The notes under the pieces were generated by a model that saw nothing but the letters and a program-made list of their open reading frames with translations, was not told the DNA's origin and did no database searches. A DNA stretch of 64,000 nucleotides, taken from contig JAJVIP010000010.1 of assembly GCA_022072025.1 (NCBI GenBank), positions 178,050 through 242,049 on the forward strand, written 5' to 3'. Numbering within the stretch: position 1 is the stretch's first letter; every line of letters begins with the position of its first letter. Below are positions 1 to 64,000 of the stretch, one piece after another. The stretch comes from Elusimicrobiota bacterium. Lineage in GTDB: Bacteria; Elusimicrobiota; Elusimicrobia; F11. Both the position numbers and the translations under genes were made by a program.

Positions 1-3000
1 GTCAATGGCCATATCCCCATATTGGACCCCTGCAGGAAACCATTTCAAAACACCTGGGGTGGACTTCAACTGAATCGCGTTCTGAAATTCGAGAATTAAT
101 CCGTTGTTCGGCCGGAGCGCCTCAATACACGGCCCAACAAGGTGACGATTGAAATATTGCGCGTACTTCACCCACAGACGGTCGGAATAACGGGGTGTTG
201 AATCTGGTCTATCAGCAAGCAGATTCTGACGTTGGACAAACCAAGGGTCAGGCGCAATGGGCGAACTCTCTAACTTTGATTCCCTCACGAGATAGCGCAC
301 CACCCAAGCATCAGGTTGTTCATCAGATGATGATCGAACCGCCTGCGCAATTTTTTCCATACACAAGTTATCGACCAGCCAGGAATATGAATTGTTTGCA
401 ATTCCAGCCCGAGCCGCCAAAAAGAGCATGTGAAGAAATGTCGCATTTGCATTTTTAAAGCCAAGTGGACGTTCTGGGTTGTTGTTGTAGAGATCGTGAA
501 GAAGGCGTTCATCAGCCGAATCCCACCTCTCAATGTCTTGATGAATAACCTCTTTCAGCGTATCGACAACAGGCTGGACAGGAGCTTCAAGCATGAGAAA
601 AATGGCATACAACCCGCCCAGCCTGGCCCTCCAAAGGTATTTGTCGGGATCAAAATCAGGTTCGATACGGGGATCAAAACCAACAGGAAGAAGCGGATTT
701 TTTAAATTTTCAAGAACAGCCCTCACAACCTCGGATGTTTTTGTCCCACTGCAAATATTCGCGGCAGATAAAGCCACATGATGATCCGGATCAGTCATTG
801 CCAAAAACAAGAGTCTGAGATCCTCTGGCTTGGCAGCATCCAACTCAGCGAAAATAAGAGCTTTTCGACGCTCCCAGTTTCGCCCCACAGGCCCAAGCCA
901 AACATACCTGCGGTAGCCCGCCTTTTTGGCCGTACCGTACGAGATCTTCATGCAAGAACTTAAATGAGAGAATTTCTCTCCGAGTCGCGAGTCAATCTCA
1001 GTCTCAAGAAAAGCCCTAATTTCACTCTCACGATCAAAGAGCGCCATAGCGAGTTGCTCCGTGGTTGCATTTTCAAATATCCTCGTGAAAGTTTGATCCA
1101 ATTCCTCCTCAAGGGTTGCAAGCGGCACGCCACGCAAGGATTTTTCTAGCGAGCGCTCGGCCACCCAAACCAGCCGTTGCTTGAATTCTTGAAGCATGGC
1201 TCGGTCTGAATTGCTTGCGAGCCGATTTTTTATGGTCCGTTCAAATAATTTTTGAACCTTTTCCTTCAGATCACGGGAATAATTCCGGGGGACATTCAAA
1301 TCCATATCCCCCCATCGGCCAGGGGTCAGATTGATCAACACGTTGGCCATTCGCTGAGCGAAGAAGAGAGTCAATATCACCGCTCCCTCCGTCCTTTCTA
1401 CGGCAAGCAACAACGCACGGTTCCCCCCGCGCCAATATCTCCACATCCAAATTCGCACGTACTCCAAAGAAAGGTTGACCGAAGCAGCAACACACAAGAC
1501 CAGCCCTCGGTTGTGGACGGCATCTGAGAAACCGGGCTCGGCCAGGAAGAGTTTCTGGCCTTCAAAGAGTTTATCGAGCGGGGTTTTTTCTTGGGCGAAA
1601 GGGGTCAGATAAGCCGGGCCTGCTTCCCGGTCCACCTTGGTCACCTTCGGAACGAAATCAATGACGGTGTGGCCGGCGTGGACGAGACGTTGAGTGAGAC
1701 CGGCAGAGTGGAAGCCACCGGCGACCAACAATGAAACCCCTCCTAACTCTCCTCGGCGAGTCGCCTTTGGCGACCTCCCCCCTGTGCGACGTGGGGAGGA
1801 ATATATAACGGACAACGATTGAAGAATATTTCGCGCCATTTTCTCATCGCGGATTTCGGCTTCTTCATAAAAAACTTCAAATTTCGATTTTCCATTTTCT
1901 ATTTTCGTCTTCTTGTACTCGTCCCACTCCTCTCTGGTCAACGCGAAATCCAGTAATTTTCTGGTGAGATATTGCCGTTTTCCCCTTTCCACCAGGTCCT
2001 GTTCATTCAATGTGGGTGAGAGGGCGGCATAGGTCTTATTTTCGACCTCACGCATCTCCCCAAAAAGTTTTTCCGCATCTATCCGTTCAGACAACGACAC
2101 ATAGCGCAGGTAATCCCGGAACGCCCGAAAAGGGGTGATGTCTATTCCATGCTTGCCGCAGAGGTCCCGCAAATAGCCATGAAAAGCGGTGTGATCCATC
2201 TGCCCCTTGCGGTACCACAGAGATTTCTCAAAAAACGATTGGGAGGCTTCTTTGGATAACTTCGGCAGGAGTTGAGAAAGAAGACGCGCTCGTTCAGCTT
2301 CAACTCGATTGAAATCGAGACTTGACTCAAGAGAGAAGGCTTCCCGAAAAATTTTCAACTGGGCCGAGTGGTTTTGGTCAAGGACAGCCCTTCGGGCTGC
2401 CACTTTTCCGGGGCCTGTATTCCCGGAAAAGTACTGCGAAGTGGAAACCCCGGACTTACGTCCGGGGCTTGTGCTGCAGTCAGGGAGAATTTTAATGTAA
2501 TCACCCAATGACATTGCACCTGCCCGGTAAGCGGTGACCGCACGGTCAAACGCCAAGAGCGCTGGATTCATGGATTTTTCTTTTTCGACTTCCAAGCGGC
2601 GACCATCATCCGCCCATTTCTTTTTCAAATCTTCCTGATGCGGCGCGGCCGAGCGGTACGCCTCGACGTTGGCGGCGTGGTGGGCGGGGTCGTCGACACC
2701 AAGAAGGGGTGGGAAGGAAAACGTATTTTTTTTAGGCGGACTCGTCATCAACGCATGAACCGGTCCCGATATTTTCCCTTGAGCCAGAAGAGTGTCCGCT
2801 GTTTTTTGGACGGCGGCTTGATCCGGAAAAATTTGGAATGCCTTTAAATCAATGGGGCCCGACGATCCTTCAAGAGCGACCTGGTCCACCATTCCTTGAT
2901 CGACCAGCGCCCGCACCGCCTTGCTGATGTTGGATTGGGCTTCGAAATTCTTATGGATATCTTGTATGAGAATAATGGCCGGGAATTTGGGATTTGGTGA

Positions 3001-3303
3001 TTTTGGCTGAGTCACTTTTCTAATACTGCCGAATTGAAGAAGCCCCTTAAGCGAATCATTTTCAAAATAATTTCTCCCGCTCTTCTTTTCGGGGGCGGGA
3101 ACATCCAACCCTGGTAAATTGAACATTCTTGGTTGGGGAGCGGGCAGAGCGGCCCATTGGCTGGAGTTGTTCTTATCGGAATTTGTCGCTTTCCTCCGCG
3201 CCTCCCACACATGGGTTTCGAATGAGTGCGCGAACGCGCAATTCGTCAAAAAATAGAGGAGGGCCAAGAGCACGATAAATGGTTGATTTCGGTATATTTT
3301 CAT
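1..3303 (-). CDS. Large predicted secreted protein of unknown function; N-terminus complete, C-terminus beyond left window edge (>=1100 aa); not in supplied ORF track
   Basis: Manual translation of the minus strand (codons occupying 3k+1..3k+3) gives one uninterrupted frame from ATG at 3303-3301 down to nt 1 with no stop. N-terminus MKIYRNQPFIVLLALLYFLTNCAFA resembles a Sec signal peptide. The track presumably omitted it because its stop lies outside the window. Only weak TraB/GumN-like motifs (QDIH, LLVAGGFHSAGL). Carries an in-frame copy of repeat family B at 2385-2482. Confidence 0.7.
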   Translation of the reverse strand, partial: MKIYRNQPFIVLLALLYFLTNCAFAHSFETHVWEARRKATNSDKNNSSQWAALPAPQPRMFNLPGLDVPAPEKKSGRNYFENDSLKGLLQFGSIRKVTQPKSPNPKFPAIILIQDIHKNFEAQSNISKAVRALVDQGMVDQVALEGSSGPIDLKAFQIFPDQAAVQKTADTLLAQGKISGPVHALMTSPPKKNTFSFPPLLGVDDPAHHAANVEAYRSAAPHQEDLKKKWADDGRRLEVEKEKSMNPALLAFDRAVTAYRAGAMSLGDYIKILPDCSTSPGRKSGVSTSQYFSGNTGPGKVAARRAVLDQNHSAQLKIFREAFSLESSLDFNRVEAERARLLSQLLPKLSKEASQSFFEKSLWYRKGQMDHTAFHGYLRDLCGKHGIDITPFRAFRDYLRYVSLSERIDAEKLFGEMREVENKTYAALSPTLNEQDLVERGKRQYLTRKLLDFALTREEWDEYKKTKIENGKSKFEVFYEEAEIRDEKMARNILQSLSVIYSSPRRTGGRSPKATRRGELGGVSLLVAGGFHSAGLTQRLVHAGHTVIDFVPKVTKVDREAGPAYLTPFAQEKTPLDKLFEGQKLFLAEPGFSDAVHNRGLVLCVAASVNLSLEYVRIWMWRYWRGGNRALLLAVERTEGAVILTLFFAQRMANVLINLTPGRWGDMDLNVPRNYSRDLKEKVQKLFERTIKNRLASNSDRAMLQEFKQRLVWVAERSLEKSLRGVPLATLEEELDQTFTRIFENATTEQLAMALFDRESEIRAFLETEIDSRLGEKFSHLSSCMKISYGTAKKAGYRRYVWLGPVGRNWERRKALIFAELDAAKPEDLRLLFLAMTDPDHHVALSAANICSGTKTSEVVRAVLENLKNPLLPVGFDPRIEPDFDPDKYLWRARLGGLYAIFLMLEAPVQPVVDTLKEVIHQDIERWDSADERLLHDLYNNNPERPLGFKNANATFLHMLFLAARAGIANNSYSWLVDNLCMEKIAQAVRSSSDEQPDAWVVRYLVRESKLESSPIAPDPWFVQRQNLLADRPDSTPRYSDRLWVKYAQYFNRHLVGPCIEALRPNNGLILEFQNAIQLKSTPGVLKWFPAGVQYGDMAID
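2385..2482. repeat. Palindromic repeat element, family B copy 1 (three consecutive hairpins), embedded in-frame in the 1-3303 CDS
   Basis: About 85% identical to 30598-30697. Hairpins: cagccc-ttcg-gggctg; acttttccgggg-cctgtat-tcccggaaaagt; ccccggac-tta-cgtccgggg. Translates in-frame as ...RKSGVSTSQYFSGNTGPGKVAAR... Confidence 0.6.
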
Positions 3304-3447
3304 CAAGAAACATTTAATCAAGAAGAGATTAAAACTCGATTAAGAACCTGTAAAAGAGTTGTAAAAATTCTCCCCTTTTGTAACACTTCGGCCCATGGAT
3401 ACCGTCGTAAATAAAGCCTGGGTGACAAGTTTGCCCCTCCCAAAACC

Positions 3448-4773
3448 ATGAAACTGGTCATTATCGGGGCCGGGCCGGCAGGCGAGGCGGCTGCCAAAAC
3501 AGCCAGGGCCCTTGGCTCTTCCCACACAGAACCCCTCGACATCACTCTCATTGAAAAAGAAGAGGTGGGAGGCTTGTGTCTCAACAAAGGCTGCATTCCA
3601 TCAAAAACACTTTTGGAAGAAGTGCGCAAACGCGTGCAAGGCGACCTTCCCATCACATGGCCGGAAATTCAATCCTTTAAAACAGAAGTTGTTTCAGGAA
3701 TTCGAGGCCAATTAGAAAACGCGTTTAAAACACAACGTATAAAACTGATCAAGGGATCCGCCCGGTTTAATTGGCCCTCCTCTCTTGAGATTGTGTCATC
3801 GAATGGAACCCAAACCATCCATTTTGATAAAGCGATTATTGCCACAGGAACCGCGTCTTTCTTCCCTCCCCCACTCGATCAATTTCGAGATCTTCTTTGG
3901 GACAGCGACCGCATGCTCAATATTTCTCACACCCCCAAAAGTATCATCATCGTGGGAGGGGGCGCCGTGGGATGCGAATTTGCCTGTCTGCTGAATGCCG
4001 CGGGGGCAAAAGTGACGTTGATTGAACTCAAAGACAATCTGCTCCCCGGAGAGGACCCCCAGATCGCGGAGGCCCTGGCCAAAATCTTTGAAGCCCGCGG
4101 CATGGTTATCAAAACAGGAAACAAGGTGGTCGCCGCAGAAAGAAATGAGCAGGGATGGCAATTGGCCCTCTCCAAAGGAGACATTCTCCAATCTGAAGAG
4201 GTGTTGGTGTGCGTGGGCCGACTTCCCGTTTATAAAGACCTTAATTTGGACTCCGCCGGAATTCGAACTGAAAACAACCGATTGGTTTTAGATGACCGTC
4301 TCCACACCACGAACCCCAACGTGTTGGCAGCAGGAGACGCCGCCACGACGCGATTGGCTCACGCGGCCGCGGTCCAAGGTGAGGTGGCGGCTATAAACGC
4401 TCTGGGAGGAAATGAACGGTTTGATGATTCCCTGACTCCTCGCTGCCTCTACAGTTGGCCGGAAGTGGCCAGCGTTGGGAAATGGAAATATCAGCTGGAG
4501 GAAGCCAACAAACCGGTCAAAACCACCCGGGCATTTTTCAAAGGATCATCGAAAGCCTTGGCGTCCAAGGAGGCCGAAGGATTTGTGCAAATTGTTTTCG
4601 ATCCCGACACAGGAAAAATTTTTGGCGCTCAAATAATCGGCCCTCACGCGACGGAACTCATCCACAACTTCTCCATCGCAATAAAAACACAAATGACTCT
4701 CAAAGATTTAAAACAAGTGATGTTCGCCCACCCCACCTTAAGTGAAGTGATTCGAGACGCCGCCCGAAGATAA
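3448..4773 (+). CDS. lpdA: Dihydrolipoyl dehydrogenase (E3 / glycine cleavage L-protein), FAD/NAD pyridine nucleotide-disulfide oxidoreductase
   Basis: N-terminal GAGPAG dinucleotide-binding motif, redox-active GGLCLNKGCIPSK disulfide motif, C-terminal dimerisation region; leads a lipA-gcv operon; TAATG stop/start overlap with lipA. Confidence 0.8.
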   Translation: MKLVIIGAGPAGEAAAKTARALGSSHTEPLDITLIEKEEVGGLCLNKGCIPSKTLLEEVRKRVQGDLPITWPEIQSFKTEVVSGIRGQLENAFKTQRIKLIKGSARFNWPSSLEIVSSNGTQTIHFDKAIIATGTASFFPPPLDQFRDLLWDSDRMLNISHTPKSIIIVGGGAVGCEFACLLNAAGAKVTLIELKDNLLPGEDPQIAEALAKIFEARGMVIKTGNKVVAAERNEQGWQLALSKGDILQSEEVLVCVGRLPVYKDLNLDSAGIRTENNRLVLDDRLHTTNPNVLAAGDAATTRLAHAAAVQGEVAAINALGGNERFDDSLTPRCLYSWPEVASVGKWKYQLEEANKPVKTTRAFFKGSSKALASKEAEGFVQIVFDPDTGKIFGAQIIGPHATELIHNFSIAIKTQMTLKDLKQVMFAHPTLSEVIRDAARR

Positions 4774-5714
4774 TGATGCCGACCCAAGATAAAATTATTG
4801 TACAGAACCGCCCCTTCCGTTTGAGACTGCCCAAATATTTCACCCAAACCATTCCTTCTGGCCCGGCGTTTGACGCCGTCCAAAATTCCATTAAAGAGTT
4901 TAAGTTGAACACGGTGTGCGAGGCGGCCAAATGCCCCAACCGCACCCATTGTTATGAACGGGGCACCTTGACCTTCCAAATTCTGGGCGATACCTGCACA
5001 AGGTCCTGCGGTTTCTGCGCCGAAAAATTTTGGTCTCCCAACAGCAATCCTTTGGGCCCTGTGGATCCCTCTGAACCCTTTCGTGTGGTTGAGGCCGCCA
5101 AAAAGTTAAAACTCCAACATGTGGTCATCACCTCACCAGCGAGAGATGATTTGAAGGATCAGGGATCAGGACAGTTCGTGGCTGTCATCAACCATTTCCG
5201 AAAGGAAATGCCCCACGTGACAGTGGAAGTTCTGATTCCAGATTTCCAAGGACAACAAGAATATCTCGATTCCGTTTTTGCCGCATCCCCTGACATTTTT
5301 AATCACAACATTGAAACGGTTCGCCGCTTGACGCCCAAAGTGCGGAGCAAAGCCACTTATGACCGGACTTTGTTTGTCTTAAGTACGGCATCGGCCTATA
5401 GACCAAGGACTATGGACCATAAACCATTCCGGACGAAGTCCGGAATTATGGTGGGCCATGGCGAAACGAGAGAAGAGCTGCTTCAAACTTTCCAGGATTT
5501 GATGGCTGTCGGTTGCCAAATGTTGACCCTGGGCCAATATCTCCCTCCTTCTCCTCATCATTTGCCGGTGGACCGATTTTATACGCCGGAAGAATTTGAC
5601 CAACTGCGGCAAGAAGCCCTACAATGCGGCTTCGTTGACGTCGCCGCAGGACCGCTTGTCAGAAGCTCCTACCACGCAGACGAATCAGTGAGAAAGACAG
5701 TACTTGGTACTTAG
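4773..5714 (+). CDS. lipA: Lipoyl synthase
   Basis: Radical-SAM CxxxCxxC (CTRSCGFC) plus N-terminal auxiliary cluster cysteines (CEAAKCPNRTHC); typical length 313 aa. Confidence 0.9.
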   Translation: MMPTQDKIIVQNRPFRLRLPKYFTQTIPSGPAFDAVQNSIKEFKLNTVCEAAKCPNRTHCYERGTLTFQILGDTCTRSCGFCAEKFWSPNSNPLGPVDPSEPFRVVEAAKKLKLQHVVITSPARDDLKDQGSGQFVAVINHFRKEMPHVTVEVLIPDFQGQQEYLDSVFAASPDIFNHNIETVRRLTPKVRSKATYDRTLFVLSTASAYRPRTMDHKPFRTKSGIMVGHGETREELLQTFQDLMAVGCQMLTLGQYLPPSPHHLPVDRFYTPEEFDQLRQEALQCGFVDVAAGPLVRSSYHADESVRKTVLGT

Positions 5715-5738
5715 TACTTCGTACCTTCGCAGAGGAAT

Positions 5739-6842
5739 ATGAAAACACCCTTTTACGACAAACACATCGCGCTCGGAGGCAAGGTCGTTGATTTTTTTGG
5801 ATGGGAACTTCCCATCCAATACTCGACCATCACGCTCGAACACAATGCCGTTCGGAACAAAGCGGGACTCTTCGACATTTCCCACATGGGCCAAGTTTTT
5901 GTTTGGGGACGCGGCGCTTTCGATTTCCTCCAAAATCTCACCACCAACGACCTCAAAAAAGCCGATATCGGCAAAGGCATTTACTCGCATTTGCTCAATG
6001 ACAAAGGCGGAGTCATTGACGACATTTTTATTTACCGCTTGGAAAGCGACAAATTCCTCGTGATCGTGAACGCCTCCCGCCGCGAGTTTGACCTGGCGTG
6101 GATGAATCAACATAGAACCAATTTTGAAGTAAAAGTCATGGAGGCTCCCTTTGCAGCGGCTTTCGCGCTCCAGGGACCGAACGCCGAAAGCATCGTTGCC
6201 AAACTGAACCCTGAAATCGCCCGGTTGCCTCGCTTCGGCATCAATGAATTTGAAATAGGAGATCTATCCGTGCATGCGGCCCGCACAGGGTACACCGGAG
6301 AAGATGGTTTTGAATTTTTTGCGCCCGCCGGCCATCTCTTGATTGTTTGGGACCAAGTCATTGCGGCCGGAAAAGAGTTTGGCCTTCTGCCCTGCGGTCT
6401 CGGCGCGCGTGATACGCTGAGGACCGAAGTGGCTTACCCTCTCTATGGACACGAACTGGATGAAAACCACACATCCCTCGAAGCGGACTTGGGGTGGGTG
6501 GTCAAATTGGACAAAGGAAATTTCATTGGCCGACAAGCTTTGCTAAAGCAAAAAGCTGGCGTGTTGCCCAGCCGGCTTTTGGGATTTAAGGTAGAGTCCG
6601 GCGGTGTGGCGAGGGGCGGCGGAAAAATTTTACTGGGCGGCAAAGAAGTGGGCTCGGTTGCGAGCGGCACTTTCGCGCCATCCCTTGGATACGCCATCGG
6701 CATGGCTTATTTTCCACCTGACACGGAACAAGATGGCGTCAAATTTATGATCAAGCAAGGAGAGAGAAATCTGGAAGCGGTAACGGTTAAGATGCCGTTC
6801 TACAAGCCGTCAGCTGTCAGCCCAGCGAAAGTGAAAATCTAA
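5739..6842 (+). CDS. gcvT: Glycine cleavage system T protein (aminomethyltransferase)
   Basis: 367 aa; conserved GcvT N-terminus (KTPFYDKHIALGGKVVDFFGWELPIQY...), followed by gcvH and gcvP subunits. Confidence 0.9.
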   Translation: MKTPFYDKHIALGGKVVDFFGWELPIQYSTITLEHNAVRNKAGLFDISHMGQVFVWGRGAFDFLQNLTTNDLKKADIGKGIYSHLLNDKGGVIDDIFIYRLESDKFLVIVNASRREFDLAWMNQHRTNFEVKVMEAPFAAAFALQGPNAESIVAKLNPEIARLPRFGINEFEIGDLSVHAARTGYTGEDGFEFFAPAGHLLIVWDQVIAAGKEFGLLPCGLGARDTLRTEVAYPLYGHELDENHTSLEADLGWVVKLDKGNFIGRQALLKQKAGVLPSRLLGFKVESGGVARGGGKILLGGKEVGSVASGTFAPSLGYAIGMAYFPPDTEQDGVKFMIKQGERNLEAVTVKMPFYKPSAVSPAKVKI

Positions 6843-6857
6843 ATCGCACAGTCTTTT

Positions 6858-6931
6858 TCGAGTTTCGAGTTTGTGACTTGTAATTTTGAGTTTAAAAACT
6901 CTAAGTTTCAGATTTCAAACTCTAAACTCGA
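6858..6931 (+). promoter_or_regulatory. Long imperfect palindrome / GAGTTT direct repeats in the gcvT-gcvH spacer (possible attenuator, RNA stability or processing element)
   Basis: cgagtttcgagtttg ... caaactctaaactcg form a ~15-bp inverted repeat enclosing an inner gagttt-aaaa-actc hairpin; sits 26 nt upstream of the gcvH GTG start with AGGAGG RBS at 6946-6951. Confidence 0.35.
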
Positions 6932-6956
6932 AGCGACGTCTTAACAGGAGGACGAA

Positions 6957-7337
6957 GTGATCAACCCAGACCAATGTAGATTCGCTAAATCCCATGAGTG
7001 GTTAGCACCCGACGGCACCGTCGGCATATCGGACCATGCCCAAAAAGAAATCACCGATGTGGTGTTTGTGGAATTGCCCAAATTGGGAAAAGACGTAATA
7101 GCGGGAGAGGCGGTGGCCGTTGTGGAATCGGTCAAAGCGGCGTTTGATATTTACGCTCCCGTATCAGGAAAAATCGTGAAAGTGAACACGGAGGTCAGCA
7201 AAAATCCCGCCCTCGTAAACCAATCACCTTACGGCAAGGGCTGGCTTTTCACCATTGAAAAAATAAACGGAGAAGAGGAGAAAAAACTTATGGATCATCA
7301 ATCCTATCTCTCCTTCCTTTCTTCTGACGAGCACTAA
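6957..7337 (+). CDS. gcvH: Glycine cleavage system H protein (lipoyl carrier)
   Basis: 126 aa, GTG start with AGGAGG RBS; lipoyl-lysine motif VESVKAA; HEW motif near N-terminus. Confidence 0.9.
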
Positions 7338-7338
7338 T

Positions 7339-8676
7339 ATGTTCCAACCGAATTCCGCTCTTGACGAAAAAAAATTACTGGCCGCGGTGGGCGTTTCCTC
7401 TTTTGAGGAATTGATTCAACGCCTGCCCAAAAAATACGTTAACCCCGGCCTCGGCCTGCCCAATGAAATGGCGGAAATGGATTTGACGCGTTTTCTCACC
7501 GATCTCTCCAACAAAAATGGGCAACCCCTCAGTTTCTTGGGGGCTGGTTCTTACGATCATTTTATTCCCACCGTCGTATCGGCTTTGAGCAACCGCGGTG
7601 AGTTTTCAACGGCCTACACACCCTACCAGCCCGAAGCGAGTCAAGGCACGCTGCAAGTGATTTTTGAATTCCAAAGCATGGTCGCTGAAATCTACGGCAT
7701 GGACATCGCCAATGCCTCTCTTTATGACGCGGCCACCGCCTTGTCTGAAGCCGCCTTGGTGGCCTTTCGGCACACCGATCGACACATTCTTCTTATTCCC
7801 GATGCTCTCCATCCCCATTATCGCCGCACCCTTGAAACCTATTTTCTAGAAAACACCCCCTATCGCCTTGTGACGCTTGCTTGTCCTGAGGGAACCATCG
7901 ATCCCAATGATTTGGATGCCAAACTCAAACAAAATGAAAATCAAGTGGCCGGCGTGGTCGTTCAAACCCCCAACTTTTTTGGCTGCCTGGAAAACGGAAG
8001 CGTCATCGCCGAAAAAGCCCATGCGGCAGGAGCTCTTTTGATCGCCTCTTCCAACCCGCTCGCTCTGGGAGTTGTTTCTCCCCCTGGAGAATTCGGGGCC
8101 GACATTGCCGTGGGAGATGGGCAACCGCTGGGACTCTCCTTGTCCTTTGGAGGCCCGTATGTGGGCCTGTTCGCGTGCAAAAAAGAATTGATGAGGAAAA
8201 TGCCGGGCCGCATCTGCGGACGGACTGTAGATGTAAACGGCAAACCGGCCTTTGTTTTGACTCTCCAAGCGCGCGAACAACATATCAGGCGGGAGAAGGC
8301 CAACTCCAACATCTGCACCAACCAAAACCTCTGCGCCACAGCCATGACCATTCACACCGCCATGCTGGGGCCCGAAGGACTCAAAGAAACCGCGGAACTG
8401 AACCTCCAACTCGCCCACTATGCCGCTGAACAGTTGAGCCAACTTCCTGGTTTCAATTTAAAATTCACGGCTCCCTTCTTTAATGAGTTTGTTCTTGAAT
8501 TACCGGAGGAGGCAGAGACATTGCAAAAGAAAGCTCTCGAACTCGGCGTTCTTGCAGGTCTCCCGCTCAAAACTTTTTATCCCAAACTCGACCGGCACTT
8601 GCTCATCAATGTGACTGAGAAAAAATCAAAAGAGGACATTGACCGACTGGTGAGCGTCCTAAGGAGTCTTAAATGA
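7339..8676 (+). CDS. gcvPA: Glycine dehydrogenase (decarboxylating) subunit 1
   Basis: 445 aa, N-terminal half of split P-protein; adjacent to gcvPB with 4-nt overlap. Confidence 0.9.
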   Translation: MFQPNSALDEKKLLAAVGVSSFEELIQRLPKKYVNPGLGLPNEMAEMDLTRFLTDLSNKNGQPLSFLGAGSYDHFIPTVVSALSNRGEFSTAYTPYQPEASQGTLQVIFEFQSMVAEIYGMDIANASLYDAATALSEAALVAFRHTDRHILLIPDALHPHYRRTLETYFLENTPYRLVTLACPEGTIDPNDLDAKLKQNENQVAGVVVQTPNFFGCLENGSVIAEKAHAAGALLIASSNPLALGVVSPPGEFGADIAVGDGQPLGLSLSFGGPYVGLFACKKELMRKMPGRICGRTVDVNGKPAFVLTLQAREQHIRREKANSNICTNQNLCATAMTIHTAMLGPEGLKETAELNLQLAHYAAEQLSQLPGFNLKFTAPFFNEFVLELPEEAETLQKKALELGVLAGLPLKTFYPKLDRHLLINVTEKKSKEDIDRLVSVLRSLK

Positions 8677-10184
8677 ACCCGCCCGAGAAATTATTGGTGG
8701 ATCAATCGGTCCCTGGCCGGCGCGCGGCAAGGATTCCGGCCTCACCGGTGTCTCAGCCGCTTGAAAAACTGGTCCCCGCCCATCTTCTCCGCAAGAAAAA
8801 ACCGCGTCTGCCGGAGGTTACCGAATTCCAGGTGGTTCGCCATTTCACGCGCCTTTCTCATTTGAATTTTTCAATTGACGCCAATTTTTATCCGCTGGGC
8901 AGCTGCACGATGAAATACAACCCCAAAGTCAATGATGCCATCTCTGCCCTGCCGGGTTTTCGGCTCTCCCATCCTTTGGCGCCCGACGCCGTCAACCAAG
9001 GCATTCTTGAGTTGCTGTTTGATTTGGAACAGTGGCTCTGCAAAATGGCGGGCATGGACGCTTTCACCTTGCACCCCGCGGCTGGCGCGCATGGAGAATT
9101 TTGCGGCATTTTGATTGCATTGGCCTATCATCGATCAAAGGGTCACAAGAAAAATGTGGTGCTTGTTCCGGACTCAGCTCACGGCACCAACCCCGCCAGC
9201 GCGGCCATGGCGGGCCTGAGCGTCGTGCAAGTCAAATCCCAACCCAATGGTCATATTGATATGGCTGATTTCCGCTCCAAACTGAATGACGATGTGGCGT
9301 TGGTCATGATGACATTGCCGAATACCTTGGGTCTTTTTGAGGAAGAAACCGAAGCCCTCACGCGCGAGGCTCATGCCAAAGGCGCCTTGGTCTATTTGGA
9401 CGGAGCCAATTTCAACGCCTTGGCCGGCCTGATCCGCCCTGGCGATTTGGGTTTTGACATCTGCCACATCAATCTGCACAAAACTTTCTCCACACCGCAT
9501 GGCGGCGGTGGCCCCGGCGCCGGGCCCGTGGGTGTCAAAAAAGCTCTCGAACCCTTTCTTCCGGTTCCCCGCGTGATCAAAGAAAATGGCGTATTTCATT
9601 TACGGGATTCAAAACATCAATTCCCACAATCCATCGGACAACTTCGCAGTTTTGCTGGAAACACCGGAATTCTCATTCGAGCCTACACTTACATGTTGTC
9701 CTTGGGCGAGAACGGTGTCAAAGAAATGAGCCGCCGAGCCATCCTCAATGCCAACTACGTCCGTGTGCGACTCTCAAAACTTTTCAAGGCGGTGTTGAAC
9801 GAACCTTGTATGCATGAGGCGGTTTTCTCAGGTGTGACCCTTCATGATTATGGACTCAAAACACTGGATTTGGCCAAACGGTTGCTCGATTATGGTTATT
9901 ACGCGCCCACCATCTATTTCCCGCTGATCGTTCCCGAGGCTCTCATGATTGAACCCACGGAAACGGAAACGCCCGAAACGTTAGAAGAATTCTGCAACAC
10001 CATTGAGAAAATTATGGAGGAAGCCAAAACCAACCCCACGCTTCTCCAAACGGCCCCTCACACGACACCTGTTCGACGCTTGGACGAGGTCAAAGCGGCT
10101 CGCGACCCCATTCTCAAATGGGACGGCTGGGACGAAACATTGGTATTCCATGCTGGCCACTCAGCCCACTTTCAAAATCGTTGA
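8673..10184 (+). CDS. gcvPB: Glycine dehydrogenase (decarboxylating) subunit 2, PLP-dependent
   Basis: 503 aa; PLP-lysine region CHINLHKTFSTPHGGGGPG; C-terminal half of split P-protein. Confidence 0.9.
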   Translation: MNPPEKLLVDQSVPGRRAARIPASPVSQPLEKLVPAHLLRKKKPRLPEVTEFQVVRHFTRLSHLNFSIDANFYPLGSCTMKYNPKVNDAISALPGFRLSHPLAPDAVNQGILELLFDLEQWLCKMAGMDAFTLHPAAGAHGEFCGILIALAYHRSKGHKKNVVLVPDSAHGTNPASAAMAGLSVVQVKSQPNGHIDMADFRSKLNDDVALVMMTLPNTLGLFEEETEALTREAHAKGALVYLDGANFNALAGLIRPGDLGFDICHINLHKTFSTPHGGGGPGAGPVGVKKALEPFLPVPRVIKENGVFHLRDSKHQFPQSIGQLRSFAGNTGILIRAYTYMLSLGENGVKEMSRRAILNANYVRVRLSKLFKAVLNEPCMHEAVFSGVTLHDYGLKTLDLAKRLLDYGYYAPTIYFPLIVPEALMIEPTETETPETLEEFCNTIEKIMEEAKTNPTLLQTAPHTTPVRRLDEVKAARDPILKWDGWDETLVFHAGHSAHFQNR

Positions 10185-10212
10185 TTCCGGCCCCCTTCCT
10201 GGGGAACGGAAT

Positions 10213-10842
10213 ATGGAGATCGACCGCGCCGCATTGGAAGACATCCAACTCAACGCCTTGAGTAATCCCATACTTCGTTTCTTTGAGTGGACCACACCTA
10301 CGGTCACTTATGGATATCTGCTTGAATTTGAAGAGGTCAAAAAATGGGCGTCTCCCCATGGCGCGCTACCGCTCGTTAAGCGCCCGACCGGCGGAGGAGC
10401 CGTTTTGCATTCCCCCTCTGACTTGAGCCTTTCTCTCCTTTGGCCAAGAGGCATGGGTTATTTCTCTGAAACTCCCCGCGCGTGTTATGCGGAAATTCAT
10501 TCCATTATTTTGAAAACGTTGATCTCGTCTGGTGAAATTGGAAAGGCCTTCTTATACAAAGCCGCCATCCCCACAAAGGCGGGGATACAGGCCTCCCACC
10601 CTTCGTTCAAATGCAAGTCGAAAGACTGGATTCCCGCCTCCGCGGGAATGACGAAGGTACCCGCCTGCTTTCAGGAACCGGTCTGCAATGATCTGATGCA
10701 AGATGGTAAAAAGATTTTGGGGGGAGCGCTTCGGATCACCAGAGATGCCATTTTGTATCAGGGAACTCTGCAGATAGCGGCCTCAATAGACTGGGGCCAA
10801 CTCAAAAATCGATTGGCGGAGAACTTTAACCATGGCCGCTAA
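10213..10842 (+). CDS. Lipoate/octanoate-protein ligase family protein (LplA/LipM-type octanoyl- or lipoyl-transferase)
   Basis: KRPTGGGAVLH motif typical of the biotin/lipoate A/B ligase fold. The track ORF (10003-10842) overlaps gcvPB by 182 nt; trimmed to ATG at 10213 preceded by GGGGAAcGGA, giving 209 aa. Confidence 0.65.
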   Translation: MEIDRAALEDIQLNALSNPILRFFEWTTPTVTYGYLLEFEEVKKWASPHGALPLVKRPTGGGAVLHSPSDLSLSLLWPRGMGYFSETPRACYAEIHSIILKTLISSGEIGKAFLYKAAIPTKAGIQASHPSFKCKSKDWIPASAGMTKVPACFQEPVCNDLMQDGKKILGGALRITRDAILYQGTLQIAASIDWGQLKNRLAENFNHGR

Positions 10843-12241
10843 TTTTCGTTGCCGCCCCATCGAACTTTTCATTCCGGAAATAAAACAACTTCTTGAAACG
10901 CGTTCCTTTGAACCCCTTCAAGATCTGCTTAACGAGATCAACCCCATCGATTTGGCCGATGGTTTTCCAGATTTCAACCCCGAGCAACAACTCCTCATGT
11001 TTATGCTGCTCCGACAAGTTCGAATGATGGAAGTCTTCGAGGAATTAGAGCTAAAGGAACAAGAGTACATCCTTCAACATTTGGACGATCAATCGCTCAC
11101 ACCCCTGGTTCAAGATATCCCCGCCGATGTTGTGGCCAAACTATTTAAAAAGTTACCAGAGAAGATGGTCAAGAAGATGTCAAAGCACATGCACAAAGAG
11201 AAAATTGAAGTGGTGCAGGATTTCATGGATTACCCTCCTCACACCGTGGGCGCCATTATGCGGTCAAATTTCATTCACGTGGGACCCGACACAACAGCCA
11301 AAGCCACCATGTCTCTTCTTCAGGCAAGGTCAAGAGTTCGCGTAGAAGAAGGACACGATGTTATTTTCGTTACCAATGGAAATCGGCGATTATTGGGAGG
11401 AGTGGCGCTTCGAACCCTGATCGCAGCGCCCAGCGACATCCCCATGAAAGAGATTATGTCGCCCATGTCGCCCATTCGTATTTTGGTGACAATGGACAGA
11501 GAAGAAGCGTCCGACATTTTTTCCCGATACAAAATTATGACGGCGCCGGTGGTGGACGAAAATGGACGTTTGGTGGGCGTCCTCGACGCAGACGATGTGA
11601 TTCAAGTTATCGAGCAAGAAACCACCGAAGACATTCAAAAACTCGGCGCTATTGAGGCTTTGGAAGAACCGTATTTTAAAACCAACATTTTTGATGTGGT
11701 TAAAAAGCGCGCCACCTGGCTCTGCCTTCTTTTCTTTGGCCAAACATTAACAGCCACTGCCATGGGATTTTTTGAAGGTGAAATTGCGCGGGCCGCTGTG
11801 TTGGCCCTTTTTATCCCGCTCGTGATATCCAGTGGTGGAAATTCAGGCTCGCAAGCCGCCACGCTTATTGTTCGGGCCCTTTCACTCAAAGAAATTACCT
11901 TCCGGGATTGGTGGCGTGTTGTCGAACGGGAATTCGTTTCAGGGCTAACGCTGGGCCTCATTCTGGGCAGCTTAGGATTTTTGGGAATTGCTGGCTGGGG
12001 AACCTTCGCCCACCTTTATGGCCCTCACCATCTGCTGGTTGGCCTGGCTGTGGGTTTGGCCTTGGTGCTGATTGTTCTCTGGGGTTCGGTCATTGGATCA
12101 CTGCTTCCCATATTCCTTAAGAAATTGGGACTCGACCCAGCCGTGGCCTCCGCTCCGTTTGTGGCCACCTTGGTTGACGTGACGGGATTGGTTATTTATT
12201 TTACAGTCTCACTTTTGGTCCTCAAAGGAACGTTGCTGTGA
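10832..12241 (+). CDS. mgtE: Magnesium transporter MgtE
   Basis: 469 aa; MgtE N-domain, tandem CBS region, C-terminal 5-TM transporter region (GGNSGSQAAT motif). Confidence 0.85.
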   Translation: MAANFRCRPIELFIPEIKQLLETRSFEPLQDLLNEINPIDLADGFPDFNPEQQLLMFMLLRQVRMMEVFEELELKEQEYILQHLDDQSLTPLVQDIPADVVAKLFKKLPEKMVKKMSKHMHKEKIEVVQDFMDYPPHTVGAIMRSNFIHVGPDTTAKATMSLLQARSRVRVEEGHDVIFVTNGNRRLLGGVALRTLIAAPSDIPMKEIMSPMSPIRILVTMDREEASDIFSRYKIMTAPVVDENGRLVGVLDADDVIQVIEQETTEDIQKLGAIEALEEPYFKTNIFDVVKKRATWLCLLFFGQTLTATAMGFFEGEIARAAVLALFIPLVISSGGNSGSQAATLIVRALSLKEITFRDWWRVVEREFVSGLTLGLILGSLGFLGIAGWGTFAHLYGPHHLLVGLAVGLALVLIVLWGSVIGSLLPIFLKKLGLDPAVASAPFVATLVDVTGLVIYFTVSLLVLKGTLL

Positions 12242-12642
12242 AAGCTTTTGACTCTCTGGTAAAAATCATGGCTCAACTGCGCTCCAAAAGCGGCTGCCCG
12301 TGGGACCGAGAGCAAACACACATTTCGTTGGTGAAATATCTCCGTGAAGAAACCAAAGAGTTGGAACAGGCAATCCGAAAGAAAGACATGGCCAACCTCG
12401 AAGAAGAGTTGGGGGACGTGTTGCTCCAAATCCTTTTTCATTCTCAAATCGCTTCAGAAAAAAACCTTTTTGACATAGAGGACGTTATCCAAACGCTCAC
12501 CACAAAACTGACGCTTCGCCACCCCCATGTGTTTGGAGACAAAAAACATGAAAAGTGGACGGCTCAAGACGTGGTGGCCCGCTGGGATGAAATCAAACAA
12601 CGCGAAAAAGAAATACGCCGAAAAATGAGGCGTAAACGCTAA
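12238..12642 (+). CDS. mazG: MazG-like nucleoside triphosphate pyrophosphohydrolase
   Basis: 134 aa; SGCPWDREQTH and EETKELEQA...ELGDVLLQI all-alpha NTP-PPase motifs. Confidence 0.8.
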   Translation: MKAFDSLVKIMAQLRSKSGCPWDREQTHISLVKYLREETKELEQAIRKKDMANLEEELGDVLLQILFHSQIASEKNLFDIEDVIQTLTTKLTLRHPHVFGDKKHEKWTAQDVVARWDEIKQREKEIRRKMRRKR

Positions 12643-12654
12643 TATCCGTCAACA

Positions 12655-12897
12655 ATGCCTACAATTTTGTCAAAAAATGGTTATCGATTATTTTTTTATT
12701 CGAATGAAGGATCTGAACCACCCCATGTCAATGTTGAATATCAAGGAGCTGTTGCAAAGTTTTGGCTTAACCCTGTTGTATTGGCAAGTAATCTCGGCAT
12801 GAGTGCGCATAATGTTCGGAAAGCATCAGGAATTGTCCAACAACATGAAACCCACATAAGGGAGAAATGGAATGAATTCTTTAGCAAAAAGTCTTGA
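12655..12897 (+). CDS. DUF4160 family protein (putative toxin-antitoxin-like component)
   Basis: 80 aa; YRLFFYSNEGSEPPHVNVEY...AKFWLNPV signature of DUF4160; paired with a DUF2442 gene overlapping by 26 nt. Confidence 0.7.
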   Translation: MPTILSKNGYRLFFYSNEGSEPPHVNVEYQGAVAKFWLNPVVLASNLGMSAHNVRKASGIVQQHETHIREKWNEFFSKKS

Positions 12898-13135
12898 AAC
12901 CTATTTCGTCGCTACGCATATCAGCTTCGACGAAGATTTCATTTGCATCAAACTGGTTGATGGCCGGGAAGTGAAAGTCCCCATTGAGTTCTATCCCAAA
13001 ATCAAAAACGCCAAATCAAAACAACGCAAGAATTTTCGCCTGATTGGCATGGGAACCGGAATTCATTGGCCGGACCTTGATGAAGACCTCAGTGTTGAGG
13101 GACTGGTACTTGGACGTAAGGTACCTGAACGCTAA
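12872..13135 (+). CDS. DUF2442 family protein (partner of DUF4160)
   Basis: 87 aa; C-terminal GMGTGIHWPDLDEDLSVEGLVLG signature of DUF2442. Confidence 0.7.
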   Translation: MNSLAKSLETYFVATHISFDEDFICIKLVDGREVKVPIEFYPKIKNAKSKQRKNFRLIGMGTGIHWPDLDEDLSVEGLVLGRKVPER

Positions 13136-13522
13136 ATGAAAACAAAACTGGGGTATACCGATCGTCACGCCGTGGCGGGAATCAAGGCGAGTTTGCCCGC
13201 CATTGAATGCTGGCCCAATCAATATCCGAATTATGACATCACGATCACAGTTCCGGAATACACCTCAATTTGCCCCAAAACCCAATTGCCTGATTTTGGA
13301 ACGATAAAAATCATCTATCGCCCGAATAAACTCTGTATGGAATTAAAGTCTCTCAAGATGTACTTGCTCGCTTATCGCAATTTGGGGATCTTTTACGAGA
13401 ACGCCGTGAACCGAATTCTCAAAGACGTGGTTAAATCTTGCAGTCCCAAATGGTGTGTGGTGCGAGGCGAGTTCTCCTCCCGCGGGGGAATTCACAGCAC
13501 CATCGAAGCACGTTACCGATAA
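13136..13522 (+). CDS. queF: NADPH-dependent 7-cyano-7-deazaguanine reductase (preQ0 reductase), type I
   Basis: 128 aa; catalytic Cys in YTSICPKTQLPDFG and the E-x-K-x-x-K-x-Y QueF motif (ELKSLKMYL). Confidence 0.85.
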   Translation: MKTKLGYTDRHAVAGIKASLPAIECWPNQYPNYDITITVPEYTSICPKTQLPDFGTIKIIYRPNKLCMELKSLKMYLLAYRNLGIFYENAVNRILKDVVKSCSPKWCVVRGEFSSRGGIHSTIEARYR

Positions 13523-13563
13523 CTCCCTCTGAAAGGAGTCAGAGTCGCCGCCCTGAGAAAACC

Positions 13564-13779
13564 CTATTCCCCTTCTTGTATCGCCTTCTCGGTTTTAGAA
13601 ATCCCGTCATTCATTTTTTTTACTGACTGACGGGCGCGATCCACATCGGACTGCATCTCGCTTACATAGCGGGTGGCAGGATTGTTGACGGCAGCCTCCT
13701 CGCTCTGAACGGGCGCCTTTGTCTCTGTCGGCTTGCAACCCGACAGAACGACCAAAAACCCAAAGATAAATCTCCTCAT
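13564..13779 (-). CDS. Small lipoprotein (71 aa), unknown function
   Basis: ATG at 13779 preceded by GGAGGAAG RBS; MRRFIFGFLVVLSGC lipobox; the track shows a longer 181-aa ORF that runs into dapL and was trimmed. Confidence 0.5.
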   Translation of the reverse strand: MRRFIFGFLVVLSGCKPTETKAPVQSEEAAVNNPATRYVSEMQSDVDRARQSVKKMNDGISKTEKAIQEGE

Positions 13780-13811
13780 CTTTTGACTTCCTCCTTCAGA
13801 CCCCCATTGAA

Positions 13812-14981
13812 TTACCAGGTCAGTTTGGAAATCCGTTGAATCGCCTCTTGCAGGCGAAACTCTTCCACCGTGAGAGCGAAGCGAACATAACCCTCCCCGG
13901 AAGGGCCAAAACCATGGCCCGGCGTGCAAAGCACGGCCGCTTTGTCCAAGATATGCGAGACAGTTTCCATGGAAGTTAATCCCAGGGGAGTGCGAGCCCA
14001 GACGTAAAATGTGGCATCGGGAGTGTTCAAGTCCCACCCCATTTTTTTGAGGGCCGGAACAAAAACATCGCGTCGCTTCTTGTACATCTTTCGCATTTCT
14101 TCCACACAATCCTGGGGTCCCGTGAGGGCGGCGATACCTGCCGACTGAACCACCTCGAACACACCGGAATCGAAATTGTCTTTAACCGTGGCCAATTGCT
14201 TGACCACGTCTTTGTTTCCGCAGACCCATCCAATACGCCAACCGGTCATGTTGTAGGTTTTAGACAAGGAATGAAATTCCACCCCCACTTCCTTCGCGCC
14301 CGGAGTGCTTAAGAAACTAATCGGAGGTTCTCCGTAATACATTTCCGAATAAGCATTGTCATGCGCAACCACAATTTGATGATCACGCGCAAATTTGATG
14401 ACCTTCTCAAAGAATTCCCGCGTGGCTGAGGCGGAGGTGGGATTGTTGGGATATCCAATAAACATCAAACTCGCCCGGTCACGCACATCAATGGGAATGG
14501 CATCCAAGTCGGGCAGAAAATTGTTTTCTTTCAGGAGGGGCATGTAATAGGGTTTCGCTCCCGCCAAGATGGTGGCCCCTTGATACACCGGGTACCCGGG
14601 ATCGGGAACCAACACCACGTCATCGACATCCACCACCCCCAAAGGCAAATGCCCGATGCCTTCTTTGGAACCAATCAATGAATATATTTCGGTGGTCGCA
14701 TCCACCTCAACGCCAAAACGCCGTTTCATGAACGAACAGACGGCCTCTCTAAACGCACCGAGACCCGAACCAAAGGGGTACTTGTGATGGGAGGGGTTGT
14801 CCATCGCTCGCTTCGCCGCCTCAATGATATGCGAGGGAGTGGGCTTATCGGGATCTCCAACACCCAAAGAAATTAAATCTACGCCACTGGCCAAAACAGC
14901 TTTCTTGCGGCGGTCCAATTCGGCAAATAAATAGGGCGGAAGTTTTTGTAACCGTTGATTCAACGACGACCTAACTTTCAT
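13812..14981 (-). CDS. dapL: LL-diaminopimelate aminotransferase (DapL-type lysine pathway)
   Basis: Class I/II aminotransferase with DapL N-terminus LQKLPPYLFAELD and PLP-lysine region; start trimmed to ATG 14981 with GGAAGGAG RBS (track start 15008). Confidence 0.8.
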   Translation of the reverse strand: MKVRSSLNQRLQKLPPYLFAELDRRKKAVLASGVDLISLGVGDPDKPTPSHIIEAAKRAMDNPSHHKYPFGSGLGAFREAVCSFMKRRFGVEVDATTEIYSLIGSKEGIGHLPLGVVDVDDVVLVPDPGYPVYQGATILAGAKPYYMPLLKENNFLPDLDAIPIDVRDRASLMFIGYPNNPTSASATREFFEKVIKFARDHQIVVAHDNAYSEMYYGEPPISFLSTPGAKEVGVEFHSLSKTYNMTGWRIGWVCGNKDVVKQLATVKDNFDSGVFEVVQSAGIAALTGPQDCVEEMRKMYKKRRDVFVPALKKMGWDLNTPDATFYVWARTPLGLTSMETVSHILDKAAVLCTPGHGFGPSGEGYVRFALTVEEFRLQEAIQRISKLTW

Positions 14982-15014
14982 TTTGACTCCTTCCCACGTT
15001 CCTGGCATTGTGTT

Positions 15015-15103
15015 CCGTCATCCCGGCCGGAAAACGTGCCGGGGCGACAGCGTCTTGTGCAGTAGCTTTAAGTACGATTCAACTGAATTATTCAGGTTAA
15101 ATA
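15015..15103. repeat. Palindromic repeat element, family A copy 1 (short variant) in the dapB-dapL spacer
   Basis: gtcatcccggc-cggaaaacgt-gccggggcgac outer stem plus gattcaactgaattattcaggttaa tail shared with 21913-22050 and 34897-35030; lacks the inner ggccgggatccaggtttt/aaaacctgggccccggcc hairpin. Confidence 0.55.
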
Positions 15104-15834
15104 TTCAAGACATCTTTCATAGCGTACAAACCTGGCTTTCGACCCACACCCCATGCGGCCGCTTCCAAAGCGCCTGAGGCGAAAGCGTCGCGAGAATGGG
15201 CGCGGTGAGTTAGTTCCAACCGTTCTCCAGGACCCGCCAAAAGAACGGTGTGGTCTCCCACAATATCGCCGGCTCGAACCGCCGAAATCCCGATCTCTTT
15301 TTTGGTCCGTTCCCCCACCAATCCCTGCCGTCCATAAACAAAATCGCGCACATTCCGATAGGAGGCTTGAGCGGCCACCTCCGCCAATTTCATGGCACTT
15401 CCCGAAGGAGCGTCTTTTTTTAAATGGTGGTGCGCCTCTACCACTTCAATGTCATAAGCCGCCAGAATTCGCGCCGCTTTGGCCACCAAATCGAACAGCA
15501 CGTTCATTCCGACGCTCATGTTCGGGGAAAAAACAATTGGAATTTTTTTTGAAAGAGTTTTCACTTGAGACAAAGTTTTAAGTGAAAGTCCCGTGGTTCC
15601 AATGACCAACGCTCGCTTCGACTGAGCCACTGTTTTGGCTATCGAAAAAGTGGAATGCGGGTCTGAAAAATCGATGACCACATCCGATCCTTCCAGACCT
15701 GCATTCAAATCATCATCTCGGTCCACACCCACGATCTCTCCAAAACGCGGATCTTGGTGCGCCAGCGCCAAAATACGCGTTCCCATCCGTCCCCGAGCGC
15801 CACACACCAACAAACGTATTTTTGGGGGTCTCAC
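15097..15834 (-). CDS. dapB: 4-hydroxy-tetrahydrodipicolinate reductase
   Basis: 245 aa; N-terminal Rossmann VCGARGRMG; conserved DapB C-terminal domain; overlaps dapA stop by 4 nt. Confidence 0.9.
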   Translation of the reverse strand: MRPPKIRLLVCGARGRMGTRILALAHQDPRFGEIVGVDRDDDLNAGLEGSDVVIDFSDPHSTFSIAKTVAQSKRALVIGTTGLSLKTLSQVKTLSKKIPIVFSPNMSVGMNVLFDLVAKAARILAAYDIEVVEAHHHLKKDAPSGSAMKLAEVAAQASYRNVRDFVYGRQGLVGERTKKEIGISAVRAGDIVGDHTVLLAGPGERLELTHRAHSRDAFASGALEAAAWGVGRKPGLYAMKDVLNI

Positions 15835-16706
15835 CGGCTGTACCCACGCATGGCCGCCTTGATTTTCTGACGGGTCTCTGATCGCACCGTCACCAAGGGC
15901 AACCGCAAGCTTTCATCCTGAATAAGTTTGGCCTCTTTCATGGCCGCTTTGAGCGGTGCGGGATTGGTTTCCAAGAAAAGAGACTTGATTAAGGGGAACA
16001 GTTTCAAATGAAGCTCTTGAGCTCTCTGAAAATCTTGAATTAAACAAGCCGACACCAGCTCTGCAATCGATTTTGGGACCAAGTTCGCCGCCACTGAAAT
16101 CACGCCAACGGCGCCCACGGACATCAACGGCAAGGTCAAGGAATCATCCCCAGAAAGAACAAAAAACTTCCGTCCCATCCGTTGAATAATTTCGGAGGTT
16201 TGATCGATACTCCCCGTCGATTCTTTGATTCCCACAATATTTTTATTTTTCTCCGCCAATCGAACAATGGTGTCCACCGACAAAGAAACCCCCGTCCGTG
16301 ATGGAATGTTATAGAGGATGACGGGAACTGAGGCCGCCTTCGCAATGGCTGAAAAATGGGCAACAAGTCCTTCTTGCGTGGGACGGTTATAGTAGGGATT
16401 GACCGACAAAACGGCGTCGACCCCCAGCTTAAGCGCTTCTTGGCTTAAGGAAATGGCCTCTTCAGTGGAATTGGAACCGGCCCCCGCAATCACAGGAACG
16501 CGTTTCTTGACCGCGGCCACAACAATTTTTATGACCTGCGCATGTTCCTCATGCGAAAGAGTGGACGACTCTCCCGTGGTTCCCACTGGAACAAGGCCCG
16601 ATGTTTTTTCTGCGATATGCCATTCCACCAGCTCTTGCAGTTTTTTTTCATCAATGCGCCCTTTTTTGAAGGGGGTGATAAGTGCAACGAATGATCCTGA
16701 GAACAT
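15831..16706 (-). CDS. dapA: 4-hydroxy-tetrahydrodipicolinate synthase
   Basis: 291 aa; GTTGESSTLS and NPYYNRP motifs; TIM-barrel DHDPS family. Confidence 0.9.
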   Translation of the reverse strand: MFSGSFVALITPFKKGRIDEKKLQELVEWHIAEKTSGLVPVGTTGESSTLSHEEHAQVIKIVVAAVKKRVPVIAGAGSNSTEEAISLSQEALKLGVDAVLSVNPYYNRPTQEGLVAHFSAIAKAASVPVILYNIPSRTGVSLSVDTIVRLAEKNKNIVGIKESTGSIDQTSEIIQRMGRKFFVLSGDDSLTLPLMSVGAVGVISVAANLVPKSIAELVSACLIQDFQRAQELHLKLFPLIKSLFLETNPAPLKAAMKEAKLIQDESLRLPLVTVRSETRQKIKAAMRGYSR

Positions 16707-16724
16707 AATCTCTCCTCTGAATAA

Positions 16725-17546
16725 TTAAAGAAAAAAATCGCCTTTAAAAGTGATCGCCGTGGGCCCCGTGAGATACACATGTTGATTGTCCTCCCATCGG
16801 ACACCCAACCTCCCTCCCGGCAAGTCAATCTTCACCGAACGTCTTGTTTTTCCAAACCGAGCTGAAGCCACCAGAATGGCGCAAGCGCCCGAGCCGCACG
16901 CCAAGGTTTCACCCGCTCCACGCTCCCAAACCCGGGCCTTCAAGTGCGTTGGGCTCATGACTTCCACAAATTCAACATTGACCCGTTTGGGGAAAAAGGG
17001 ATGGTTTTCAATCAAGGGCCCAATCTGTTGAACCGAAAAGCGTTCCACATCTCGCACAAATATAACGCAGTGGGGATTCCCCATGGACACCGAATGAATT
17101 TTGAAAGTTTTTCCCGCCACAGTAAATGGACGATTGATAATGGGGCCTTTGGCTTTGACCGGAATCAAGGAGCCCTCCAACACCGGCCTTCCCATATCCA
17201 CTTCAATTGTGCCCTTCTCGATCCGGATGCCGACCAAACGGGTTTTCGTTTGAATTTCGAAGTTATTTCGGACACCCTTATGATCTCGAAGGTAAAGGGC
17301 AGCGGCACGCGTTCCATTTCCGCACATTTCCGCTTGGGAACCATCCGCATTGTAAAACTCAAGCAGGGGTCGCCCCCCCTCCCGCTTTGGAGTCAACACC
17401 AAGAGCTGATCGCCTCCAATACCAAAATGCCGGTCCAAAAGACGTCTGGCCAAGCCGGGAGAAACCGTGCCTTTGAAATTATCGCGGTTGAGAAAAACAA
17501 AATCATTGCCGGCGCCATGCATTTTTACAAAAGGAATTTTCTTCAT
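16725..17546 (-). CDS. dapF: Diaminopimelate epimerase
   Basis: 273 aa; two catalytic Cys motifs (MCGNGTRA, CGSGACAI) and FVKMHGAGNDFVF N-terminus. Confidence 0.9.
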   Translation of the reverse strand: MKKIPFVKMHGAGNDFVFLNRDNFKGTVSPGLARRLLDRHFGIGGDQLLVLTPKREGGRPLLEFYNADGSQAEMCGNGTRAAALYLRDHKGVRNNFEIQTKTRLVGIRIEKGTIEVDMGRPVLEGSLIPVKAKGPIINRPFTVAGKTFKIHSVSMGNPHCVIFVRDVERFSVQQIGPLIENHPFFPKRVNVEFVEVMSPTHLKARVWERGAGETLACGSGACAILVASARFGKTRRSVKIDLPGGRLGVRWEDNQHVYLTGPTAITFKGDFFL

Positions 17547-18805
17547 TGAATGGACTCCGGGATTCGCTCCCCTTTAACCAGATCCTCGAAAGTTTCCCGT
17601 TCTCGAATAAGGTCCCACTCTTTTTTATTCACCAAGATCTCTGGAACGCGCGGCCTGGAATTGTACTGCGAACTCATGGAAAAACCATAAGCGCCGGCCG
17701 TCATAACGGCAATCAAGTCCCCCTGATGGGGCAACACCATCAAACGATCTTTTCCCAAATAATCTCCCGATTCGCACACCGGACCCACAATATCAACCTT
17801 GATTTTGACGCCCCCCTTATTTTTGACCGGAATGATTTCGTGATAGGCGTCATACAACGCTGGCCGCGCCAGATCGTTCATGGCTGCGTCAACAATTACA
17901 AACTCTTTGGTTCCTGCTTTTTTCCGGTAAAGAACTTTCGTGATCAAAAGACCCGATTGAGCCACCATTGAGCGACCAGGCTCCAGAAACAAGGTCAAAC
18001 CCCTTCCTTGAAGAGATGGCAAAATAACATCGGCCAAATGTTGCGGCGTATCGGGGCTATCTCCATTGTAATCGACCCCCAATCCCCCCCCCAAATCAAT
18101 AATTTCAATTTTAATCCCAATCCCATGGAGCCGGTCAATCAAATTCAATAAAACCGACAACGCTCTGCGATAAGGTGCCACGCGCGTGATTTGGGAACCG
18201 ATGTGAGACTGGATGGCCACCGGCCGAAGATACTTTTGCTTTTTGGCCCATTCATAAAGGGGAAAAATATTTTTGTGATACACCCCAAATTTATTTTTTG
18301 GAGTCCCCGTTGAAATGTGGGGGTGACCTCCGGCTCGAACATCGGGGTTGACCCGAAGCGAAAACGCGGCGGGCCGGCGAATCGATCGCGCCACTTCATT
18401 CAACGCTTTCAACTCTTCTTCAGATTCCACATTGATAAGCCTTATCTCTTTTTGGATCGCCATTTCGAGTTCATCACGGGTTTTTCCAACACCCGAAAAA
18501 ATAATGTTTTCAGGTGGAAATCCAGCCAAGAGCGCCCGCCTCAATTCCCCTCCTGAAACAATATCCACTCCGCCCCCCAAACGGGACAACAACCTGGCGA
18601 TGCTTAAACTCGAGTTCGCTTTTAACGAGTAACAAATAAGGTGCGGGAGCCCTGCCAACGCGCGCTCATAGGAGAGAAAGGCCCCTTCAATTCCCGCCCG
18701 CGTGTAGGCATAAAACGGAGTGCCCGTTATTTTGGCGATGCGGCGGACGGGTACTTCTTCAATATATAAATCACTCTGACGATATGAATAATGCTCCGAT
18801 TTCAT
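17543..18805 (-). CDS. lysA: Diaminopimelate decarboxylase (PLP, alanine racemase-fold)
   Basis: 420 aa; PLP-lysine region YSLKANS, CESGDYL substrate-binding motif. Confidence 0.9.
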   Translation of the reverse strand: MKSEHYSYRQSDLYIEEVPVRRIAKITGTPFYAYTRAGIEGAFLSYERALAGLPHLICYSLKANSSLSIARLLSRLGGGVDIVSGGELRRALLAGFPPENIIFSGVGKTRDELEMAIQKEIRLINVESEEELKALNEVARSIRRPAAFSLRVNPDVRAGGHPHISTGTPKNKFGVYHKNIFPLYEWAKKQKYLRPVAIQSHIGSQITRVAPYRRALSVLLNLIDRLHGIGIKIEIIDLGGGLGVDYNGDSPDTPQHLADVILPSLQGRGLTLFLEPGRSMVAQSGLLITKVLYRKKAGTKEFVIVDAAMNDLARPALYDAYHEIIPVKNKGGVKIKVDIVGPVCESGDYLGKDRLMVLPHQGDLIAVMTAGAYGFSMSSQYNSRPRVPEILVNKKEWDLIRERETFEDLVKGERIPESIQ

Positions 18806-19596
18806 TGCTTTCCTTCAGAAAATGGGATTTCGAATAGGGACTTCAAGTCAGGAGGAACGGCCTTTCCTGAAAGAATCTCCATCGGCGGGCGCCGAAGCCA
18901 TTCAACCAAATTTTCGTACGCCTGCCTTGTTTCCTTTGAATAGGAGGATGTCCGGAGTCGAGCCAAACACTCTTTAATTACCAGTGGATCCCCTGCCAAA
19001 AGCCCCAGATACAACACCCGCGTTTCTGGTTGACCGGAAGCCCGAGCCGTATGAGCGGCTTGAATAAAACGGCCTTTCCCCTCATATAGAAACGAAAGTT
19101 GCTCTAAAACACGTACATTATGGGGCTCCACCGCTAAATTCTTGTTTAACCAAATTTCCGCATCCGAATAGAGACCCACCGTTCTATAAGCGCGCCCCAA
19201 AGACAGGAATAAAGAAGCCTCTTTAGGATTCAACCGCAATGCATTTTTGTAGCAATCAATGGCTTTCCAGGGAAGATCCATATTTTCGTAAAGCCCGCCC
19301 AAATCGCGATGACGACGCCAATTTTTTCGATCATAAATCAAAGCTTCCTCATAGGCTGGAATGGCTTTGTCCATTCGGCCAGAGGATTCATAGCTCTTCC
19401 CCAAATAAAGATAGAGAGTCCGCCTTTCATGACTCCTGGTTCCTCTAGCCAACTTTTTTTCAAAACTTCGAATGGCCTCAACATAATTTCCGGCTTTGTA
19501 TTGCCTGATTCCTTCTTCAAGATAATCAGCTCGCAAAGGATTCCGAAACGCCACAGCCAGCAGCGCCACCCCCCCAACCAACCGAAGCCATTTCAT
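18802..19596 (-). CDS. TPR-repeat protein with signal peptide
   Basis: 264 aa; N-terminal signal peptide MKWLRLVGGVALLAVA; multiple 34-aa TPR units (AIRSFEKKL..., AIPAYEEAL..., AIDCYKNAL...). Confidence 0.7.
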   Translation of the reverse strand: MKWLRLVGGVALLAVAFRNPLRADYLEEGIRQYKAGNYVEAIRSFEKKLARGTRSHERRTLYLYLGKSYESSGRMDKAIPAYEEALIYDRKNWRRHRDLGGLYENMDLPWKAIDCYKNALRLNPKEASLFLSLGRAYRTVGLYSDAEIWLNKNLAVEPHNVRVLEQLSFLYEGKGRFIQAAHTARASGQPETRVLYLGLLAGDPLVIKECLARLRTSSYSKETRQAYENLVEWLRRPPMEILSGKAVPPDLKSLFEIPFSEGKQ

Positions 19597-20582
19597 GGAC
19601 GATTTTTTCCCAAGGCTTCGCGGGCGCGGCGCAACAATAGATTTTTAATATCCAGCGCCCAACGACGCGAAGCCAAAGTGCCCGCTTCTATACATTCTCT
19701 TGATCGTTTTAAATCGATAATGGAAATATCACCCACCTCGGGTTCAATGACGATATCCGCATACTTCCGGTTTTCTTTCATGAAAATACCTCCCTGTATT
19801 TCAATCGCTCGCGAGAGGGATCGAAACACGGTAAGTTTTTCAGAAGGCAATTTATCCGCTTTCGGCAAAACGGCCAAAACCACATCAAAAGGTCTTTTAT
19901 TCTCAATAATATCGGTCGGCAAATTATCCACCAATCCCCCGTCAACCAAAAGCCGTTGACGGAAAGGCACAGGCTTAAACAATCCCGGAATGGTTGCGCT
20001 CGCGCGCGCGGCAAACGCCACCGATCCTTCCCTGAGAATAACCCGCTCCCCCGTCCGAATGTCCGTGGCCAAACAAGAGAAGGGAATGGGCAAATCCATA
20101 AAGGTTTTTTCTCCAATATGTTTTTTCAAATAGTCTTCCATCCCCTGGGTGGACAAAAGTTCATCGGAAAGAATCATACGCAGGGCGGACGTTTGAGAAA
20201 CATCGGTTAACTTGTCCCACCCAATCTCATGAGCCATGACCTCAAGTTCGGCATCATCCACGCCGGCGGCGTAAACGGCCCCAATCAAAGCCCCCACGGA
20301 AACGCCGACAATTTCATCGATGGGAATTCGTTCTTCTTTCAGGACACGCAGCACACCAATGTGTGAAAGACCCTTGGCTCCTCCGCCCCCCAAAACGAGT
20401 ATGACTCGAGGGCGTTCAGATGGCGCGAGCGCCTCAAAGCTTTTCCATAAAATTTCCGCGGAAAATCTTTCCTGAGAGACTCCCGCCGGTAATTCAAATC
20501 CACAAACGCTGCGTGGTTGACTCAAGGCCCCATATCCAAGGTGGAGCCCCAATAAAACCAATCTCACAAAACGGCTTATCAC
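19593..20582 (-). CDS. Patatin-like phospholipase
   Basis: 329 aa; GGGAKG oxyanion motif, GVSVGA nucleophile elbow (GxSxG), DGG catalytic Asp motif. Confidence 0.8.
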   Translation of the reverse strand: MISRFVRLVLLGLHLGYGALSQPRSVCGFELPAGVSQERFSAEILWKSFEALAPSERPRVILVLGGGGAKGLSHIGVLRVLKEERIPIDEIVGVSVGALIGAVYAAGVDDAELEVMAHEIGWDKLTDVSQTSALRMILSDELLSTQGMEDYLKKHIGEKTFMDLPIPFSCLATDIRTGERVILREGSVAFAARASATIPGLFKPVPFRQRLLVDGGLVDNLPTDIIENKRPFDVVLAVLPKADKLPSEKLTVFRSLSRAIEIQGGIFMKENRKYADIVIEPEVGDISIIDLKRSRECIEAGTLASRRWALDIKNLLLRRAREALGKNRP

Positions 20583-21842
20583 GGCTGAAAGGAATGGCCT
20601 GTGGCTTTCGTCAATCGAGCCTGAGATATCTGAAGTTCCAAACGCGCGTCAATTAAATTGATGTTGGCCTCCGCGCGCCACTTTAAATAGTCCAATCGTT
20701 GAGATAAAGAGAAAGACTCCCGTTCTGATTCCTTAAGGGCTTTGAGTTGCCTCCCACGAACATCCACCTCATTTTTCCAATGAGTCCAATCGCTATGCGC
20801 GGTCCGGACTTCCATTTCAACTTTGTCTTCCAACTGCACCCGCCGCAGTCGGCCTTGATCGGCTCTATAACGGCTCTCCTTAACGCGGGCCCAACTGGAA
20901 AATCCATCGAATATTGGAATGTTCATGACCAAAGCGGCATTCCAGTTCGTGTCCTCAATGGGGAATTCCTCATTGCGGAGCTCCACATTTCCCCCCAGTA
21001 AAAAAACCGGATAGCGTTCTGACCGGGAAAGCTCCACGGACAGTTGATCCACCTCTTCTTGTATTTGCGTGTCTTTGAGTTCGGCCCGATATTGTTTGGC
21101 CCATACAAGAAGAGTCTGCAATTCAGGGATAACAAAATCGTTATCTAAAGTTCCTTTGGGTTCAACATCGCCAAAAAGTTCGAGGCCCATCGACTCCAAA
21201 TACTGGAAACGTGTAGATTGCTCTTGTTGCTGAAAATCGCTGAGAAGTTTACGCGTATTGGCCTGAGCCGCCATCAAGGCCAGACGGGCGTGAACGGTAG
21301 AAGACTGCTTGGATAATTTTTCAATTTCGATAAGTTCATCAGATAAAATTTTCTGTTTTTGATGAAGCGCCAATAGTCGGTAAAAATTTTCCGTTGTTTG
21401 ACAGCGCACATGATGCCGAACCGTTTCAACCGCGCTTTCCGCGCGGCGCAACCCCGCTTGTGACAACCGATGCGTGGTGCTGACTTTCCCCCCCGCGTAC
21501 AAGGTCTGAAGAAATCCCAAACGTCCCAAATAGAGATTTTGGGCCAATGGATTTCCCCGCGACTCATCCTTGCTTTGTTGCACCGGAGCTTCCAACACAA
21601 TCCCTCCCAGTTCCGGACTGGTCACCCCCAGAGTTTCATGACGATAACGCACATAATCCAAGTTTAAATTGATCTTGGGATAATAAAGGGATTGGGCTTG
21701 CCGAACCTGGGTTTTTGCGACCGATAAATCTTTTCTCGCCAACAGAAGTTCCGGGTTGTTTTTCTCCGCGCGCTCAAGACTCTCAGGCAAAGTGAGTTGC
21801 TCAGCTGAAAAAACCGTGGACCCCGCCAGCATGATCGTCATT
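20579..21842 (-). CDS. TolC-family outer membrane efflux protein (start uncertain)
   Basis: The track ORF (to 22084) runs through repeat element A2. The TolC-like mature N-terminus LTLPESLERAEKNNPELLLARKDL follows MTIMLAGSTVFSA; ATG at 21842. The true start may lie further upstream, possibly inside the repeat element. Confidence 0.7.
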
Positions 21843-21912
21843 CCCACGAAAACAGGAATCCAGCTTCTTAACCCGAATAATTCAGTTGAATGGCCATTAC
21901 CGTCTATCAACA

Positions 21913-22050
21913 GTGAATATTTTTGTGCCGTCATCCCGGCATGTTTTCTGGCCGGGATCCAGGTTTTCTTCATGGGGAAAACCTGGGCCCCGGCCAAAAG
22001 ATTGCCGGGGCGACGATTCAACTGAATCATTCCGGTTAAAATCATGAATG
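21913..22050. repeat. Palindromic repeat element, family A copy 2 (full length, nested hairpins) in the argH-TolC spacer
   Basis: gtgaatattttt...gtcatcccggc-atgttttct-ggccgggatccaggtttt-cttcatgggg-aaaacctgggccccggcc-aaaagatt-gccggggcgac-gattcaactgaatcattccggttaaaatcatgaat; ~90% identical to 34897-35030. Confidence 0.6.
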
Positions 22051-22123
22051 CGTTTCTCCCATTGGGTCTGAATTCCTGACCCACCTGATGGACGGGCGGG
22101 TAAAAAATTTCGCGGATGGCGAC

Positions 22124-23479
22124 TTAATGGAGCAGACGGGTGAGCTTGGCGATTTGGCGCTGGACACTGGCAGGGGAGGTTCCTCCATAGGATGTTTTGG
22201 CGCGGACCACTTTTTCAGGCGCCAATAAAGCCAGCGCCTCTTTATCGAATTGGGAATGAAAAACTTTTAATTCCAGCAAGGAAAGTTGATCCAATCGCAC
22301 TCCTTTCCGTTCGCAATAATTCACCAAATTGCGCACGACCCCATGGGCCGTTCGAAATGGAACCCCACGAACCGCCAAAAAATCAGCCAACTCGGTGGCC
22401 GCAAGATATCCATAATCACACCACCGTTTGAGGACCCCCACATTGACTTTCATGGATTTGATCATCGGCGCCATCACCGATAAACACCCCATGACGGTGT
22501 CGATGGCATCAAACAAAGGGGGTTTGTCTTCTTGGAGATCGCGGTTGTAACTAAGCGGAAGGCCTTTCAGAATGGTGAGGAGCGCCACAAGAGACCCATA
22601 CACCCGGCCCGTTTCTCCCCGCACAATTTCAGCCACATCGGGGTTTCTTTTTTGAGGCATGATAGAGGAACCGGATGTAAATTCTTTGGTCAATTCAATA
22701 AAAGAAAATTCGACACTCGACCAAATCACAAGCTCCTCGGCCATTCTGGACAAATTAGACATCAACAGTGCGCAAGCCGATACAACCTCAACCACGGTGT
22801 CCCGGCTGGCCGTCGCATCAATCGAATTTTCACTGATGGATTTAAAACCCAACATTTTGGCCACAAAACTTCGATCCAAAGGGAAAGAGGTGCCGGCCAA
22901 AGCCGCAGAGCCCAAAGGCAATATATTCAATCGTTTACGGGCATCTCGAAACCGGCCCTTGTCTCTTTCAAGCATCCAGGCATAGGCCAATATGTGATGC
23001 GCAAAAAGGATCGGTTGGGCATGTTGAAGATGTGTGAAACCTGGCATGATGACGTCTTTGTGTCTGGAAGAAATGCCCACCAAGGCGGCTTGAAGGAGAG
23101 AAATTTCTTGGACCATCATATCCACATGATCCCGCATGTAAAGGGCCAAATCGGTGATCACTTGGTCGTTTCGAGACCGACCCGTGTGAAGCATGCCGCC
23201 CACAGGTCCCAATCGGCGGATCAGCTCCCGTTCCATGGCGAAGTGGACATCCTCTTCATCGGGAAGTCTAAATCCCTGATGCATATCGCGAAGAATGGAT
23301 TTCAATCCGCGAACAATTTTTTCGGATTCTCTGAGAGGAATAATCCTCTGTTTCCCCAACATGGTCGCATGCGCGATGGACCCCTGAATATCATAGGGGG
23401 CCAGCCGAACATCGTAGGAAAACGATTCAATAAACCGTTGTGGCGCAGAAACAGAAATGGGAGACGCGGATTTTTTCAT
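22124..23479 (-). CDS. argH: Argininosuccinate lyase
   Basis: 451 aa; fumarate-lyase signature GSSIMPQKRNPD; overlaps argG by 4 nt. Confidence 0.9.
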   Translation of the reverse strand: MKKSASPISVSAPQRFIESFSYDVRLAPYDIQGSIAHATMLGKQRIIPLRESEKIVRGLKSILRDMHQGFRLPDEEDVHFAMERELIRRLGPVGGMLHTGRSRNDQVITDLALYMRDHVDMMVQEISLLQAALVGISSRHKDVIMPGFTHLQHAQPILFAHHILAYAWMLERDKGRFRDARKRLNILPLGSAALAGTSFPLDRSFVAKMLGFKSISENSIDATASRDTVVEVVSACALLMSNLSRMAEELVIWSSVEFSFIELTKEFTSGSSIMPQKRNPDVAEIVRGETGRVYGSLVALLTILKGLPLSYNRDLQEDKPPLFDAIDTVMGCLSVMAPMIKSMKVNVGVLKRWCDYGYLAATELADFLAVRGVPFRTAHGVVRNLVNYCERKGVRLDQLSLLELKVFHSQFDKEALALLAPEKVVRAKTSYGGTSPASVQRQIAKLTRLLH

Positions 23480-24726
23480 GGCCGCTTTAGAAGCGCTTCC
23501 ATTTTAATAGGCAAGCCGAACAGCCGGATAAACCCAGTGGCGTCGGCTTGATTGTAGAAGCCATCGGCCTCAAAGGTAACCCAATCTTTTGAGTAAAGCG
23601 ATTTCTGGCATCGCCGCGAACGAATCTCAACGGTCCCCTTGTATAAACGAAGGGTCACAGTTCCAGTTACGTTTTTCTGGGTATTCGCGATAAATTTCTG
23701 AAGATTTTCTCGAATAGGAGTGAACCATTGCCCATAATAGGTGAGTTCGCCAAACCGCGGACCTAACAATTCTTTGTAATGCAGCGTCTCACGGTCCAAA
23801 GCCAAAGTTTCAAGTTCTCGGTGCGCCGCATACAAAAGAGTGGCCCCCGGACATTCATAAATGCCGCGGGATTTAAGCCCCACCAATCGATTTTCCACCA
23901 AATCCACTCGGCCCACCCCATGACGACCGCCAATGTCATTGAGGGTCACCACCATCTGAACAGGAGACACTTTTCTCCCATTCAAAGAAACAGGAATACC
24001 CTTCGAAAATCCGATGGTGATGTCTTGCGGCTTGGAAGGCGCTTTCTGGGGCGACACGGTCCATTCGTAAACATCTTCCGGCACGGGCTTGTCCAGGTCT
24101 TCCAATATTCCCCCTTCATGAGAAATGTGCCACAAATTGGCGTCGCTGGAATAAGGCCGTTTTTTTGAAACCGGCACCGGGATCCCATGCCGGGAGGCAT
24201 AATCCAACAAATCTTCTCGGCCTTTGAAATCCCATGTTCGCCAAGGAGCGATGATGGTGAGGTCCGGGGCCAAGGCAGCAAAGGTGAGTTCGAAGCGAAC
24301 CTGGTCATTTCCTTTTCCGGTGGCGCCATGACACACCGCGTCGGCCTTGACCTTGCGCGCCACTTCAACCACTTTCTGAGCAATCAAAGGCCGGGCCAAA
24401 GCAGTGCCCAATAAATATTTGTGCTCATAGGTGGCATGCGCTTGCAGGGCGGGCCAAAGATAATCCGTCACATATTCATTGGAAACATCGGGGGCGAAAA
24501 AAGCGGAGGCCCCGGTTTTAAACGCTTTTTTCCGAACTGCCGCGCTGTCTTCTCTCTGCCCCACGTCGACATAACAGGCCACAACATCGGCGTTGTACTC
24601 TTCTTTCAACCACGTCAAAATGACGGATGTGTCCAATCCGCCTGAGTAGGCAAGAACTATTTTTTTGGGTGTTGAATTCATAAAGGGGTTATTGCTCCTC
24701 GGTGAGATGAGGGCGGACACTACCAA
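23476..24726 (-). CDS. argG: Argininosuccinate synthase
   Basis: 416 aa; PP-loop AYSGGLDTS near N-terminus. Confidence 0.9.
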   Translation of the reverse strand: MVVSALISPRSNNPFMNSTPKKIVLAYSGGLDTSVILTWLKEEYNADVVACYVDVGQREDSAAVRKKAFKTGASAFFAPDVSNEYVTDYLWPALQAHATYEHKYLLGTALARPLIAQKVVEVARKVKADAVCHGATGKGNDQVRFELTFAALAPDLTIIAPWRTWDFKGREDLLDYASRHGIPVPVSKKRPYSSDANLWHISHEGGILEDLDKPVPEDVYEWTVSPQKAPSKPQDITIGFSKGIPVSLNGRKVSPVQMVVTLNDIGGRHGVGRVDLVENRLVGLKSRGIYECPGATLLYAAHRELETLALDRETLHYKELLGPRFGELTYYGQWFTPIRENLQKFIANTQKNVTGTVTLRLYKGTVEIRSRRCQKSLYSKDWVTFEADGFYNQADATGFIRLFGLPIKMEALLKRP

Positions 24727-24758
24727 TTTTTTTTCTTTCCTGGTACCATCCTCCCCAC

Positions 24759-25913
24759 ATGAAACGCGTGGACGTGGCCATCATAGGAGCGGGACGGTCG
24801 GGTGTAAAAATAGCTGAAAAATTATCAGCCGCCCAACAAGAAGTGCTTCTTCTCTCCCTTCCCGAAAATCCTGAGGACTCCTTTCGCCATTTCCTCAACG
24901 CGGTCGCGGGAATGCCTCCCAGCGCGCCTTTGTCTCTTCCGCCAAGCGCCGTCCTGGCCAAGTCTCCTCCTTGTTTTCTCAACGCCAAAACTCTGCTTCT
25001 CAATGAGGAGGAAATTCACGCCAAACATTTCATTATCGCATCGGGCTCTTGGCCAGAGATTCCTCCGGATTTTCATGGAAAAAAATTCCAAACTCCCCTC
25101 GAGGTATTAACCTCTCCCTCTCCGCCTTCTGAAATAACAATAATGGGGGCGGGACCGGTGGGAGTGGGAACAGCGGCTCGTTTGGCCCATCGAAAATGCC
25201 AAGTGACCCTGATAACTTCGCAGGACCGTATCCTTCCCCAAGAAGAGCCTGAGATCTCTGCCGCGGTTCAAACCTGGTTATTGACCTTGGGGGTTCACAT
25301 CGCTTTGGAACAAACGGATCTGTCCAAAAATACAGGAGTCTTGGCGATGGGTTTGCGTCCCAACACGCGCGGCATGAACCTGCCCAAAGCGGGCGTCTAC
25401 GTCAACCCAGAAGAACGTATCGTGGTGGACGCTGAAATGAAAACGCCCAATCGGCATATTCATGCCGTGGGCCCCGTCACAGGGCCGGTGTTTAATTTGG
25501 CTTTTGAAGATTTCCAGGCGGACCTCGTTTCAGAAAATGTTTTAACGCCGTTTTTTAATCGCCAGAAACTCCAACCTGAACCATTTCCTTGGCTGTTGCC
25601 CATGGATCTTCCATTGGCTCGCATTGGTTTGACGGAAACCCAGGCCTGCGCGGAAAAACGCGGGGTGTTGGCCATCAACCATGCCGAAGGGAAATCCCAT
25701 ATTAAATTGGTTGGCCGCAAAAAGACCACAGAACTTTTGGGAGCCCATCTTTTTGGTCCGGGCATGGACAGTTTGATTGTCTATTTTGATTTGTTGATGC
25801 GGGCAGGAATTGGATTAAGAGAGGTGAATGAAAGACACCACATGCCCGAGCCGGGCCCCGCCCGCCTGGCCCAAGAAGCGATTCAGGCTTGGCTCAAAGC
25901 CGCCGGCGAGTAG
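24759..25913 (+). CDS. FAD/NAD(P)-binding pyridine nucleotide-disulfide oxidoreductase family protein, E3-like but lacking an obvious CxxxxC redox centre
   Basis: 384 aa; N-terminal IIGAGRSG and second GAGPVG Rossmann motifs, E3-like C-terminal dimerisation region, no redox-active disulfide motif seen; divergent from argG with a 32-bp spacer. Confidence 0.55.
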   Translation: MKRVDVAIIGAGRSGVKIAEKLSAAQQEVLLLSLPENPEDSFRHFLNAVAGMPPSAPLSLPPSAVLAKSPPCFLNAKTLLLNEEEIHAKHFIIASGSWPEIPPDFHGKKFQTPLEVLTSPSPPSEITIMGAGPVGVGTAARLAHRKCQVTLITSQDRILPQEEPEISAAVQTWLLTLGVHIALEQTDLSKNTGVLAMGLRPNTRGMNLPKAGVYVNPEERIVVDAEMKTPNRHIHAVGPVTGPVFNLAFEDFQADLVSENVLTPFFNRQKLQPEPFPWLLPMDLPLARIGLTETQACAEKRGVLAINHAEGKSHIKLVGRKKTTELLGAHLFGPGMDSLIVYFDLLMRAGIGLREVNERHHMPEPGPARLAQEAIQAWLKAAGE

Positions 25914-25928
25914 CCCAAGTCGACCCGA

Positions 25929-26186
25929 TCATAAAGTCGAACGAGAATCCCATTCTGATTCGCAGAGGGCGGTAAGATGCTCAAATTCTTCACGTGACAA
26001 CTTTCCTTCCTCTCTCCAACGCTTGAGACGTTTTAAAATTGCTTTTCTTTCTTTGGCTTCCATGACTGGCCGGTCAAAAATATCGACAGGTTTTTCGGCT
26101 TGAGTGAGGAACCCGGATTTCCACAAAAACCAACTGATCAACATAAAAACAACAAGCGTCAAAATCACCAACAGAAAGTTCAACAT
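25929..26186 (-). CDS. Small membrane-anchored SHOCT-domain-like protein
   Basis: 85 aa; N-terminal TM helix LLVILTLVVFMLISWFLW followed by KRLKRWREEGKLSREEFEHL (SHOCT-like). Confidence 0.4.
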   Translation of the reverse strand: MLNFLLVILTLVVFMLISWFLWKSGFLTQAEKPVDIFDRPVMEAKERKAILKRLKRWREEGKLSREEFEHLTALCESEWDSRSTL

Positions 26187-26192
26187 GATTTT

Positions 26193-27221
26193 TTAGAGAA
26201 ACCGCAAAACAAGCGAGGCAATCGAGGCCAAACGTTCCACCGCTAACACTTCAACCTCATTAAAAGGTTTTGTATCGGAACGCCAAACCAATACAGCGGC
26301 TTTAGGTTTTTTATCCCAGATGATGGGCTGACTGAGAACAGACTGTGACTGGCCCGTCACCCAGGGTCGAAGCGCCCCCCAAACCTCTCCTGAGACGGAG
26401 GATTGGCTTTGCGCCTTGTTATTCAATAGAAGAGATTCCGCCAAAAATCGAGGGACTTCAACAGAATTTTGAATGGCTTGAGGAGGCACACCAGTCCCAG
26501 CCAAGGCAACGAGAAAAAGGCCGCTGGGAGTAAGGTTCAATGAACCCGAAAGCATTCCGGCCGGAGATAAAAATTTAACCAACACCTGTAACAACGCCGC
26601 ATGGACTTGGGGTTCCGATAAAGCTCGAGCATGAAGTTGTTCCAAAAATTGATCAATTGGAGACAAATTCTGCCCAGAAGCCGATCCGCCGCCCCCTCCC
26701 TGAGAACTTTCCATCGCGCTCCCCACCATGCGCCCTATCGTCATGAGTCGATCCATTGTTCCCTGGTCAATGAGGCAGACATCCTTATAATAAGCGCACA
26801 AAACCCCCATCGCTCTGTTTTGCCCCAACAGAGGCACCGCAATAAAGGATTTGAACTGATGGGTTGACATCACATTGAGAAACCAAGGCGCAAGACCGAC
26901 CCCTGGTTTAATTTCAGAAACAGCCACCACTTGTTTATCTCGGAAAGCGATATCCAACGGGGAAGGTTCACGGGTGGAAAGCGATTCTTCTTGATTAAAC
27001 TTCTGATTGAACTCCGGGCTCAATCCACATGAAACGAGCGTTTGAAGTCCTTTATTTCCGGACTGTTCGAGGAGGTGCCCTTCAGAAGATCCCACTGAAC
27101 GGCAAAAAATTTCCAAGAAACGGGCGTAGGAAGAGTCTTCGTCAGGAAGGTCGTTATTATTTCTTTTATTTAGAAACCCATTGAGTGCGCCAAGGAATTC
27201 GTCTAAATCAGGGCGGTCCAT
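26193..27221 (-). CDS. GAF-domain protein (probably tandem GAF), signalling
   Basis: 342 aa; FKSFIAVPLLGQNRAMGVLCAY and later AAVLVWRSDTKPFNEVEVLAVERLASI resemble GAF cores; Gly-rich linker between. Confidence 0.5.
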   Translation of the reverse strand: MDRPDLDEFLGALNGFLNKRNNNDLPDEDSSYARFLEIFCRSVGSSEGHLLEQSGNKGLQTLVSCGLSPEFNQKFNQEESLSTREPSPLDIAFRDKQVVAVSEIKPGVGLAPWFLNVMSTHQFKSFIAVPLLGQNRAMGVLCAYYKDVCLIDQGTMDRLMTIGRMVGSAMESSQGGGGGSASGQNLSPIDQFLEQLHARALSEPQVHAALLQVLVKFLSPAGMLSGSLNLTPSGLFLVALAGTGVPPQAIQNSVEVPRFLAESLLLNNKAQSQSSVSGEVWGALRPWVTGQSQSVLSQPIIWDKKPKAAVLVWRSDTKPFNEVEVLAVERLASIASLVLRFL

Positions 27222-27239
27222 GGGGCGAGGAAGAAAAAC

Positions 27240-27707
27240 CTATCGGCGTGAGGCTCGCGCGATCGCCACCGCGGGGTTTTTAACAATACTAATGAAATCC
27301 TTGAAGGCTCCCAAAAGGGCTTTGGGTTGTTTTTTAGCGTCATCAAATTTCACACCCAAAACCCAACTCCCGGAGACAGGAGCTTTTCGAACCCATGTGA
27401 TTTTCCCTTCAATGAACGGGGAACCTTCATCATCATAAAAAAGGTCCTGCACTTTGACGGGGGATCCTTTGGAGAAATTGAAATCTTCGAAACGGACATG
27501 TTTGATGCTTTCTTTGCTTTCCCCTTTTTCCGCTAGATGAGAAACATTCAGACCGGGCGCCAATTCCAACTGCATGCCTTTTTCATTCACATCTTTTGCC
27601 CACATTTCTACTTCGACCAATTCATCAGATAATTTTGGCAATGTGCAGCGCACCAACACGGCGACTTGCCACCTCTTCCCCTTGCGTCTCTCTTTGCCGG
27701 ATTTCAT
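27240..27707 (-). CDS. PilZ-domain protein (putative c-di-GMP receptor)
   Basis: 155 aa; RRKGKRW (RxxxR) and DVNEKG (DxSxxG-like) PilZ motifs; next to the HD-GYP gene. Confidence 0.5.
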   Translation of the reverse strand: MKSGKERRKGKRWQVAVLVRCTLPKLSDELVEVEMWAKDVNEKGMQLELAPGLNVSHLAEKGESKESIKHVRFEDFNFSKGSPVKVQDLFYDDEGSPFIEGKITWVRKAPVSGSWVLGVKFDDAKKQPKALLGAFKDFISIVKNPAVAIARASRR

Positions 27708-27768
27708 GGAAAGCCCCCTTTAAAAACATAAATAGTCGTTTGGTATTCAGTGATGTGATTATAGAAGT

Positions 27769-28863
27769 TTATTTGGAAAGGGCCAGGAATGCTTCAACCA
27801 CATTTTTGTCAAATTTGGTTCCCGTGCCCTCGCGAATAAGCTGATCGACAGCTTTGGTGTAGTCTTCTCCGATCACTCCGTTGATGTGTAGCTCCTCCAA
27901 ATTTTCCACAAAACAGATAATCCGGGAAGCCAAAGGAATATCCTCTCCCACCAATCCATCGGGATGACCAGTCCCGTCAAAATACTCGTGGTGGTGCAGA
28001 ATAATGGGCGCAATATTCTCGAGCAATTTGATGTGTCTCACCAGTTCCGCGCCCACCAGCGGGTGAAGTTTTTCGGGGGTGCGTTCCATCGTTTTGGTCA
28101 ATACATTCGGCAGATAACGCAAATCATGCACCGCCACCATGCCAATATCATGCAGGATGGCCCCGTAGTAGAGATGTCGATAATCTTCTCCCGCGATTCC
28201 CAATTCGCGCCCAATGCGGCACGACAACTCCGCCACTCGGTACGAATGCCCGGTCATCCTTGAATCAGCCCCTTCTATGGCCATGGTGATGATCTCAATG
28301 GTGTGAGAAAAAAAGTTTCGATAATCTTCACTCAACCGCGCGTTGTTAATAGAGGTCGCCGCCAAGGCCGCCAAATTCTCCATAATGGCTTTGTCCGTTT
28401 CGGAATACCCGCCATTGACTTTATTCAGAGCCTCCGCCACGCCAATCAATTGACCATTCACCACCATCGGAACCGCCAAAATTGATTTCGTTGAAAATCC
28501 GCTGGATTTGTCAATTTGGCCAGTGAACCGGGTATCCGAGGCCACATCGTTAATAATGACGGATTTTTGATTTTCAGCCACCCATCCAGCCACTCCTTTT
28601 CCCATGGGAACGTAAAAACGTTTTACGGAAGCGCCCTTTTCTCCGGTGGCCACCTTAAAAACCAATTGTTTTTTATTCGAGTCCAATAAAAGAATCGAAG
28701 CCGCTTCCGACCCCGTCATCCTCTCCACCGCCGCGCTGATTTCCCCCAACAGCGTGTCAACGTCTTGGCTCGTGGCCCATACTTTGGCCATTTCAATGAC
28801 CTCGGCTTCGTTGAGGTTGATGTCGGTCCCGAAAAGGTGCGCTTCTTTATTGGGTAGCTGCAA
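27769..28863 (-). CDS. GAF-HD-GYP domain c-di-GMP phosphodiesterase
   Basis: 364 aa; N-terminal GAF; HD motif (ILHDIGM) and HHEYFDGTGHPDGL HD-GYP signature. Confidence 0.8.
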   Translation of the reverse strand: MQLPNKEAHLFGTDINLNEAEVIEMAKVWATSQDVDTLLGEISAAVERMTGSEAASILLLDSNKKQLVFKVATGEKGASVKRFYVPMGKGVAGWVAENQKSVIINDVASDTRFTGQIDKSSGFSTKSILAVPMVVNGQLIGVAEALNKVNGGYSETDKAIMENLAALAATSINNARLSEDYRNFFSHTIEIITMAIEGADSRMTGHSYRVAELSCRIGRELGIAGEDYRHLYYGAILHDIGMVAVHDLRYLPNVLTKTMERTPEKLHPLVGAELVRHIKLLENIAPIILHHHEYFDGTGHPDGLVGEDIPLASRIICFVENLEELHINGVIGEDYTKAVDQLIREGTGTKFDKNVVEAFLALSK

Positions 28864-30580
28864 ACACTTCCTCCATGGTGGTCACGCCATTTGTCACTTT
28901 AATAAGGCCGTCCAACAACATCAGTCGCATGCCATTTTTCACCGCTTGTTCCCGAATGGGTTGAGCCGAAACTTCAGTTAAAAGAATACGCCGAATGTCA
29001 TCATCCATCAGTAACAGTTCATGTATACCCGCCCGGCCCTTGAATCCGGTTTTATTACAGGTATCACATCCTTTGCCCTTCATGAATTTGGCTTTTGAAA
29101 TATCAATCTGATACTTCTCAAAAACGACTTTCATTTCATCGGTGGCTTGGGTTGGCTTGGCGCAACTTGAACATACGCGACGCACCAACCGTTGGGCCAA
29201 AACTCCTTCCACCGTCCCGCTCACCAAAAATGAGGGCACTCCCATCTCATGTAAACGCGCCACCGCGGAAGGGGCATCGTTGGTGTGGATCGTTGAAAAA
29301 ACCAAGTGACCGGTCATGGCCGCTTCCATGGCGATCTGAGCCGTTTCTTTATCACGAATTTCACCCACCATGATGATATCGGGGTCTTGGCGCAAAAAGG
29401 CACGCAAGGCTTCAGCAAACGTGAACCCAATGTCTGGGTTCACGTTGGTTTGGATGATACCGGACAAATTGTATTCGACAGGGTTTTCAGCGGTCAGAAT
29501 TTTCGTGTCGGGATTGTTGATCGAATTGAGAGCGGCATACAGCGTGGTTGATTTTCCTGAACCCGTTGGACCGCAAACAAGAATCAGTCCATACGGGCGG
29601 GCCAACACATTCTTAAATTTCTCAAGCAATTCCGGGTGAAACCCCAACTTATTTAAATCCACACGGACACTCGCCCGGTCCAACACCCGCATCACACAAG
29701 ATTCTCCAAAAACAGTGGGCACAATGTTGACGCGGAATTCCACCGGATTTCCCTTGGCGCTGACTTGAATGCGTCCATCTTGCGGTTTTCGACGTTCTGT
29801 GATGTCCATTTGATTGGTCATAATTTTTATTTTGGCTATCACCGCATTTCGATAGGACATGGGAATCTGAAACGCAGCTTCCCGAAGATTGCCATCCACT
29901 CTGTAACGAACCAGAAATTTTGATTCAAAAGGTTCGATGTGAATATCTGAGGCTTTGCTCTGCAGGGCCCCCACAATGACGGCGTTGACAATACGCTCCA
30001 CTTCCGGGGCCGACGCGTCCACTTCCGTGACATCAACGGCCTCCTCCATTTTCTCAAGCGAAATCGCCCCATCGGTCTCAGGAATTTGTTCGGTGATGCC
30101 TTTCACCATGTCTTCGGCGCTGACCGAAGCCGCCACGCCATACACCTTGCCCAACTCGCGCAAGATGTCTTCCGGCAAGGCCAAATAGCTTTGAACCTCA
30201 AAACCCGTCCTTAAATGAATATCTTCAGAAATAAAAAAGTCCCGCGGGTCGGCCATCGCCACCAAAAGCACGCGTTCCTCTTTGGCAAAGGGAATGGCGA
30301 AGTGCCGGCGCGCATTTTGTTCAGAAACGATTTTTACGACCTCGGGATCCACATCCATTTCGGCCAAATCCACCGCGCGAACACGCCATTCTTTGGAAAG
30401 GGTTTGCAATACATCCACCCGTTCCACGAGTCCCATGTCCACCACCACTTGCTGAAGAGGCTTCTGCGTGTTTTTGGCTTCCACCGCCGCTTTTTCAAGC
30501 TGGTCCGCCGCTAAGAGCTTGTGCTCAAGGAAAATATCCTTGATTGTTTTCCGCCCCAATATGTTCGGATTATTTGCCAT
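28847..30580 (-). CDS. gspE: GspE/PilB-family secretion ATPase (type II secretion / type IV pilus assembly)
   Basis: 577 aa; N-terminal T2SSE_N domain, Walker A LVCGPTGSGKSTTL, Asp/His boxes, C-terminal tetracysteine CSSC...CDTC. Confidence 0.85.
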   Translation of the reverse strand: MANNPNILGRKTIKDIFLEHKLLAADQLEKAAVEAKNTQKPLQQVVVDMGLVERVDVLQTLSKEWRVRAVDLAEMDVDPEVVKIVSEQNARRHFAIPFAKEERVLLVAMADPRDFFISEDIHLRTGFEVQSYLALPEDILRELGKVYGVAASVSAEDMVKGITEQIPETDGAISLEKMEEAVDVTEVDASAPEVERIVNAVIVGALQSKASDIHIEPFESKFLVRYRVDGNLREAAFQIPMSYRNAVIAKIKIMTNQMDITERRKPQDGRIQVSAKGNPVEFRVNIVPTVFGESCVMRVLDRASVRVDLNKLGFHPELLEKFKNVLARPYGLILVCGPTGSGKSTTLYAALNSINNPDTKILTAENPVEYNLSGIIQTNVNPDIGFTFAEALRAFLRQDPDIIMVGEIRDKETAQIAMEAAMTGHLVFSTIHTNDAPSAVARLHEMGVPSFLVSGTVEGVLAQRLVRRVCSSCAKPTQATDEMKVVFEKYQIDISKAKFMKGKGCDTCNKTGFKGRAGIHELLLMDDDIRRILLTEVSAQPIREQAVKNGMRLMLLDGLIKVTNGVTTMEEVFAATQ

Positions 30581-30597
30581 ATTTTTTACACGTCAAG

Positions 30598-30697
30598 GGC
30601 TCCACACGACGGAGCCACTTTTCCGGGGCTTGTATCCCCGGAAAAGTACCGCGGTAAGGTAACCCCGGACTTACGTCCGGGCTTTGGCCGCAGTAAA
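30598..30697. repeat. Palindromic repeat element, family B copy 2 (three consecutive hairpins), in the gspE/HK divergent spacer
   Basis: ggctcc-acacgac-ggagcc; acttttccgggg-cttgtat-ccccggaaaagt; ccccggac-ttac-gtccggg. First hairpin differs in sequence but keeps its pairing relative to copy 1 (compensatory). Confidence 0.6.
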
Positions 30698-30721
30698 TGT
30701 CTCCGCTCAGTATAAAGTGGG

Positions 30722-30750
30722 TTGACAATAATTCAATCCCCAGTTCTAAT
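30722..30750 (+). promoter_or_regulatory. Candidate sigma70-type promoter for the HK/RR operon
   Basis: TTGACA at 30722-30727, 17-nt spacer, TCTAAT at 30745-30750, about 22 nt upstream of ATG 30773. Judged by consensus match only. Confidence 0.35.
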
Positions 30751-30772
30751 TTGTGTAAGATTCACCCCTTTT

Positions 30773-32263
30773 ATGGCGACCAAACGAATGCCGCTCAAAT
30801 TGAAATTGGCCTTTTTTTCCACTTTGTTGGTGGTATTTGTCGCTGTGAGTTTGAGCACATTCATTCGCCAAGGCCAAAAAAAAGCCATTGTTGAAACCCA
30901 AAAAACGGCACGATTAGACACGGTGAAAGCGTTGAGACAAGTGGCCCGGGAAGCCATCCTGGTGGATGATGACACGGGTCTCGTCAATTACGTGAATTTG
31001 CTTCAAAAGTCTCTTACCACGGCCCATGCGATGGTCATTGATGAACAGGGACGCATCCGCGTCCACACCGACCCCACCCTGATTGGAACCAAAGTGGATG
31101 ACCCCGCCTCACTAAAAGCCCTCGAAAGCCGCGATCGGCAAGACGTTGTTGTTCAGAATCTCACCTCTCCTGACGGGAAAAACATACTGGATTATTCCAT
31201 CCCCATCCTGCTCGGGCAAAATCCGGCCGAATACAGAGGCGTGGCGCGCATTGGGTTCGACAAAAACGTGATTGACGAAGAAATTCAAGAATCCCTTCGC
31301 ATTATGGACCAACGGATCAAAGGGGCCTTCTTTTTGGCTTTAATTCTGGGAATTGTCGGGGCCTTTTTACTGGCCACCTTCATCACGAAACCCATCGAAA
31401 CCCTGCGAACCGGCGCCCAACAAATTGGAGAAGGAAAATTGAGTCATCGAATCGAAGTCCACACGAACGATGAACTGCGCGAACTGGCCGATGACTTCAA
31501 CGCGATGGCCAAAAAACTGGGCGAACTCGATGAAATGAAACAAGATTTCGTATCCAACGTGACCCATGAACTCAGGTCTCCCATGACCTCCATTCGCGGA
31601 TACGTCGATCTTCTGCTTCAAGGAGCTCCAAGCTCCCTTTCTCAAACCCAAAAAGATTATCTGTCCGTCATTAAAAACAGCGCCGTTCGTTTGGGTCGGT
31701 TCATCGACAACTTGTTGGATGTCGCCAAAATTGAGGCCAACAAACTGAACCTGACCCCTGAATCCCTCTCTCTTCACGAACTGGGTTATGAAATGACCGT
31801 CCTTTTCAAGCCGCAACTGGATGAAAAAGGGATAGTTCTTAAAAATCTCATCCCGAAAGAAATGCCTCCCGCCTTTGTTGACAAGGACAAACTCGCCGAG
31901 GTGTTTATCAACTTGACCTCGAACGCCATCAAATTCACCCCTGAAAAAGGGACCATTGAATTCCAAGCCGCGGAAGGAGAAAAACATTTGGAAGTACGCG
32001 TTCAAGACAATGGCCCTGGAATTCCAGAGGACAAAGCTGCCAAACTGTTCAATAAGTTTGAACAGGTGAAGTCGAATCAAGGATTGGCGCGCAAACACAA
32101 AGGCACCGGATTGGGCCTGACCATCGCCAAAGGCATCATTGAGGCCCATGGGGGAAAAATATGGATCAAAAGCCCCGGACCTCATGGCGTGGGAACCGCG
32201 TTCTATTTTTCTGTTCCAAAACTGACCGCTGAATTAAAAGAGAGGCTTGCGAATGACATTTGA
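30773..32263 (+). CDS. Sensor histidine kinase (TM sensor, HAMP, HisKA, HATPase_c)
   Basis: Track start 30722 is a TTG inside a promoter-like sequence, so ATG 30773 is preferred. Two TM segments, HAMP, H-box VTHELRSPMTSIRGY, N/G1/G2 boxes (NAIKFT, DNGPGI, GTGLGL). Confidence 0.85.
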   Translation: MATKRMPLKLKLAFFSTLLVVFVAVSLSTFIRQGQKKAIVETQKTARLDTVKALRQVAREAILVDDDTGLVNYVNLLQKSLTTAHAMVIDEQGRIRVHTDPTLIGTKVDDPASLKALESRDRQDVVVQNLTSPDGKNILDYSIPILLGQNPAEYRGVARIGFDKNVIDEEIQESLRIMDQRIKGAFFLALILGIVGAFLLATFITKPIETLRTGAQQIGEGKLSHRIEVHTNDELRELADDFNAMAKKLGELDEMKQDFVSNVTHELRSPMTSIRGYVDLLLQGAPSSLSQTQKDYLSVIKNSAVRLGRFIDNLLDVAKIEANKLNLTPESLSLHELGYEMTVLFKPQLDEKGIVLKNLIPKEMPPAFVDKDKLAEVFINLTSNAIKFTPEKGTIEFQAAEGEKHLEVRVQDNGPGIPEDKAAKLFNKFEQVKSNQGLARKHKGTGLGLTIAKGIIEAHGGKIWIKSPGPHGVGTAFYFSVPKLTAELKERLANDI

Positions 32264-32948
32264 AATCAAGAGGAAGATTCTCGTCGTCGATGATGATCCC
32301 GATATCCGCCGCCTTGTAGAAACCGTTTTGGAACGTGATGGGTTCAGTGTTCAATCAGCCTCCTCTGCCGCCGAATTCTTTAAAACTCTGGCCGCCTTTA
32401 AGCCTGACTTGGTCGTTCTGGATCTTCAATTGCCCGACATGGATGGGTTTGGAATCATCAAGAAACTTCGGGCCGACCCGATGACGCTTCATTTGCCGGT
32501 GGTGATGCTTACGGTGCAATCCATCGACTCCTATAAAATCGCGGGGCTTGAAATTGGCGCCGACGATTACATCGTCAAACCCTTCAACCATGGCGAGTTT
32601 GTGGCGCGCATCAAAGCGCTTTTAAGACGTTCCAAACCCAAAGATCCTTCCCACGGTATTGTTGAAGCCTCCGGAATCCGGTTGAACCTCGATCAACATC
32701 GAGTCGAGATTGATAACAAGGTTGTGGATCTTTCTCCAAAAGAATTTGATTTATTGGCCGCCCTCATGCGCGCCAAAAACACGGTGCTCACGCGCGAGAC
32801 GCTCTGCGAATCCGTCTGGGGCCATGAACTGGTCGGCAACACGCGCACCGTGGACGTTCATGTGGGAAGACTCCGCCGGAAGTTGGGCGCCCACGAGAAA
32901 AAAATTGAAACAGTCGAACGCATCGGCTACCGCTTTTTGGCGGAATAA
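32253..32948 (+). CDS. OmpR-family response regulator (REC + winged-helix)
   Basis: Start moved to ATG 32253 with AGAGG RBS (track TTG 32247); receiver with VVDDD, D at LDLQLPDMDG, K at YIVKPF; C-terminal trans_reg_C. Confidence 0.85.
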   Translation: MTFEIKRKILVVDDDPDIRRLVETVLERDGFSVQSASSAAEFFKTLAAFKPDLVVLDLQLPDMDGFGIIKKLRADPMTLHLPVVMLTVQSIDSYKIAGLEIGADDYIVKPFNHGEFVARIKALLRRSKPKDPSHGIVEASGIRLNLDQHRVEIDNKVVDLSPKEFDLLAALMRAKNTVLTRETLCESVWGHELVGNTRTVDVHVGRLRRKLGAHEKKIETVERIGYRFLAE

Positions 32949-33020
32949 CCCCATTCGATCGCTCCAAATGATGACGCATCAGTTTCCTGTTTTTCCACGA
33001 ATAAATTTTCGGATTGCATT

Positions 33021-33047
33021 CCTCCCCACGCCGTACAGTGGGGAGGT
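33021..33047 (+). terminator. GC-rich hairpin downstream of the response regulator (possible terminator lacking U-tract)
   Basis: cctccccac-gccgtacag-gtggggagg: 9-bp perfect stem, 9-nt loop, 73 nt after the RR stop; no T-run follows. Confidence 0.3.
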
Positions 33048-33196
33048 TGGGAGGGGCAACAAGTGGGGACTCTATAGTTTTTTCAAGGCGACCCTCCTCG
33101 TCGCCTGCCGGGACATCGACAGAGCAATGTCACGTTATTTCCTGCGGTTGTCTTAGGCGTTCCATTAACAGAACGAATTCTTTATAATCCCGTTCT

Positions 33197-34519
33197 ATGA
33201 AGAGTACGGAAGATACCCGATACAGTCTAAGAATTCTATTGGCAGAATCTCATGAGAAAACCTGGCCATCCTTAATCAAACGCGATTTCAATTGGGATTT
33301 GCTGAGTTCCACGCGATTACTCACCTTGGTTGGACCGCGTCGTGCAGGAAAAACTTTTCTGTGTTACCAAATCCTACGCCACCTACTGGACCAAGGGACC
33401 CCACGCCACCGTTTGCTCTATCTCAATTTTGAAGATGAAAGGCTTTATCCCATGTCTGGTCAGGAGCTCACTCTTTTATTGGATGTGTACGAAGAACTCT
33501 TTCCTTGGAAATCAGCGGACCCTCTCTATGTGGTTCTAGACGAGATTCAGAACGTGCCGCAGTGGTCGAGATGGGCCCGGCGGGTACATGAACAGCATCC
33601 CAAGCTTCATTTAATTCTGACCGGATCTTCCTCAAAATTGCTTTCAACTGAGCTGGCCACAGAACTGCGCGGACGAACTTTGGGTTTCTCCGTCTATCCC
33701 TATTCATTCAGTGAGAGACTTCGCGCGGAGGGCGAGGATAACGCCGTATCATCTCTCATGCTTCATGGCCGGGGAAAAAATCGTATGAGACGGTCATTTG
33801 ATCAATTTCTGCTTAAAGGAGGATTTCCAGAACCGTGCCTGCAAGAAAATCCACAACCTGTTTTGCAGTCTTACTATCAAACGATGTTCATGAGAGATCT
33901 GGTTGAACGATATCGAATTAACAACGTGCCTTTATTTGAGGATTTTCTCAAAGTGGCCATCAGCCGTTTCGGATCTCTTTTTTCGGTTTCAGCGCTCCAC
34001 AAAGAACTCGAAGCGCGACATGGCCGAGTGAGCAAAGCGACGCTTGTTCAATACACGCGCTACGCGCGCGAGGTATTTCTTCTCTTCGAACTTCACCGTT
34101 TTGACTTCAAAATAAGGCGCCAACTGTTGCACCCTCGAAAGCTCTATGGCGTGGACGTGGGCCTTTTGAATGCTATTCGCTTTTCCTCCACAGAGGATCG
34201 AGGAAGACTTCTGGAAAACGCGGTTTATCTCGAGCTGCTCCGGCGACCCGCCGAGCTTTATTTTTGGCGACAGGAAGCCGAGTGTGATTTCCTAATAAAA
34301 GAGGGGAAAAAAGTAACGCAAGCCATTCAAGTATCTTGGTCGGTGGAAAAACCTGAAACCCGGGAACGGGAGTTAAGAGGGCTTCTAGAGGCAACCACCC
34401 AGTTTCATTTGAAAGAAGGACTCATTTTAACGGCCGGAGAAACAGCTGATTTCAAACGAGAACACTGCCGTATTCGAGTTCGACCTTTTTGGTACTGGGC
34501 TATAGGAGGGCAAAATTAA
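33197..34519 (+). CDS. AAA+ ATPase of the COG1373 / DUF4143 family
   Basis: 440 aa; Walker A GPRRAGKT, Walker B VVLDEIQ, DUF4143-like C-terminal region; TATAAT at 33183-33188 just upstream of the ATG suggests a short or absent leader. Confidence 0.75.
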   Translation: MKSTEDTRYSLRILLAESHEKTWPSLIKRDFNWDLLSSTRLLTLVGPRRAGKTFLCYQILRHLLDQGTPRHRLLYLNFEDERLYPMSGQELTLLLDVYEELFPWKSADPLYVVLDEIQNVPQWSRWARRVHEQHPKLHLILTGSSSKLLSTELATELRGRTLGFSVYPYSFSERLRAEGEDNAVSSLMLHGRGKNRMRRSFDQFLLKGGFPEPCLQENPQPVLQSYYQTMFMRDLVERYRINNVPLFEDFLKVAISRFGSLFSVSALHKELEARHGRVSKATLVQYTRYAREVFLLFELHRFDFKIRRQLLHPRKLYGVDVGLLNAIRFSSTEDRGRLLENAVYLELLRRPAELYFWRQEAECDFLIKEGKKVTQAIQVSWSVEKPETRERELRGLLEATTQFHLKEGLILTAGETADFKREHCRIRVRPFWYWAIGGQN

Positions 34520-34535
34520 CCCCAGTGCTTGCCGG

Positions 34536-36110
34536 TTAGGCCGCGGAGAGAAGGGCGCGGCGCTGAAGTCCCCAATCCTCTAGCTGAAGAATTTTAGAAA
34601 GGCCCTCCAACGATTCAAACAAGATTTTCAATAAAGTTTGATCCTTCGACTGGATCGTCACGGCGCGAGAGTGAATAAAGGCCAGTTGAGCCAGACTCAG
34701 ATTGTTTTGTTGAGCGAAACCCTCCGCCCGAAAGACCTTCTTTCCTTCTTTCGTATTCTCAAACCATGAGGCTCGCGCCATACTTGCACTATCCGCGTCG
34801 TCCTGGACACGAATATCCATATTTCGATTTTGAAACTCGCGGATGACACTCATTATTCTGGAATTTTCAGTTGAACGACCATTATCGCCTGTTGACGGTG
34901 AATCTTTTAGAGTCGTCATCCCGGCATGCTTCCTGGCCGGGATCCAGGTTTTTTCCTCAGAGAAAACCTGGGCCCCGGCCAAAAGATTGCCGGGGCGACG
35001 ATTTATCTGAATATTTCCGGTTAATGAATCGCTCAAGCCCCCTTCGCCTTCCACAACAACCCTCACCTCTTGTTGGAAGTGGAAAGCCACCACCAACGCC
35101 GACTTCAATTGATCTCTCATGGATTTGGGATTTTCCATCATCGACCGGTCCACCACAAGGACGCTGATTTTTCGAGTTAACAGCCCCCGCAACAACTCAA
35201 GATCCTGCGGTTTCTCGCCGGCCAACGCCAGTATTCCCACCACCAACTCCTTGTCTTTCTCCCGAATGTTGATCCCCTGTAAAACGTTGTGAAAGCCTGC
35301 TTGAAAATCACGGTTCGCAACAAGCTGGCTCAGTTGTAGGGGCGACGTCTCCAAGCCCCTCCCTTTTTTCCCGGATACGTCCGAAACCCGAATCCCCTCG
35401 CCAACCAAGGTCCATTGCACCGCTTGGCCAGGTTCTTGTTGGATCAGCGCCTTCACAATTTTCCCCAACCGCTGGCCGGCCAGATAAGAAGGGGGGAGAG
35501 AAGTCAGAAACGGCGCCGTGGCGATGGCAGTACGGTCTGGGCGGCGATCATTCCAGTCTTTGTGGAAAATCCAAAAATAATAGAGCTGGAAAAACACCAG
35601 GCCAACAACCGCGCTCCCCATCAACCACGCGCCGACAGCTCCGCTCAGCAATGAGTTCCAAAGTAAGAGAAGAACCCAGGAAGCCAAAACCCCCGGAGAA
35701 TGGAATTTCAGAGAGCCCATAAAAATTTCGATGCGATCCAAGGGCGTGGCGTGGTCAAGCCGATAGACCCACCCCTTGTTTTCCAGACTTTTAATCACCA
35801 CTTGATTCCAGTGCGGCAACAAGAACAAAATATTGACCCCCACATGAATGACCAAAGCCATCACGGCCGCGGAACTCGCCTCCAGACCGATGAGATCCCC
35901 CTCCGAAGTCGCTTTAATGAACAAAAGCCAAATCGCGATCACATTGGCCATCGTGTACATCATCGTGGCAATCAACACTTCCTTCTTTAAGGCCTCTTTA
36001 ACACTCTCAGGGTTGACCTTCCTTTCATCATTGACCTCCACCAACGACGGCCACATGGCTTGAGGAGAAGAACTTTCTTTTCCGTTTTTATTATATGTTG
36101 TATTAAACAA
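34536..36110 (-). CDS. Multi-pass membrane protein of unknown function with in-frame repeat-element A insertion (possible ATG start at 36056)
   Basis: Track start is a TTG at 36110; ATG at 36056 (MWPSL...) is an alternative. Several hydrophobic helices in the N-terminal 200 aa; the family A element at 34897-35030 is read through in-frame (...NRRPGNLLAGAQVF..KTWIPARKHAGMT...). Confidence 0.5.
   Translation of the reverse strand: MFNTTYNKNGKESSSPQAMWPSLVEVNDERKVNPESVKEALKKEVLIATMMYTMANVIAIWLLFIKATSEGDLIGLEASSAAVMALVIHVGVNILFLLPHWNQVVIKSLENKGWVYRLDHATPLDRIEIFMGSLKFHSPGVLASWVLLLLWNSLLSGAVGAWLMGSAVVGLVFFQLYYFWIFHKDWNDRRPDRTAIATAPFLTSLPPSYLAGQRLGKIVKALIQQEPGQAVQWTLVGEGIRVSDVSGKKGRGLETSPLQLSQLVANRDFQAGFHNVLQGINIREKDKELVVGILALAGEKPQDLELLRGLLTRKISVLVVDRSMMENPKSMRDQLKSALVVAFHFQQEVRVVVEGEGGLSDSLTGNIQINRRPGNLLAGAQVFSEEKTWIPARKHAGMTTLKDSPSTGDNGRSTENSRIMSVIREFQNRNMDIRVQDDADSASMARASWFENTKEGKKVFRAEGFAQQNNLSLAQLAFIHSRAVTIQSKDQTLLKILFESLEGLSKILQLEDWGLQRRALLSAA
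34897..35030. repeat. Palindromic repeat element, family A copy 3, inside the 34536-36110 CDS
   Basis: ~90% identical to 21913-22050 including flanking gtgaat...tgaat motifs; 134 bp; no stop codons in the host frame. Confidence 0.6.
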
Positions 36111-36122
36111 TAATATAGGTTA

Positions 36123-37379
36123 TTGTTTTTTACCATGAAATCACTATACACCACTATTGAAGCCCATAAGAGAGAGAGAGATTTGGCGCTTCGCCGGACT
36201 CTCGTCCCCCGCCATATGAGCGCCGCCCTTTCGAAAGCGCTTTCTTCCCCTCTGGTGAAAGTCATTACAGGACCCCGCCGGGCCGGGAAGTCCACCTTGG
36301 CTTTTCAGACTCTTTCTGGGAAAAATTTCGCCTATCTCAATTTCGAAGATGATGCGCTGAAAAGCGATGTCACCAGCGACGAGCTGATCGAAGCCATGGA
36401 TGAGGTGTACGGAAAAGCCGAATATGTCTTCTTTGATGAAATTCAGAACTATCCTCAATGGGAAAGCTTCATCAACAAATTACACCGCCGTGAGCACAAC
36501 CTGGTCATTACCGGCTCAAATTCAAGGCTCCTGAGTCGAGAATTGGGATCGGCTCTCACGGGCCGGCATCTTTCTTTCGAGTTATTGCCTTTTAGTTATC
36601 AAGAGTTTTTGGCTGCGCTTTCAAATAACACAAGCAATGACATGAAAAATTTTCACCGGTACTTAACATGGGGCGGTTTTCCCGAAGTTGTTCTTGGGAA
36701 TTCCGAACCGCACGGATACTTGCGCACTCTTTTTGATTCGGTCGTCCTGCGCGATATTGTGACCCGTCACCACATCCGTTCCTCATTGGCTATTCATGAT
36801 CTGCTGAACCTTCTCATCAATAACGCAACAAGCCGGTTTTCAGCGCGAAGCCTGGAACGATCCTTGGGCTCACTCTCCATCGCCACCGTTCAGAAATTCA
36901 TTGCCTATTTTCGTGAGGCCTATTTGGTCCATGACCTTCAACCGTACTTCTTCAAGCCGCGGTTGAGAATCAAGGCAGACCGCAAAATCTATGCCTATGA
37001 CAATGGCTTGATTTCCGCCGTCTCACAGCCCACCACCTCAAATCAATCGCGGCTGCTTGAGAACCTGGTTTTTATTGAACTCGTGCGGCGCGGATTCAAA
37101 CCAAATCTCGATTTATTCTATTACCAAACTCGATCCGGCAACGAAGTGGATTTCTTGGTTCGGAATGGATCAAAGAACATTGAGCTCATTCAAGTGACGC
37201 AAAACCTTGCCGCCTTAAAAACCCGTGAACGAGAGCTTCGCTCCCTTCATCAGGCGTCAGAAGAACTCAATGTCTCCAAACTCACCATCCTCACCATGGA
37301 TACGGAAGAAACAATCAAAGAAAGCGGGATTCGAATTCGCGTGATCCCATGCCAGAAATGGCTGTTAGAAAAAATCTGA
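36123..37379 (+). CDS. AAA+ ATPase of the COG1373 / DUF4143 family (paralog of 33197-34519)
   Basis: 418 aa; Walker A GPRRAGKST, Walker B VFFDEIQN, same architecture as the other copy; divergent from the membrane-protein gene with a short AT-rich spacer. Confidence 0.75.
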   Translation: MFFTMKSLYTTIEAHKRERDLALRRTLVPRHMSAALSKALSSPLVKVITGPRRAGKSTLAFQTLSGKNFAYLNFEDDALKSDVTSDELIEAMDEVYGKAEYVFFDEIQNYPQWESFINKLHRREHNLVITGSNSRLLSRELGSALTGRHLSFELLPFSYQEFLAALSNNTSNDMKNFHRYLTWGGFPEVVLGNSEPHGYLRTLFDSVVLRDIVTRHHIRSSLAIHDLLNLLINNATSRFSARSLERSLGSLSIATVQKFIAYFREAYLVHDLQPYFFKPRLRIKADRKIYAYDNGLISAVSQPTTSNQSRLLENLVFIELVRRGFKPNLDLFYYQTRSGNEVDFLVRNGSKNIELIQVTQNLAALKTRERELRSLHQASEELNVSKLTILTMDTEETIKESGIRIRVIPCQKWLLEKI

Positions 37380-37492
37380 CATTCAGCCTCATCAACCAAC
37401 ACCGACGGTTTTTGATGATTCAGGCGGGTTTTTTAGGGGTTTCTCTTATGACAAAAGGAATAAGTGTTTCAGACCTTTTGACATCGACGTTT

Positions 37493-37864
37493 TTAGCGGA
37501 GTTTTTCGTAACTTTTTTGACTTCCGTATTGGAGACATAAATTCCGGAAGGAATCTGATTCAATGTCGATGTTGTTTTCCTTGATCAGCGCCGCAATATC
37601 CAGCAAATCTTTTAATTCCCGTCTTTCCGGATTTTGTTTGATGGCATGCAACTTCATTGCGATAAGATGATCTAAGCTTGGGACAATAAAAGGCTCTCCT
37701 GAAATCGTGATTTCCTGGCCATCCCTGATGACGGCTTTTAAGGTTTCTTCATCAGTGAACAAGAAATCGATGTCTTTCGTCTCCCGAGAAAATTTGTAGT
37801 GATTCACAGCAAATCCGCCGATCAAAACACTCGGTAAATTTTTTTCACGAAAGAGCCGCCCCAA
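37493..37864 (-). CDS. Small nucleotidyltransferase-fold-like protein (AbiEii/MNT-like motif); candidate immunity or accessory gene of the giant ORF
   Basis: 123 aa, TTG start 22 nt after the giant-ORF stop, same strand; LIGGFAVNHYKFSRETKDIDFLF resembles the GG..A......R.T.DIDF nucleotidyltransferase motif. Confidence 0.45.
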   Translation of the reverse strand: MGRLFREKNLPSVLIGGFAVNHYKFSRETKDIDFLFTDEETLKAVIRDGQEITISGEPFIVPSLDHLIAMKLHAIKQNPERRELKDLLDIAALIKENNIDIESDSFRNLCLQYGSQKSYEKLR

Positions 37865-37886
37865 TGTTTTAACAACATCAAAAAAG

Positions 37887-40800
37887 TCATTTGTGCGAGT
37901 CTATATATTTGTGACTAACAAGGTGTTTGGCCCGTTTGCGGTCCCACAGGGGGGTGCGGCAGCGGAGCAGGGCCCACAACGAGAAAGGGCCGGAGAGGGC
38001 GGATGCTTCCTCTGTTCCACCCAATAAGTGAAGTTCACCGGTGAATTGCGCCCATCGGAGGCGCTCCAAGGATACCTGGGCCAGGTGAACGCGCCCGTCA
38101 GCCCCCCGCACCTCGAGCCGAATGGCGTCTTGATCAGAAGCGCCCACCCAGAAGAGGGTCGTTTCACCGGTCGCGAAATAAATGACACTGGGCAAATTCA
38201 ACGAAGTGCCATGGCTCTGGGCAAACTTGGTCATGATTTTTCGATGGGCCCAAACGTCTTCGGGCGTGGGCGCGAACCGAGCCAAACCTCTAAACGATTG
38301 AGGCCAGCCCCCATGGGTGTGGAAGGGAACGAAGGGCCCGGTCAACTTTTCAAAGTCAGAATCATGAACCACGACGCTCGTGGGAGAATTGAAAACAGGC
38401 GAAAAGAACACAATGCCATCGTCATTCCCGCGAAGAAGAATCGCTCCGGCTCTTTCATGTTCAAAGAGAGTCGATTTCTTCAGGGAAGGAGCAAGTGCAT
38501 AAGATCTAAATTCCTCCATTTCTACGGCTGGCCGGATAGGGGCGGGAATGAGCCCCCCTGCCCCCGCTCCCTCCCTCACCGTGACATCAGCTTTGGGCAA
38601 GGGATTTAAGGGGAAAGTGGACGTACCGGTGAGAGAGACGGCCACCCCATATTCTTGGTCTCCTCTCTTTTGGACACTCAAAAGGACCGGTGAATACTGC
38701 CCCTTGTTGTCCTGTCGAAGGGCCAACTGCCATTGGTTGTCATCACGCGGAGAATTTTTAAGCAAGGTGGTGATTTGCTCCCACAGGTTCGATCCCGGAA
38801 CCAGCGAGTCAATCAATTTGCTCAAAGCCGCGATTTTTCCTTCAGGCAAGGTCAGGATGGCTTTAAGAACTTGAACATCTTCGAGGGGAACCACCTCGCT
38901 TAACGAAACGTCGGACCGCACATAGGCTTGCCCCAATTCCATGGGCACCTTGGAGGCCAGTGAATCCATTGTAAGCGAGACGGTCGTTTCTTTCGCTCCC
39001 AACAAAATCTCTGTAAATGCCATCACACCAGAAAGAATGGGATGGACAATGTCGTCTATAGCGAATTCTTCTCTGGGATCTACATCGAAAAGAGTTTTGA
39101 ATTCGGCGCCTACCGACAACAAGGGAGTCACAGCAGCCTCATCAGCTCCTTCAAGCGCTTTCGTCACAAACGGAGTGGCGATCTTCAAAGCAAAGTCGGA
39201 CAATCGGGCTGACAAAGAAACCCCTCCTTTGGGCAAAACGGCGGTTGCGGCCAGACCGTCCAAGCGGAGCAGGCTGCCCGTTTTGATGTCGCCTCTTGTC
39301 CCAATCAAGGTGGCTTTTCCGGCGCCTTGGGCCCGCAACATCCCCACCCCCAGAGGCGTGGCCATCAAGGCGGTCCCTCTGAACCGTTTCACCGCGTCTG
39401 GCAAGACCAGGGTCCCTTTGTCCCGGTCAAAAGAGGCGAAATACAAATTCCCTCTCGCGGTCATGATCAAAACCCGTGTTCCATTATCCGGGCCTGCCAC
39501 CAAACTGGAACCCGCGAGACTTTGAAGAATGCTCGCGATGGCAGGTCGCCCGCCGGACAAACGAAATACCGGGAAAGAACGCCCGCCAATCTTCACGCGA
39601 CTGTCAAAGGTGGCGTTTACAGGGCCTCCAGGCCCCAACAACACAAAACGGTTCATCTGAAGATCTCCGAGATCAACCGAAGAATTGGTTAAAACAAAAC
39701 CATTCGCGGCAACATTTATTTCCACCTTCTTCAAAAAGAAACCTTCTTCCGCATTACCCTGAAAAACTCCATAAAAGGTTGGTTGACCTGTGGGACTTTC
39801 CGGCAATTGCGCGCCCAAAGTCATTCCCAAAACCATGGCCAACTCTCGGTCCTTGACTTGAAGACCTTGAGAGGTAACCTGGGCCGGCACCAAACGTCCT
39901 CCCACACGGAATGACACTTCACTTCCAACCCGATACACTTGAACTCTGAATTCACCTGGACGAACAGTGGCCTGTTGGACCGTCACCGTGTTGTTTCTTT
40001 CATCCACCTCGACAGATACGGGTTTATTGGGAACAAAATCCGGGGATTCAATTTGTAACAGTCCCTTGATTCTTTGGAAGAGAGAAGGAGATTGAATCCA
40101 AACAGGGTTTCCTGTGACTCTCGGACCGGAGGGTTCTTTTGAACGCGCTTTTTCTTTGGATTCTTTGGAAGGTTCAAGCCGACTCGTTTTGAGCGTTGTA
40201 AGAGACGAGGGTTTGCTGGACGTAAACAAGGGCCTACTCATAAGAAATGAGGCCAAGCCACTGACAATGGACGGACGGTCGCTTCCAAACAGAGGAATGA
40301 GGAATGAATCCAGCCCTCCCAAGAGGGGAACCGTCTCTCCAACCCCTTTAGGACTTGCCGCCTCTTCCCTTGCTCCGGCTGAGGAGGCCTCATCTCCAAC
40401 AAGGGCCGGGAAGAACGCCATCCCAAAAGGAGATGAAAGGGCCGCGGCCAAGGCCCCTGGCAAAAGAGAGGCGGACTCCTCTTTCGGTTTCTCGGCCTCT
40501 ACAGGTTCAGGCGCTCCGTCTTTTTTGGCGATGGGCCCTTCGGTTTTTCCTTCGCCTGAGGGCCGGACGCTGGAATCTCGACGGCGAGGTGTTTCGGGCC
40601 GTTCTTGCCGTTGGGGCTGCCTCAGCGTTTGGATCTCCACCCCTTCCCGCGTTCTCACGGCGCCCACCCGCACTTTTTCACCGCCGACGGGTCTCAACAT
40701 TTTTTGTATGGCTCCCGCGAGAACAACCGCATTTTTCCTGACCAACAGAAGGCCGTCTTTCCCCACCACCGCCTCCATCGTTACTCTCCGAACCTTGAAC

Positions 40801-43800
40801 TCCAGAACGGTTCCTTCTTTCAGGAATCCCTTTGGACCTTTTAACTCCTTGTTATCAGTGACCAATCGCAAACGTCCATCGCCGAACCTTAACTGAGACG
40901 ATCCAAAACGCACCGGAATGGTTTCTTTCACGAGAGGTTTGGGTTTCTTGTCGGTCAACCGGGCGTCGGGATGAATTTTTTCCACGATAGCCTTGCCTTC
41001 AAGCACTGAATCCCCCTCTTTGGGAAGTGATGCGGCTTCGGCTTTTTTGTCTTCAATGGTTTTGACCAAGTCTTCCACGAGAAAATCCGGGACCAAAGGC
41101 CCCACAATATCCAGACCCCGCGAAATCCACGATTTGGCCATTTCAAATATTTTGGGAACGATTTTTTCTTCGGGACTGAATTCTTTTTCCAGGCTTGTCA
41201 TTTCGTCCGTCGACAACCCCAGATCGGTGGAGATTTCTTTGATCGAATCCTCATCGCCCCGGATGAGCGCTTGAGCCAACATTTCGATTTCAACCTTCAC
41301 ACTCTCCGGGAGCGGTTCTCGACGCGCCTTTTCAACCAAAGAACGAACCTGGGCAATTTCTCTGGCGGTGGGGGCTCGAGGTGACGAGGCCCTCTCTGTT
41401 TTGGGCCCCGGCGCTTCTACGGATCCCGGAGCGGCCTCGGCCCCTTTTTCCTCGGGCTCAGGATCTTTAAAGAAACCAGTGATGTCGTCAATTAAGTCAC
41501 CAATCCAGTCCTTCAAGAGACGAGTCATCCTTCGAGCGGGACTGTTGGTCCATATAGGATTCCAAATCCCGCTCTGGAAAAGGCGGCCGCCCTCCGGTAA
41601 GCCCCAGGCAGCAATCGCGGGCAGATAATAATAGGGATCATGTGCGAAATCTTCGGGGTCCCGCGTTATATCTGGTGGCCTCCGTTCAATGCGTCCCCCT
41701 CCGTTGTTCACTGGGGTGTGATAACGGGAGATCATTTCGATATCCTGGTGTTCAACATTTTCCCCACCGCCAGCGCCCACCTGCCGATTCAAAATGGGAT
41801 TATAAAACCCAATGGGGGCCCCCAAGAACAACGATCCCACTCCCGAAGGACCGTAATACAGATCCGACAAACTCGCGCCGGGTAAATTTCCCTCATAGCG
41901 CCGGCGGCTCACATGTTTTACATAGGGAGTCATGACACCTGCCTGCGTGAGATTTGCTCGATAGTCCAGGGTGAGCGAGGCTCGATATTTTACAATGGCC
42001 TCATACAGCTGTTCCGTCATGGGAGTTGCCCCTCGCCTGTCGTCACCATTGATATCGGGGTCCTCATCTCCTTGGAGAGTGGGGTTCAGCGGATCGCCAA
42101 AGGGATCAAACAGGCGGCGGCTAAATACGGTTTCATGGGTGTAAACATAATAATCAGCCTCTTGGTTAAACCAATGGGCGAAGAGAGGAAAACCCCCGAT
42201 AGGATCGACGAGATTGGGATTTCCCGAAAGTTGATTGAGTGAGAAATGAACCACTTTTTGTCGTTGATCAATTTGTTTGAGAACGTCTCCGTCATATTTT
42301 CGGTCTTCCACTTTGAAGAGCTTAAAGTAATCTCCATAGAACCGAAATCCATTGCCCAAATTGATTTCCTGCCAGCCAATAAACTCCATGTGGTTTACTT
42401 TTTGGGTGAGGATCGGATCTCGGTTCGACGTGAGTTCCCATTTTTCCGTGTAATGATTGAGGATGGTTCCATCCCGATCGGCATTGCCCAGGGTGCCATA
42501 ATAGGGGGCGTTACCACCGGCCAAATCTCCACCAACGGAACGGACCAACTGAGACACCGATTGGAACGAACCCGGAGCGAACCCAAACCAAACCGAGGAC
42601 TGGAGCACCTTGACGTCAATACTGGCGGACCCGTCCATTCGGGTGAACAGAAGTCCTTGCGCGTCATATTCATATTTTCGGTCCACAACAGTGTAGACCG
42701 GCACCACATTGGCTCCGGGCCCCGCCACCCCAAAAAAGCCCACGCCTTCATATTTTTGTTCCCGCACATTTTCCATGCGGTAATGCTCGCCAAAATCCCG
42801 CACCATGGAGGTTTCGGTTTGGTTCCACCAATTGTTCTGTGAAAACAATTGGCCTGTGCGGCTCACACTAAAAGCAAAATCCCCTTGGCCGTTCGCGTTT
42901 CGGACATAGGTTGTTTCGGTCTCGCTGACAAGTCCATTCGAATTACTTTCACTGAACGCCTTCAACACCTGTTCGCCCACCCAACGGTAAATGCCGTACT
43001 GGTTGTAGCCTTTGGCGGTGGAAAAGTTACGGACATTGGGAAGCGTGACCGCCACGCCACCGCCGTCCGTTCCCGTTTCGTTGAGATACCAGGCGTTCCA
43101 GGTTCGACTTGTCCACCCGTCTGTGGCTCCGGTTTGACCGAACAAGTTGAAGGTGCGGTTTATGAAACTCACCGTCTCCGTATAGGAGGATTGATAATTG
43201 TTGAGGGACGCGCTGATGGTGTCGGTGCGAACGGCATCCATAAACCCAAACAAGCTGCGGTGATAGGTTTGGGACAACGACCGCGTCCAAGCGCCTTGGC
43301 TCGGGAACGCATCCCCGGCTGCGGCTCCGCCGGCGTTCACGGGAGGATTAAAAGTGTCTCGAATGGAGTTGGTAATTTTGTCGATGGAGTTCCCCACCGC
43401 GTTGTAACGGTACGCCGATACGCTTGAGCCGGTGGTGATCGACTCCACGCGCCCGGCCACCGTCATGATTTCGTTCGAGGTGCTGCTGTCCATATCCACC
43501 ACGCGTTTGCCCGCAATGTTAATGAAGGTCACAAAAGATCGTGAATTGCCCGTGTGGGAAACGGGCAGGCCCACCGGGCTGATTTCCTGTTTATCAAACA
43601 CCACATTGCTTTCTGTAAACCCATTGATGAACTCGGCGTTCCACGGGTTGTAAAAAAACCGCGACACACGGGTGGCCCGGGTTTGATCAATGGGATACCA
43701 ACCGGTCAAGTTCACGCTCGTGCTGTCGTTCACTTCTTCAAACACGTCGCGCATCAAATTCGTGTTGCCGATCACGCGACTCACGCGAAGCCCGTTGTTT

Positions 43801-46800
43801 TCGGTCGTGAGAACGCCATTTGAAAAACTGCGATCGTTGAATTCCGTGCGGTTCTCAAAATTCACATTAATGGGGAAATAGAGCCCCCGATCATTAAAGA
43901 CATCGTCAACCAGGGCCCCCATAAACCAGAGGCTGATCTCAGGCCCCCGCGGCAAGGAGGGATAGAGCCAAAGGGCGCTGGTCGCCGGTCCATCCCCCCA
44001 AACGACATAATCGGCCATATCCCATCCGACTGGAATTTGATCGGTGGTGTCATATTCATAGTCGACCCAGTCCGGCATATAGGTATGGTAATGACGCGTC
44101 ACCGCCCGGGACTGATTCCAATCTCCTCGAATGTTGGACCCGCTGGATTCAATAAGTGATTCATAAGGAACCGGGGCCCCAAAGGCAATAATGTATTGGG
44201 TAAGAACGGAATAGGCATTTGAGTACACCAGGCCGTCACCGCCGAACCCCGATGACGCCCCAAGCGACCCCGTGATACGTCCGCCCGAATCCCAGCTTTG
44301 CCACAGCGTGTCGAAATTGATGCTCCAGGAACCATCCACGCGCCGGCTTTCTGAACGGGTGGACGTCCCGATGGGACGGGCCTGTCCCGCATAAATACCG
44401 TAAGAAACAGTCGAAAAACTGGAATAGGTATTGCCCCAAAAATCGGTTCCAAACGAATTTCGATTTCCCCACACTTCCGCTAATTGGTCCCGCTCATCAT
44501 AAAAATAGCTGGTCAAACTGTAATTGCTCCCGTAATTGTTGTCCCGCCGCATAAAACCGCCTTGGCTGAGCACCGATATCACCTTGAACCTTCCATGCAG
44601 CAGGACATAACTGGTCCGTGAAAGCGCCTCCCACGATTGGTTCCCAGAACCGTCATTGGTGGCGCTGGTTCCATAGGCCACCTGATCCAAGAGACGCCCA
44701 TTCGTTTCGTAATCGGTATAGGTCAAGTTGGTGGAGGCGGTGATGGACCCGCTCATCGACCTGGACTCTGAATCCACACGGGTCTCAATCGACCTAGCCT
44801 GGCCGGCGATAATCCCAAACAAAGTGTGGGTCACGGCGCGCGAAATATTTCCCCATCCATCATTGGTTTTGCTGCTTCCCAACGAAAAAGCGAAATCCAA
44901 TAAATAATAAGCGCCCACTTTTTTATATCCATAGTGCATCGCGCTTTCCGACCAAGAGAGCGATTGATCCATCGCCGCGTGTAAATTGTTGCTCAACGAC
45001 AACGAAATCTTGAGCAATCCTCCCACCGCAATATAGGTGTCTTCTCCGATGCCACGATCGATGTTCCCATACCCGTCGTCGGATCTCGATTCACGGGTGC
45101 CCTTGCCCCCCTCAAGCACGCCGTCATCAGAATAGAGGGTTCGCGAAATATTCTTGGAGAGTTGTGAGGACCCGTCGAAAAAATTCCCTAAGGATAATGT
45201 GCCGCTGACCGTCTGCTTGGAGTTCCCAGCGATGTTCTCCGATTGGGACAGGGTCCAGGCCGTGCTTACGTTCTCATATCCGTCGTCAGAGGTGGAGGTG
45301 TTGCGGCTGCTGGAAGTGATGCGGCGGGGCAAAGCGCCTGAGGACATGAACCAATTTAAATTGACGCTGTCGGAAATGCTGGACGATCCATCGGTATTAA
45401 AGGATTCAACATGGGACTGGCTTAAAAATGTTTTGATGGATCCCGCCATCAATCGCAAGTCCACCGTCACCCTCCGGTCTTGCGTGTTGCCAAAGAGGTC
45501 AGTCGTGATCGAATCCCCTCCGGTTTGAACCGCTCCGGTCATATTGCCTTCCTCATCATAGTGATATTGGGTGCGCGCCCGATTTTTGGAAACCGTGCGG
45601 GTTCCGTCCGTGCTTTCACCCAGAGTCTCACTCAGTGAATAGTCCAACTTGACCAGCGTTTTGATCACCCGGTAAAAAGATTCGGTGTTGGTGTCACTCG
45701 TATTTCCGAAACCGTCATCGTTGCGAAGTCGGCTCCAACTGTGTTGGTCTTTTAAACGGCCCACCGCGTCATATTGATATTCGGTGAAATTTTCTCCGTT
45801 GAGTAACGTGAACGAACCATCGTTGTTGTCCGACTCGATGCCTGTGACCAACTGCTCGGTGAGCCGCGCTTCTTTTAAAACGATCTCAAAGTTTTGAATG
45901 AAAGATTGTTTCTGTTTGTTGCCATGGGCGTCTTCGGTGAGAGACCAGCCGGAACCCGTGGTGCTGAGCGCCGGGGCCACGGAAGGGTCAAACACACTGA
46001 TCACCTCCACCTCGCTTTCCTGGCGGTTTCCGTCAATCAATTGGGTTTTTGAGGAGGTCTTTCGAATTTCGGCTCTTTGTTGGCCGATGGTTTGCCACAC
46101 CACAGCCGAAAGCTGTTGCTCCACTTTGCTTTCACTCAAACTCCGCCAAGCGAAAGAATTTTGGGTCGATGTTTTATCGGTGAAGTTGTAGAGGAGCTGG
46201 CTTAAATCGTCGATTACGCGTTTATTTTTGGTTTGGCCCATCAAGGAGGTGATTTTCCCCGCCACCTCCACAAACGTTCCGCCCGCGTTGAGGATGGCGG
46301 TCACCGCGGGATCCAATTCAGGATCTCCGAGCAACCGGTCCTCGATAACTTTCAAGAACGCCCGGTTCGGTCCCGATTCTTGTTCGCGGAACAAGGCTTC
46401 CACCACTTGACCTTCGAAATCAAAGTTGAGAGTGTTCTTCCATTCGTCCAGGTCCGGCATGGCTTCGATGCGCTGGATCACAAAATCATAAAAATCGTCA
46501 TAGCTGGTGTTGTCCGCGTTGTGGGTGTCCAGCCAATCCTCCAGCGAGGTTTGAAAGTCGTTTCGGACTTTCAACACTTCCGAGAAATCCGGATTCCAAA
46601 GGGGTTGGGACAAATCATTTCTCAAGATGCCGCCCAATCTTTGTTCGGCCGGACTCAAGGGGTCCAAATCCGTGAATCGATCAAACACATCGATGACCGA
46701 CTGAACGGCCTGATCCATGTCGGCTTGATTGATGAATTCCCTTTTTTTGTACATCTCTCCGCTCTCCGATTCGCCGGTCGAAAGCGGGGCTTTTTCGGTC

Positions 46801-49800
46801 GGCCGACCCAACAGGTCGAAGGCTCCCTGCCCCAACACCGTGTTCACGGAACGATTGAAGGTATGGTCCGCTTGGAACACCGGAGTTTCATAGCGCCCTC
46901 CGCCCCAATCCGGGTTTTTGAGATCATTGTTGATGAGCGTGTTATCGGAACTGAAGGACCGCGTGATCACCTTGTCAAAAGCCATTTTTCCGGAGAAGCC
47001 CCAAATATCGCCTTGATGCGTGGTTTGACTGATGGACTTTTGGAACCGCGCTCCGTCAAAATTGAGATACCAGGAATCGATCACCGGCGCGTGAGCCGCA
47101 TGAGGTTGACCACTGGTCTCCTTCCAACTGTTTTCATAGGTGGTTCGACTGAAACCCCGGAACCAGGTGTCATTTTCTTGCACAAACGGAATTTCAAAGG
47201 AGCCCTCACCCCATTCACTGTCAATTCCAAGGGTTCCCGATTTCTTTTTATCGTTGCTCGAGAAAATCAGGGATCGGCTTTCCTTGAGCCGAACGATTCC
47301 CAACGAACGCCACAGGTCATCGCGGTTGTCTTGCTCCAATATCACTTTATTGAACCCTACGTTATGTCCTTCCCCAATGCCGCTGTCGCTCCAACTCCAT
47401 CCAGTGGAGCGTGGCGCCAATTCGGTGGGTCGGCCCATCACGCCGAATTCTTTGTGAGTGGAACCCACGTAATCGGTTTTGATCGAGGTTCGGGAACGGC
47501 TGTCATCAAAAGAACGAACCGGATCATCAAACGTGCCGCCGCCGAAAATAATCGTGGCGCCACGTTCGCCAAAAAGGGCGGCGTCAGCTTCAGTTCCCTG
47601 CTCCGTCCAATCGGAGCTGTAGGACCTTGATTCCGTGGATTCCAAAACCAAGCGGCCCAACGTGTTCCAGAAGAAAGGATCATTTTTTTGGGTGGACCGC
47701 GCCGCGGTGTAGGAAGTCAGTCCATCAAAACTCCAGTTCCAAGAAGACACCGTGGGCAACGCGTCGGCCACCAATTTTCCGGTGGCGGCGTCAAAGGAAC
47801 CCGCGTAGGTGGTGCGCGCATAACTGCGCGAAAGAGACCGATCGTCCTGCGCCGCGGGGTTCCCAAAGGTGCCGTTTCCTTGACGATCGCTCGACCAAGA
47901 CCGAACGGCGCTCTCCACCAATCGCGTGAGGCCGGTGTTTTTCCAAATGACATCGTCATTTTTCTGCGCGATCTCTGAAGCCGTGAACCCCGTGTGTCCG
48001 GTTTCACGGCCCGCGGGAATTCCATCAAATGACAGGGACTTTCCAAAGGCCGTGGGCGCCTTATCCGTCAAGCGCCCGGTCACGGGATTGTAGCTGTCCT
48101 TAAAGGAGGTGGTGAATTCCGACGTGCTCCAAGAATCCGTCACGTGCGCGACCGGATTCTCCAGCGTGCCCTCGCCATATCGTTTGGTTTTCCAGGCGTC
48201 CTCAAAGGTCCCCCCTTCTTTTCCATTCGAGGAGAAGGAGCGGGACGTGCTCTCCAACACAAGCGCCCGGCCCAAGTGGTATTGAACGGACCCGTTGTAT
48301 TTTTCAATTGAAATGGATTTGGTGAAGGTGTTGAAACCATCGAAACTTAAATTCTCGGATTCCAAGAGTCGCGGAGCGTAAGTTTGATCTTCGATATCGC
48401 CGCTTCCGCGCTCCACGCCGCCGAATTCATTCCAACGGGGCCGGTTGTCTTGCGCCCGATAACTGCGGGCATAACTGCCATCGGCATTCAATTTAAATGG
48501 ATCATCGTAACTGCCCTCACCTAAATCGTTCGATGAGAAACTTCGCGTGATGGACAAACCGTCCCGCTCCACGCCTTGGTTTTTCCAAATGTCTTTTGCC
48601 GACTCCACGCGAAATTCGGATTTGTTGTATCCAAGTGTATTGTTCGGCAAATATCCGTCATAGGAGAGACTGGTTCCCACCGTGACCGGAGCTTTATCGG
48701 TTGGACGTGAAGATTCCAGGTCATAAGCCCCCTCATACAGCCGTTTGCTTTCGCTCTTGTTCCAGCCTCCCGTCATTTGGACCGCGGGCCTGTCATAACT
48801 GCCCCCGCCATAAACCAACAGGCTGCTGTAATCGATCACATCTCCATGAGAATCCTTCACAAGAATGGGTTTTTCAAACAATGCTTGCGCCTCCCAAGTC
48901 GACGCGGCGTTATCCGAGGTCCAATTGTGCGAGGTGACTTCCAAGGCCAACGCTTTTCCAAAGCGGTTCCACAAAACAGAATTAAATTTCGTGCTGGATT
49001 CGGACCGCGAATAATTGGCCACCCCGTCAAAACTCCAACTGCCGCTGTGGTTCACAGGAACACCGTCGGCCTTTCGATTGATGGCGCCGATGACCGTTCG
49101 ATCCCCGTCGGAAATCACCTGATCCCCATCCACATAACTGTTGGAATAGTCGGTGACGGACCAGAACCGCGTCGACTCGCCCGTCTCCATTTCCACCGGC
49201 GATTCAAAACGGCCGCGCCCTTCTTTGTCGGAGCTATAGCCGATTGACACTTCTATGGTTGAACGCAAAAGCCCCGTGAGTTCCCAAATTTTTTGGTTGT
49301 GGGCTCTGTATATCTCACTTTTGGAATAACCCACATTGATGCCAGGAAGAGCCAAGCCATCAAAACTCAAACTCCATCCTTCTGTCCATGGCGTGTTGGT
49401 CCCGATGGCCTTGGAGGTCGTGAGGTCATAACTGTTGGTGTAATGGGTCACCAAATGGTTTTTGCTCCAACTGCCGTCTTTTTGCGGCGTGGGATTGGAA
49501 AAATTCCCCAAACCAAAAGCGGGCACCCGGTTCATGTCCACGAACCCTCCGACGGCGTCTCGAACGACCAAGGTTCGACCCAAGGCTTGATCCGCCTCCC
49601 ACGGAGCCGCAGAATCATCGCTCGAATAACTGTCCACCACGCTTTCCGAAAGCAATGTTTTGCCAAACCGGTTCCAGATGTCCACGTTAAATTTCTGGGT
49701 AATGTCGGTTCGTGTGTATTGATGGAAACCGTCAAAACTCCAACTGCCGCCTTTGACCACCGGCACGCCCTGGGCGGACCGGTTAATGGCGCCCAGATTT

Positions 49801-52800
49801 TTTCGCCATTGGGAAGGCGCCACTTGAACCCCATCAATATAACTCGAGCTGTAGTCGGTGACCGTCCACGATCTGAATTGACTGCCGTCGGCGGAAGAGA
49901 GGGAGTTCAAATCATGGTAATCGCCCTCTCCCGCGGCATTGGAGTTGAAGCTCAAAGACACCGACGAATCCAACCGCAAAAGACCGGCCGCGTCCCACAG
50001 ATGAGAGTTGTAGGTTTGATATATGAGACTCTTGGAATATCCCAATCCCAAATGGAGAAGAGCGGTTCCGTCAAAACTCAAACTGAACCCTTCCGCCCAG
50101 GGTGTTGAAAGTCCCGTCGGAAGAGTCGTGAGCGGATCATAGCTGTCTTGATAATGGGTGATCATTTCGCTTTTGGTCCAGCTCTCATCGCCCTGTTGGA
50201 GCGGCGACTCAAAGGATCCGCCACCGATCACCGCGATGTTGTTGTAATCAATTAAACGTCCTTGCGAATCCCGCCCCAATAGAGGCACGCCGAACTCACG
50301 ACCCGCCTGCCAGGTGTGCGCCTGATCATCAGAGGAGAAACTTCGAACCACCGAACGCGCGAGCAATGTTTTTCCGAATGTGATCCAGAAGGTCGGATCA
50401 AAAATTTGTTCGTTTTCAGACACGGTGAAATGTCCTTGGCCGTCATCGCTCCAGCCGCCCCCTTTGACCACCGGAACCGCGGCCGCCGTTCGGTTGACCG
50501 CGCCCGCTTTGGGGCCTGACTTGATCCACGCATTTTCATAACTCGTCACATTCCAGGAACGAGACCGGGTGTCATCGATGCCCCGATGCGGCTCCATCAG
50601 CGAACCCGCCTGACCCTCATCGGAGCTGTGGCTAAAATTAAAAGAGGCCTTGAGCCTCATTTGACCGGTGAGTTCCCAAATATCGTCATGGAACACTTGG
50701 TTGATGTCGGTTCGCGTATATCCAAGCCCGAGTCCCGGCAAAGAGAGCCCGTCAAAACTCAAGGACCATCCTGTTGAATGGGGCGCCACCGCGGTGGGCC
50801 GCGCGCTGTTTAAATCGTAACTGTCGTGGTAGCGGGTCGTGATTTCGCTTTTGTTCCAACTCAAATCGCTTTGAGAAAGCGGCGCGTCAAAGGTCCCTTT
50901 TCCAAACACGATGGTGGAACTCAAATCCAAAGACTGCCCAAAGGCGTCTCGAACCAAAACCGGCGATCCCGACAAGGAGGCCACATCCCAGAGACTCGGC
51001 AATTCATCACTGGAATAACTTCGGGAAACGGTCTCCAACATCAAGGTCTTGCCATGATTGATCCAGAATCTGGGATCGAATGTTTGCGCGGTATCGGTTC
51101 GGGTGAAACGCCCAAAACCGTCGTCACTCCAAGAGCCGCTCGACCCCACAGGCGTTCCCGCTTCAGTTCGGTTCACCGCGCCCGCCTTGGGCCCTCCAGT
51201 CACCCACGCATTGTCGTAAAGCAGAACGCTCCAAGAGCGGGATTGTTGACGGTCAATCCAAGGAACGGGTTGTTCAAAGTTGCCGGCTCCAAATTCATTG
51301 GAGGTCCAATTAAAATTCGCGTTCGCCTGAGTGCGCAACAAGCCCGTGGACGCCCAAAGCGCGCTGTTGTAGGTGGTATAACTCACTCCATGCGTGTGAC
51401 CGGTTCCCGGCATGAGACTGAGGCCGTCGAAGGAATGGGTTTCTCCTTCGCTCCACGGCGTGTGTTCAAAGGCGCCATCAGAAAAGGGTTTTGAGGTGGT
51501 TTCATCATAGGCGGTTTCGTAATGGGTGGTGATGCGGCTGCCATTCCAACTGTCATCGCCTTGAGCCACCGCTCCAAACAAGTTCGCGGGATTCACCTGG
51601 CCGCGGACCTCCATTTCCGTTTCAATTTTGATCTCTCCCGCGGCATCGCGGAACCGGATGACCCTCTCAGGGCTAAATTCCGCGCCCGCCCGCCAGAGAA
51701 CTTTTTTATCTTCGGTGGTTCCCGATGTTGTTTCAGTGAGGAACGCCACCGTCTTCCCAAAATTTTTCCATACGGCCTTATTGAAATCGGTTCGGGTCAA
51801 ACTTCGCGTGAACGTTTTAAACCCATCGAATGAAAACCCCCAGGACCAACTTTGCGGAACCCCCGAATCGGTTCGATTGACGGCGCCCATTTCTCGTCCG
51901 GAAGTTACCCAGGCATTGGCATAACTGGTGATGTTCCACGCCGCGTTGTAACTGTTGTCCGCGGCGCGAACGGGATTCTCAAGACTCCCATCTCCGGCCG
52001 CGTTCGACGTCCACGTTTTGCTGATGGATTGTTCGGTGCGCAGCAGGCCCCCCAAGGCCCAAAGCAGGGAATTGTACGTAGTATAGATGAGGCCATGGGT
52101 GTGGCCTTGGCCCGGCGCGAAACTGAGCCCGTCAAAATTGTGGGTTTCACCCTCTGACCAAGGGGTGTGTTCAAAGGAACCATCCTCATAGGGACGGCTG
52201 GTCGCTTCATCATAGGCCGTTTCATAATGCGTGGTCACGCGGCTGCCATTCCAACTCTCATCGGTCCCCGCCGCCGCGCCAAACAAATGGTCATTATCGA
52301 CGGGACCGCGAACCGTCATTTCGGTTTCGTTTTTGATTTGGCCATCGGCCTCCCGAATGAGCACTTGAAGCCCGGGATCAAACGCGGCTCCGACCCGCCA
52401 CGTATAAGGAGCCACCACGCCGTTCTCTCCCCGCGTGGAGGCTGAGATCGACACGCTTTGAGCCGCCACGGTTTTCCCAAATTGGGCCCATATATTTTTA
52501 TTAAAGGTTGTTTCAGTGAATGTTCGACTGTAGGAGCGGATCCCGTCAAACAAAGCGCTCCACGACACACTGGTGGGGGTGCCCAGCGCGCTGCGGTTGA
52601 CGGCGCCCAATTGGGATCCTTCGGTGATCCAGGCTTCGCTGAAATTGGTGACGCTCCAATTCATATTGCTGCTCCCGTCCAATTGAAAGACAGGATTGTC
52701 GATGGATCCCTCCCCCACCGCGTTGGACGACCAAGATTTATTGACGGACGTGAACGTTCGAAGCAGTCCCGCCCCTTTCCAAATGTCGTTGTTGTAGGTG

Positions 52801-55800
52801 GTATAGAGCACACCGTGCGTATGGCCTTGACCGGGGATGGGGCTCAAGCCGTCAAAATTGTGGCTCTCCCCTTCGCTCCAAGGGGTTCGTTCAAAGGACC
52901 CCTCTTTCCATGGTTGAGAGGTGCTTTCATCATAGGCCGTTTCGTAATGGGTCACCACGCGGCTGCCATTCCAACTGCCGTCGCTCTGCGGAAGTGCCTG
53001 GAATAAATTCGGATTGGCGCTCTCATCGATGGGCCCGCGGACCCGCATGCGAGACTCGTCATAGATATCGCCAACCGCGTCGCGGAGACGAACCCGAATA
53101 TCCGGATCAAATTGAGCCCCGACATTCCATTCATAGGGGTCTGCGATTCCATTGTCTCCGGCGGTGGTTCCGCTGACGGTTTCACTTCTCAATAAAACCG
53201 TTTTTCCAAACTGACTCCAGATGTTGTCGTTGAAAAGGCTGGTGGTGAGGCTGCGCGTATAGGTACGCAGACCGTCATAGGACACGCTCCATGAAAATCC
53301 CTTCGGGGTTCCCTGGCCGCTGCGGTTGACCGCTCCCACGTTATCGCCTTGCGTCACCCACGCGTCTTTGTAATTCGTCACACTCCAGGAAAGCGTGGTG
53401 GTGTTGTCCGTTTGGAAAATGGGCTCATTGATATTTCCCTCGCCCGCCGCATTGGACGACCAGGTTTTGCTCACATTGGAATCGGTGCGCAGCGTCGCGG
53501 CCCACTTCCATATTTCCGTGTTGTAAGTTGTGTAGATGAGACCATGGGTGTGGCCTTGACCTGGAACAAGAGAAAGACCATCGAAGTTATGACTCTCTCC
53601 TTCCGACCAAGGCGTTTGATCGAAACGGCCCTCTTGATAATGCCGGCTGGTGGCCTCATCATAGGCCGTTTCGTAATGAGTCACCACACGACTGCCGTTC
53701 CAACTGCCGTCTCCTTGCGGCAAGGCCTGATACAGATGGGGGGTCGCGCTGGTATCAATGGGGCCTTTAACACGGAGCAGGGTTTCATCGGTGAGGTTGC
53801 CTCGCGAGTCACGGGTTTTGAGGGTGAGGCCCTCTCCCAAACTCTGGGCCACATTCCACTGCCAATCGTTGATACGGCCTTGGTTGCCCTGCGTGGAACT
53901 TGACGTGCTTTCGGTTTGGCGAATCACCGTTTTTCCAAACCGGCTCCAAATGTTGTCGTTGAAATAACTGTGGGTGAGGGTGCGTGTGTAAGACCGCAAG
54001 CCGTCATAAGAAGCGCTCCACGTCGCGCCGGTGGGAGTTCCGCTCCCAGACCGGTTCACCGCGCCAGCGGCATCGCCAGAGGTGATCCAGGCATCTTTGA
54101 AATTCGTCACACTCCAAGCCACAGAGGTGCTGTTATCTTTCTGGGCGAGGGGATACTCAATATCGCCATGCCCCGCCGCGTTGGACGACCAGGTTTTGCT
54201 CAATGAGACATAGGTTCTCAGCACGGCCGCAAGCGCCCAGATCTCCGAATTATAGGAGGAGTGGGTGGTTCCATGCGTGTGGCCTTGTCCGGGAATGGAA
54301 CTGAGCCCATCAAAAGAATGGGTTTCGCCTTCGCTCCAAGGGGTGTGGAAATCCGCATTTTGGTAGCCGGCATCTCCTTCCTTCCACGGCCGCGAGGTGG
54401 CGGGGTTATAGGCCGTTTCATAATGCGTCACCACCCGGCTGCCGTTCCAACTGCCATCTCCTTGGGCCACCGCGTCAAACAAATTCCGGGAATCCACCGC
54501 CCCACGAACCGTCATCACCGTTTCATCGATCACGTTCCCATCGGCGTCTCGCGTTTTAATGAATACGCCGGGAGAAAACTTCCCGCCGACCGCCCAGGAA
54601 CTCGCCTCATCCCGGCTGCTGGAAGAAACAGATTCAGACGTTCGCGCCACAGTTTTTCCAAACTTTTTCCAAATCTCGGAATTAAATTTCGTTTCGGATT
54701 CACCTCGCGTGAATGTTTTAAACCCATCGTAATTAAAACTCCACGCCCAGCTTTGGGGAGTGGCCTCATCCGACCGATTGACGGCCCCGGCTTTGGCACC
54801 CGAGGTGATCCACGCGTTTCCATAATTGGTCACACTCCAGCTCAAATTCATGCTGTTGTCCTCTTGATAAATGGGGCGCTCCAGGCTTCCCGTCGATCCG
54901 TCCGCATGAGTATTCGTGGCATTCGAACTCCAACTCTTCGATACCGAATTGTCCGTTCGTAAAATCCCCGCCAACCGCCAAACCTCTTGGTTGTAGGTGG
55001 TCGATACAACCCCGTGGGTATGGCCCTGTCCTTCCAGCAGGGAAAGACCATCATAACTGTGCGTTTCTCCCACGCTCCACGGGGTATGATATTCAGCGCT
55101 TTCATACCCCACGTCGCCTCTCTGCCAAGGACGGGACGTCTCTTCGTTATAAGCGGTTTGGTAATAGGTGGTCACGCGGCTTCCATTCCAACTCTCATCG
55201 CCCTGGGCCACCGCCCCGTACATATTGTTTTCGTTCACCGTGCCGCGCACTTCCATAACGGTTTCATTGATGATTCTTCCATTGGCATCGCGCGTATAAA
55301 TGGACACATCCGGATCAAACTGACGCCCCGCGTTCCAATCATGGGTTTTGTTTTCGCTGGTGGCCGAGGTGGTTTCGGTTTTCAACAAAACGGTTTTTCC
55401 AAACTTCTTCCAGAGGTTGTTGTTGAATTCGGTTTTGGATTCGCTGCGCGTAAAGGTTCTAAAACCGTCGTAGGAAAAGCCCCACGACCAACCTTGGGGT
55501 GTGGCATTGTCTTCTCTGTTGACCGCGCCTGCCTTGTCACCGCTCGTCACCCAAGCGTTTTTGTAATTGGTGACGCTCCAGCTCAGGTTCGTGCTGTTGT
55601 CTATTTGCGCGAGCGGGTTCGTGATGCTCCCCGAGGTCCCGTCAGAAAGTGTGTTGGTGGCGTTCGAACTCCAACTTTTGCTCACAGAATTTTCTGTCCG
55701 CAACAGGCCCGCCCACCGCCAAACGTCTTGATTATACGTGGTGAAGATCATGCCATGGGTGTGGCCTTGACCCTCTTTGAGCAAGGGGGAGGTGTCGATG

Positions 55801-58800
55801 GCGCCAAGACCATCATAGCTGTGGGTTTCCCCTTCGCTCCAAGGTGTGCTCTCAGGAGAACCGTCTTGATGCGGGCGACTGGTTTCTTCATCATAAGCGG
55901 TTTCGTAATGCGTGACGATGCGGCTTCCGTTCCAGCTTTCATCGCCCTGAGCCACCGCATTAAATAGATTTCGCGAATCCAAGGCGCCCCGAACCTGCAT
56001 CCATGTTTCATCCCGAATAACACCATTCGCGTCTCTTGTCTTAATCGTGACATCGGGGTTGGACAATTCGCCCACTTTCCATTGGTGTGCCTCATCCCGG
56101 CTTGTGCCCGATTCGGTTTCGGTTCTGAACACCACCGTTTTTCCAAAACGCTTCCAGAGGGCGCGGTTGAATTCACTGGTTGATTGACTTCGCGTGTAAG
56201 TCTTAAAACCGTCGAAGGAGAACCCCCACGACCAACTGGTGGGAACCGCGTCATCGGTTCGGTTCACCGCGCCCGCTTTGGCTCCGCTCAATATCCAGGC
56301 GTTTCGATAATGGGTGACGCTCCAACTTAAGTTTGTGCTGTTGTCAGATTGATGAAGCGGGTTCGTGATGCTGCCGATGCCGTCCAACGGATGGCTGTTA
56401 TTGGCGGTGGAACTCCAACTCTTGCTTACGGAATGGTCGGTTCTTAGCAATCCCGCGTTTTTCCAAATTTCTTGATTGAAACTCGTAAAGACCACCCCAT
56501 GGCTATGCCCTTGTCCCTCCACCACCGAGAGTCCATCGTAGCTGTGGGTTTCGCCTTCGCTCCACGGCGTGTGGTGTTCCAAACCTTGGAAACCAAGGTC
56601 GCTCTCCTGCCAGGGGCGGGACGTCTCCACGTTATAAGCGGTTCGGTAGTGAGTGGTCACCCGGCTCCCATTCCAACTGCCATCGCCCTGAGAAACCGCG
56701 CCATACAAATTGTTTTCATCGCGGTCGGAATCCAACCAACCTCTCACTTGCATCAGGGTTTCATCTCGAATCACACCGTCTTGATCGCGTGTGCGAATGG
56801 AAAGGGGAAGACCAGCCGCCTGCGCCACGTTCCAGGTTCTTTCTTCATTCGCGCTTGTGCCCGAGGTCGTTTCAGTCTGGTAAATAACCGTTTTTCCAAA
56901 TCTCTTCCATATCTCTTTGTTGAAATCCGTTTTGGATTCGCTGCGCGTAAAGGTTCTAAACCCATCAAAGGAGAAACCCCACGACCAGCTTTGGGGCGTC
57001 GCGTCGTCCAATCGGCTCACGGCGCCGGCCTTGTCACCGCTTGTCACCCAAGCCTTGCCGTAATGGGTCACACTCCAACTTAAAGAAGTGCTGTTGTCCG
57101 ATTGATGGAGCGGATTGGTGATGCTGCCGATGCCGTCCAACGGATGGCTGTTGTCGGCGGTGGAGCTCCAACTCTTGCTCACGGAATTGTCGGTTCTTAG
57201 CAGCCCAGCGTTCTTCCAGATCTCTCGGTTGAATGTGGTGAAGGTAACCCCATGGCTATGGCCTTGGCCTTCCACCACCGAGAGTCCATCATAACTGTGG
57301 GTTTCCCCTTCACTCCACGGCGTGTGTTCAAAGGAACCGTCTTGGTGCGGGCGGCTCGTTTCAAGGTCGTAAGCGGTTTCGTAATGCGTGACGATGCGGC
57401 TTCCGTTCCAACTCTCGTCGCCTTGGGAAACCGCGCGGAACTTGTTGTTTTCGCTCACGTCACGGTCCAACAACCCGCGAACCCGCAGGCGCGTCTCATC
57501 TCGTATCACGCCTTCGTGGTCACGCGTGCGAACCGTCACGCCGGAACCGAACAATTCTCCGGTATCCCAATCTCTTTCTTCATCCCGGCTGGTGCCCGAT
57601 TCGGTTTCGGTTCTGAACACCACCGTTTTTCCAAATTTTTTCCAAATCTCCTGGTTGAATTCTGTTTTGGTTTCGCTGCGGGTGGTGGTTTTGAAACCAT
57701 CAAAGGAGAATCCCCACGACCAGCTTTGGGGCGTCGCCTCGTCCAGTCGATTCACCGCGCCAGCCTTGTCACCGCTTGTCACCCAGGCATTTCTGTAATT
57801 GGTCACACTCCAATTTAAATTGGTGCTGTTATCGGATTGGTGAAGCGGGTTTGTGATGCTGCCCACCCCATCCACAGAATGAATATTTGTCGCGGTGGAA
57901 CTCCAGCTTTTGCTCACAGAATTGTCGGTTCGCAGCAGGCCCGCGTTTTTCCAGACCTCCTGATTGTAAGTGGTGAAAACAACGCCATGGGTATGACCTT
58001 GGCCTTCCACCACCGAGAGTCCATCATAGCTGTGGGTTTCCCCTTCGCTCCACGGCGTGTGTTCGAAGGAACCGTCTTGGTGGGGGCGGCTCGTTTCCAA
58101 GTCGTAAGCGGTTTCGTAATGCGTGACGACGCGGCTGCCGTTCCAACTGCCATCGCCTTGTGAAACCGCGTCATATAAATTGTTTTCGTTTCGGTCCTCA
58201 TCGAGAAGTCCCTGGACCCGCATCGTGGTTTCGTCGATAAGCCGACCGTCTTTGTCACGCACCCGAATGATCACATCGGGATCAAAAGCGCGACCCACGT
58301 CCCAATTGCGTTCTCCTGGCAAACTGGTGCCGGAGGTGGTTTCCGTTTTGAGCACCACCGTTTTTCCAAATTTCTTCCAAATCTCCGAGTTGAATTCTGT
58401 TTTGGATTCGCTGCGCGTATAGGATTTGAAACCGTCAAAGGAGAAACCCCAGGACAAACTGACAGGCGTGGCGTCATCCGCGCGGTTGACAGCGCCCGCT
58501 TTGTCGCCGCTCGTGACCCAGGCATTTCGGTAATTCGTCACGCTCCAATTTAAAGAAGTGCTGTTGTCGAGTTGGTGGAGCGGATTGCCAATGCCGCCTT
58601 GGGTTCCGTCTGGAAGCGTGTTGGTGGCATTCGAACTCCAACTCTTGCTCACGGAATTGTCGGTTCGCAGAAGTCCCGACAAACGCCACACCTCTTGATT
58701 GTAAGAGGTAAAGGTGACCCCATGCGTGTGACCTTGGGCTTCTTTGAGTTGCGGTGAGGTCTCAATGGCTCCCAGGCCGTCAAAGCTGTGAGTTTCGCCC

Positions 58801-61800
58801 TCACTCCAGGGCGTGTGATATTCGCTGTCCACAAATCCCCGTTCACCACTCTGCCAGGGCCGGGACGTCTCGCTGTTGTACGCCCGCTCGTAGTGGGTGG
58901 TGACGCGGCTTCCATTCCAACTATCGTCCCCTTGAGAGACCGCGTCGAACATATGATCTTCACCCACGTCTTCGTCGATGAGCCCTCGAACAAGCATTTG
59001 GGTCTCGTCCATAATGTTTCCATTGTTATCTCGAATTTTAATGTTCACGCCCGGGTCCAACGCGTCCCCAACATTCCATTGTCTCTGCGCGTCGCGGCTG
59101 GTGGCCGACGTGCTTTCAGAACGCGACAACACGGTCTTCCCAAATCTTTTCCAAATCTCTTGGTTGAATTCGCTTTTGGAGGTGCTTCGCGTGTAGGTTT
59201 TAAATCCATCAAAAGAGAAACCCCAAGACAGGCTCACCGGCGTCGCGTCATCCGACCGGTTGACGGCGCCGGCCTTGTTGCCGCTCGTGACCCAGGCGTT
59301 TCGGTAATTCGTCACGCTCCAGTTCAAGTTCGTGCTGTTATCGGATTGGTGAAGCGGGTTCGTGATGCTGCCGAGGCCATCCTCCGAATGAATATTTGTG
59401 GCGGTGGAACTCCAACTCTTGCTCACGGAGTTTTCGGTTCGAAGCAACGCCGCTTGTTTCCATATCTCTTGGTTGTAGGTGGTGAACACCACGCCATGCG
59501 TGTGGCCTTGACCTTGAAGCGCGCTTAGCCCGTCAAAGTTGTGGGTTTCGCCTTCACTCCACGGCGTGTGATTTTCCTGAGACACAAAACCCGCCTCGGT
59601 CTCGCGCCACAAATGGGAAGTGGTTTCATTGTAAGCCGTCTCATAATGAGTGGTCACACGGCTGCCGTTCCAGCTATCGTCTCCTTGAGCCACCGCCCCA
59701 AACATGTTGTTGGGATCGATGGCGCCTCGCACGCGCATCACCGTTTCATCCCGTATCACGCCTTCTTTGTCGCGCGTTCTAATTGTGACGTCCGGAGTGG
59801 CCTTTGACCCCACCGACCATTCGGCCTCTTGATTGGCGCTGCTTCCCGATGTGCTGGTGGTTTGTCGAAGCACGGTTTTTCCAAATTTCTTCCAAATTTC
59901 ATTGTTGAATTGGGTGGTGGACTCGCTTCGCGTATACGTTTTGATCCCGTCAAAGGAAAAACCCCATGACCAACCTTGAGGGGTGGCATCGTCTGTGCGG
60001 TTCACCGCGCCCGCTTTGTCGCCACTGGTGATCCACGCCTTCTGATAGTTCGTCACACTCCAACTCAAATTCGTGCTGTTGTCGGACTGAGCGATGGGGT
60101 TCTCCAGGCTGCCCGCTGTTCCATTCGCGAGCGTGTTCGCGGCATTCGAACTCCAACTCTTGTTCACAGAATTTTCAGTTCGAAGGAGCCCCGCCAACCG
60201 CCACACGTCTTGGTTGTATGTGGTGAAAATGACGCCATGCGTGTGGCCTTGACCCTCCACCACGGAGAGCCCATCATAACTGTGCGTTTCACCTTCGCTC
60301 CATGGCGTGTGTTCAAAGGTTCCGTCTTGATAGGGCTTGGCGGTAGCCGGGTCATAGGCATATTCATAATGGGTCACCACACGGCTGCGGTTCCAACTCT
60401 CATCGCCTTGCGCCAAAGCCCCATATTTATTGGAGGGATTGCGCCGGCCATACACCAAGGCCACGCTGAAATCAACCGTGTCGCCGCTTTCATTTCGGAC
60501 CGCCAGCCGTCGTCCAAACTCGTCGGAAAGAACCCAAGCCGTTTCTTGGTCGTCGGTGGTGGCGCTTGTGACGGTGGTTTTCAACACCACGGTTCGTCCA
60601 AACCGATTCCAAATTTCCTTGTTGTATTCGGTGTCGGTGGAGGAGCGGGTCATGGTTCTAAATCCATCAAAGGACCAGGCGAGACTTTTGGTTTTGGGCA
60701 GGCCCGCTTCAGTGCGAATGATGGACCCGATACCCTCTCCGGCCGGCGGCATAAACCGAACCCCGTCGTAATAACTCTTCGAATAGTCGGTGACCGAAAG
60801 ACTGCGTTGTTGGCTGCCGTCCAAGGCCGCCACCGGCGCCTCATAACTTCCCTCGCCATTGGCATTGGAGCTAAAACCCTGGTTGATCACGGTCTCGAGT
60901 TTCAGGCCTCCCGTCTTCTGCCAAATGTTCGCGTTGAAAGTTTGGAATATCGTGCTCTTGGAATAGCCCAACTCAAGACCTGGAAGGCTCAAGCCGTCAA
61001 AATTCAGCGACCATCCCGTTGCCCACGGCGCGACTGAAGTGGGCCTCGTGGTCTCTTCGTCATAACTGTCTTTGTAGTGGGTGATCAGTTCAGACTTGTT
61101 CCAACTCTCATCTCCTTGAACAAAAGGCGAATCAAACGATCCCCGCCCATAAACCCTCAAGGAACTGAGATCAAACGTACTCCCGTTCTCCCGTCGAACG
61201 CTGAGGGCGCGACCAAACCCTTGGACGGCATCGGTCGTATCCCAAAGGGCGGGATCATTGGAACTGGAATAACTGCGCGAGATGCTTTTCTCCAAAGACG
61301 TTCGTCCAAATTTATTCCAAATGGCTTGATTGAACTCTTGGGTGGTATCGCTGCGGGTATAGGAACGGAAACCATCGAAAGACAAACTGCCACCCAAGGT
61401 TTTGGGAAGTCCTTGTTGGGACCTGACCAACGCGCCGATCCCTTCGCCCGCCGGCGGCACGGTGTTCACACCATCATAATAGGAGGAAGTGTAATCGCTC
61501 ACCGACCACGACCGTGTGGTGCTGCCGTCAGAAGCCGGCTCAGGCGCATCAAAAGTTCCCAGCGTCCCGGTTGAATCGGTGCTCCAAGAAAAATTGGCGG
61601 AGGTGGCCAATTTGGTTTGGCCCGTGGCCGCCCAGATGTGTTGGTTAAAGGATTGGTAAAACGAACTGGCCGTGGTGCCTTGGTTGAGGCCGGGCACCGC
61701 GGTTCCGTCGAAAGACAATGAACGCCCTGTCATAAACGGAGCGAAACTTAATATTGGCGCGCCGTTTTGGGTGTTGTAAGAACGTGAAAAATCGGTGGTC

Positions 61801-64000
61801 GAAAGCGATTTGGTCCAACTGCCGTCCGGGTTCGCGCCCGGCGAAGCGTAAGTGCCGGTGTAATCTTGCGCATTAAAACTTTTCAAGAGGCCGTCATTCA
61901 GTCTCACGGAATAGGATTGATTGGTGGACTGGGTCATGCGCGCTTGCCCTGTGTTCATCCAGATGAGCGGTGAAAATTCTTGCGTGATGTCGCTCATCGT
62001 GTACGCTCGAACCCCATCGAACGAGAGTGATTTATTTAAAAAGGGTTCGTCCGGCGAAGCAAGCACGGTCATGGGAGGCGTCGAGAGCAGCCGTCCGAAT
62101 TTGTCGTAACTCTGGGAATAATCAACCGCGCTGTGCGACTTGCTCCATTCCCCGGTCCATTCATTGGCGTGGGGATTGTCATAGGAAGCGACGTTCGAAT
62201 CTTCTTCATCGGCGCTGAAACTTCGCGTATCGACCCGCGCCAGCCGGGTTTGTTGAGCGCGTGTGATGACGTAAGTTTGGGTGATATCCGCGCCGCTGTA
62301 ACCAAAAACGCCATCGTAACTCCAACTGTGGCCGCGTCCCATGGTCTTTTCATCCTCTTCGATGGTACCGTCTTTGTCCATATCGGCCTGTTGCACCAAT
62401 TTTCCGTACTTGTTGTAAGCATTGGTGGTCACCATGCGTTGACGGTTTCGAGAATGGTCCGAATATTCCGTGGGATTGTCGTAGCTGCCGGACCCACGGG
62501 CGTCGTCGCTCCAAGTCTCATTGATTGATTTCCAAAGTTTGGCTTGGTTCGCTCGAACCACATATTCTTGAGCGCTTTGGCCCGTGGTCCGAACCCCAAA
62601 AGCGTCACGGCTGATAAAGGTTGATTCGCCAGTCGCGCCCAAGAGGCGCGTGTTCACTTGATCGTTTGTGTAGGTTGTTTTTGATCGGGCGGTGTTCGTG
62701 CCGCCGTCCCGCGAAAGAGTTTGAGATTCGGTGGTCACCTCTCCCAGTCGGGCCACCCCCACTTTAAGTTCCGGCGCCACGGATCCGGGGCCCACCAAAA
62801 TAATTTCGTACTGCTGGCGGATCGTGCCATTCGTTTCATCAAACGCCTCGCCATCGATCTGAGAATGACCCGAATGGGAAATGAACCGGCCCTCACCAAC
62901 CGCGTTTTGAAGAACACCGCTGTCGTTGTGTCCATAGGTGGTGGCCATCCACTGGTGATTGGTGGACGTGTCGATTGAATTCGTTTCACTTTCGGAATCG
63001 CTGAACACACGCCGCGTGACAATGCGAGGCCGGCCCGCTCCAGCCACTTCCCAGGTGTTGTAGGTTTCCGTGGTGTTGAACCAAGAGTTTTCCAACGATT
63101 GAAGCGTGTCCACCACCCAGGTGTTGCTCGCCTCATCATAATCATAGGCGAACCGGTCTGTTTTCCCCCGTAAGAAGCCTTGGTCTCTCACAACATAGGG
63201 AGTGCCCAACGCATCGGTGTACGCTTTAACGGTGTACCGGCTGTTTTGAATGGAGCGGTTCACAAGGCCGTCGGCCGAATAGTTTTCGGAGGCCGCGCGA
63301 GACTCCAGTAACACGCCATCACTGGTGTAGGTGTTTAACACGTAACTTTCCGTATGGGCATAAATCGGATGTGGTTGAATGGCGCTTCCATAAAGCGTGG
63401 CGCCCGCCGGAATATCCCAATCGCCGCCTGGGCGGACCGCGGAGAAATTGGGATTCAACTCGACATCACCAAGATGCTGTTTGTTTTCAAGAAGGCGGGC
63501 CTGCCCCCCCAACACGGTGTACTCCTGCCAGAGAGTTCCATAGGGCGGATAACCCGGCTGGACGCCCAACGTCAAACCCTCCGTTTCATTCCACGTGGTC
63601 CAGCGACCCATTCCGGTGGCAGCCTTTAATTGTCCCGCCGGCCCCGCCTCGCCCGGTTGCCAATAGCTGTTGGTGACCTCGGTCCGTTGAATGTTAAACG
63701 AACCGTCCACCCCATCGGCGCGTGAAAGGCTGGTGGTGCTGGCCAAACGCGCTTGTCCTTGAACAAAAACATAGGACTGAGTGGCGCCCCATTGACCGAC
63801 AAGCGGCGTCACATTCACGCCCCCTGTCTCGACAATGCCGATGCGCTGGTTGAGGTCTCTTAAGGCAGGATCCACATCCGTATCAATGGATGAGAAGGGA
63901 AGCGCTTTTTCATCGGTTACGTCGTAACGTGTTTTTTCTGATTCGCTTTTCGTCCCCAAGAAACCGGAATGGGTGACACTGCCCTCATTGTCGATGGACC
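37887..64000 (-). CDS. Giant RHS/YD-repeat-like surface or secreted protein, more than 8,690 aa in window (N-terminus beyond right edge), with tandem-repeat array and long C-terminal extension
   Basis: Single uninterrupted minus-strand frame from stop at 37887-37889; still open at nt 64000 (upstream codons ..SIDNEGSVTHSGFLGTKSE.. contain no stop). YD motifs: SYDKFGRLL, YQYDAVGRLKD, YHYDEEGNMTG, YEYDAQGLLF. RHS-core-like NPNLVDPIGG at ~42192-42221. 13 near-identical ~245-aa repeats. Confidence 0.85.
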   Translation of the reverse strand, partial: SIDNEGSVTHSGFLGTKSESEKTRYDVTDEKALPFSSIDTDVDPALRDLNQRIGIVETGGVNVTPLVGQWGATQSYVFVQGQARLASTTSLSRADGVDGSFNIQRTEVTNSYWQPGEAGPAGQLKAATGMGRWTTWNETEGLTLGVQPGYPPYGTLWQEYTVLGGQARLLENKQHLGDVELNPNFSAVRPGGDWDIPAGATLYGSAIQPHPIYAHTESYVLNTYTSDGVLLESRAASENYSADGLVNRSIQNSRYTVKAYTDALGTPYVVRDQGFLRGKTDRFAYDYDEASNTWVVDTLQSLENSWFNTTETYNTWEVAGAGRPRIVTRRVFSDSESETNSIDTSTNHQWMATTYGHNDSGVLQNAVGEGRFISHSGHSQIDGEAFDETNGTIRQQYEIILVGPGSVAPELKVGVARLGEVTTESQTLSRDGGTNTARSKTTYTNDQVNTRLLGATGESTFISRDAFGVRTTGQSAQEYVVRANQAKLWKSINETWSDDARGSGSYDNPTEYSDHSRNRQRMVTTNAYNKYGKLVQQADMDKDGTIEEDEKTMGRGHSWSYDGVFGYSGADITQTYVITRAQQTRLARVDTRSFSADEEDSNVASYDNPHANEWTGEWSKSHSAVDYSQSYDKFGRLLSTPPMTVLASPDEPFLNKSLSFDGVRAYTMSDITQEFSPLIWMNTGQARMTQSTNQSYSVRLNDGLLKSFNAQDYTGTYASPGANPDGSWTKSLSTTDFSRSYNTQNGAPILSFAPFMTGRSLSFDGTAVPGLNQGTTASSFYQSFNQHIWAATGQTKLATSANFSWSTDSTGTLGTFDAPEPASDGSTTRSWSVSDYTSSYYDGVNTVPPAGEGIGALVRSQQGLPKTLGGSLSFDGFRSYTRSDTTQEFNQAIWNKFGRTSLEKSISRSYSSSNDPALWDTTDAVQGFGRALSVRRENGSTFDLSSLRVYGRGSFDSPFVQGDESWNKSELITHYKDSYDEETTRPTSVAPWATGWSLNFDGLSLPGLELGYSKSTIFQTFNANIWQKTGGLKLETVINQGFSSNANGEGSYEAPVAALDGSQQRSLSVTDYSKSYYDGVRFMPPAGEGIGSIIRTEAGLPKTKSLAWSFDGFRTMTRSSTDTEYNKEIWNRFGRTVVLKTTVTSATTDDQETAWVLSDEFGRRLAVRNESGDTVDFSVALVYGRRNPSNKYGALAQGDESWNRSRVVTHYEYAYDPATAKPYQDGTFEHTPWSEGETHSYDGLSVVEGQGHTHGVIFTTYNQDVWRLAGLLRTENSVNKSWSSNAANTLANGTAGSLENPIAQSDNSTNLSWSVTNYQKAWITSGDKAGAVNRTDDATPQGWSWGFSFDGIKTYTRSESTTQFNNEIWKKFGKTVLRQTTSTSGSSANQEAEWSVGSKATPDVTIRTRDKEGVIRDETVMRVRGAIDPNNMFGAVAQGDDSWNGSRVTTHYETAYNETTSHLWRETEAGFVSQENHTPWSEGETHNFDGLSALQGQGHTHGVVFTTYNQEIWKQAALLRTENSVSKSWSSTATNIHSEDGLGSITNPLHQSDNSTNLNWSVTNYRNAWVTSGNKAGAVNRSDDATPVSLSWGFSFDGFKTYTRSTSKSEFNQEIWKRFGKTVLSRSESTSATSRDAQRQWNVGDALDPGVNIKIRDNNGNIMDETQMLVRGLIDEDVGEDHMFDAVSQGDDSWNGSRVTTHYERAYNSETSRPWQSGERGFVDSEYHTPWSEGETHSFDGLGAIETSPQLKEAQGHTHGVTFTSYNQEVWRLSGLLRTDNSVSKSWSSNATNTLPDGTQGGIGNPLHQLDNSTSLNWSVTNYRNAWVTSGDKAGAVNRADDATPVSLSWGFSFDGFKSYTRSESKTEFNSEIWKKFGKTVVLKTETTSGTSLPGERNWDVGRAFDPDVIIRVRDKDGRLIDETTMRVQGLLDEDRNENNLYDAVSQGDGSWNGSRVVTHYETAYDLETSRPHQDGSFEHTPWSEGETHSYDGLSVVEGQGHTHGVVFTTYNQEVWKNAGLLRTDNSVSKSWSSTATNIHSVDGVGSITNPLHQSDNSTNLNWSVTNYRNAWVTSGDKAGAVNRLDEATPQSWSWGFSFDGFKTTTRSETKTEFNQEIWKKFGKTVVFRTETESGTSRDEERDWDTGELFGSGVTVRTRDHEGVIRDETRLRVRGLLDRDVSENNKFRAVSQGDESWNGSRIVTHYETAYDLETSRPHQDGSFEHTPWSEGETHSYDGLSVVEGQGHSHGVTFTTFNREIWKNAGLLRTDNSVSKSWSSTADNSHPLDGIGSITNPLHQSDNSTSLSWSVTHYGKAWVTSGDKAGAVSRLDDATPQSWSWGFSFDGFRTFTRSESKTDFNKEIWKRFGKTVIYQTETTSGTSANEERTWNVAQAAGLPLSIRTRDQDGVIRDETLMQVRGWLDSDRDENNLYGAVSQGDGSWNGSRVTTHYRTAYNVETSRPWQESDLGFQGLEHHTPWSEGETHSYDGLSVVEGQGHSHGVVFTSFNQEIWKNAGLLRTDHSVSKSWSSTANNSHPLDGIGSITNPLHQSDNSTNLSWSVTHYRNAWILSGAKAGAVNRTDDAVPTSWSWGFSFDGFKTYTRSQSTSEFNRALWKRFGKTVVFRTETESGTSRDEAHQWKVGELSNPDVTIKTRDANGVIRDETWMQVRGALDSRNLFNAVAQGDESWNGSRIVTHYETAYDEETSRPHQDGSPESTPWSEGETHSYDGLGAIDTSPLLKEGQGHTHGMIFTTYNQDVWRWAGLLRTENSVSKSWSSNATNTLSDGTSGSITNPLAQIDNSTNLSWSVTNYKNAWVTSGDKAGAVNREDNATPQGWSWGFSYDGFRTFTRSESKTEFNNNLWKKFGKTVLLKTETTSATSENKTHDWNAGRQFDPDVSIYTRDANGRIINETVMEVRGTVNENNMYGAVAQGDESWNGSRVTTYYQTAYNEETSRPWQRGDVGYESAEYHTPWSVGETHSYDGLSLLEGQGHTHGVVSTTYNQEVWRLAGILRTDNSVSKSWSSNATNTHADGSTGSLERPIYQEDNSMNLSWSVTNYGNAWITSGAKAGAVNRSDEATPQSWAWSFNYDGFKTFTRGESETKFNSEIWKKFGKTVARTSESVSSSSRDEASSWAVGGKFSPGVFIKTRDADGNVIDETVMTVRGAVDSRNLFDAVAQGDGSWNGSRVVTHYETAYNPATSRPWKEGDAGYQNADFHTPWSEGETHSFDGLSSIPGQGHTHGTTHSSYNSEIWALAAVLRTYVSLSKTWSSNAAGHGDIEYPLAQKDNSTSVAWSVTNFKDAWITSGDAAGAVNRSGSGTPTGATWSASYDGLRSYTRTLTHSYFNDNIWSRFGKTVIRQTESTSSSTQGNQGRINDWQWNVAQSLGEGLTLKTRDSRGNLTDETLLRVKGPIDTSATPHLYQALPQGDGSWNGSRVVTHYETAYDEATSRHYQEGRFDQTPWSEGESHNFDGLSLVPGQGHTHGLIYTTYNTEIWKWAATLRTDSNVSKTWSSNAAGEGNINEPIFQTDNTTTLSWSVTNYKDAWVTQGDNVGAVNRSGQGTPKGFSWSVSYDGLRTYTRSLTTSLFNDNIWSQFGKTVLLRSETVSGTTAGDNGIADPYEWNVGAQFDPDIRVRLRDAVGDIYDESRMRVRGPIDESANPNLFQALPQSDGSWNGSRVVTHYETAYDESTSQPWKEGSFERTPWSEGESHNFDGLSPIPGQGHTHGVLYTTYNNDIWKGAGLLRTFTSVNKSWSSNAVGEGSIDNPVFQLDGSSNMNWSVTNFSEAWITEGSQLGAVNRSALGTPTSVSWSALFDGIRSYSRTFTETTFNKNIWAQFGKTVAAQSVSISASTRGENGVVAPYTWRVGAAFDPGLQVLIREADGQIKNETEMTVRGPVDNDHLFGAAAGTDESWNGSRVTTHYETAYDEATSRPYEDGSFEHTPWSEGETHNFDGLSFAPGQGHTHGLIYTTYNSLLWALGGLLRTEQSISKTWTSNAAGDGSLENPVRAADNSYNAAWNITSYANAWVTSGREMGAVNRTDSGVPQSWSWGFSFDGFKTFTRSLTRTDFNKAVWKNFGKTVAFLTETTSGTTEDKKVLWRAGAEFSPERVIRFRDAAGEIKIETEMEVRGQVNPANLFGAVAQGDDSWNGSRITTHYETAYDETTSKPFSDGAFEHTPWSEGETHSFDGLSLMPGTGHTHGVSYTTYNSALWASTGLLRTQANANFNWTSNEFGAGNFEQPVPWIDRQQSRSWSVLLYDNAWVTGGPKAGAVNRTEAGTPVGSSGSWSDDGFGRFTRTDTAQTFDPRFWINHGKTLMLETVSRSYSSDELPSLWDVASLSGSPVLVRDAFGQSLDLSSTIVFGKGTFDAPLSQSDLSWNKSEITTRYHDSYDLNSARPTAVAPHSTGWSLSFDGLSLPGLGLGYTRTDINQVFHDDIWELTGQMRLKASFNFSHSSDEGQAGSLMEPHRGIDDTRSRSWNVTSYENAWIKSGPKAGAVNRTAAAVPVVKGGGWSDDGQGHFTVSENEQIFDPTFWITFGKTLLARSVVRSFSSDDQAHTWQAGREFGVPLLGRDSQGRLIDYNNIAVIGGGSFESPLQQGDESWTKSEMITHYQDSYDPLTTLPTGLSTPWAEGFSLSFDGTALLHLGLGYSKSLIYQTYNSHLWDAAGLLRLDSSVSLSFNSNAAGEGDYHDLNSLSSADGSQFRSWTVTDYSSSYIDGVQVAPSQWRKNLGAINRSAQGVPVVKGGSWSFDGFHQYTRTDITQKFNVDIWNRFGKTLLSESVVDSYSSDDSAAPWEADQALGRTLVVRDAVGGFVDMNRVPAFGLGNFSNPTPQKDGSWSKNHLVTHYTNSYDLTTSKAIGTNTPWTEGWSLSFDGLALPGINVGYSKSEIYRAHNQKIWELTGLLRSTIEVSIGYSSDKEGRGRFESPVEMETGESTRFWSVTDYSNSYVDGDQVISDGDRTVIGAINRKADGVPVNHSGSWSFDGVANYSRSESSTKFNSVLWNRFGKALALEVTSHNWTSDNAASTWEAQALFEKPILVKDSHGDVIDYSSLLVYGGGSYDRPAVQMTGGWNKSESKRLYEGAYDLESSRPTDKAPVTVGTSLSYDGYLPNNTLGYNKSEFRVESAKDIWKNQGVERDGLSITRSFSSNDLGEGSYDDPFKLNADGSYARSYRAQDNRPRWNEFGGVERGSGDIEDQTYAPRLLESENLSFDGFNTFTKSISIEKYNGSVQYHLGRALVLESTSRSFSSNGKEGGTFEDAWKTKRYGEGTLENPVAHVTDSWSTSEFTTSFKDSYNPVTGRLTDKAPTAFGKSLSFDGIPAGRETGHTGFTASEIAQKNDDVIWKNTGLTRLVESAVRSWSSDRQGNGTFGNPAAQDDRSLSRSYARTTYAGSFDAATGKLVADALPTVSSWNWSFDGLTSYTAARSTQKNDPFFWNTLGRLVLESTESRSYSSDWTEQGTEADAALFGERGATIIFGGGTFDDPVRSFDDSRSRTSIKTDYVGSTHKEFGVMGRPTELAPRSTGWSWSDSGIGEGHNVGFNKVILEQDNRDDLWRSLGIVRLKESRSLIFSSNDKKKSGTLGIDSEWGEGSFEIPFVQENDTWFRGFSRTTYENSWKETSGQPHAAHAPVIDSWYLNFDGARFQKSISQTTHQGDIWGFSGKMAFDKVITRSFSSDNTLINNDLKNPDWGGGRYETPVFQADHTFNRSVNTVLGQGAFDLLGRPTEKAPLSTGESESGEMYKKREFINQADMDQAVQSVIDVFDRFTDLDPLSPAEQRLGGILRNDLSQPLWNPDFSEVLKVRNDFQTSLEDWLDTHNADNTSYDDFYDFVIQRIEAMPDLDEWKNTLNFDFEGQVVEALFREQESGPNRAFLKVIEDRLLGDPELDPAVTAILNAGGTFVEVAGKITSLMGQTKNKRVIDDLSQLLYNFTDKTSTQNSFAWRSLSESKVEQQLSAVVWQTIGQQRAEIRKTSSKTQLIDGNRQESEVEVISVFDPSVAPALSTTGSGWSLTEDAHGNKQKQSFIQNFEIVLKEARLTEQLVTGIESDNNDGSFTLLNGENFTEYQYDAVGRLKDQHSWSRLRNDDGFGNTSDTNTESFYRVIKTLVKLDYSLSETLGESTDGTRTVSKNRARTQYHYDEEGNMTGAVQTGGDSITTDLFGNTQDRRVTVDLRLMAGSIKTFLSQSHVESFNTDGSSSISDSVNLNWFMSSGALPRRITSSSRNTSTSDDGYENVSTAWTLSQSENIAGNSKQTVSGTLSLGNFFDGSSQLSKNISRTLYSDDGVLEGGKGTRESRSDDGYGNIDRGIGEDTYIAVGGLLKISLSLSNNLHAAMDQSLSWSESAMHYGYKKVGAYYLLDFAFSLGSSKTNDGWGNISRAVTHTLFGIIAGQARSIETRVDSESRSMSGSITASTNLTYTDYETNGRLLDQVAYGTSATNDGSGNQSWEALSRTSYVLLHGRFKVISVLSQGGFMRRDNNYGSNYSLTSYFYDERDQLAEVWGNRNSFGTDFWGNTYSSFSTVSYGIYAGQARPIGTSTRSESRRVDGSWSINFDTLWQSWDSGGRITGSLGASSGFGGDGLVYSNAYSVLTQYIIAFGAPVPYESLIESSGSNIRGDWNQSRAVTRHYHTYMPDWVDYEYDTTDQIPVGWDMADYVVWGDGPATSALWLYPSLPRGPEISLWFMGALVDDVFNDRGLYFPINVNFENRTEFNDRSFSNGVLTTENNGLRVSRVIGNTNLMRDVFEEVNDSTSVNLTGWYPIDQTRATRVSRFFYNPWNAEFINGFTESNVVFDKQEISPVGLPVSHTGNSRSFVTFINIAGKRVVDMDSSTSNEIMTVAGRVESITTGSSVSAYRYNAVGNSIDKITNSIRDTFNPPVNAGGAAAGDAFPSQGAWTRSLSQTYHRSLFGFMDAVRTDTISASLNNYQSSYTETVSFINRTFNLFGQTGATDGWTSRTWNAWYLNETGTDGGGVAVTLPNVRNFSTAKGYNQYGIYRWVGEQVLKAFSESNSNGLVSETETTYVRNANGQGDFAFSVSRTGQLFSQNNWWNQTETSMVRDFGEHYRMENVREQKYEGVGFFGVAGPGANVVPVYTVVDRKYEYDAQGLLFTRMDGSASIDVKVLQSSVWFGFAPGSFQSVSQLVRSVGGDLAGGNAPYYGTLGNADRDGTILNHYTEKWELTSNRDPILTQKVNHMEFIGWQEINLGNGFRFYGDYFKLFKVEDRKYDGDVLKQIDQRQKVVHFSLNQLSGNPNLVDPIGGFPLFAHWFNQEADYYVYTHETVFSRRLFDPFGDPLNPTLQGDEDPDINGDDRRGATPMTEQLYEAIVKYRASLTLDYRANLTQAGVMTPYVKHVSRRRYEGNLPGASLSDLYYGPSGVGSLFLGAPIGFYNPILNRQVGAGGGENVEHQDIEMISRYHTPVNNGGGRIERRPPDITRDPEDFAHDPYYYLPAIAAWGLPEGGRLFQSGIWNPIWTNSPARRMTRLLKDWIGDLIDDITGFFKDPEPEEKGAEAAPGSVEAPGPKTERASSPRAPTAREIAQVRSLVEKARREPLPESVKVEIEMLAQALIRGDEDSIKEISTDLGLSTDEMTSLEKEFSPEEKIVPKIFEMAKSWISRGLDIVGPLVPDFLVEDLVKTIEDKKAEAASLPKEGDSVLEGKAIVEKIHPDARLTDKKPKPLVKETIPVRFGSSQLRFGDGRLRLVTDNKELKGPKGFLKEGTVLEFKVRRVTMEAVVGKDGLLLVRKNAVVLAGAIQKMLRPVGGEKVRVGAVRTREGVEIQTLRQPQRQERPETPRRRDSSVRPSGEGKTEGPIAKKDGAPEPVEAEKPKEESASLLPGALAAALSSPFGMAFFPALVGDEASSAGAREEAASPKGVGETVPLLGGLDSFLIPLFGSDRPSIVSGLASFLMSRPLFTSSKPSSLTTLKTSRLEPSKESKEKARSKEPSGPRVTGNPVWIQSPSLFQRIKGLLQIESPDFVPNKPVSVEVDERNNTVTVQQATVRPGEFRVQVYRVGSEVSFRVGGRLVPAQVTSQGLQVKDRELAMVLGMTLGAQLPESPTGQPTFYGVFQGNAEEGFFLKKVEINVAANGFVLTNSSVDLGDLQMNRFVLLGPGGPVNATFDSRVKIGGRSFPVFRLSGGRPAIASILQSLAGSSLVAGPDNGTRVLIMTARGNLYFASFDRDKGTLVLPDAVKRFRGTALMATPLGVGMLRAQGAGKATLIGTRGDIKTGSLLRLDGLAATAVLPKGGVSLSARLSDFALKIATPFVTKALEGADEAAVTPLLSVGAEFKTLFDVDPREEFAIDDIVHPILSGVMAFTEILLGAKETTVSLTMDSLASKVPMELGQAYVRSDVSLSEVVPLEDVQVLKAILTLPEGKIAALSKLIDSLVPGSNLWEQITTLLKNSPRDDNQWQLALRQDNKGQYSPVLLSVQKRGDQEYGVAVSLTGTSTFPLNPLPKADVTVREGAGAGGLIPAPIRPAVEMEEFRSYALAPSLKKSTLFEHERAGAILLRGNDDGIVFFSPVFNSPTSVVVHDSDFEKLTGPFVPFHTHGGWPQSFRGLARFAPTPEDVWAHRKIMTKFAQSHGTSLNLPSVIYFATGETTLFWVGASDQDAIRLEVRGADGRVHLAQVSLERLRWAQFTGELHLLGGTEEASALSGPFSLWALLRCRTPLWDRKRAKHLVSHKYIDSHK
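46780..50850 (-). repeat. Degenerate long (3 copies, ~48750-50850) and short ~110-aa (about 6 copies, ~46780-48750) repeat units of the same family inside the giant ORF
   Basis: Units begin with YD-like motifs (TTRYHDSYD, ITHYQDSYD, VTHYTNSYD, YEGAYDLESSRPTDKAP, SYNPVTGRLTDKAP) and retain SLSFDG, IW..G, SWSS and SRS blocks; identity decays towards the C-terminus. Confidence 0.5.
50850..60385 (-). repeat. Coding tandem array: 13 near-identical ~245-aa (~735-bp) repeats inside the giant ORF
   Basis: Unit: VTHYETAYDxETSRP...TPWSEGETHSYDGLS...GQGHTHGV.FTTYNQEIWK.AGLLRTDNSVSKSWSS...NPLHQSDNSTNLSWSVTNY.NAWVTSGDKAGAVNR...SWSWGFSFDGFKT.TRSESKTEFN.EIWKKFGKTV...VRG...SQGDESWNGSRV. Unit starts at ~60375, 59645, 58895, 58115, 57385, 56650, 55910, 55165, 54425, 53675, 52945, 52225, 51530. 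Confidence 0.75.

Follow-up and report, generated by a model that had tools for sequence, protein, structure and literature searches.

Which gene, if any, occupies the first 3.3 kb of the 64,000-nucleotide stretch of Elusimicrobiota DNA analysed here (hereafter, the window)? No open reading frame (ORF) longer than 91 aa is listed wholly inside positions 1–3303, consistent with the original prediction, which had noted only short ORFs in this region and proposed that a real gene was being hidden by the rule that an ORF must have its stop codon within the window. Re-translation in all six frames bears out this proposal: the minus strand holds 1,101 sense codons from the ATG at 3303 to nucleotide 1 with zero stops, and each of the remaining five frames contains 25–61 stops. 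The probability of such a stop-free frame, given the nucleotide composition, is ~4e-24. The ORF listing by design leaves out ORFs that run off the window end, and the frame is unlisted for this very reason. The closest in-frame stop upstream of the ATG is found at 3340–3342, and a TTG at 3321, six codons upstream, provides an alternative start.

The frame represents the 5′ part (codons 1–1101; positions 1..3303, minus strand, as for all features of this gene given below) of a longer gene, the remaining 996 codons of which lie to the left of the window. A public contig that is 100% identical to the window across 14,773 nt adds 6,553 nt leftwards and completes the gene, which is 6,294 nt long and encodes 2,097 aa rather than the ~1,100 aa first proposed. 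The full protein corresponds to NCBI MCG3204982.1, a "hypothetical protein" from an Elusimicrobiota metagenome-assembled genome (MAG). From the N- to the C-terminus, it consists of a signal-peptide-like leader, a conserved module of ~575 aa (hereafter, the head), a ~590-aa region nearly without detectable relatives, a PLP-dependent PALP domain, a cluster of transmembrane (TM) segments, a GNAT acetyltransferase domain, and a tail with one further hydrophobic segment. Given that the source is a MAG and that the mid-region has almost no relatives, the long frame might be suspected to be an artefact, that is, an assembly chimera, a pseudogene, or adjacent genes fused by a sequencing error; the second contig is not an independent proof to the contrary because it may derive from the same reads. 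Nevertheless, this explanation is very improbable: all 2,097 codons are uninterrupted, every family-invariant residue is intact, the PALP and GNAT domains score above the Pfam thresholds in the same frame, and the same layout, with a head followed by a long body, recurs both in 150 database proteins and at 80 loci spread over 25 MAGs.

The giant gene is separated from the divergently oriented lpdA (ATG at 3448) by a spacer (3304..3447) of 144 bp, the length originally given. Rfam searches yielded nothing in the whole window, and the spacer had no match at E ≤ 1; a tRNA scan of the extended contig found none, and promoter and terminator scans performed no better than on shuffled controls.

The leader (aa 1–25, MKIYRNQPFIVLLALLYFLTNCAFA; positions 3229..3303) displays a basic n-region with K2 and R5, an 18-residue hydrophobic core, and a small-x-small AFA triplet ahead of the module. 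Among the 133 family members with complete N-termini, K or R precedes the hydrophobic core in 123, and a small-x-small triplet is found near the module start in 111. The signal-peptide-like character recognized in the original prediction is thus conserved across the family.

The head proper (aa 26–600; 1504..3228) has a TIKI/Ere/ChaN-like α/β core, interrupted by a large insertion of helices. The residue counts below refer to an alignment of 152 family members, which are ~40% identical outside the invariant motif residues. Motif 1, Q114-D115-I116-H117 (2953..2964), located at the C-terminal tip of the predicted strand β2, includes a putative catalytic Asp-x-His, with D115 and H117 each present in 150 of the 152 sequences and gaps in the other two. 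A putative catalytic Glu, E145 (2869..2871), follows 28 residues past H117 within an ALEG motif and is invariant (152/152). The G202-V-D204-D205 motif (2689..2700) is located after the fourth core strand (G202 in 152, D204 in 151, and D205 in 131 of 152 members). Between core strands lies the all-helical insertion of ~315 aa (aa 206–520; 1744..2688), which has invariant residues of its own, E326, R338, W460, F478, and R485, and which may be a lid or a substrate-binding lobe. Motif 2, G529-G530-F531-H532 (1708..1719), represents a second GxxH towards the C-terminus of the core, with both G and the H conserved in all 152 members. The module ends with a near-invariant tail (aa 552–590; 1534..1650) of the form PK.TKV....G..YL..F.QEKTPL.KLF.G.KLFL, modelled with pLDDT below 50. 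Both short motifs quoted in the original prediction, QDIH and GGFH, therefore exist at these positions and contain family-invariant residues.

The AlphaFold2 (AF2) model of the head (pTM 0.66, core pLDDT 70–95) shows a parallel β-sheet core flanked by helices, the arrangement common to RRSP, PMT, HopBA1, Bcr135, and ChaN, members of the TIKI superfamily (PMC6254334). In this model, D115, H117, E145, and H532 are all positioned just past predicted strands; specifically, the strand 84–90 (model numbering) ends at the Asp of motif 1, and E145 directly follows the strand 114–119. The spacing of 28 between H117 and E145 equals the His-to-Glu spacing in Bcr135 (H85/E113) and RRSP (H3902/E3930, a catalytic pair belonging to its 2His/2Glu set), and the RRSP counterpart of the Asp-x-His is E3900-x-H3902 (PMC6254334), although no alignment method placed H117 and E145 on the reference motifs. 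The top ranks of the fold search are occupied by TraB, Ere esterases, HopBA1, ChaN, and RRSP, with HopBA1, EreC, ChaN, and Bcr135 near the top in Foldseek, all at E-values of 0.35 or worse.

At the sequence level, the signal is faint. Searches of Pfam and NCBIfam with the 1,101 aa encoded in the window gave no match, in agreement with the earlier statement that the product had no confident family assignment. PF01963 (TraB/GumN) was not matched in any Pfam scan of the window protein or of 44 family members, and PDB searches, whether started from the protein alone, from a profile of the module, or from a profile of the core with the insertion taken out, returned only spurious matches and no TIKI member. 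HHalign against a nine-sequence TraB/GumN profile placed R485...GGFH532 on RN...VGALH (P = 0.007), with R485 falling on the Arg conserved in the "RN" motif of TraB/GumN proteins, at a probability of ≤5%; it recovered the second motif only, and the first His and the Glu were missed even in global and suboptimal alignments. A match to YbaP alone was misplaced and insignificant, and was discarded. PF04187 (Cofac_haem_bdg, the ChaN family) did not match the window protein but was hit below threshold by 5 of 9, 5 of 24, and 1 of 11 sampled family members (44 scanned). The best of these scores, 27.1 bits against a gathering threshold of 27.7, covers only profile positions 73–204 of 213, and the matches, confined to the C-terminal part of the profile, end at GGFH. 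Accordingly, the TraB/GumN/ChaN-like resemblance that had been put forward as a weak guess holds, given the fold-search ranking and the PF04187 matches of relatives just under threshold. With no sampled family member reaching the PF04187 threshold, we would not file the head as a ChaN-family member on its sequence, and no sequence-level link to the TIKI superfamily reaches significance in Pfam, PDB profile, or Foldseek searches. The module probably represents a family that is new and as yet unnamed, belonging to the TIKI/TraB/erythromycin-esterase/ChaN fold superfamily; our searches found no published description of it.

Comparison with characterized members of the superfamily highlights what is peculiar to the head. 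Unlike TIKI1/2 and the TraB/PrgY/GumN proteins (PF01963; e.g., Escherichia coli YbaP), with domains of ~250–350 aa, the head spans ~575 aa because of the ~315-aa helical insertion; its first motif is QDxH instead of GxxH, with no significant sequence match between the two, and the body attached to it can add up to ~5,400 residues. The Ere family (EreA/B/C, Bcr135/136) consists of soluble, cytoplasmic enzymes of ~400 aa, whereas the head is preceded by a leader and belongs to a membrane protein; its sequence shows no detectable similarity to these enzymes, and nothing points to a macrolide substrate. As for ChaN, the invariant set of acidic and His residues in the head would argue for catalysis over haem binding. 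This comparison bears on the possibility that the head binds a ligand outside the cytoplasm without catalysis, as a ChaN-like sensor that controls or localises variable cytoplasmic domains in a receptor-like fashion. The sole Pfam similarity of the head is indeed to the ChaN haem-binding family, the closest in Pfam, which is typified by a binding protein rather than an enzyme; furthermore, the leader–head–TM–cytoplasmic body layout typical of the family recalls sensor proteins, and the body of one relative contains a sigma-70 region 4 domain. We nevertheless consider such a sensor unlikely: the residues corresponding to the catalytic 2His/2Glu set hardly vary across 152 members that are otherwise only ~40% identical, PMT, a non-catalytic member of the superfamily, is without the catalytic motif, and the bodies are huge and multi-enzyme, unlike ordinary output domains.

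The body that follows the head is far less tractable. Two borderline hydrophobic segments (aa 600–618 and 641–659; 1327..1506), of uncertain TM status with hydropathy of 1.46–1.57 against a cut-off of 1.6, fall in the post-module zone where relatives carry their first TM segment; across the family, the first TM segment is found at a median of 103 aa past the module end, and the median number of such segments per protein is 8. A mostly helical region (aa 660–1101, running to ~aa 1188 past the window; 1..1326) has almost no detectable relatives: a word-index search with aa 601–1101 found no homologues, and only aa ~830–965 match two relatives (E ~1e-9). An AF2 model of aa 601–1101 built without an alignment was unusable (pLDDT 37). 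To the left of the window, the PALP domain (fold-type II PLP enzymes, PF00291; aa 1189–1516) reaches 104.7 bits, where the cut-off is 35, and carries a visible SFK lysine (Schiff-base motif) and a GSGG loop; it is Thr/Ser-dehydratase-like, yet scores far under every NCBIfam equivalog cut-off. The GNAT domain (PF00583; aa 1748–1833) likewise exceeds its cut-off of 20.7, at 38.5 bits. Hydropathy analysis of the 2,097-aa protein revealed no confident TM segment between the head and the PLP-dependent domain, so that either the weak segments at aa 600–659 span the membrane or the PLP enzyme lies, unusually, outside the cytoplasm. The original prediction of a secreted protein stands with respect to the signal-like leader; a soluble secreted product, however, is improbable because of the TM cluster and the cofactor-dependent PALP and GNAT domains, and the giant is probably a multidomain protein that is anchored in the membrane and has its head exported.

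Taking these observations together, we favour, with a probability of roughly 0.6, the interpretation that the locus encodes a 2,097-aa envelope protein in which an exported, membrane-tethered, TIKI-like His/Glu hydrolase head is joined to a lineage-variable multi-enzyme body. The leader would send the N-terminus to the Sec pathway, and the ~575-residue head would fold into a parallel-sheet α/β core with the inserted helical lobe of ~315 aa, bringing D115-x-H117, E145, and H532 to the strand tips, the place of the 2His/2Glu site of the superfamily. The head might then act as a peptidase or esterase, either within the periplasm or at the cell surface, like eukaryotic TIKI, while the body, composed of the helical region, PALP, the TM cluster, and GNAT, would probably be kept on the cytoplasmic side of the membrane.

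How widespread is this arrangement? An exhaustive search recovered 9,327 cluster representatives carrying the module at E ≤ 1e-3 and 5,742 at E ≤ 1e-30, far more than the 8 and 4 relatives obtained in word-index searches. The module is N-terminal in all 150 proteins listed and in all 80 loci (~230 members), and the module proteins examined range from 553 to 6,013 aa, with variable, TM-rich bodies. Domains recognized by Pfam in the bodies of relatives include methyltransferases, GATase, adenylate kinase, GH77, SNF2, S8, PALP, and GNAT; Nudix and GGDEF motifs seen by eye in P0001 and P0005 were not confirmed by Pfam. Genomic loci were ranked by how closely they resemble an Elusimicrobiota query; the best 80 of the 322 all belong to Elusimicrobiota MAGs (25 MAGs), a distribution that further sets the head apart from TIKI and TraB proteins; among these best 80 loci, a single MAG contains up to 10 module copies.

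The combination of a constant head with a hypervariable body, present many times over in a genome, evokes effector polyproteins of the polymorphic-toxin or MARTX type, in which the head would secrete or autoprocess the protein and the variable C-terminal enzymes would be delivered to other cells. Fold relatives of the head include domains of toxins or effectors (RRSP, PMT, and HopBA1), and one report links giant mosaic proteins of related phyla to predation (bioRxiv 10.1101/2023.11.21.568195). However, in RRSP (the MARTX DUF5 effector), PMT C1/C2, and HopBA1, the TIKI domain acts as a variable effector placed internally or at the C-terminus, in contrast to the constant N-terminal head described here, and, as opposed to MARTX toxins, the giant protein lacks both MARTX repeats and a cysteine protease domain, and its gene has no secretion genes in its vicinity. 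More generally, neighbour clustering across the 80 loci revealed no recurrent genes, be they for secretion, immunity, or other functions, and PADLOC defence-system models gave no match. The recognised cargo corresponds to housekeeping-type enzymes and no known toxins, Pfam scans of 44 members detected no toxin domains, repeats, or autoprocessing cysteine protease, and the bodies carry a median of 8 TM segments. Finally, the paralogous heads are old, with a median within-genome identity of 47% and about half having their closest relative in another genome, and therefore fit poorly with rapid cassette turnover. We thus regard such effector delivery as unlikely, about as much so as the sensor.

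The giant protein also resembles the mosaic giants of Omnitrophota and other PVC-group bacteria, which are very long, TM-studded proteins with normally cytoplasmic enzyme domains (HEAT, AAA_5, and methyltransferases, among others). Two reports describe Elusimicrobia as rich in huge proteins and the N-terminal regions of mosaic giants as largely unidentifiable, and a term search of them found no mention of a TIKI-like head (bioRxiv 10.1101/2023.11.21.568195; PMC11573180). Huge proteins that resist annotation abound in Elusimicrobiota and neighbouring phyla, and every member of the module family is annotated as "hypothetical protein" because no Pfam or NCBIfam model exists for the domain. Thousands of giant proteins nevertheless have one recognisable N-terminal domain of a known fold with an apparently intact hydrolase site, so that work on one construct of ~575 residues could shed light on an entire class of uncharacterised proteins. 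A bolder and distinctly speculative extension of the exported-hydrolase interpretation is a phylum-wide system, in which one exported hydrolase module processes, activates, or docks diverse membrane-embedded multi-enzyme bodies; autoproteolysis at the invariant unstructured tail (aa 552–590), for example, might free or switch the cargo. If so, the head would offer, for the first time, a shared way into the function of the mosaic giants of Elusimicrobiota, and perhaps of those in related phyla. On a practical note, ORF tracks that require an in-window stop conceal the largest genes at window edges.

Retranslation of window positions 1-3303 on the minus strand yielded, from the ATG at 3303 to the window edge, 1,101 sense codons and zero stops, against 25-61 stops in each of the remaining five frames; the composition-based probability of so long an open frame arising by chance is ~4e-24. 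The long stop-free frame that the original prediction reported as missing from its ORF track is thus real. It was missing because the ORF listing, which contains no ORF >91 aa wholly inside this interval, omits ORFs extending past a window end. The closest in-frame stop upstream of the ATG lies at 3340-3342, and an alternative TTG start is present at 3321, six codons upstream; the N-termini of the relatives match the ATG 3303 version. The 144-bp spacer to the divergent neighbor was confirmed, as was the identity of the latter as lpdA (3448-4773), encoding dihydrolipoyl dehydrogenase.

A look-up of the lpdA product retrieved a 30-kb public contig (Logan SRR10609165_7928; hereafter, L001), which shares 14,773 bases with the window at 100% identity and reaches 6,553 bases further left. 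On L001, the frame runs on to a stop, so that the encoded protein comprises 2,097 aa rather than the ~1,100 aa initially proposed. The same protein is deposited at NCBI as MCG3204982.1, a "hypothetical protein" from a 316-kb contig of an Elusimicrobiota MAG, with no relative at 90% identity. Assembly artefact is the less likely explanation of the long frame. Domain scans of the full-length protein detected two domains and no others, and the coding sequence for each lies left of the window. One is a fold-type II PLP domain (PALP; aa 1189-1516, 104.7 bits versus a cut-off of 35), which is closest to Thr/Ser dehydratases, yet far under every equivalog cut-off; the other is a GNAT acetyltransferase domain (aa 1748-1833). 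Hydropathy analysis revealed an N-terminal leader, two borderline hydrophobic segments (aa 600-618 and 641-659), a cluster of TM segments (aa ~1550-1680), and an additional hydrophobic segment near aa 2000.

The initial homolog search returned only eight unnamed relatives, with similarity confined to the first ~55% of the query, and their alignment, rich in invariant columns, delimited a conserved module, or head, at aa 26-600. An exhaustive HMMER search with this alignment recovered 9,327 cluster representatives with E<=1e-3, of which 5,742 have E<=1e-30. In 150 of the 150 matches listed, the module starts at approximately residue 25-40; the proteins themselves range from 553 to 6,013 aa. Among 152 members, the median start is residue 28. 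The leader that precedes the module combines basic residues with a hydrophobic core and a small-x-small site; the first TM segment follows the module by a median of 103 aa, with a median of eight further TM segments and a median protein length of 1,952 aa. Literature searches found no description of the TIKI-like head. The gene is an ordinary-looking "hypothetical protein" of a large, undescribed, paralog-rich family.

Pfam, NCBIfam, and PDB sequence searches gave no significant match for the head. PF04187 (ChaN, "Tiki superfamily") was matched just under threshold by 5 of 9, 5 of 24, and 1 of 11 sampled members (best score 27.1 bits versus a cut-off of 27.7), the matches stopping at the GGFH motif. 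The AlphaFold model built from a nine-sequence alignment (pTM 0.66, core pLDDT 70-95) comprises six strands alternating with helices, plus an all-helical insertion of ~315 aa. The catalytic set of the superfamily is 2His/2Glu, represented in RRSP by E3900-x-H3902, E3930, and H4030, with H85/E113 as the equivalent His-Glu pair in Bcr135 (PMC6254334). The candidate counterparts in the head are D115-x-H117, E145, and H532, each directly after a predicted strand; the H117-E145 spacing is exactly 28 residues, the same as in RRSP and Bcr135. E145 and H532 are retained in all 152 members, and D115 and H117 in 150 each, the other two being gaps. The motifs singled out by the original prediction, "QDIH" and "VAGGFHSAGL," were the right ones, as they contain D115/H117 and H532, respectively. 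In an HHalign comparison with a TraB/GumN profile of nine sequences (E. coli YbaP and plasmid-borne relatives), R485...GGFH532 lined up with "RN...VGALH" of TraB, in the same register (P 0.007); the first motif was not recovered. Because it scores below both thresholds, the head was kept out of the ChaN and TraB Pfam families, and we file it as a new family within the TIKI/TraB/Ere/ChaN fold superfamily. Overall, the original interpretation stands for its TraB/GumN/ChaN-like family guess, borne out by the near-threshold PF04187 matches, predicted fold and motif conservation, but not for the length or the label "secreted." The C-terminal ~40 residues of the module (aa 552-590; window 1534-1650, minus strand) rank with the best-conserved positions of the family, with P552, L566, F569, K573, P575, and L585 retained in 146-152 of 152 members. 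Despite this conservation, their pLDDT is <50, and they may represent a conserved linear motif, docking site, or cleavage site.

Members combine a conserved leader and head, a TIKI/Ere-like predicted fold with invariant acidic and His residues at strand tips, and a TM segment usually soon after the head, followed by a variable, TM-rich body. The most likely reading of this layout is that the head, exported and held at the membrane, works in the envelope as a His/Glu hydrolase whose substrate is a peptide or an ester. Such a role would parallel that of TIKI, a membrane-tethered extracellular protease (PMC12329661), and the mechanism would resemble that of Ere and RRSP, in which a His-Glu pair activates water (PMC6254334). 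The helical insertion, with its own invariant residues E326, R338, and R485, could, as in Ere enzymes, form a lid or a substrate-binding lobe. A non-catalytic sensor role for the head appears less likely. A membrane span formed by either weak segment (aa 600-659) would make PALP and GNAT cytoplasmic, fitting their cofactors; with no such span, the PLP domain would be extracytoplasmic. The family is a variant within a known fold superfamily and has an unusual architecture, pairing a constant head with a variable giant body; the head, a putative hydrolase, gives experimenters a practical entry point to a poorly understood protein class.

Sequence downstream of the head is extremely variable across the family. 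For aa 601-1101 of the 2,097-aa protein, no homolog was detected and single-sequence structure prediction gave no usable model; among ~230 relatives, only aa ~830-965 find matches, in two sequences (E ~1e-9). Pfam censuses covering 24 members of medium size and 11 large ones uncovered a sparse, mixed set of body domains (PALP, GNAT, subtilase S8, inositol monophosphatase, dockerin, Rce1-like, methyltransferases, HEAT, GH77, AAA_5, GATase, SNF2, LRR, DUF218, DUF488, adenylate kinase, peptidase C26, and sigma-70 region 4), with the bulk of the protein mass lacking annotation. The bodies resemble the mosaic giant proteins of Omnitrophota, the N-terminal regions of which are described in a preprint as largely unidentifiable (bioRxiv 10.1101/2023.11.21.568195); a term search of the preprint returned no mention of a TIKI-like head. 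Elusimicrobia are described in PMC11573180 as prone to huge proteins. The window also holds a second, different giant gene at its opposite end, a complete 8,690-aa ORF (37887-63959, minus strand) with, by eye, a beta-rich, YD/Rhs-like N-terminus, no TIKI-like head, and no meaningful Pfam match.

With each GTDB species represented by one genome, a scan identified 322 loci encoding relatives. The best 80 all belong to Elusimicrobiota and are spread over 25 MAGs, the richest of which has 10, although the ranking favors the query's own phylum and does not establish exclusivity. In all 80, the module opens a very long ORF of roughly 600 to >2,600 aa, the shorter lengths being lower bounds, as most ORFs extend past the retrieved flank. 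The window carries only one copy. Two Elusimicrobiota MAG loci (L039 and L076) contain tandem copies, with two heads within a 13-kb locus; two further loci (L048 and L077) place two giant genes on one 40-kb contig, JBJXGI010000009.1. Head identity has a median of 47% within versus 42.5% between genomes, and 14 of 30 paralogs have their nearest relative in a different genome; judging from these sequences, the paralogous heads are old. Clustering of 336 neighboring ORFs from all fetched loci revealed no recurrent partner, secretion system, or immunity-like gene, and defense-system models gave no match; a toxin-like cargo-delivery protein is the less likely reading.

On L001, ~10 nt downstream of the stop of the 2,097-aa gene and outside the window, lies a 101-aa ORF (3248-3553, minus strand) with two CxxCxxC...CP motifs typical of 2x[4Fe-4S] ferredoxin; the called-gene table omits it and lists an opposite-strand gene at 2821-3084 instead. 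Further left are a phage-integrase-family gene (958-2046, plus strand) and a 258-aa Cys-rich ORF (2102-2878, minus strand); this region, with no tRNA nearby, may be a mobile-element edge. Within the window, lpdA opens a compact plus-strand cluster for the glycine cleavage system and lipoylation (3448 to ~10840; lpdA, lipA, gcvT, gcvH, gcvPA, gcvPB, and lplA). No glycine riboswitch or other Rfam family was found when the window was scanned at gathering thresholds and the 144-bp spacer at E<=1. Overlapping small DUF4160 and DUF2442 genes (80 and 87 aa; 12655-13135, plus strand) are flanked by MazG-family and QueF-family genes.

What the first reader, a model, noticed from the sequence alone, without database searches (positions are those of the whole stretch)
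21913..22050. Repeat family A: ~135-bp nested-hairpin element in 3 copies (MITE/REP-like)
Three copies share gtcatcccggc ... gccggggcgac outer arms and a gattcaactgaat.att.cggttaa tail:
- 21913-22050 and 34897-35030 are ~90% identical full-length versions with an inner near-perfect hairpin ggccgggatccaggtttt / aaaacctgggccccggcc.
- 15015-15103 is a short variant in which the inner hairpin is replaced by cggaaaacgt.

No transposase accompanies them, which is consistent with a non-autonomous miniature element or a REP/BIME-like structured repeat. Copy 2 overlaps the 5-prime end of the TolC-like gene and may contribute its start codon or signal peptide.
Basis: seen in the sequence. Interest (0 to 1): 0.65.

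Follow-up and report, generated by a model that had tools for sequence, protein, structure and literature searches.

The report
Small mobile palindromic repeat inside genes
A 172-bp repeat with inverted ends is scattered over at least four contigs of one uncultured Elusimicrobiota genome, and some copies sit in frame inside protein-coding genes; it is a new family of a well-known kind of small parasitic DNA, not a new mechanism.

Summary
The repeat is real, but it is larger than reported. Copies 1 (21868-22039) and 2 (34853-35024) are 172 bp each. Copy 3 (15016-15100) is a half element.

The core is two inverted small hairpins (CGTCAT-stem-loop-stem-CCAGG). These belong to the NTS/Ssn-related hairpin family known from Neisseria and many phyla. 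This core occurs without T modules in a syntenic relative and in unrelated genomes.

The window comes from one Elusimicrobiota metagenome-assembled genome (MAG), locus tags KCHDKBKB. Translating the element and searching protein databases found four more copies on three other contigs, so this is a dispersed family, not a local duplication. No copy with T modules was found in any other public collection scanned.

Net length is a multiple of three and two frames are open. Copy 1 sits after codon 3 of the TolC-like gene, ahead of its signal peptide; orthologues lack the 56 residues. Other copies split CoaB and a 4451-aa protein in frame.

Best reading: a non-autonomous transposable element that inserts at TTAA and behaves like the Rickettsia palindromic elements. 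Its transposase is unknown. It is a new member of a known kind, of moderate interest.

The parts
21868..22039 (.). Copy 1, the full 172-bp element: TTAA/T-left, 37-nt spacer, hairpin-doublet core, T-right/TTAA. It is inserted in frame in the 5' end of the TolC-like gene.
   Evidence: (D19, I9); the annotated protein P0008 reads through it
21868..21891 (+). Left terminal inverted repeat (T module), TTAACCCGAATAATTCAGTTGAAT
   Evidence: (I6, I9)
21929..22015 (.). Core 'H-long', two inverted small hairpins. Unit A is 21929-21963 (+): CGTCATCCCGGC-N10-GCCGGGATCCAGG. Unit B is 21982-22015 (-): CGTCGCCCCGGC-N9-GCCGGGGCCCAGG. The core also folds as nested outer and inner stems.
   Evidence: the same core occurs alone in L002, L029 and L013
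22016..22039 (-). Right terminal inverted repeat (T module), ending in TTAA
   Evidence: (I9); an independent Logan contig confirms the argH-to-T junction
34853..35024 (.). Copy 2, 172 bp. Its left T module is decayed (16/24 identical to copy 1). It lies in frame inside the orphan ORF KCHDKBKB_01732.
15016..15100 (.). Copy 3, a half element: single hybrid hairpin (15016-15048), 27-28-nt spacer, T module (15077-15100). The terminal TTAA supplies the dapB stop codon.
   Evidence: (I6); the spacer is homologous to the extra 9 residues in P0002
22043..22060 (-). ATG start (22045-22043) and GGGAGA ribosome-binding site (22060-22055) of the TolC-like gene, immediately outside the element
21836..21863 (+). 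Degenerate single NTS-like hairpin, 4 nt from the left TTAA of copy 1. It encodes WIPVFVGMT in the TolC signal peptide.
   Evidence: 3 mismatches to the NTS consensus
10566..10654 (.). Separate NTS-type hairpin doublet without T modules, in frame inside the LipM gene. The 10626-10653(-) unit matches the Neisseria NTS consensus with 1 mismatch.

Best explanation
This is a lineage-restricted, non-autonomous transposable element of the MITE kind. It is 172 bp long, with variants of 199 and about 235 bp. Its ends are 24-nt terminal inverted repeats finishing in TTAA.

It most likely moves, or moved, by a transposase supplied in trans that recognises the inverted repeats and inserts at TTAA, duplicating those 4 bp. 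That step is inferred.

The interior is a GC-rich inverted doublet of NTS/Ssn-related hairpins. The T-bounded element either captured this doublet or was invaded by it. The whole T-core-T unit then spread; the spread is shown.

The net inserted length is 168, 195 or 231 nt, all multiples of three. The two frames that read TTAA as TTA|A contain no stop codon. Insertions at Leu-codon TTAA sites inside genes therefore add a roughly 56-residue peptide instead of destroying the gene, as with Rickettsia palindromic elements. Copies are seen in the TolC-like signal-peptide region, in CoaB and in a giant protein, as well as at gene ends.

Copy 3 and copy 2 are decaying or rearranged copies.
For: **Dispersal.**
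- The window is a contig of the MAG 'Elusimicrobia bacterium' KCHDKBKB.
- Translated-element searches found further copies in KCHDKBKB_01431, _01998, _02950 and _02925, on contigs of 279,917, 130,905 and 79,122 nt.
- All of these keep both T modules around the core.

**Boundaries and ends.**
- Homology between copies 1 and 2 stops exactly at the TTAA ends (82% inside, 26-27% outside).
- The terminal inverted repeat is 22/24 complementary (I9).

**Empty orthologous sites.**
- Three relatives lack the element between argH and TolC: syntenic L033 and L036, and the shorter L035, which keeps argG-argH-TolC.
- TolC orthologues of 61-71% identity lack the 56 residues and begin directly with a signal peptide.
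- Removing 168 nt from the window gene gives MILRSWIPVFVGMTIMLAGSTVFSA|EQ, behind the existing ribosome-binding site and ATG.
- At copy 3's position the relative has cgTTAAat at the dapB stop codon.

**In-frame insertions.**
- CoaB aligns to PDB 5int residues 20-132 before the insert and 126-208 after it.
- With the insert deleted, the CoaB domain (Pfam DFP) becomes one stretch and scores higher: 171.9 against 168.9 bits.
- P0014 stays open for about 530 codons before the insert and about 3,860 after it.

**Open frames.** Two stop-free frames occur in both window copies.

**Repeat status in the raw data.** An independent assembly of the same sample breaks inside copy 1 on both sides.

**No encoded function or homologue.** No transposase is in the window, and there is no Rfam family.
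Against: - No cognate insertion sequence or transposase with matching ends has been seen.
- The 4-bp target duplication is inferred from TTAA at both ends and from reading-frame arithmetic, not from a true filled-versus-empty pair in the same species.
- Only two full copies are available as DNA. The rest are known only as translated peptides.
- Copy number looks low: at least 7, found by a method biased towards copies inside annotated ORFs.
- The core belongs to a hairpin family that a published study links to a single-strand nuclease (PMC11893778). A hairpin-directed mechanism is therefore not excluded.
- Two open frames are only mildly unusual: 3% of mononucleotide shuffles and 9% of palindrome-preserving shuffles reach this.
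- Whether the CoaB gene is functional is uncertain. Its annotated ORF lacks the N-terminal 19 residues of the domain.
Confidence: 0.6

Rival explanations
1. The element is a hairpin-directed repeat, like a REPIN. On this reading the active part is the hairpin doublet. It would be copied through single-stranded DNA by a hairpin-specific enzyme, such as an Ssn-type GIY-YIG nuclease or a RAYT/IS200-like HUH transposase. The T modules would be only the outer part of one long palindrome that happened to be amplified.
For: - The core units have the oriented architecture of NTS/Ssn-related motifs: a CGTC head, an 8-bp stem, and C after the stem (PMC11893778).
- 10626-10653 matches the NTS consensus with 1 mismatch.
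- The same doublet occurs without T modules in a syntenic relative (L029, L013), in other metagenomes (L002, L003), and as doublets in Nocardia, Syntrophobacteraceae, Anaerolineales and others.
- Stems differ between genomes while staying complementary.
- The whole element folds into one long hairpin, -93.9 kcal/mol.
Against: - Every full copy known keeps both T modules and the same spacer, with sharp TTAA-ended boundaries. This is the signature of inverted-repeat-defined transposition, not of REP-type spread.
- The strict published SRM pattern finds no hit in the window.
- The head is not the GTAG typical of RAYT-associated REPs.
- No GIY-YIG or HUH gene is in the window.
- Copy number is far below that of typical REP populations.
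Confidence: 0.25
2. The element is a functional structured RNA or regulatory DNA site, for example an mRNA stabiliser or terminator like REP/BIME, an RNase III processing site like Correia elements, or an operator. Selection, not mobility, would maintain it.
For: - The predicted structure is very stable.
- Three copies sit at gene boundaries or 5' ends (copy 1, copy 3, P0003).
- Six of seven copies have the same orientation relative to the host gene.
Against: - There is no Rfam match.
- Promoter and terminator scans give nothing above shuffled expectation at the copy 1 and copy 3 regions, and no terminator on the sense (-) strand within copy 2.
- Copies lie in the middle of CoaB and of a 4451-aa ORF.
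- Orthologous positions in relatives are empty or hold a different hairpin family.
- The orientation bias is what open-frame filtering would produce.
Confidence: 0.06
3. The copies come from local segmental duplication or from an assembly artefact of the MAG.
For: Three of the seven or more known copies lie within 20 kb on one contig.
Against: - The flanks are unrelated: 26-27% identity.
- Other copies lie on three other contigs, in unrelated genes.
- An independent Logan assembly of SRR10609165 reproduces both junctions of copy 1 and all of copy 3.
Confidence: 0.02

Closest known systems
Rickettsia palindromic elements (RPE; Ogata et al. 2000, as summarised in PMC10969869)
   Same: Both are short palindromic repeats of about 100-170 bp with an open reading frame. 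Both insert in frame into unrelated housekeeping genes and add a peptide without abolishing the ORF.
   Different: No sequence relation was found. This family is in Elusimicrobiota, not Rickettsia. It has clear 24-nt terminal inverted repeats with TTAA ends. Its copy number is low. Its core is an NTS-type hairpin doublet.
Bacterial MITEs with inverted-repeat ends and a short target duplication (e.g. Correia/NEMIS, ERIC, Coxiella QMITE1, Anabaena MITEs; PMC10969869, PMC5896051)
   Same: Size, terminal inverted repeats, no transposase of its own, dispersed copies, strong secondary structure, occasional intragenic in-frame copies.
   Different: The ends are TTAA rather than the TA of Correia or IS630-derived MITEs. 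No parent insertion sequence is known. The family was found in only one MAG among the collections scanned.
NTS / Ssn-related motifs (dRS3-containing hairpins cleaved as ssDNA by the GIY-YIG nuclease SsnA; PMC11893778)
   Same: The core hairpins share the CGTCAT head, the 8-bp stem and the C(C/Y)AG tail. One hairpin in the window (10626-10653) is an NTS with 1 mismatch, and relatives carry exact NTS sequences (L036).
   Different: The finding is a 172-bp composite bounded by unrelated inverted repeats. Unit A misses the strict SRM pattern by one loop base. Association with an ssnA gene could not be tested.
REPINs / BIMEs (inverted REP doublets mobilised by RAYT; PMC3116915, PMC3337134)
   Same: The core is an inverted doublet of two short imperfect palindromes that together form a long hairpin.
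   Different: There is no GTAG head, no RAYT is seen, there are few copies, some copies are intragenic, and extra terminal inverted repeats are present.

Membership tests
Prokaryotic MITE | Small size (about 50-500 bp) and no transposase gene | tested here: met
   172 bp. Its only stop-free frames give a 56-57-aa peptide, and no Pfam transposase is among the window ORFs.
Prokaryotic MITE | Terminal inverted repeats | tested here: met
   24-nt arms, 92% complementary, in copy 1 (I9); decayed in copy 2.
Prokaryotic MITE | Target-site duplication flanking each copy | tested here: inconclusive
   - TTAA is at both ends of copy 1 and at the right ends of copies 2 and 3.
- Frame arithmetic fits a net insertion of 168 or 195 nt, that is total length minus 4.
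- The relative has TTAA at copy 3's site.
- No same-species empty site was available.
Prokaryotic MITE | Multiple dispersed copies in unrelated contexts | tested here: met
   At least 7 copies on 4 contigs.
Prokaryotic MITE | A cognate insertion sequence with the same ends | not testable with these tools
   The rest of the MAG's DNA could not be fetched. The T pattern is absent from the GTDB representatives, JGI metagenomes and IMG/VR.
RPE-like in-frame palindromic elements (functional class) | Insertion inside coding sequence that preserves the host reading frame on both sides | tested here: met
   - CoaB.
- TolC-like.
- 4451-aa ORF.
RPE families of Rickettsia (sequence membership) | Sequence homology to an RPE family | not tested
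   No RPE sequences were compared. The profile search of 1.84 billion proteins returned no full-element match outside this MAG, and the only partial matches were unnamed metagenome ORFs.
NTS / Ssn-related motif (PMC11893778) | Match to the NTS consensus CGTCATTCCCGCGMAVGCGGGAATCYRG with at most 1 mismatch | tested here: not met
   The element's core units do not match. Only the separate hairpin at 10626-10653 does, with 1 mismatch; 21836-21863 has 3.
NTS / Ssn-related motif (PMC11893778) | Match to the degenerate SRM pattern HGTCWYN(0-2)YYVSBRHN(0-5)WNVSBRGN(0-2)RNCYNB | tested here: not met
   There are 0 strict hits in the window.
NTS / Ssn-related motif (PMC11893778) | Genomic association with an ssnA (GIY-YIG cd10448) gene | not testable with these tools
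   Pfam scans of the ORFs of 123 aa or more show no GIY-YIG domain, and none is apparent by eye among the short ORFs of 1-3500.
REP / REPIN-RAYT | Inverted doublet of short palindromes | tested here: met
   Units A and B in the core.
REP / REPIN-RAYT | Conserved GTAG-type head and a flanked single-copy RAYT gene | tested here: not met
   The heads are CGTCAT and CGTCGC. No HUH/Y1 transposase is in the window. Presence of a RAYT elsewhere in the genome is untestable.

The most novel reading that the evidence does not exclude
The T-core-T unit may be a 'coding-compatible' mobile cassette whose length (a multiple of three) and two stop-free TTA|A-phased frames are selected properties. On this reading it would be mobilised by a TTAA-specific bacterial transposase not yet linked to MITEs, or by the Ssn-type single-strand nuclease system. 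That would tie NTS/SRM hairpins directly to a transposition mechanism and to the insertion of peptides into essential proteins.
Probability: 0.12. Interest if true: 0.65.

Novelty: new member of a known kind. Interest (0 to 1): 0.38.

Why it matters
- It adds Elusimicrobiota, a phylum sampled almost entirely through MAGs, to the short list of lineages where small palindromic mobile DNA inserts in frame into housekeeping genes. That list includes Rickettsia RPEs, Coxiella QMITE, ERIC and Anabaena MITEs.
- It shows a concrete case of an NTS/Ssn-related hairpin doublet riding inside an element bounded by inverted repeats.
- It matters for annotation. The TolC-like, CoaB, LipM and giant-protein models of this MAG contain repeat-derived peptides, and the true start and signal peptide of the TolC-like protein are affected.
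- It does not reveal a new mechanism.

Tried and rejected
**Searches for the element elsewhere**
- The exact or degenerate T-module pattern gave 0 hits in the GTDB representative genomes, JGI metagenomes and IMG/VR.
- A looser paired-T pattern in the metagenomes gave 20 hits, all unrelated palindromes.
- The H-long core pattern gave no hits in viral contigs, and the element had no match in plasmids.
- The DNA of the other MAG copies could not be fetched, because exact-protein look-ups returned nothing. Those copies are therefore known only as peptides.

**RNA and regulatory signals**
- Rfam at gathering threshold found nothing on the whole window. At a permissive E-value it found only a sub-threshold mir-634 hairpin match.
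- Promoter and terminator scans gave nothing above shuffled expectation at the copy 1 and copy 3 regions. The copy 2 region gave a few more consensus matches than the shuffle mean, none on the sense strand within the element.

**Host genes**
- Homologues of the orphan ORF that holds copy 2: none apart from element-sharing proteins. In-frame insertion into a real gene cannot be claimed there.
- Deleting the insert from the DUF2063 protein P0001 did not improve its weak C-terminal domain match. That case stays unverified.

**Classification tests**
- The strict SRM pattern gave no hit.
- Rejected: local duplication, assembly artefact, tRNA or other known RNA, CRISPR-like array.

Full report
**1. 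What is in the sequence**

Aligning them and searching for repeats shows that the two long copies are larger than reported.

Homology between them runs from 21868 to 22039 and from 34853 to 35024, 172 nt each with no indels. Identity is 82% overall, 91% in the hairpin core, and 26-27% in the 100 nt on either side (D19, 21, 98).

I call this the T module: TTAACCCGAATAATTCAGTTGAAT. Its left arm lies at 21868-21891, and 22 of 24 bases are complementary (I9). Both arms end in TTAA. The module occurs three times in the window at 2 or fewer mismatches, against none in 100 shuffles.

The layout of a full copy is:
- T-left
- a 37-nt spacer
- an 87-nt core
- T-right

Copy 2 has a decayed left arm (16/24 identical to copy 1). 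Copy 3 (15016-15100) is a half element: one T module, a 27-nt spacer and a single hairpin built from the two outer arms of the core. It has no second end. Its terminal TTAA supplies the stop codon of dapB.

**2. Structure**

The core consists of two inverted copies of a small oriented hairpin:
- Unit A: CGTC-ATCCCGGC-loop-GCCGGGAT-CCAGG
- Unit B, on the other strand: CGTC-GCCCCGGC-loop-GCCGGGGC-CCAGG

The AT-to-GC difference is mirrored on both sides of each stem.

Predicted folding is far more stable than shuffled sequence:
- copy 1: -93.9 kcal/mol as RNA, z = -10.7
- copy 2: z = -6.5
- copy 3: z = -3.95
- copy 1 folded as DNA: z = -7.8

No Rfam family matches. Promoter and terminator scans give nothing above shuffled expectation at the copy 1 and copy 3 regions; around copy 2 there are a few consensus matches above the shuffle mean, but no terminator on the sense strand within the element.

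**3. Source and copy number**

Exact-protein look-ups show that the window is part of a 316,220-nt contig of a MAG annotated 'Elusimicrobia bacterium', locus tags KCHDKBKB_017xx.

The T pattern gives no hit in the GTDB representatives, JGI metagenomes or IMG/VR.

I therefore translated the element and searched protein databases, because repeats often end up inside annotated ORFs. This found four more copies in the same MAG, on three other contigs:

| Protein | Locus tag | Host protein |
|---|---|---|
| P0001 | KCHDKBKB_01431 | DUF2063 protein |
| P0002 | KCHDKBKB_01998 | CoaB |
| P0003 | KCHDKBKB_02950 | DUF5683 protein |
| P0014 | KCHDKBKB_02925 | 4451-aa protein |

All four retain both T modules around the core. 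P0002 also has the 27-nt spacer seen in copy 3. P0003 has an additional 63-nt nested insertion.

The family therefore has at least seven copies on four contigs. This is a lower bound, and it comes from a method biased towards copies inside ORFs.

An independent Logan assembly of run SRR10609165 has contigs that end at window position 22010 and start at 21951. It breaks inside copy 1 from both sides, as expected for a sequence repeated elsewhere in that sample. It runs straight through copy 3.

**4. Relation to genes**

The net inserted length is the distance between the two TTAA starts. It is 168 nt for copies 1, 2 and P0001, 195 nt for P0002 and about 231 nt for P0003. All are multiples of three.

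In both window copies exactly two of the six frames are free of stop codons, one on each strand. Both read the terminal TTAA as TTA|A. At least two open frames occur in 3% of mononucleotide shuffles and 9% of palindrome-preserving shuffles, so this is only mildly unusual.

*Copy 1.* The annotated TolC-like protein (KCHDKBKB_01720, 488 aa) starts at ATG 22045, behind a GGGAGA ribosome-binding site. It reads through the element. Removing the 168 nt gives MILRSWIPVFVGMTIMLAGSTVFSA|EQLTL, a canonical signal peptide. Nine orthologues of 61-71% identity are 424-457 aa long and lack these 56 residues; in the alignment of five of them, each begins directly with a signal peptide followed by the conserved LTL..SLE motif. 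In three relatives the TolC gene follows argH directly, with no element between them (L033, L035, L036). Two of these keep the wider gene order.

*CoaB (P0002).* Residues 1-114 align to PDB 5int residues 20-132, and residues 193-271 align to 126-208. With the insert deleted, the CoaB domain (Pfam DFP) becomes a single stretch and scores higher.

*P0014.* The reading frame stays open for about 530 codons before the insert and about 3,860 after it.

*Copy 2.* It lies in frame inside an annotated 506-aa ORF. That ORF has no homologues, so it may not be a real gene.

*P0001.* The insertion is near the C-terminus and could not be verified.

*Copy 3 and P0003.* These are at gene boundaries. At copy 3's site, the syntenic relative has cgTTAAat at the dapB stop codon and a different hairpin family in the spacer.

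**5. What the core is**

The small hairpins match the repeat family described in PMC11893778. That paper defines the Neisseria 'NTS', CGTCATTCCCGCGMAVGCGGGAATCYRG, and the broader 'Ssn-related motifs'. It reports that these are cut as single-stranded DNA by the GIY-YIG nuclease SsnA and occur across several phyla.

- In the window, 10626-10653(-) matches the NTS with one mismatch, and 21836-21863(+) with three.
- Relative L036 carries exact NTS sequences.
- Unit A of the element has the same head, stem length and tail. It fails the paper's strict degenerate pattern because its loop is one base too long.

The exact unit-A pattern occurs at 29 places in GTDB representative genomes. The taxa include Nocardia, Luteimonas, Anaerolineales, Syntrophobacteraceae, Planctomycetota and Elusimicrobiota, and the pattern usually has an inverted partner nearby.

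The syntenic relative MAG_MBR_H10.43 has nearly the same 87-nt core standing alone, without T modules (L029, L013). So do two unrelated metagenome contigs (L002, L003). No T module was found in any of about 225 kb of other loci.

The core is therefore an older, widespread unit. The T-bounded composite is specific to this MAG.

**6. Mechanism**

*Shown:*
- a dispersed repeat with sharp, TTAA-ended, inverted-repeat boundaries
- no transposase of its own
- empty orthologous sites in relatives
- in-frame persistence inside genes

*Inferred:*
- movement by a trans-acting transposase that binds the T modules
- insertion at TTAA with a 4-bp duplication
- tolerance of intragenic copies because of the multiple-of-three length and the open frames, which is the behaviour of Rickettsia palindromic elements (PMC10969869)

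The main rival is hairpin-directed copying through single-stranded DNA, by an Ssn or RAYT type of enzyme. Its support is the identity of the core. Against it, every full copy keeps both T modules and the spacer.

A selected RNA or regulatory role is unlikely, given the mid-gene copies and the empty orthologous sites. Local duplication and assembly artefact are excluded.

**7. Novelty and verdict**

Each feature has precedent:
- MITEs with inverted repeats and short duplications
- in-frame palindromic elements (RPE, QMITE1, intragenic ERIC, Anabaena MITEs)
- NTS/SRM hairpins
- REPIN-like doublets

What is new is the family itself. It has no relative with T modules in any collection searched. 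Its host phylum is new for this behaviour, and it combines TTAA-ended inverted repeats with an NTS-type doublet core.

I rate it a new member of a known kind, with moderate interest. It has practical consequences for the gene models of this MAG.

Noticed in passing
window 37887-63959 (-): A single 8,690-aa ORF built from about 245-aa tandem repeats (repeat families D1-D18). It fills 40% of the window.
   Followed up: no
window 10566-10654, inside LipM gene 10150-10842 (+): An NTS-type hairpin doublet without T modules lies in frame inside the annotated octanoyltransferase LipM (MCG3204989.1). It encodes ...IPTKAGIQ...WIPASAGMT.... The loop is 18 aa longer than in the syntenic relative and about 37 aa longer than in PDB 2ars.
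   Followed up: partly
window 1760-1802 and 33018-33060; L035 2603-2645; L033 16910-16995: A second, unrelated hairpin repeat family (ATTCCTCCCC..GGGGAGG.TGGGAGGGG.AAC) occurs in the window. It also occurs in the relatives' intergenic regions, including the dapB-aminotransferase spacer where the window has copy 3.
   Followed up: partly
P0003; L028 2369-2480; L031; L003 1670-1822: There is a third level of nesting. Short inserts of 17-63 nt, with ends TACC...GGGAC, split unit B of the core at CCCCG|GCC in several genomes.
   Followed up: no
window 1-3448: 3.4 kb with no ORF longer than 91 aa and no significant Rfam match. It contains several palindromes (I2, I4, I12, I18).
   Followed up: partly
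window 2402-2432 and 30617-30647: A near-identical 31-nt palindrome, ACTTTTCCGGGGCCTGTATTCCCGGAAAAGT, occurs at two distant sites. It looks like a terminator.
   Followed up: no
window 33197-37864: Copy 2 sits in what looks like a variable island: two paralogous AAA_14/DUF4143 ATPases, an orphan 506-aa ORF and an AbiEii toxin fragment.
   Followed up: partly
P0002 (KCHDKBKB_01998, another contig of the MAG): The annotated CoaB ORF begins at position 17 of the CoaB domain profile (residue 20 of PDB 5int). It lacks the N-terminal nucleotide-binding motif and any CoaC part, so the gene may be disrupted upstream as well.
   Followed up: no
L036 1426-1448, 4389-4469, 15409-15431: An Elusimicrobiota relative (GCA_964463805.1) carries hairpins that match the Neisseria NTS consensus exactly, including an inverted doublet between two genes. 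The main text of the Ssn paper does not mention this phylum.
   Followed up: partly

Follow-up and report, generated by a model that had tools for sequence, protein, structure and literature searches.

A Three-Hairpin Palindromic Repeat, Probably a Mobile DNA Element, in Genes and a Gene Leader of Elusimicrobia

Two copies of the repeat and their surroundings

The window, by which we mean the whole 64-kb stretch of DNA analyzed here, belongs to a MAG identified by the locus-tag prefix KCHDKBKB (proteins MCG3204982.1, MCG3205888.1 and MCG3206000.1) and the Logan run SRR10609165. Its phylum, Elusimicrobia, is known almost solely from metagenomes. The window carries two copies of a structured repeat, termed family B, one within a large coding sequence (CDS) and the other in the 5' leader of a gene for a secretion or pilus ATPase. 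The features at these two loci are as follows.

1..3303, minus strand: host CDS of copy A (KCHDKBKB_01699, MCG3204982.1), the N-terminal 1101 codons of a 2097-aa protein
2377..2478, minus strand: copy A, 102 nt or 34 codons, in frame in the host CDS
2385-2399, 2402-2432 and 2448-2467 (plus coordinates): the variable, the conserved 11-12-bp and the third hairpin of copy A
28847..30580, minus strand: gspE/pilB-type secretion or pilus ATPase gene (Pfam T2SSE and MshEN; orthologs 86-93% identical)
30592..30692, minus strand: copy B, 101 nt, in the gspE/pilB 5' leader
30598-30616, 30617-30647 and 30663-30681 (plus coordinates): the variable, the perfect 12-bp and the third hairpin of copy B
30709..30736, minus strand: promoter-like site of gspE, TTGAAT-16 nt-TATACT, directly upstream of copy B, with hexamers found in all relatives
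30773..32263, plus strand: divergent histidine-kinase (HK) gene, with its likely start at ATG 30773, not TTG 30722

The core patterns of family B (35 nt and 21 nt) are confined to two sites of the 64-kb window, where none is expected from 100 shuffles. A repeat search of the window aligns the two copies with 86% identity across 73 nt. Over the whole element the identity is 78%, and it rises to 87% without the variable hairpin, in which 8 of 19 positions agree. The core patterns, the identities and the shuffles bear out the original prediction of a two-copy repeat, and a comparison of flanks and copies refines its bounds to 2377-2478 and 30592-30692. Whichever strand is folded, and whether it is taken as RNA or as single-stranded DNA, both copies form three hairpins. 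The fold z-scores range from −4.9 to −5.9 for RNA and from −5.3 to −7.6 for DNA, and none of the shuffled sequences folds as well, which confirms the three predicted hairpins per copy for both nucleic acids.

When read in gene orientation, all three copies known as DNA (A, B and a third one, L008, described below) have the same order of parts: the flank NAC, (T/A)GC(A/G)GC, a left hairpin, the 12-bp hairpin, a right hairpin, and CCTTGAC. The left hairpin (CCCCGGAC/GTCCGGGG; third in plus coordinates) lies inside an outer stem that takes in the flanking AC. In copy B, this outer stem is formed by 30648-30654 and 30688-30694, and thus includes the flanking bases 30693-30694. The central 12-bp hairpin (ACTTTTCCGGGG/CCCCGGAAAAGT) is strongly conserved, and the right, variable hairpin has a fixed length and an exchangeable sequence.

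A few details of the individual stems are corrected here. The 12-bp stem is indeed perfect in copy B, but in copy A the top pair reads G-T or A-C, depending on the strand. The variable hairpin does keep its pairing despite the change in sequence, although its loop in copy A is ttc rather than ttcg. The third hairpin has the outer stem as an additional feature that was not part of the description. Copy B has a 1-nt deletion in the third hairpin; the CDS copies available as DNA (A and L008) are exactly 102 nt long, whereas the intergenic copy B has 101 nt.

In the minus-strand frame of the host CDS, no stop occurs between 3342 and the edge of the window, and the ATG lies at 3303. Copy A had been described as lying in frame and without stops in the 1-3303 CDS, which is correct provided that this CDS is read on the minus strand. 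Copy A is translated as CSTSPGRKSGVSTSQYFSGNTGPGKVAARRAVLD, corresponding to host residues 276-309. The insertion is therefore in frame as proposed, but it is 34 aa long, not 27. The segment is missing from eight of eight homologs that are 31-38% identical to the host protein and also from a 40%-identical paralog, P0131. By this check of the host protein against its homologs, the insert is lineage-specific, as it is missing in all nine.

An AlphaFold model computed with the homolog alignment shows a confident domain at residues 84-555, in which the mean pLDDT of 10-residue blocks is mostly 70-91. Inside this domain, pLDDT values below 50 occur solely at residues 276-311 and 503-520. The first of these gaps coincides with copy A, and the second is another palindromic insert. 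A family B insert in a coding gene adds a hydrophilic 34-aa loop that is rich in Gly, Ser, Pro and Lys, exposed on the surface, and probably disordered. Because the element is 3 × 34 nt long and has one open frame, it survives where it has entered a coding gene at a tolerant loop or tail, an outcome shared with the palindromic elements of Rickettsia.

Copy B was correctly placed between gspE and the HK gene. The HK open reading frame (ORF) is listed from TTG 30722, but it is ATG 30773 that aligns with the N terminus of the orthologs (MPxxR.PLKLKFAFF...), and the true intergenic region therefore is 30581-30772. Copy B begins 16 nt past the −10 box of gspE and ends 11 nt ahead of the gspE ATG, and 80 nt separate it from the start codon of the HK gene. 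The same region was compared among six distinct relatives (L110, L111, L112, L114, L115, and L116 with L117). All six keep the divergent HK/gspE order and the TTGAAT/TATACT promoter, and the family B element is absent from all of them. The distance from the −10 box to the gspE ATG is 6-24 nt in the relatives versus 128 nt in the window because the 101-nt copy B sits between the two sites.

Given that copy B lies between the gspE promoter and the start codon, it is transcribed as three stable leader hairpins. These hairpins may alter the stability or the translation of the gspE mRNA, if the predicted fold is adopted. In this fold, the GUGUAAAAAAU-AUG of the leader is unpaired and the last 11 nt are A-rich, so the start of gspE translation is probably not blocked by copy B.

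Two side observations concern this region. The terminal TTGAC of the element supplies an outward-facing −35-like hexamer. At 30569-30596 on the minus strand, the terminal TTGACG is followed by a 16-nt spacer and by AATAAT in gspE codons 3-5, which is a promoter-like arrangement with a score of 10/12. Separately, L110, L111 and L114 contain CGTC-tagged double-hairpin repeats between the HK start and the gspE promoter (e.g., CCGTCATTCCCGCGAAGGCGGGAATCC...CCCCCGCCTTCGCGGGGGAGACGAC), as seen in the 170 nt before the gspE ATG, and these repeats resemble the core of a terminal inverted repeat (TIR)-bearing MITE of the window that is described below. Within this clade, small repeats have thus landed repeatedly between the HK gene and gspE.

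Additional copies with filled and empty sites

The proposal that these sequences form a repeat family holds. Five copies are counted in total (A, B, L008, P0130 and P0131), of which three are known as DNA. At least four reside in the genome of the window and one in another Elusimicrobia genome. Exact patterns of the central hairpin were scanned against 185,579 species genomes and JGI metagenomes. The sole true extra copy in these scans was L008, and all remaining matches were unrelated hairpins. This 102-nt copy (L008 3788-3889) came from the scan that used a single genome for each species and belongs to the Elusimicrobia MAG fen_1177 (PLLH01). It occupies, in frame, the non-conserved tail of an RNase HII gene, 10 residues beyond the end of the conserved core. 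A scan of viral contigs gave 90 matches, all due to chance, and a plasmid BLAST gave no match. With an nhmmer profile of the three DNA copies, neither the window nor an extra 6.5 kb from the window's own genome (L113) nor ~125 kb from relatives yielded any diverged or partial copy.

Since both CDS copies have the same orientation and phase and encode similar peptides, a peptide profile was also searched. No match was obtained in a word-indexed search. In an exhaustive HMMER search of 1.84 billion representative proteins, the profile of the window peptide identified the insert in the host protein of copy A (P0129, 2097 aa) and in exactly two other proteins, P0130 (5392 aa, insert at residues 2190-2224) and P0131 (5301 aa, insert at residues 703-741). 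The candidates P0132-P0136 were rejected as carriers because they are unrelated repeat proteins. P0129, P0130 and P0131 correspond to KCHDKBKB_01699, KCHDKBKB_02611 and KCHDKBKB_02726, which are paralogous giant proteins encoded by a single MAG, the same one as the window. All four CDS copies share the same phase and orientation. The three in-frame copies from this global search, which come from one paralogous family in one genome, could partly result from gene conversion, although their positions and flanks differ.

P0130 includes an internal duplication of ~170 aa whose halves are ~97% identical except for one clean 35-aa gap. The two halves constitute a filled and an empty site, in which GVLD and QNAE are separated by the insert in one case and directly joined (GVLDQNAE) in the other. 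The P0130 insert has 35 aa (105 nt inferred), with one extra codon in the loop of the third hairpin, versus 34 aa for the other three. In P0131, the insert is located at a position where the host protein of the window has none. No copy was caught as a difference between strains of one species.

Nature of the element and possible routes of movement

The best explanation for these observations is that family B is a ~102-nt non-autonomous mobile palindromic DNA element of an uncultured Elusimicrobia lineage, and not an RNA gene, a conclusion we hold with good confidence. No transposase gene is present in the window or in the fetched loci and their flanks, which is why the element is regarded as non-autonomous.

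The ends of the element are distinctive. The right end is an invariant CCTTGAC and the left end is (T/A)GC(A/G)GC. On the 5' side, all five insertions are flanked by NAC, which extends to T-N-A-C in the three DNA copies; this degenerate motif, drawn from five sites, is suggestive of a preferred target. In P0130 and P0131, an Asp codon (GAC or GAT) precedes the insert and the insert ends with ...LD, which is consistent with the NAC/TTGAC rule. The left flanks of the DNA copies are ctgAC (A), tttAC (B) and atcAC (L008).

Strict MITEs have TIRs of 15-30 bp and a target-site duplication (TSD) for each copy. If family B were a MITE in this classical sense, it would be a deletion derivative of an insertion sequence with a DDE transposase, moved by cut-and-paste through its TIRs and leaving TSDs. 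Its small size, its several copies and its insertion polymorphism would agree with this idea, and the same genome contains a true TIR-bearing MITE family (21868-22039). Moreover, the copy A flank cTGAC resembles the terminal TTGAC and can be read as a 4-bp duplication. However, the left flanks of copy B (TTAC) and L008 (TCAC) differ from the invariant TGAC on the right, and thus the right TGAC is part of the element itself rather than a second copy of the target. No TSD is evident in any of the three DNA copies. TIRs are also lacking, in that TGCNGC... at one end and ...CCTTGAC at the other do not form an inverted repeat. We therefore consider a classical MITE quite unlikely.

The original prediction regarded the compensatory change in the variable hairpin as a sign of selection on RNA or DNA structure. 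In the alignment of the three DNA sequences, four of the eight pairs of this right hairpin are changed on both sides and 100% of the cells are paired. Control alignments in which the partner was slid by 1-3 columns give no two-sided changes. The covariation in this helix is therefore real. The remaining two helices hardly vary, and for this reason they are uninformative on covariation.

Most of the change in the right hairpin is a swap between two versions of equal length, each of which occurs in at least two copies and which agree at only 8 of 19 positions between copies A and B. One version, GCAGCCC-GAA-GGGCTGTC, is present in copy A and L008, and also in P0130 as judged from its peptide AAQRAV. 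The other, GCTCC-GTCGTGT-GGAGCC, is present in copy B, and also in P0131 as judged from its peptide APLYGA. Outside the right hairpin, the highest identity is that between B and L008 (89%), whereas within it A and L008 agree best (16/19 vs. 7-8/19 for pairs with B). This incongruent distribution of the hairpin versions relative to the rest of the element looks like an exchange of modules. A simple point compensation is seen at one pair only, C-G to T-A, between copy A and L008.

These data bear on the proposal that family B functions as a structured RNA, be it a small RNA gene or a cis-regulatory leader, with hairpins that are preserved by selection on the RNA. The folds are very stable on both strands, one helix covaries, and copy B resides within the transcribed gspE leader. 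On the other hand, two of the three helices hardly vary and hence do not speak for either side. The contexts of the copies are unrelated, as they comprise a leader, three CDS interiors and the tail of an RNase HII, and six distinct relatives have the same operon without the element. The window has no Rfam match at gathering thresholds (the best is mir-2861, with 23 bits vs. 89), no hairpin of copies A and B is followed by a terminator-like U-tract, and none of the copies has a promoter of its own. The pairing is thus maintained as predicted, but the unrelated contexts, the empty sites and the absence of Rfam matches mean that a functional RNA does not follow from it, and we view this proposal as improbable. 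The observations fit a structure that is retained as part of a mobile DNA element, in which pairing is expected at the DNA level and no RNA function is required. An intrinsic terminator was rejected as there is no hairpin with a following U-tract, and an integron attC site, a CRISPR repeat and a retron RNA were rejected because their architecture is wrong and their partner genes are absent.

It is very improbable that family B represents a short protein module, in which a 34-aa peptide was selected (as a binding or modification motif) and spread among giant paralogs with the hairpins being incidental: The four CDS copies do share orientation, phase and the motif SG.....YFSG.(T/S).PGKV, and three of them are in paralogs of one family in one genome, but copy B is non-coding, with a frame-breaking 1-nt deletion and a stop just past the element, the variable hairpin alters the peptide (AARRAV vs. 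APSCGA) while base pairing is kept, the segment is predicted to be disordered, among the 1.84 billion proteins searched the motif recurred in unrelated repeats only, and hairpin z-scores of about −5 to −7 are unexpected for a coding sequence.

In the mechanism that we propose, a transposase supplied in trans would recognize the family B hairpins as single-stranded DNA. The lack of TIRs and TSDs, the hairpins at the ends and the presence of a motif on the 5' side only hint at a single-strand mechanism like that of IS200/IS605 (Y1 HUH) elements. By this analogy, an HUH/Y1 enzyme of the IS200/IS605 or RAYT type is the best candidate for the mobilizing enzyme, although we offer this assignment tentatively. 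If single strands were inserted into the template of the lagging strand, the copies would be expected to favor one strand. All three DNA copies do have the same strand of the element on the G-rich strand, a count of three that is confounded by gene orientation.

In IS608, the target tetranucleotide pairs with a 4-nt guide located 5' of the foot of the left hairpin (PMC3201880). Copy B fits this rule, with the flank TTAC and with AAAG just 5' of the left hairpin foot; these are the very sequences of IS608. Pairing is kept in copy A, where the two sites are TGAC and CAAG. The rule fails in three of the five copies, namely L008 (TCAC/ATAG) and, as judged from codons, P0130 and P0131. Likewise, no IS608-type right-end guide fits the invariant TGAC end. 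Target and guide are spaced by 7 nt in family B, whereas the cleavage site of IS608 is 19 nt from the hairpin foot. The hairpins bound by TnpA are identical at both ends of IS608, which is not the case for all members of its family; the end hairpins of family B are dissimilar, and the right one differs even between copies A and B of one genome.

A bolder version of this idea is that family B is a miniature IS200/IS605-type "peel-and-paste" element with an internal 4-nt guide that covaries with its target (AAAG/TTAC and CAAG/TGAC). We consider this rather unlikely. If it were true, then excision would be seamless, and the inserts in giant proteins and the hairpins in the gspE/pilB leader would be reversible. 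Family B would be a switch-like source of variation in proteins and expression in Elusimicrobia, with its exchangeable right hairpin acting as a second module for specificity.

Relationship to known repeats and other repeats in the region

Palindromic repeats that are inserted in frame are well documented, including the RPEs of Rickettsia and REPs within genes of several phyla (PMC10969869, PMC3733652). RPEs are short palindromic repeats found both in intergenic regions and in frame in unrelated ORFs, where they encode a tolerated family peptide, and they are not known to have their own transposase (PMC10969869; PMC3733652). Family B resembles them in several respects. RPEs are dispersed palindromic repeats of ~100-150 bp, and the five family B copies are 101-102 nt long (105 nt inferred for P0130). 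Family B is in frame in four ORFs, where it encodes a family-specific peptide in a loop predicted to be disordered, and homologs without the insert exist. In contrast to Rickettsia, which are obligate intracellular Alphaproteobacteria, the hosts of family B are free-living or uncultured Elusimicrobia. The CGTC end tag described by Di Nocera et al. is missing in family B, a comparison made by description only; CGTC occurs at the ends of copy B alone, and only when one flanking base is counted. Family B also differs from RPEs in its low known copy number and in its build from three separate hairpins, of which one is exchangeable as a module.

Ends-only derivatives of IS200/IS605 elements (palindrome-associated transposable elements, PATEs) have neither TIRs nor TSDs (PMC7290912) and are inserted 3' of one specific tetra- or pentanucleotide. 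Family B is similar to PATEs and to the related REP/RAYT system in lacking TIRs and TSDs; it also carries a hairpin near each end, the two being dissimilar, and may be inserted 3' of a short conserved motif (PMC7290912; PMC3201880). No Y1 transposase (TnpA or RAYT) is encoded in the window or the fetched loci, and a GTAG tag is absent apart from a chance occurrence in L008. REP, ERIC and BOX repeats as well as MITEs are small structured sequences that can form in-frame fusions or transcript hairpins (PMC10969869; PMC3733652; PMC2229807). ERIC repeats and MITEs have TIRs and a REP is a single tagged palindrome of 20-40 bp, but family B has neither of these characteristics. A REP or REPIN consists of a 20-40-bp palindrome with a GTAG or CGTC tag, and these repeats are usually arranged as inverted pairs, extragenic and abundant. 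Family B is 102 nt long with three different hairpins and no conserved tag, and four of its five copies are intragenic. By their defining tags, family B is outside the RPE, REP and strict MITE families. The phenomenon itself is known, but the family is new, as is its occurrence in this phylum, and a build of three hairpins without TIRs is unusual.

With family B, the presence of selfish DNA within coding genes, a phenomenon best known in Rickettsia, is extended to Elusimicrobia. Giant, fast-evolving proteins of this phylum absorb several families of palindromic repeats in the same loops. Annotation is affected by such inserts, which inflate or extend ORFs (examples are the 64-aa "spurious" ORFs and the tail of RNase HII) and may be misread as RNA genes. 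How the element moves can be tested concretely with the help of its NAC flank, its ends without TIRs or TSDs, and its clean empty and filled sites.

The genome of the window and its relatives host other small palindromic repeat families. The true MITE family of the window is found at 21868-22039 and at ~34853-35025, with a partial copy at 15008-15101. It has 24-nt TIRs (TTAACCCGAATAATTCAGTTGAAT / ATTCAACTGAATCATTCCGGTTAA) and a double-hairpin core. Its first copy inflates the 5' end of the ORF of an outer-membrane efflux gene. The second copy is 85% identical and is contained in an unannotated ORF of 524 aa that has no Pfam match (34536-36110, minus strand).

A third palindromic repeat, ATTCCTCCCCACGyCGyACAGkGGGGAGGT, is unrelated to family B. 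It is present at 33018-33060, where it is intergenic, and at 1760-1802 (an insert of the host CDS at ~1745-1805). The latter copy is in frame in the host CDS of copy A, encodes the window-specific insert SSPRRTGGRSPKATRRGELGG, and corresponds to the other low-confidence gap of the host protein. At residues ~511-580, P0131 (KCHDKBKB_02726) has an insert of ~70 aa (…NAVAPACFWPGPRFSSDGEPGSRPKDCRDDG…), which resembles a palindromic repeat in translation and is located in the same loop as the third repeat family in the host protein of the window.

Several neighboring genes were also noted. A tyrosine recombinase gene (Phage_integrase, 358 aa; L113 970-2046) is located ~4.5-5.6 kb left of the first position of the window and 1.5 kb past the 3' end of the host gene, and no link between it and family B was found. 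The MITE-carrying ORF is flanked by two paralogous AAA_14/DUF4143 ATPase genes (33197-34519 and 36123-37379), and a fragment of an AbiEii-type nucleotidyltransferase toxin gene (37493-37864) adjoins these ATPase genes. A single ORF of 8690 aa (37887-63959, minus strand) occupies 40% of the window and has a G+C content of 0.53-0.55, compared with 0.49-0.50 elsewhere. Relatives carry giant genes at the same place that encode proteins of up to 18,006 aa (L111).

Follow-up and report, generated by a model that had tools for sequence, protein, structure and literature searches.

Genes encoding an ATPase fused to a PD-(D/E)XK domain have been described as the candidate system PDC-S01, which ranks fourth among prokaryotic defence candidates by commonness (PMC12988326), and the DUF4143 domain has itself been placed in the PD-(D/E)XK superfamily (PMC3424549). 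The sole PDC-S01 representative to have been tested, in E. coli, gave no protection against T4, T5 or T7 (bioRxiv 10.1101/2024.09.26.614923). Here, we consider two genes, ATPase1 and ATPase2, within a 64,000-nucleotide stretch of DNA from an Elusimicrobiota bacterium (hereafter the window), which share this single-gene architecture and show no structural difference from PDC-S01. The archaeal Walker-type ATPases SSO1545 (PDB 2fna) and PAB2304 (PDB 2qen) are also among the closest known systems, as are the STAND NTPase immune proteins, comprising the bacterial Avs3/4/5, the plant NB-ARC resistosomes and CED-4. In contrast to the STAND proteins, the window ATPases (approximately 420-440 aa) lack a large sensor domain built of repeats (TPR, LRR or WD40) and carry their effector-like domain at the C-terminus, and no Pfam STAND family matched them above threshold.

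Archaeal Orc1/Cdc6 initiators recognise inverted-repeat origin boxes located next to the initiator gene. The window ATPases differ from these in having an extra nuclease-like domain and in being encoded by single cassettes whose chromosomal surroundings vary and include neither an AT-rich unwinding element nor replication genes; their dyads also cover the promoter and start codon. A likeness is offered, too, by autorepressed toxin-antitoxin and defence cassettes with palindromic operators over the promoter, in that the window palindromes extend over the -35/-10 region and the start, operator sequences diverge along with the protein, and the cassettes occur in multiple copies and move horizontally. 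Unlike toxin-antitoxin systems, however, each cassette makes a single polypeptide from one gene, domains of a toxin or antitoxin were not detected, and the regulation is one that we infer. Taken together, we think that the window probably contains two independently acquired, self-contained and autoregulated AAA_14-DUF4143 single-gene cassettes that flank a native membrane gene (Table 1).

Table 1. Positions of features in the window
Feature	Position	Strand	Description
O1, operator-like dyad CGTTC-N8-GAACG	33158-33175	+	From sequence; centre about 30 nt before ATPase1 ATG
TATAAT, -10-like hexamer	33183-33188	+	8 nt upstream of ATG 33197; Shine-Dalgarno motif absent
O2, operator-like dyad CCGTTCT-ATGAAG-AGTACGG	33190-33209	+	Spans ATPase1 start codon; 6/7 positions complementary
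ATPase1	33197-34519	+	440 aa: P-loop NTPase, helical lid, winged helix, PD-(D/E)XK-like C-terminal domain
Walker A GPRRAGKT, ATPase1 aa 46-53	33332-33355	+	G46, R48, R49, G51, K52 invariant in 39 family members
Walker B VVLDEIQN, ATPase1 aa 112-119	33530-33553	+	D115, E116 invariant in 39 family members
Winged-helix region, ATPase1 aa 244-318	33926-34150	+	Secondary structure of model
Candidate recognition helix, ATPase1 aa 280-292	within winged-helix region	+	Secondary structure of model
C-terminal alpha-beta-beta-beta-alpha-beta domain, ATPase1 aa 335-435	34199-34501	+	Alignment and model
Near-orphan membrane gene	34536-36056	-	506 aa from ATG 36056 (public annotation start)
Hairpin repeat element, about 165 nt	34866-35030		In-frame insert in membrane gene; about 85% match to 21881-22045
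Four-hydrophobic-segment region	35565-35978	-	Kyte-Doolittle scan; within first 180 or so residues
AT-rich spacer	36057-36122		66 nt, between membrane gene and TTG 36123
ATPase2-cassette dyad/promoter TTGTATTAAACAATA-N8-TATTGTTTTTTACC	36098-36134	+	Conserved upstream stretch; abuts ATG 36135
ATPase2	36135-37379	+	414 aa; architecture as ATPase1
Nucleotidyltransferase-like small ORF (context)	37493-37864	-	123 aa; 22 nt downstream of giant ORF
Giant ORF (context)	37887-63959	-	8,690 aa, internally repetitive

The two ATPases and their separate origins

Both ORFs are intact AAA_14+DUF4143 proteins (COG1373; PF13173 and PF13635), in agreement with the initial annotation. ATPase1 and ATPase2 match Pfam AAA_14 with 114.6 and 117.6 bits (cut-off 27) and, in their C-termini, DUF4143 with 88.7 and 88.5 bits (cut-off 28.1), and each is matched end to end by the PADLOC model of the single-gene candidate PDC-S01 (E values of about 1e-103 and 6.4e-107, respectively). 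The Walker A and B boxes that had been described are readily seen in the translations, where they occupy invariant family columns (GPRRAGKS and VFFDEIQN in ATPase2), and each protein retains all 36 invariant columns of the family. For ATPase2 we rejected a start at TTG 36123 (418 aa) and chose ATG 36135, given its position after a conserved dyad common to the clade; in 18 of the 19 clade loci listed the start (ATG, or GTG in one locus) is at the same position after this dyad, with L023 being offset. In the C-terminal domain E340, E362 and Q378 (ATPase1 numbering) are invariant and D364 is near-invariant across the family alignment, in which the canonical ExK lysine is absent and Q378-V-S/T stands in its place. 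Fold searches with the whole chain returned no nuclease structure because the ATPase part dominates such a comparison, and we regard the nuclease activity of this domain as putative.

The family, a very common one of candidate phage-defence proteins, is found on 502 plasmids, including mobilizable and conjugative ones, and the two window proteins are unexceptional members of it. The defence-type function suggested for them initially agrees with the PDC-S01 label, but that label is itself unvalidated, its one tested representative having failed to protect, and a defence role for these ATPases is best described as putative.

ATPase1 and ATPase2 are 34% identical across approximately 400 residues (E 2e-67) and are therefore recognisably paralogous, as first proposed; the accompanying idea of a locally duplicated pair was rejected, since neither copy is the closest relative of the other. 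The best outside match to ATPase1 is 55-56% identical and comes from other phyla, with its best 120 matches spanning 41-56% identity and many phyla. ATPase2 belongs to a clade of 64-88% identity that covers at least seven phyla, with members in Acidobacteriota, Elusimicrobia, Deltaproteobacteria, Nitrospira, Betaproteobacteria, Planctomycetota and Omnitrophica. GC3 is 0.46 for ATPase1, 0.54 for ATPase2, 0.60 for the gene between them and 0.53-0.59 for reference genes, so that ATPase1 alone deviates. At the nucleotide level, the similarity of ATPase2 to its relatives runs only from position 36084 or so (about 40-50 nt before the ATG) to the stop codon (blastn; alignments A4 and A5). These sequence comparisons show the boundaries of the cassette, and they show that the two genes were acquired independently, by horizontal transfer.

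Could the two divergent paralogues nevertheless form a hetero-oligomeric pair, with divergent DUF4143 ATPase pairs representing a functional unit? AAA+ and STAND-type proteins function as oligomers, seven of 35 genome loci have a second and strongly divergent family copy no more than 10 kb away (directly adjacent in five of the seven), and one locus, L004, holds three copies in 13 kb, a tandem pair included. However, 80% of loci are solo, the PADLOC model is that of a single-gene candidate, and in the window an unrelated gene on the opposite strand separates the two. Insertion into permissive or defence-island-like spots would also cluster copies, and the different dyad sequences of the two clades suggest orthogonal rather than shared control, all of which makes a functional pair unlikely.

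Control regions of the two genes

Perfect inverted repeats of at least 8 nt occur in 52% of 88 non-identical upstream regions, compared with 4.4% of shuffles and 6% within coding sequence, although these regions are phylogenetically related and the counts are therefore not independent. In the ATPase1 clade the position and geometry of O1 are repeated in nine relatives with differing half-sites, the window copy being weaker than theirs with its 5-nt arms. O2 is found in register at 10 loci, with at least six of seven positions complementary, whereas slid controls gave 0-1; its arms vary by locus while remaining complementary, and they correspond to the half-site of O1 at their own locus. The centres of the two dyads are 33 bp apart in this clade and bracket a TATAWT box. 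Half-site type also tracks the recognition-helix residues across loci, a pattern that is confounded by phylogeny. Upstream of ATPase2, the dyad arms hold a -35-like TTGTAT and a -10-like TATTGT at a spacing of 17 nt, 8 nt before the ATG. In 15 loci belonging to several phyla an exact 15-mer of this dyad precedes the gene; the window copy (three mismatches) and L046-L048 have a degenerate right arm. These alignments show that the dyads are conserved and covary.

The TATAWT box lies 6-8 nt before the ATG in all 10 ATPase1-clade members, the window included, and at 6 nt in the nine closest, which strengthens the earlier proposal of a leaderless or very short-leader transcript for this gene. A promoter scan called the promoter of neither ATPase gene and found no acceptable -35 for ATPase1. 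About half of this organism's genes have no Shine-Dalgarno motif, so its absence at ATPase1 says little. The 66-nt spacer had been taken for a divergent promoter shared with the membrane gene; of this, positions 36098-36134 belong to the transferred ATPase2 cassette, leaving 36057-36097, with a minus-strand TATAAT at 36090-36095, for the membrane gene.

A mechanism that would account for this arrangement begins with a protein combining an ORC/Cdc6-STAND-type P-loop NTPase, a winged-helix DNA-binding domain and a C-terminal domain that has the topology of a PD-(D/E)XK nuclease along with its acidic residues. Each ATPase gene would have its own promoter, overlapped by palindromic sites of subclade-specific sequence, and its message would start at the ATG or within about 2 nt of it, and would therefore be leaderless. 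The ATPase may bind its own palindromic sites through the winged helix and so repress its own transcription, such that both genes would be autoregulated, and NTP-dependent assembly on DNA may control the C-terminal domain.

It is also conceivable that the cassettes are selfish mobile genes, the dyad being the recognition site of their own ATP-dependent nuclease and serving homing-like mobility rather than regulation. The dyad marks the exact start of the cross-phylum similarity and the stop codon its end, amino-acid identity between phyla is 73-85%, the genomic contexts vary, and COG1373 is among the genes co-shared between genera in a screen for horizontal transfer (PMC10782964). Set against this, no second end, target-site duplication or conserved downstream motif was found, the palindrome is whole and not split by insertion, and the motif was not found in 2.9 million viral contigs. 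Like operators, the dyads overlie hexamers resembling -35 and -10 elements as well as the start codon, and we give homing little credence.

Similarly improbable is that the dyads act as RNA hairpins in translational control or attenuation. Their arms do covary with complementarity kept, the ATPase1-clade AUG would fall in the hairpin loop, and the segment order X, X', X, X' could permit alternative pairings. Yet the TATAWT box separates the two dyads at a distance of 6-8 nt from the ATG, and a transcript started from it would therefore include neither O1 nor the left arm of O2. Furthermore, O1 and O2 have one half-site in common at each locus, which is more than hairpins acting independently would require, the sequence of the ATPase2 arms is itself invariant, beyond mere complementarity, and there was no match to an Rfam family.

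The membrane gene, the giant ORF and the wider neighbourhood

The membrane gene is convergent with ATPase1 and divergent from ATPase2, and would extend to 524 aa if read from its first TTG (34536-36110, minus strand). Its product is predicted to have four N-terminal transmembrane segments followed by a soluble C-terminal part, consistent with the membrane-protein call made at the outset, and the repeat insertion noted then was likewise recovered. Codon usage in frame resembles that of the host. No Pfam or NCBIfam family matched the protein, a word search of 5.8 billion proteins returned only itself and matches limited to the repeat-encoded segment, and an exhaustive HMMER search of 1.84 billion representatives gave one partial homologue (P0247/L010). 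A further short HMMER match, to a repetitive 1,462-aa protein, was judged spurious. We take the gene to be native and lineage-specific. Its repeat forms a long hairpin (fold z = -5.6), has a coding score of about zero and is missing from P0247, the only, and distant, homologue found. The short-read contig L001 terminates inside this repeat.

Across 41 loci that hold related ATPases, no window neighbour recurs, the trio of ATPase, membrane and ATPase genes is not conserved, and there is no ORF above approximately 2,300 aa; in the 35 genome loci the largest is 1,483 aa. Searches by tblastn with the N- and C-terminal parts of the giant protein matched none of these loci. The small ORF beside it matches parts of the Pfam AbiEii profile (43 bits) and has no partner gene. 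As to whether the ATPases are insertion-sequence genes, no transposase gene or IS-type ATPase match was seen in or beside the block, of which part of the other ORFs was scanned. These surveys show that the ATPases lack conserved neighbours. That they sit near one another and near the giant gene is probably incidental.

The initial suggestion that the trio is an accessory module for the giant protein, in its assembly, export, quality control or immunity, is thereby largely refuted and very improbable, since it draws on physical adjacency, on an ATPase2 relative (L007) near a 2,272-aa protein and on another (L046) followed by a convergent DUF6036-type nucleotidyltransferase as in the window, against which stand the separate foreign origins of the ATPases, the near-orphan membrane gene, the lack of recurring neighbours and a convergent and divergent gene order that precludes co-transcription.

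Returning to two independent autoregulated cassettes, their biological role would most likely be in conflict or defence. The literature that we found on DUF4143, PDC-S01 and COG1373 describes neither the dyads nor the leaderless arrangement nor the boundaries of the cassettes, and it is these features that are new here: each ATPase is an ordinary family member with what may be a testable regulatory twist.

The two ATPases and their family

Both ATPases of the window (ATPase1 and ATPase2; see the table) belong to the family to which the initial annotation assigned them and carry the Walker boxes it quoted. They score 114.6 and 117.6 bits, respectively, against Pfam AAA_14 and 88.7 and 88.5 bits against DUF4143, far over the gathering cut-offs of 27 and 28.1 bits, with Walker A and Walker B intact and 36 family-invariant columns retained by both. 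The PADLOC model PDLC04787 for PDC-S01, a single-gene phage-defence candidate, matches each of them end to end (ATPase1 residues 35-436, E 1.1e-103; ATPase2 residues 24-416, E 6.4e-107). Neither matches a validated defence system in the PADLOC library, an NCBIfam model or, by sequence search, a PDB entry. PDC-S01 has been described as a single-gene candidate in which an ATPase is fused to a PD-(D/E)XK-superfamily domain, and as the fourth most common prokaryotic defence candidate, unvalidated, counting about 29,500 instances in bacteria and 10,000 in archaea (PMC12988326). DUF4143/COG1373 was also included in a PD-(D/E)XK census as being of unknown function (PMC3424549), and one different PDC-S01 representative gave no protection in E. 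coli against T4, T5 or T7 (bioRxiv 10.1101/2024.09.26.614923).

Genes of the block containing the two ATPases (window positions)
Gene	Position	Strand	Protein length
Histidine kinase	30722-32263	+	
Response regulator	32247-32948	+	
ATPase1	33197-34519	+	440 aa
Middle gene	34536-36056	-	506 aa
ATPase2	36135-37379	+	414 aa
Nucleotidyltransferase-like ORF	37493-37864	-	123 aa
Giant ORF	37887-63959	-	8,690 aa

The AlphaFold model of ATPase1, built with 39 homologues, is confident (pLDDT 92) and, when compared with known structures, scored about 16 against the archaeal Walker-type ATPases 2fna and 2qen, 10-15 against STAND proteins (NB-ARC resistosomes, CED-4 and Avs3/4/5) and about 10-11 against Cdc6/ORC and clamp-loader subunits. 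An NTPase-helical-winged-helix core is common to the window ATPases and to STAND NTPases of the Avs type, but the latter have a large C-terminal repeat sensor, whereas ATPase1 stops some 100 residues past its winged helix (residues 244-318) and a Pfam search found no repeat domain in the ATPases. Residues 335-435 are modelled as an alpha-beta-beta-beta-alpha-beta unit in which E340, E362 and Q378 are invariant and D364 is near-invariant, and the predicted topology and acidic positions are those of a PD-(D/E)XK core. This C-terminal domain does not have the ExK lysine, and whole-chain fold searches returned no nuclease match. Since the usual lysine is absent, nuclease activity is plausible from the model and unproven.

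That the ATPases might be IstB-like helpers of an insertion sequence is unsupported. Neither has a Pfam match to an IstB or IS-type domain, no transposase match was obtained for the middle gene, the nucleotidyltransferase-like ORF or the giant ORF, and the precomputed Pfam matches of the histidine kinase and response regulator are sensor-kinase and regulator domains. Among the loci of relatives, L002-L008 and L046-L048 have no listed transposase neighbour, and in L009 an rve fragment lies some 3.5 kb away.

The two genes had been regarded as a duplicated pair, and this was not borne out. They share 34% identity, and each has closer relatives elsewhere. The closest outside relatives of ATPase1 are 55-56% identical to it, and its best 120 matches (41-56%) come from Chitinispirillaceae, Smithella, Parcubacteria, Saganbacteria, Omnitrophica and others, ATPase2 not being among them. 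ATPase2 falls in a separate, tight clade with members of up to 88% identity in metagenome contigs and of 64-85% in species-representative genomes of Acidobacteriota, Elusimicrobia, Deltaproteobacteria, Nitrospira, Betaproteobacteria, Planctomycetota and Omnitrophica. This ranking of identities rules out a local duplication. Nucleotide similarity between ATPase2 and its relatives (66-80%) runs from about 36084-36098 through the stop codon at 37379, with none beyond on either side. GC3 is 0.46 for ATPase1, under the range of the reference genes (0.53-0.59), 0.54 for ATPase2, inside that range, and 0.60 for the middle gene. Family members are carried by 502 of 72,556 plasmids, some of them conjugative, and are rare in phage records, and COG1373 is listed among the genes co-shared between genera in a screen for horizontal transfer (PMC10782964). 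The simplest history suggested by these sequences would be two separate acquisitions of single-gene cassettes.

The start of ATPase2 was corrected to the ATG at 36135, and the same position after the conserved upstream dyad is used in 18 of the 19 printed loci of its clade (with GTG in one). The exact ATPase2 protein was missing from a search of 5.8 billion proteins, in which the best match was 88% identical and both of its same-contig neighbours were returned; in the public annotation the gene may have been left uncalled or labelled a pseudogene.

Neighbourhood, middle gene and giant ORF

Four genes (ATPase1, the middle gene, ATPase2 and the nucleotidyltransferase-like ORF) separate a two-component system from the giant ORF. 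Further left, the window encodes arginine synthesis, an outer-membrane efflux protein, GAF/HD and PilZ proteins and a type II/IV secretion ATPase, a flank of housekeeping and signalling genes and no defence island. It had been proposed that the ATPases and the membrane-protein gene between them form a conserved trio serving as an accessory module of the giant surface protein. When all ORFs flanking relatives of ATPase1 or ATPase2 were clustered across 41 distinct loci, no window neighbour recurred; the only cluster in common with the window was the ATPase family itself with its shadow frames. The longest ORF of the 35 genome loci encoded 1,483 aa and that of one metagenome contig 2,273 aa; nothing comparable to the giant ORF was present. 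The middle protein, the nucleotidyltransferase, the kinase, the regulator and both termini of the giant protein, used as tblastn queries, matched nothing beyond L010, the contig of the partial middle-protein homologue described below. Neighbours of related ATPases vary, and include glycosyltransferases, TonB receptors and toxin-antitoxin pairs. With no shared neighbours and no giant ORFs in the 41 loci, the giant-gene module is unsupported, and we have dropped both it and the trio on this evidence.

A second, very divergent copy of the family lies within 10 kb in seven of the 35 loci and is adjacent in five of these, so the clustering of paralogues is a habit of the ATPase family, whatever its cause. 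The two ATPases of the window are juxtaposed by independent insertion, untied to the giant gene, next to which they lie by chance. One comparison locus (L004, positions 1-13000, from JGI contig Ga0598277_0000161) holds three AAA_14-DUF4143 genes in 13 kb, two of them in tandem, with genes for an HD-CE protein and a KaiC/RecA-like ATPase of 1,170 aa enclosed among them; this block has cca on one side and the rimP-nusA-infB operon on the other and resembles a small defence or variable island.

The middle gene is, as had been claimed, a membrane-protein gene carrying a repeat insertion. Four hydrophobic segments lie within the initial ~165 residues of its 506-aa form, and the insert (34866-35030) has another copy at 21881-22045. 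The insert is predicted to fold as a long hairpin (z = -5.6), its coding score is close to zero, and a short-read assembly breaks at it; the sole Rfam match was a sub-threshold miRNA hit on this hairpin repeat. The protein has no Pfam or NCBIfam match and a marginal PADLOC match to PDC-S11 (E 0.0015). A word-indexed search of the 5.8 billion proteins returned only itself and proteins sharing the repeat-encoded stretch, and an exhaustive HMMER search of 1.84 billion representatives gave just two additional matches, one of which, to a repetitive protein, was judged spurious. The other, P0247, is a 192-aa fragment collinear with residues 245-333 and 428-506 at 31-37% identity; the two aligned blocks are separated by ~30 residues in P0247 vs 94 in the middle protein, and P0247 is therefore read as being without the insert. 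A spurious ORF is ruled out by the host-like in-frame codon usage, the length of over 500 codons and this one collinear distant homologue. A single-sequence AlphaFold model was unusable (pLDDT 40). By these sequence searches the middle gene appears to be a lineage-specific orphan, which itself rules out a conserved trio.

Several repeats were observed alongside. The ~165-nt hairpin repeat is translated in frame at two places in the window, the annotated N-terminus of the outer-membrane efflux protein and an internal stretch of the orphan membrane protein. The peptide it encodes (…NRRPGNLLAGAQVF…KTWIPARKHAGMT…) also interrupts another protein encoded in the same genome, CoaBC-like, and elsewhere a protein of 4,451 aa and one with DUF2063. 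A short intergenic palindromic repeat, CCTCCCCAC…GTGGGGAGG, is found at 33018-33060, between the response regulator and ATPase1, and at 1760-1802, and a second such family, ACTTTTCCGGGG…CCCCGGAAAAGT, at 2402-2432 and 30617-30647.

The giant ORF contains over a dozen units, each some 235-258 aa long (a period of 705-774 nt), and gives almost no Pfam signal, with one sub-threshold RHS-repeat match; YD-like motifs are readable in its translation, and an HTHGG…PTPED stretch within its final ~200 residues looks like a metallopeptidase or JAB-type motif. The 123-aa nucleotidyltransferase-like ORF starts 22 nt past its stop on the same strand. This ORF has only partial matches to the AbiEii, DUF2204 and DUF6036 profiles, that to AbiEii being over threshold at 43 bits with its best stretch at profile positions 135-188 of 238; with only this partial match and no AbiEi-like or other partner gene adjoining, we rejected an AbiE toxin-antitoxin. 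A DUF6036 protein occupies the same convergent position 3' of the 88%-identical ATPase2 relative in L046, and, as the two share only a 25-residue motif, the case for a conserved nucleotidyltransferase neighbour was judged too weak.

Dyads at the start codons and putative promoters

Upstream of ATPase1 a common geometry was found in all ten loci of its clade, comprising an operator-like dyad near -30 (O1), a TATAWT hexamer, and a second dyad over the start codon (O2) with arms at -7 to -1 and +7 to +13. O2 was at least 6/7 complementary in 10/10 loci, vs 0-1 loci in slid registers, and the centres of O1 and O2 were 33 bp apart in the three loci measured (the window, L002 and L004 at 10001). Within each locus O1 and O2 have the identical half-site, which differs among loci: CGTTC in the window, GTCCT in L002, TGTATT in five loci, TGTCTT in one and TGTAG in two. 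The type of half-site follows the sequence of the putative recognition helix, a correlation confounded by relatedness. The hexamer lies 6 nt before the ATG in the clade and 8 nt before it in the window, a spacing that argues for transcription beginning at the ATG itself and lowers the likelihood that O1 and O2 act as RNA hairpins; the leaderless transcript proposed for this gene in the initial annotation thus gains support from the sequences of ten loci.

In the ATPase2 clade, TTGTATTAAACAATA-N8-TATTGTTTAATAC stands directly 5' of the ATG in every member with sufficient upstream sequence. The exact 15-mer was found upstream of the gene in 15 loci, beyond which the DNA is unrelated, and there was no match to the dyad in viral contigs. 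The arms of the dyad include a -35-like TTGTAT and a -10-like TATTGT at 17-nt spacing and 8 nt from the ATG, the right arm being degenerate in the window and in the three relatives closest to it. The 66-nt spacer upstream of ATPase2 had been taken for a divergent promoter shared with the middle gene. Its part at 36098-36134 belongs to the ATPase2 cassette, and what survives of the proposal is the remainder, 36057-36097, in which a minus-strand TATAAT (36090-36095) could be a promoter element of the middle gene.

Across the family, 52% of 88 non-identical upstream regions had a perfect inverted repeat of 8 nt or more, vs 4.4% of dinucleotide-shuffled sequences and 6% of an internal coding control, and in some subclades the dyad lies between a textbook TTGACA and the -10 box, with a Shine-Dalgarno leader. 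The longest upstream palindrome observed, at 262-304 of L004, has 18-nt perfect arms (AATGGCATATTTGAATCT-N5-AGATTCAAATATGCCATT) and lies directly 5' of another family member (gene at 320). Sites found by a consensus sigma-70 scan were no commoner than in shuffles, with none at either proposed promoter. The absence of a Shine-Dalgarno motif is uninformative, since such motifs are often missing in the source organism. No Rfam family or tRNA was found above threshold in the intergenic regions.

Meaning for the PDC-S01 family

Given that the palindromes overlap promoter and start codon, keep their geometry and change with the adjacent protein, we infer that they carry the signature of operators for the genes' own products. 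It is also conceivable, if improbable, that PDC-S01 proteins act as NTP-driven nucleases that bind DNA sequence-specifically, and that the palindromes at their own promoters reveal the sequence they recognise. Our searches of the literature on DUF4143, PDC-S01 and COG1373 found no paper describing promoter dyads or leaderless cassettes, and no mechanism for the family.

The feature is real but ordinary, adding two new members to a very common and functionally unproven family that reportedly exceeds most validated defence systems in number. What modest interest it has comes from a candidate regulatory feature shared across the family and open to testing, the clade-specific promoter dyads and putative leaderless cassettes. 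A conserved dyad that appears to covary with the protein on a leaderless promoter would offer a concrete handle on these ATPases, with binding, autorepression and target prediction each open to simple assays and to large-scale covariation analysis. If the nuclease reading is true, joint divergence of recognition helix and operator would create many orthogonal specificities, which would account for genomes having several divergent copies, in some cases side by side as in the window, and the fourth most common "defence candidate" would become a family with predictable DNA targets.
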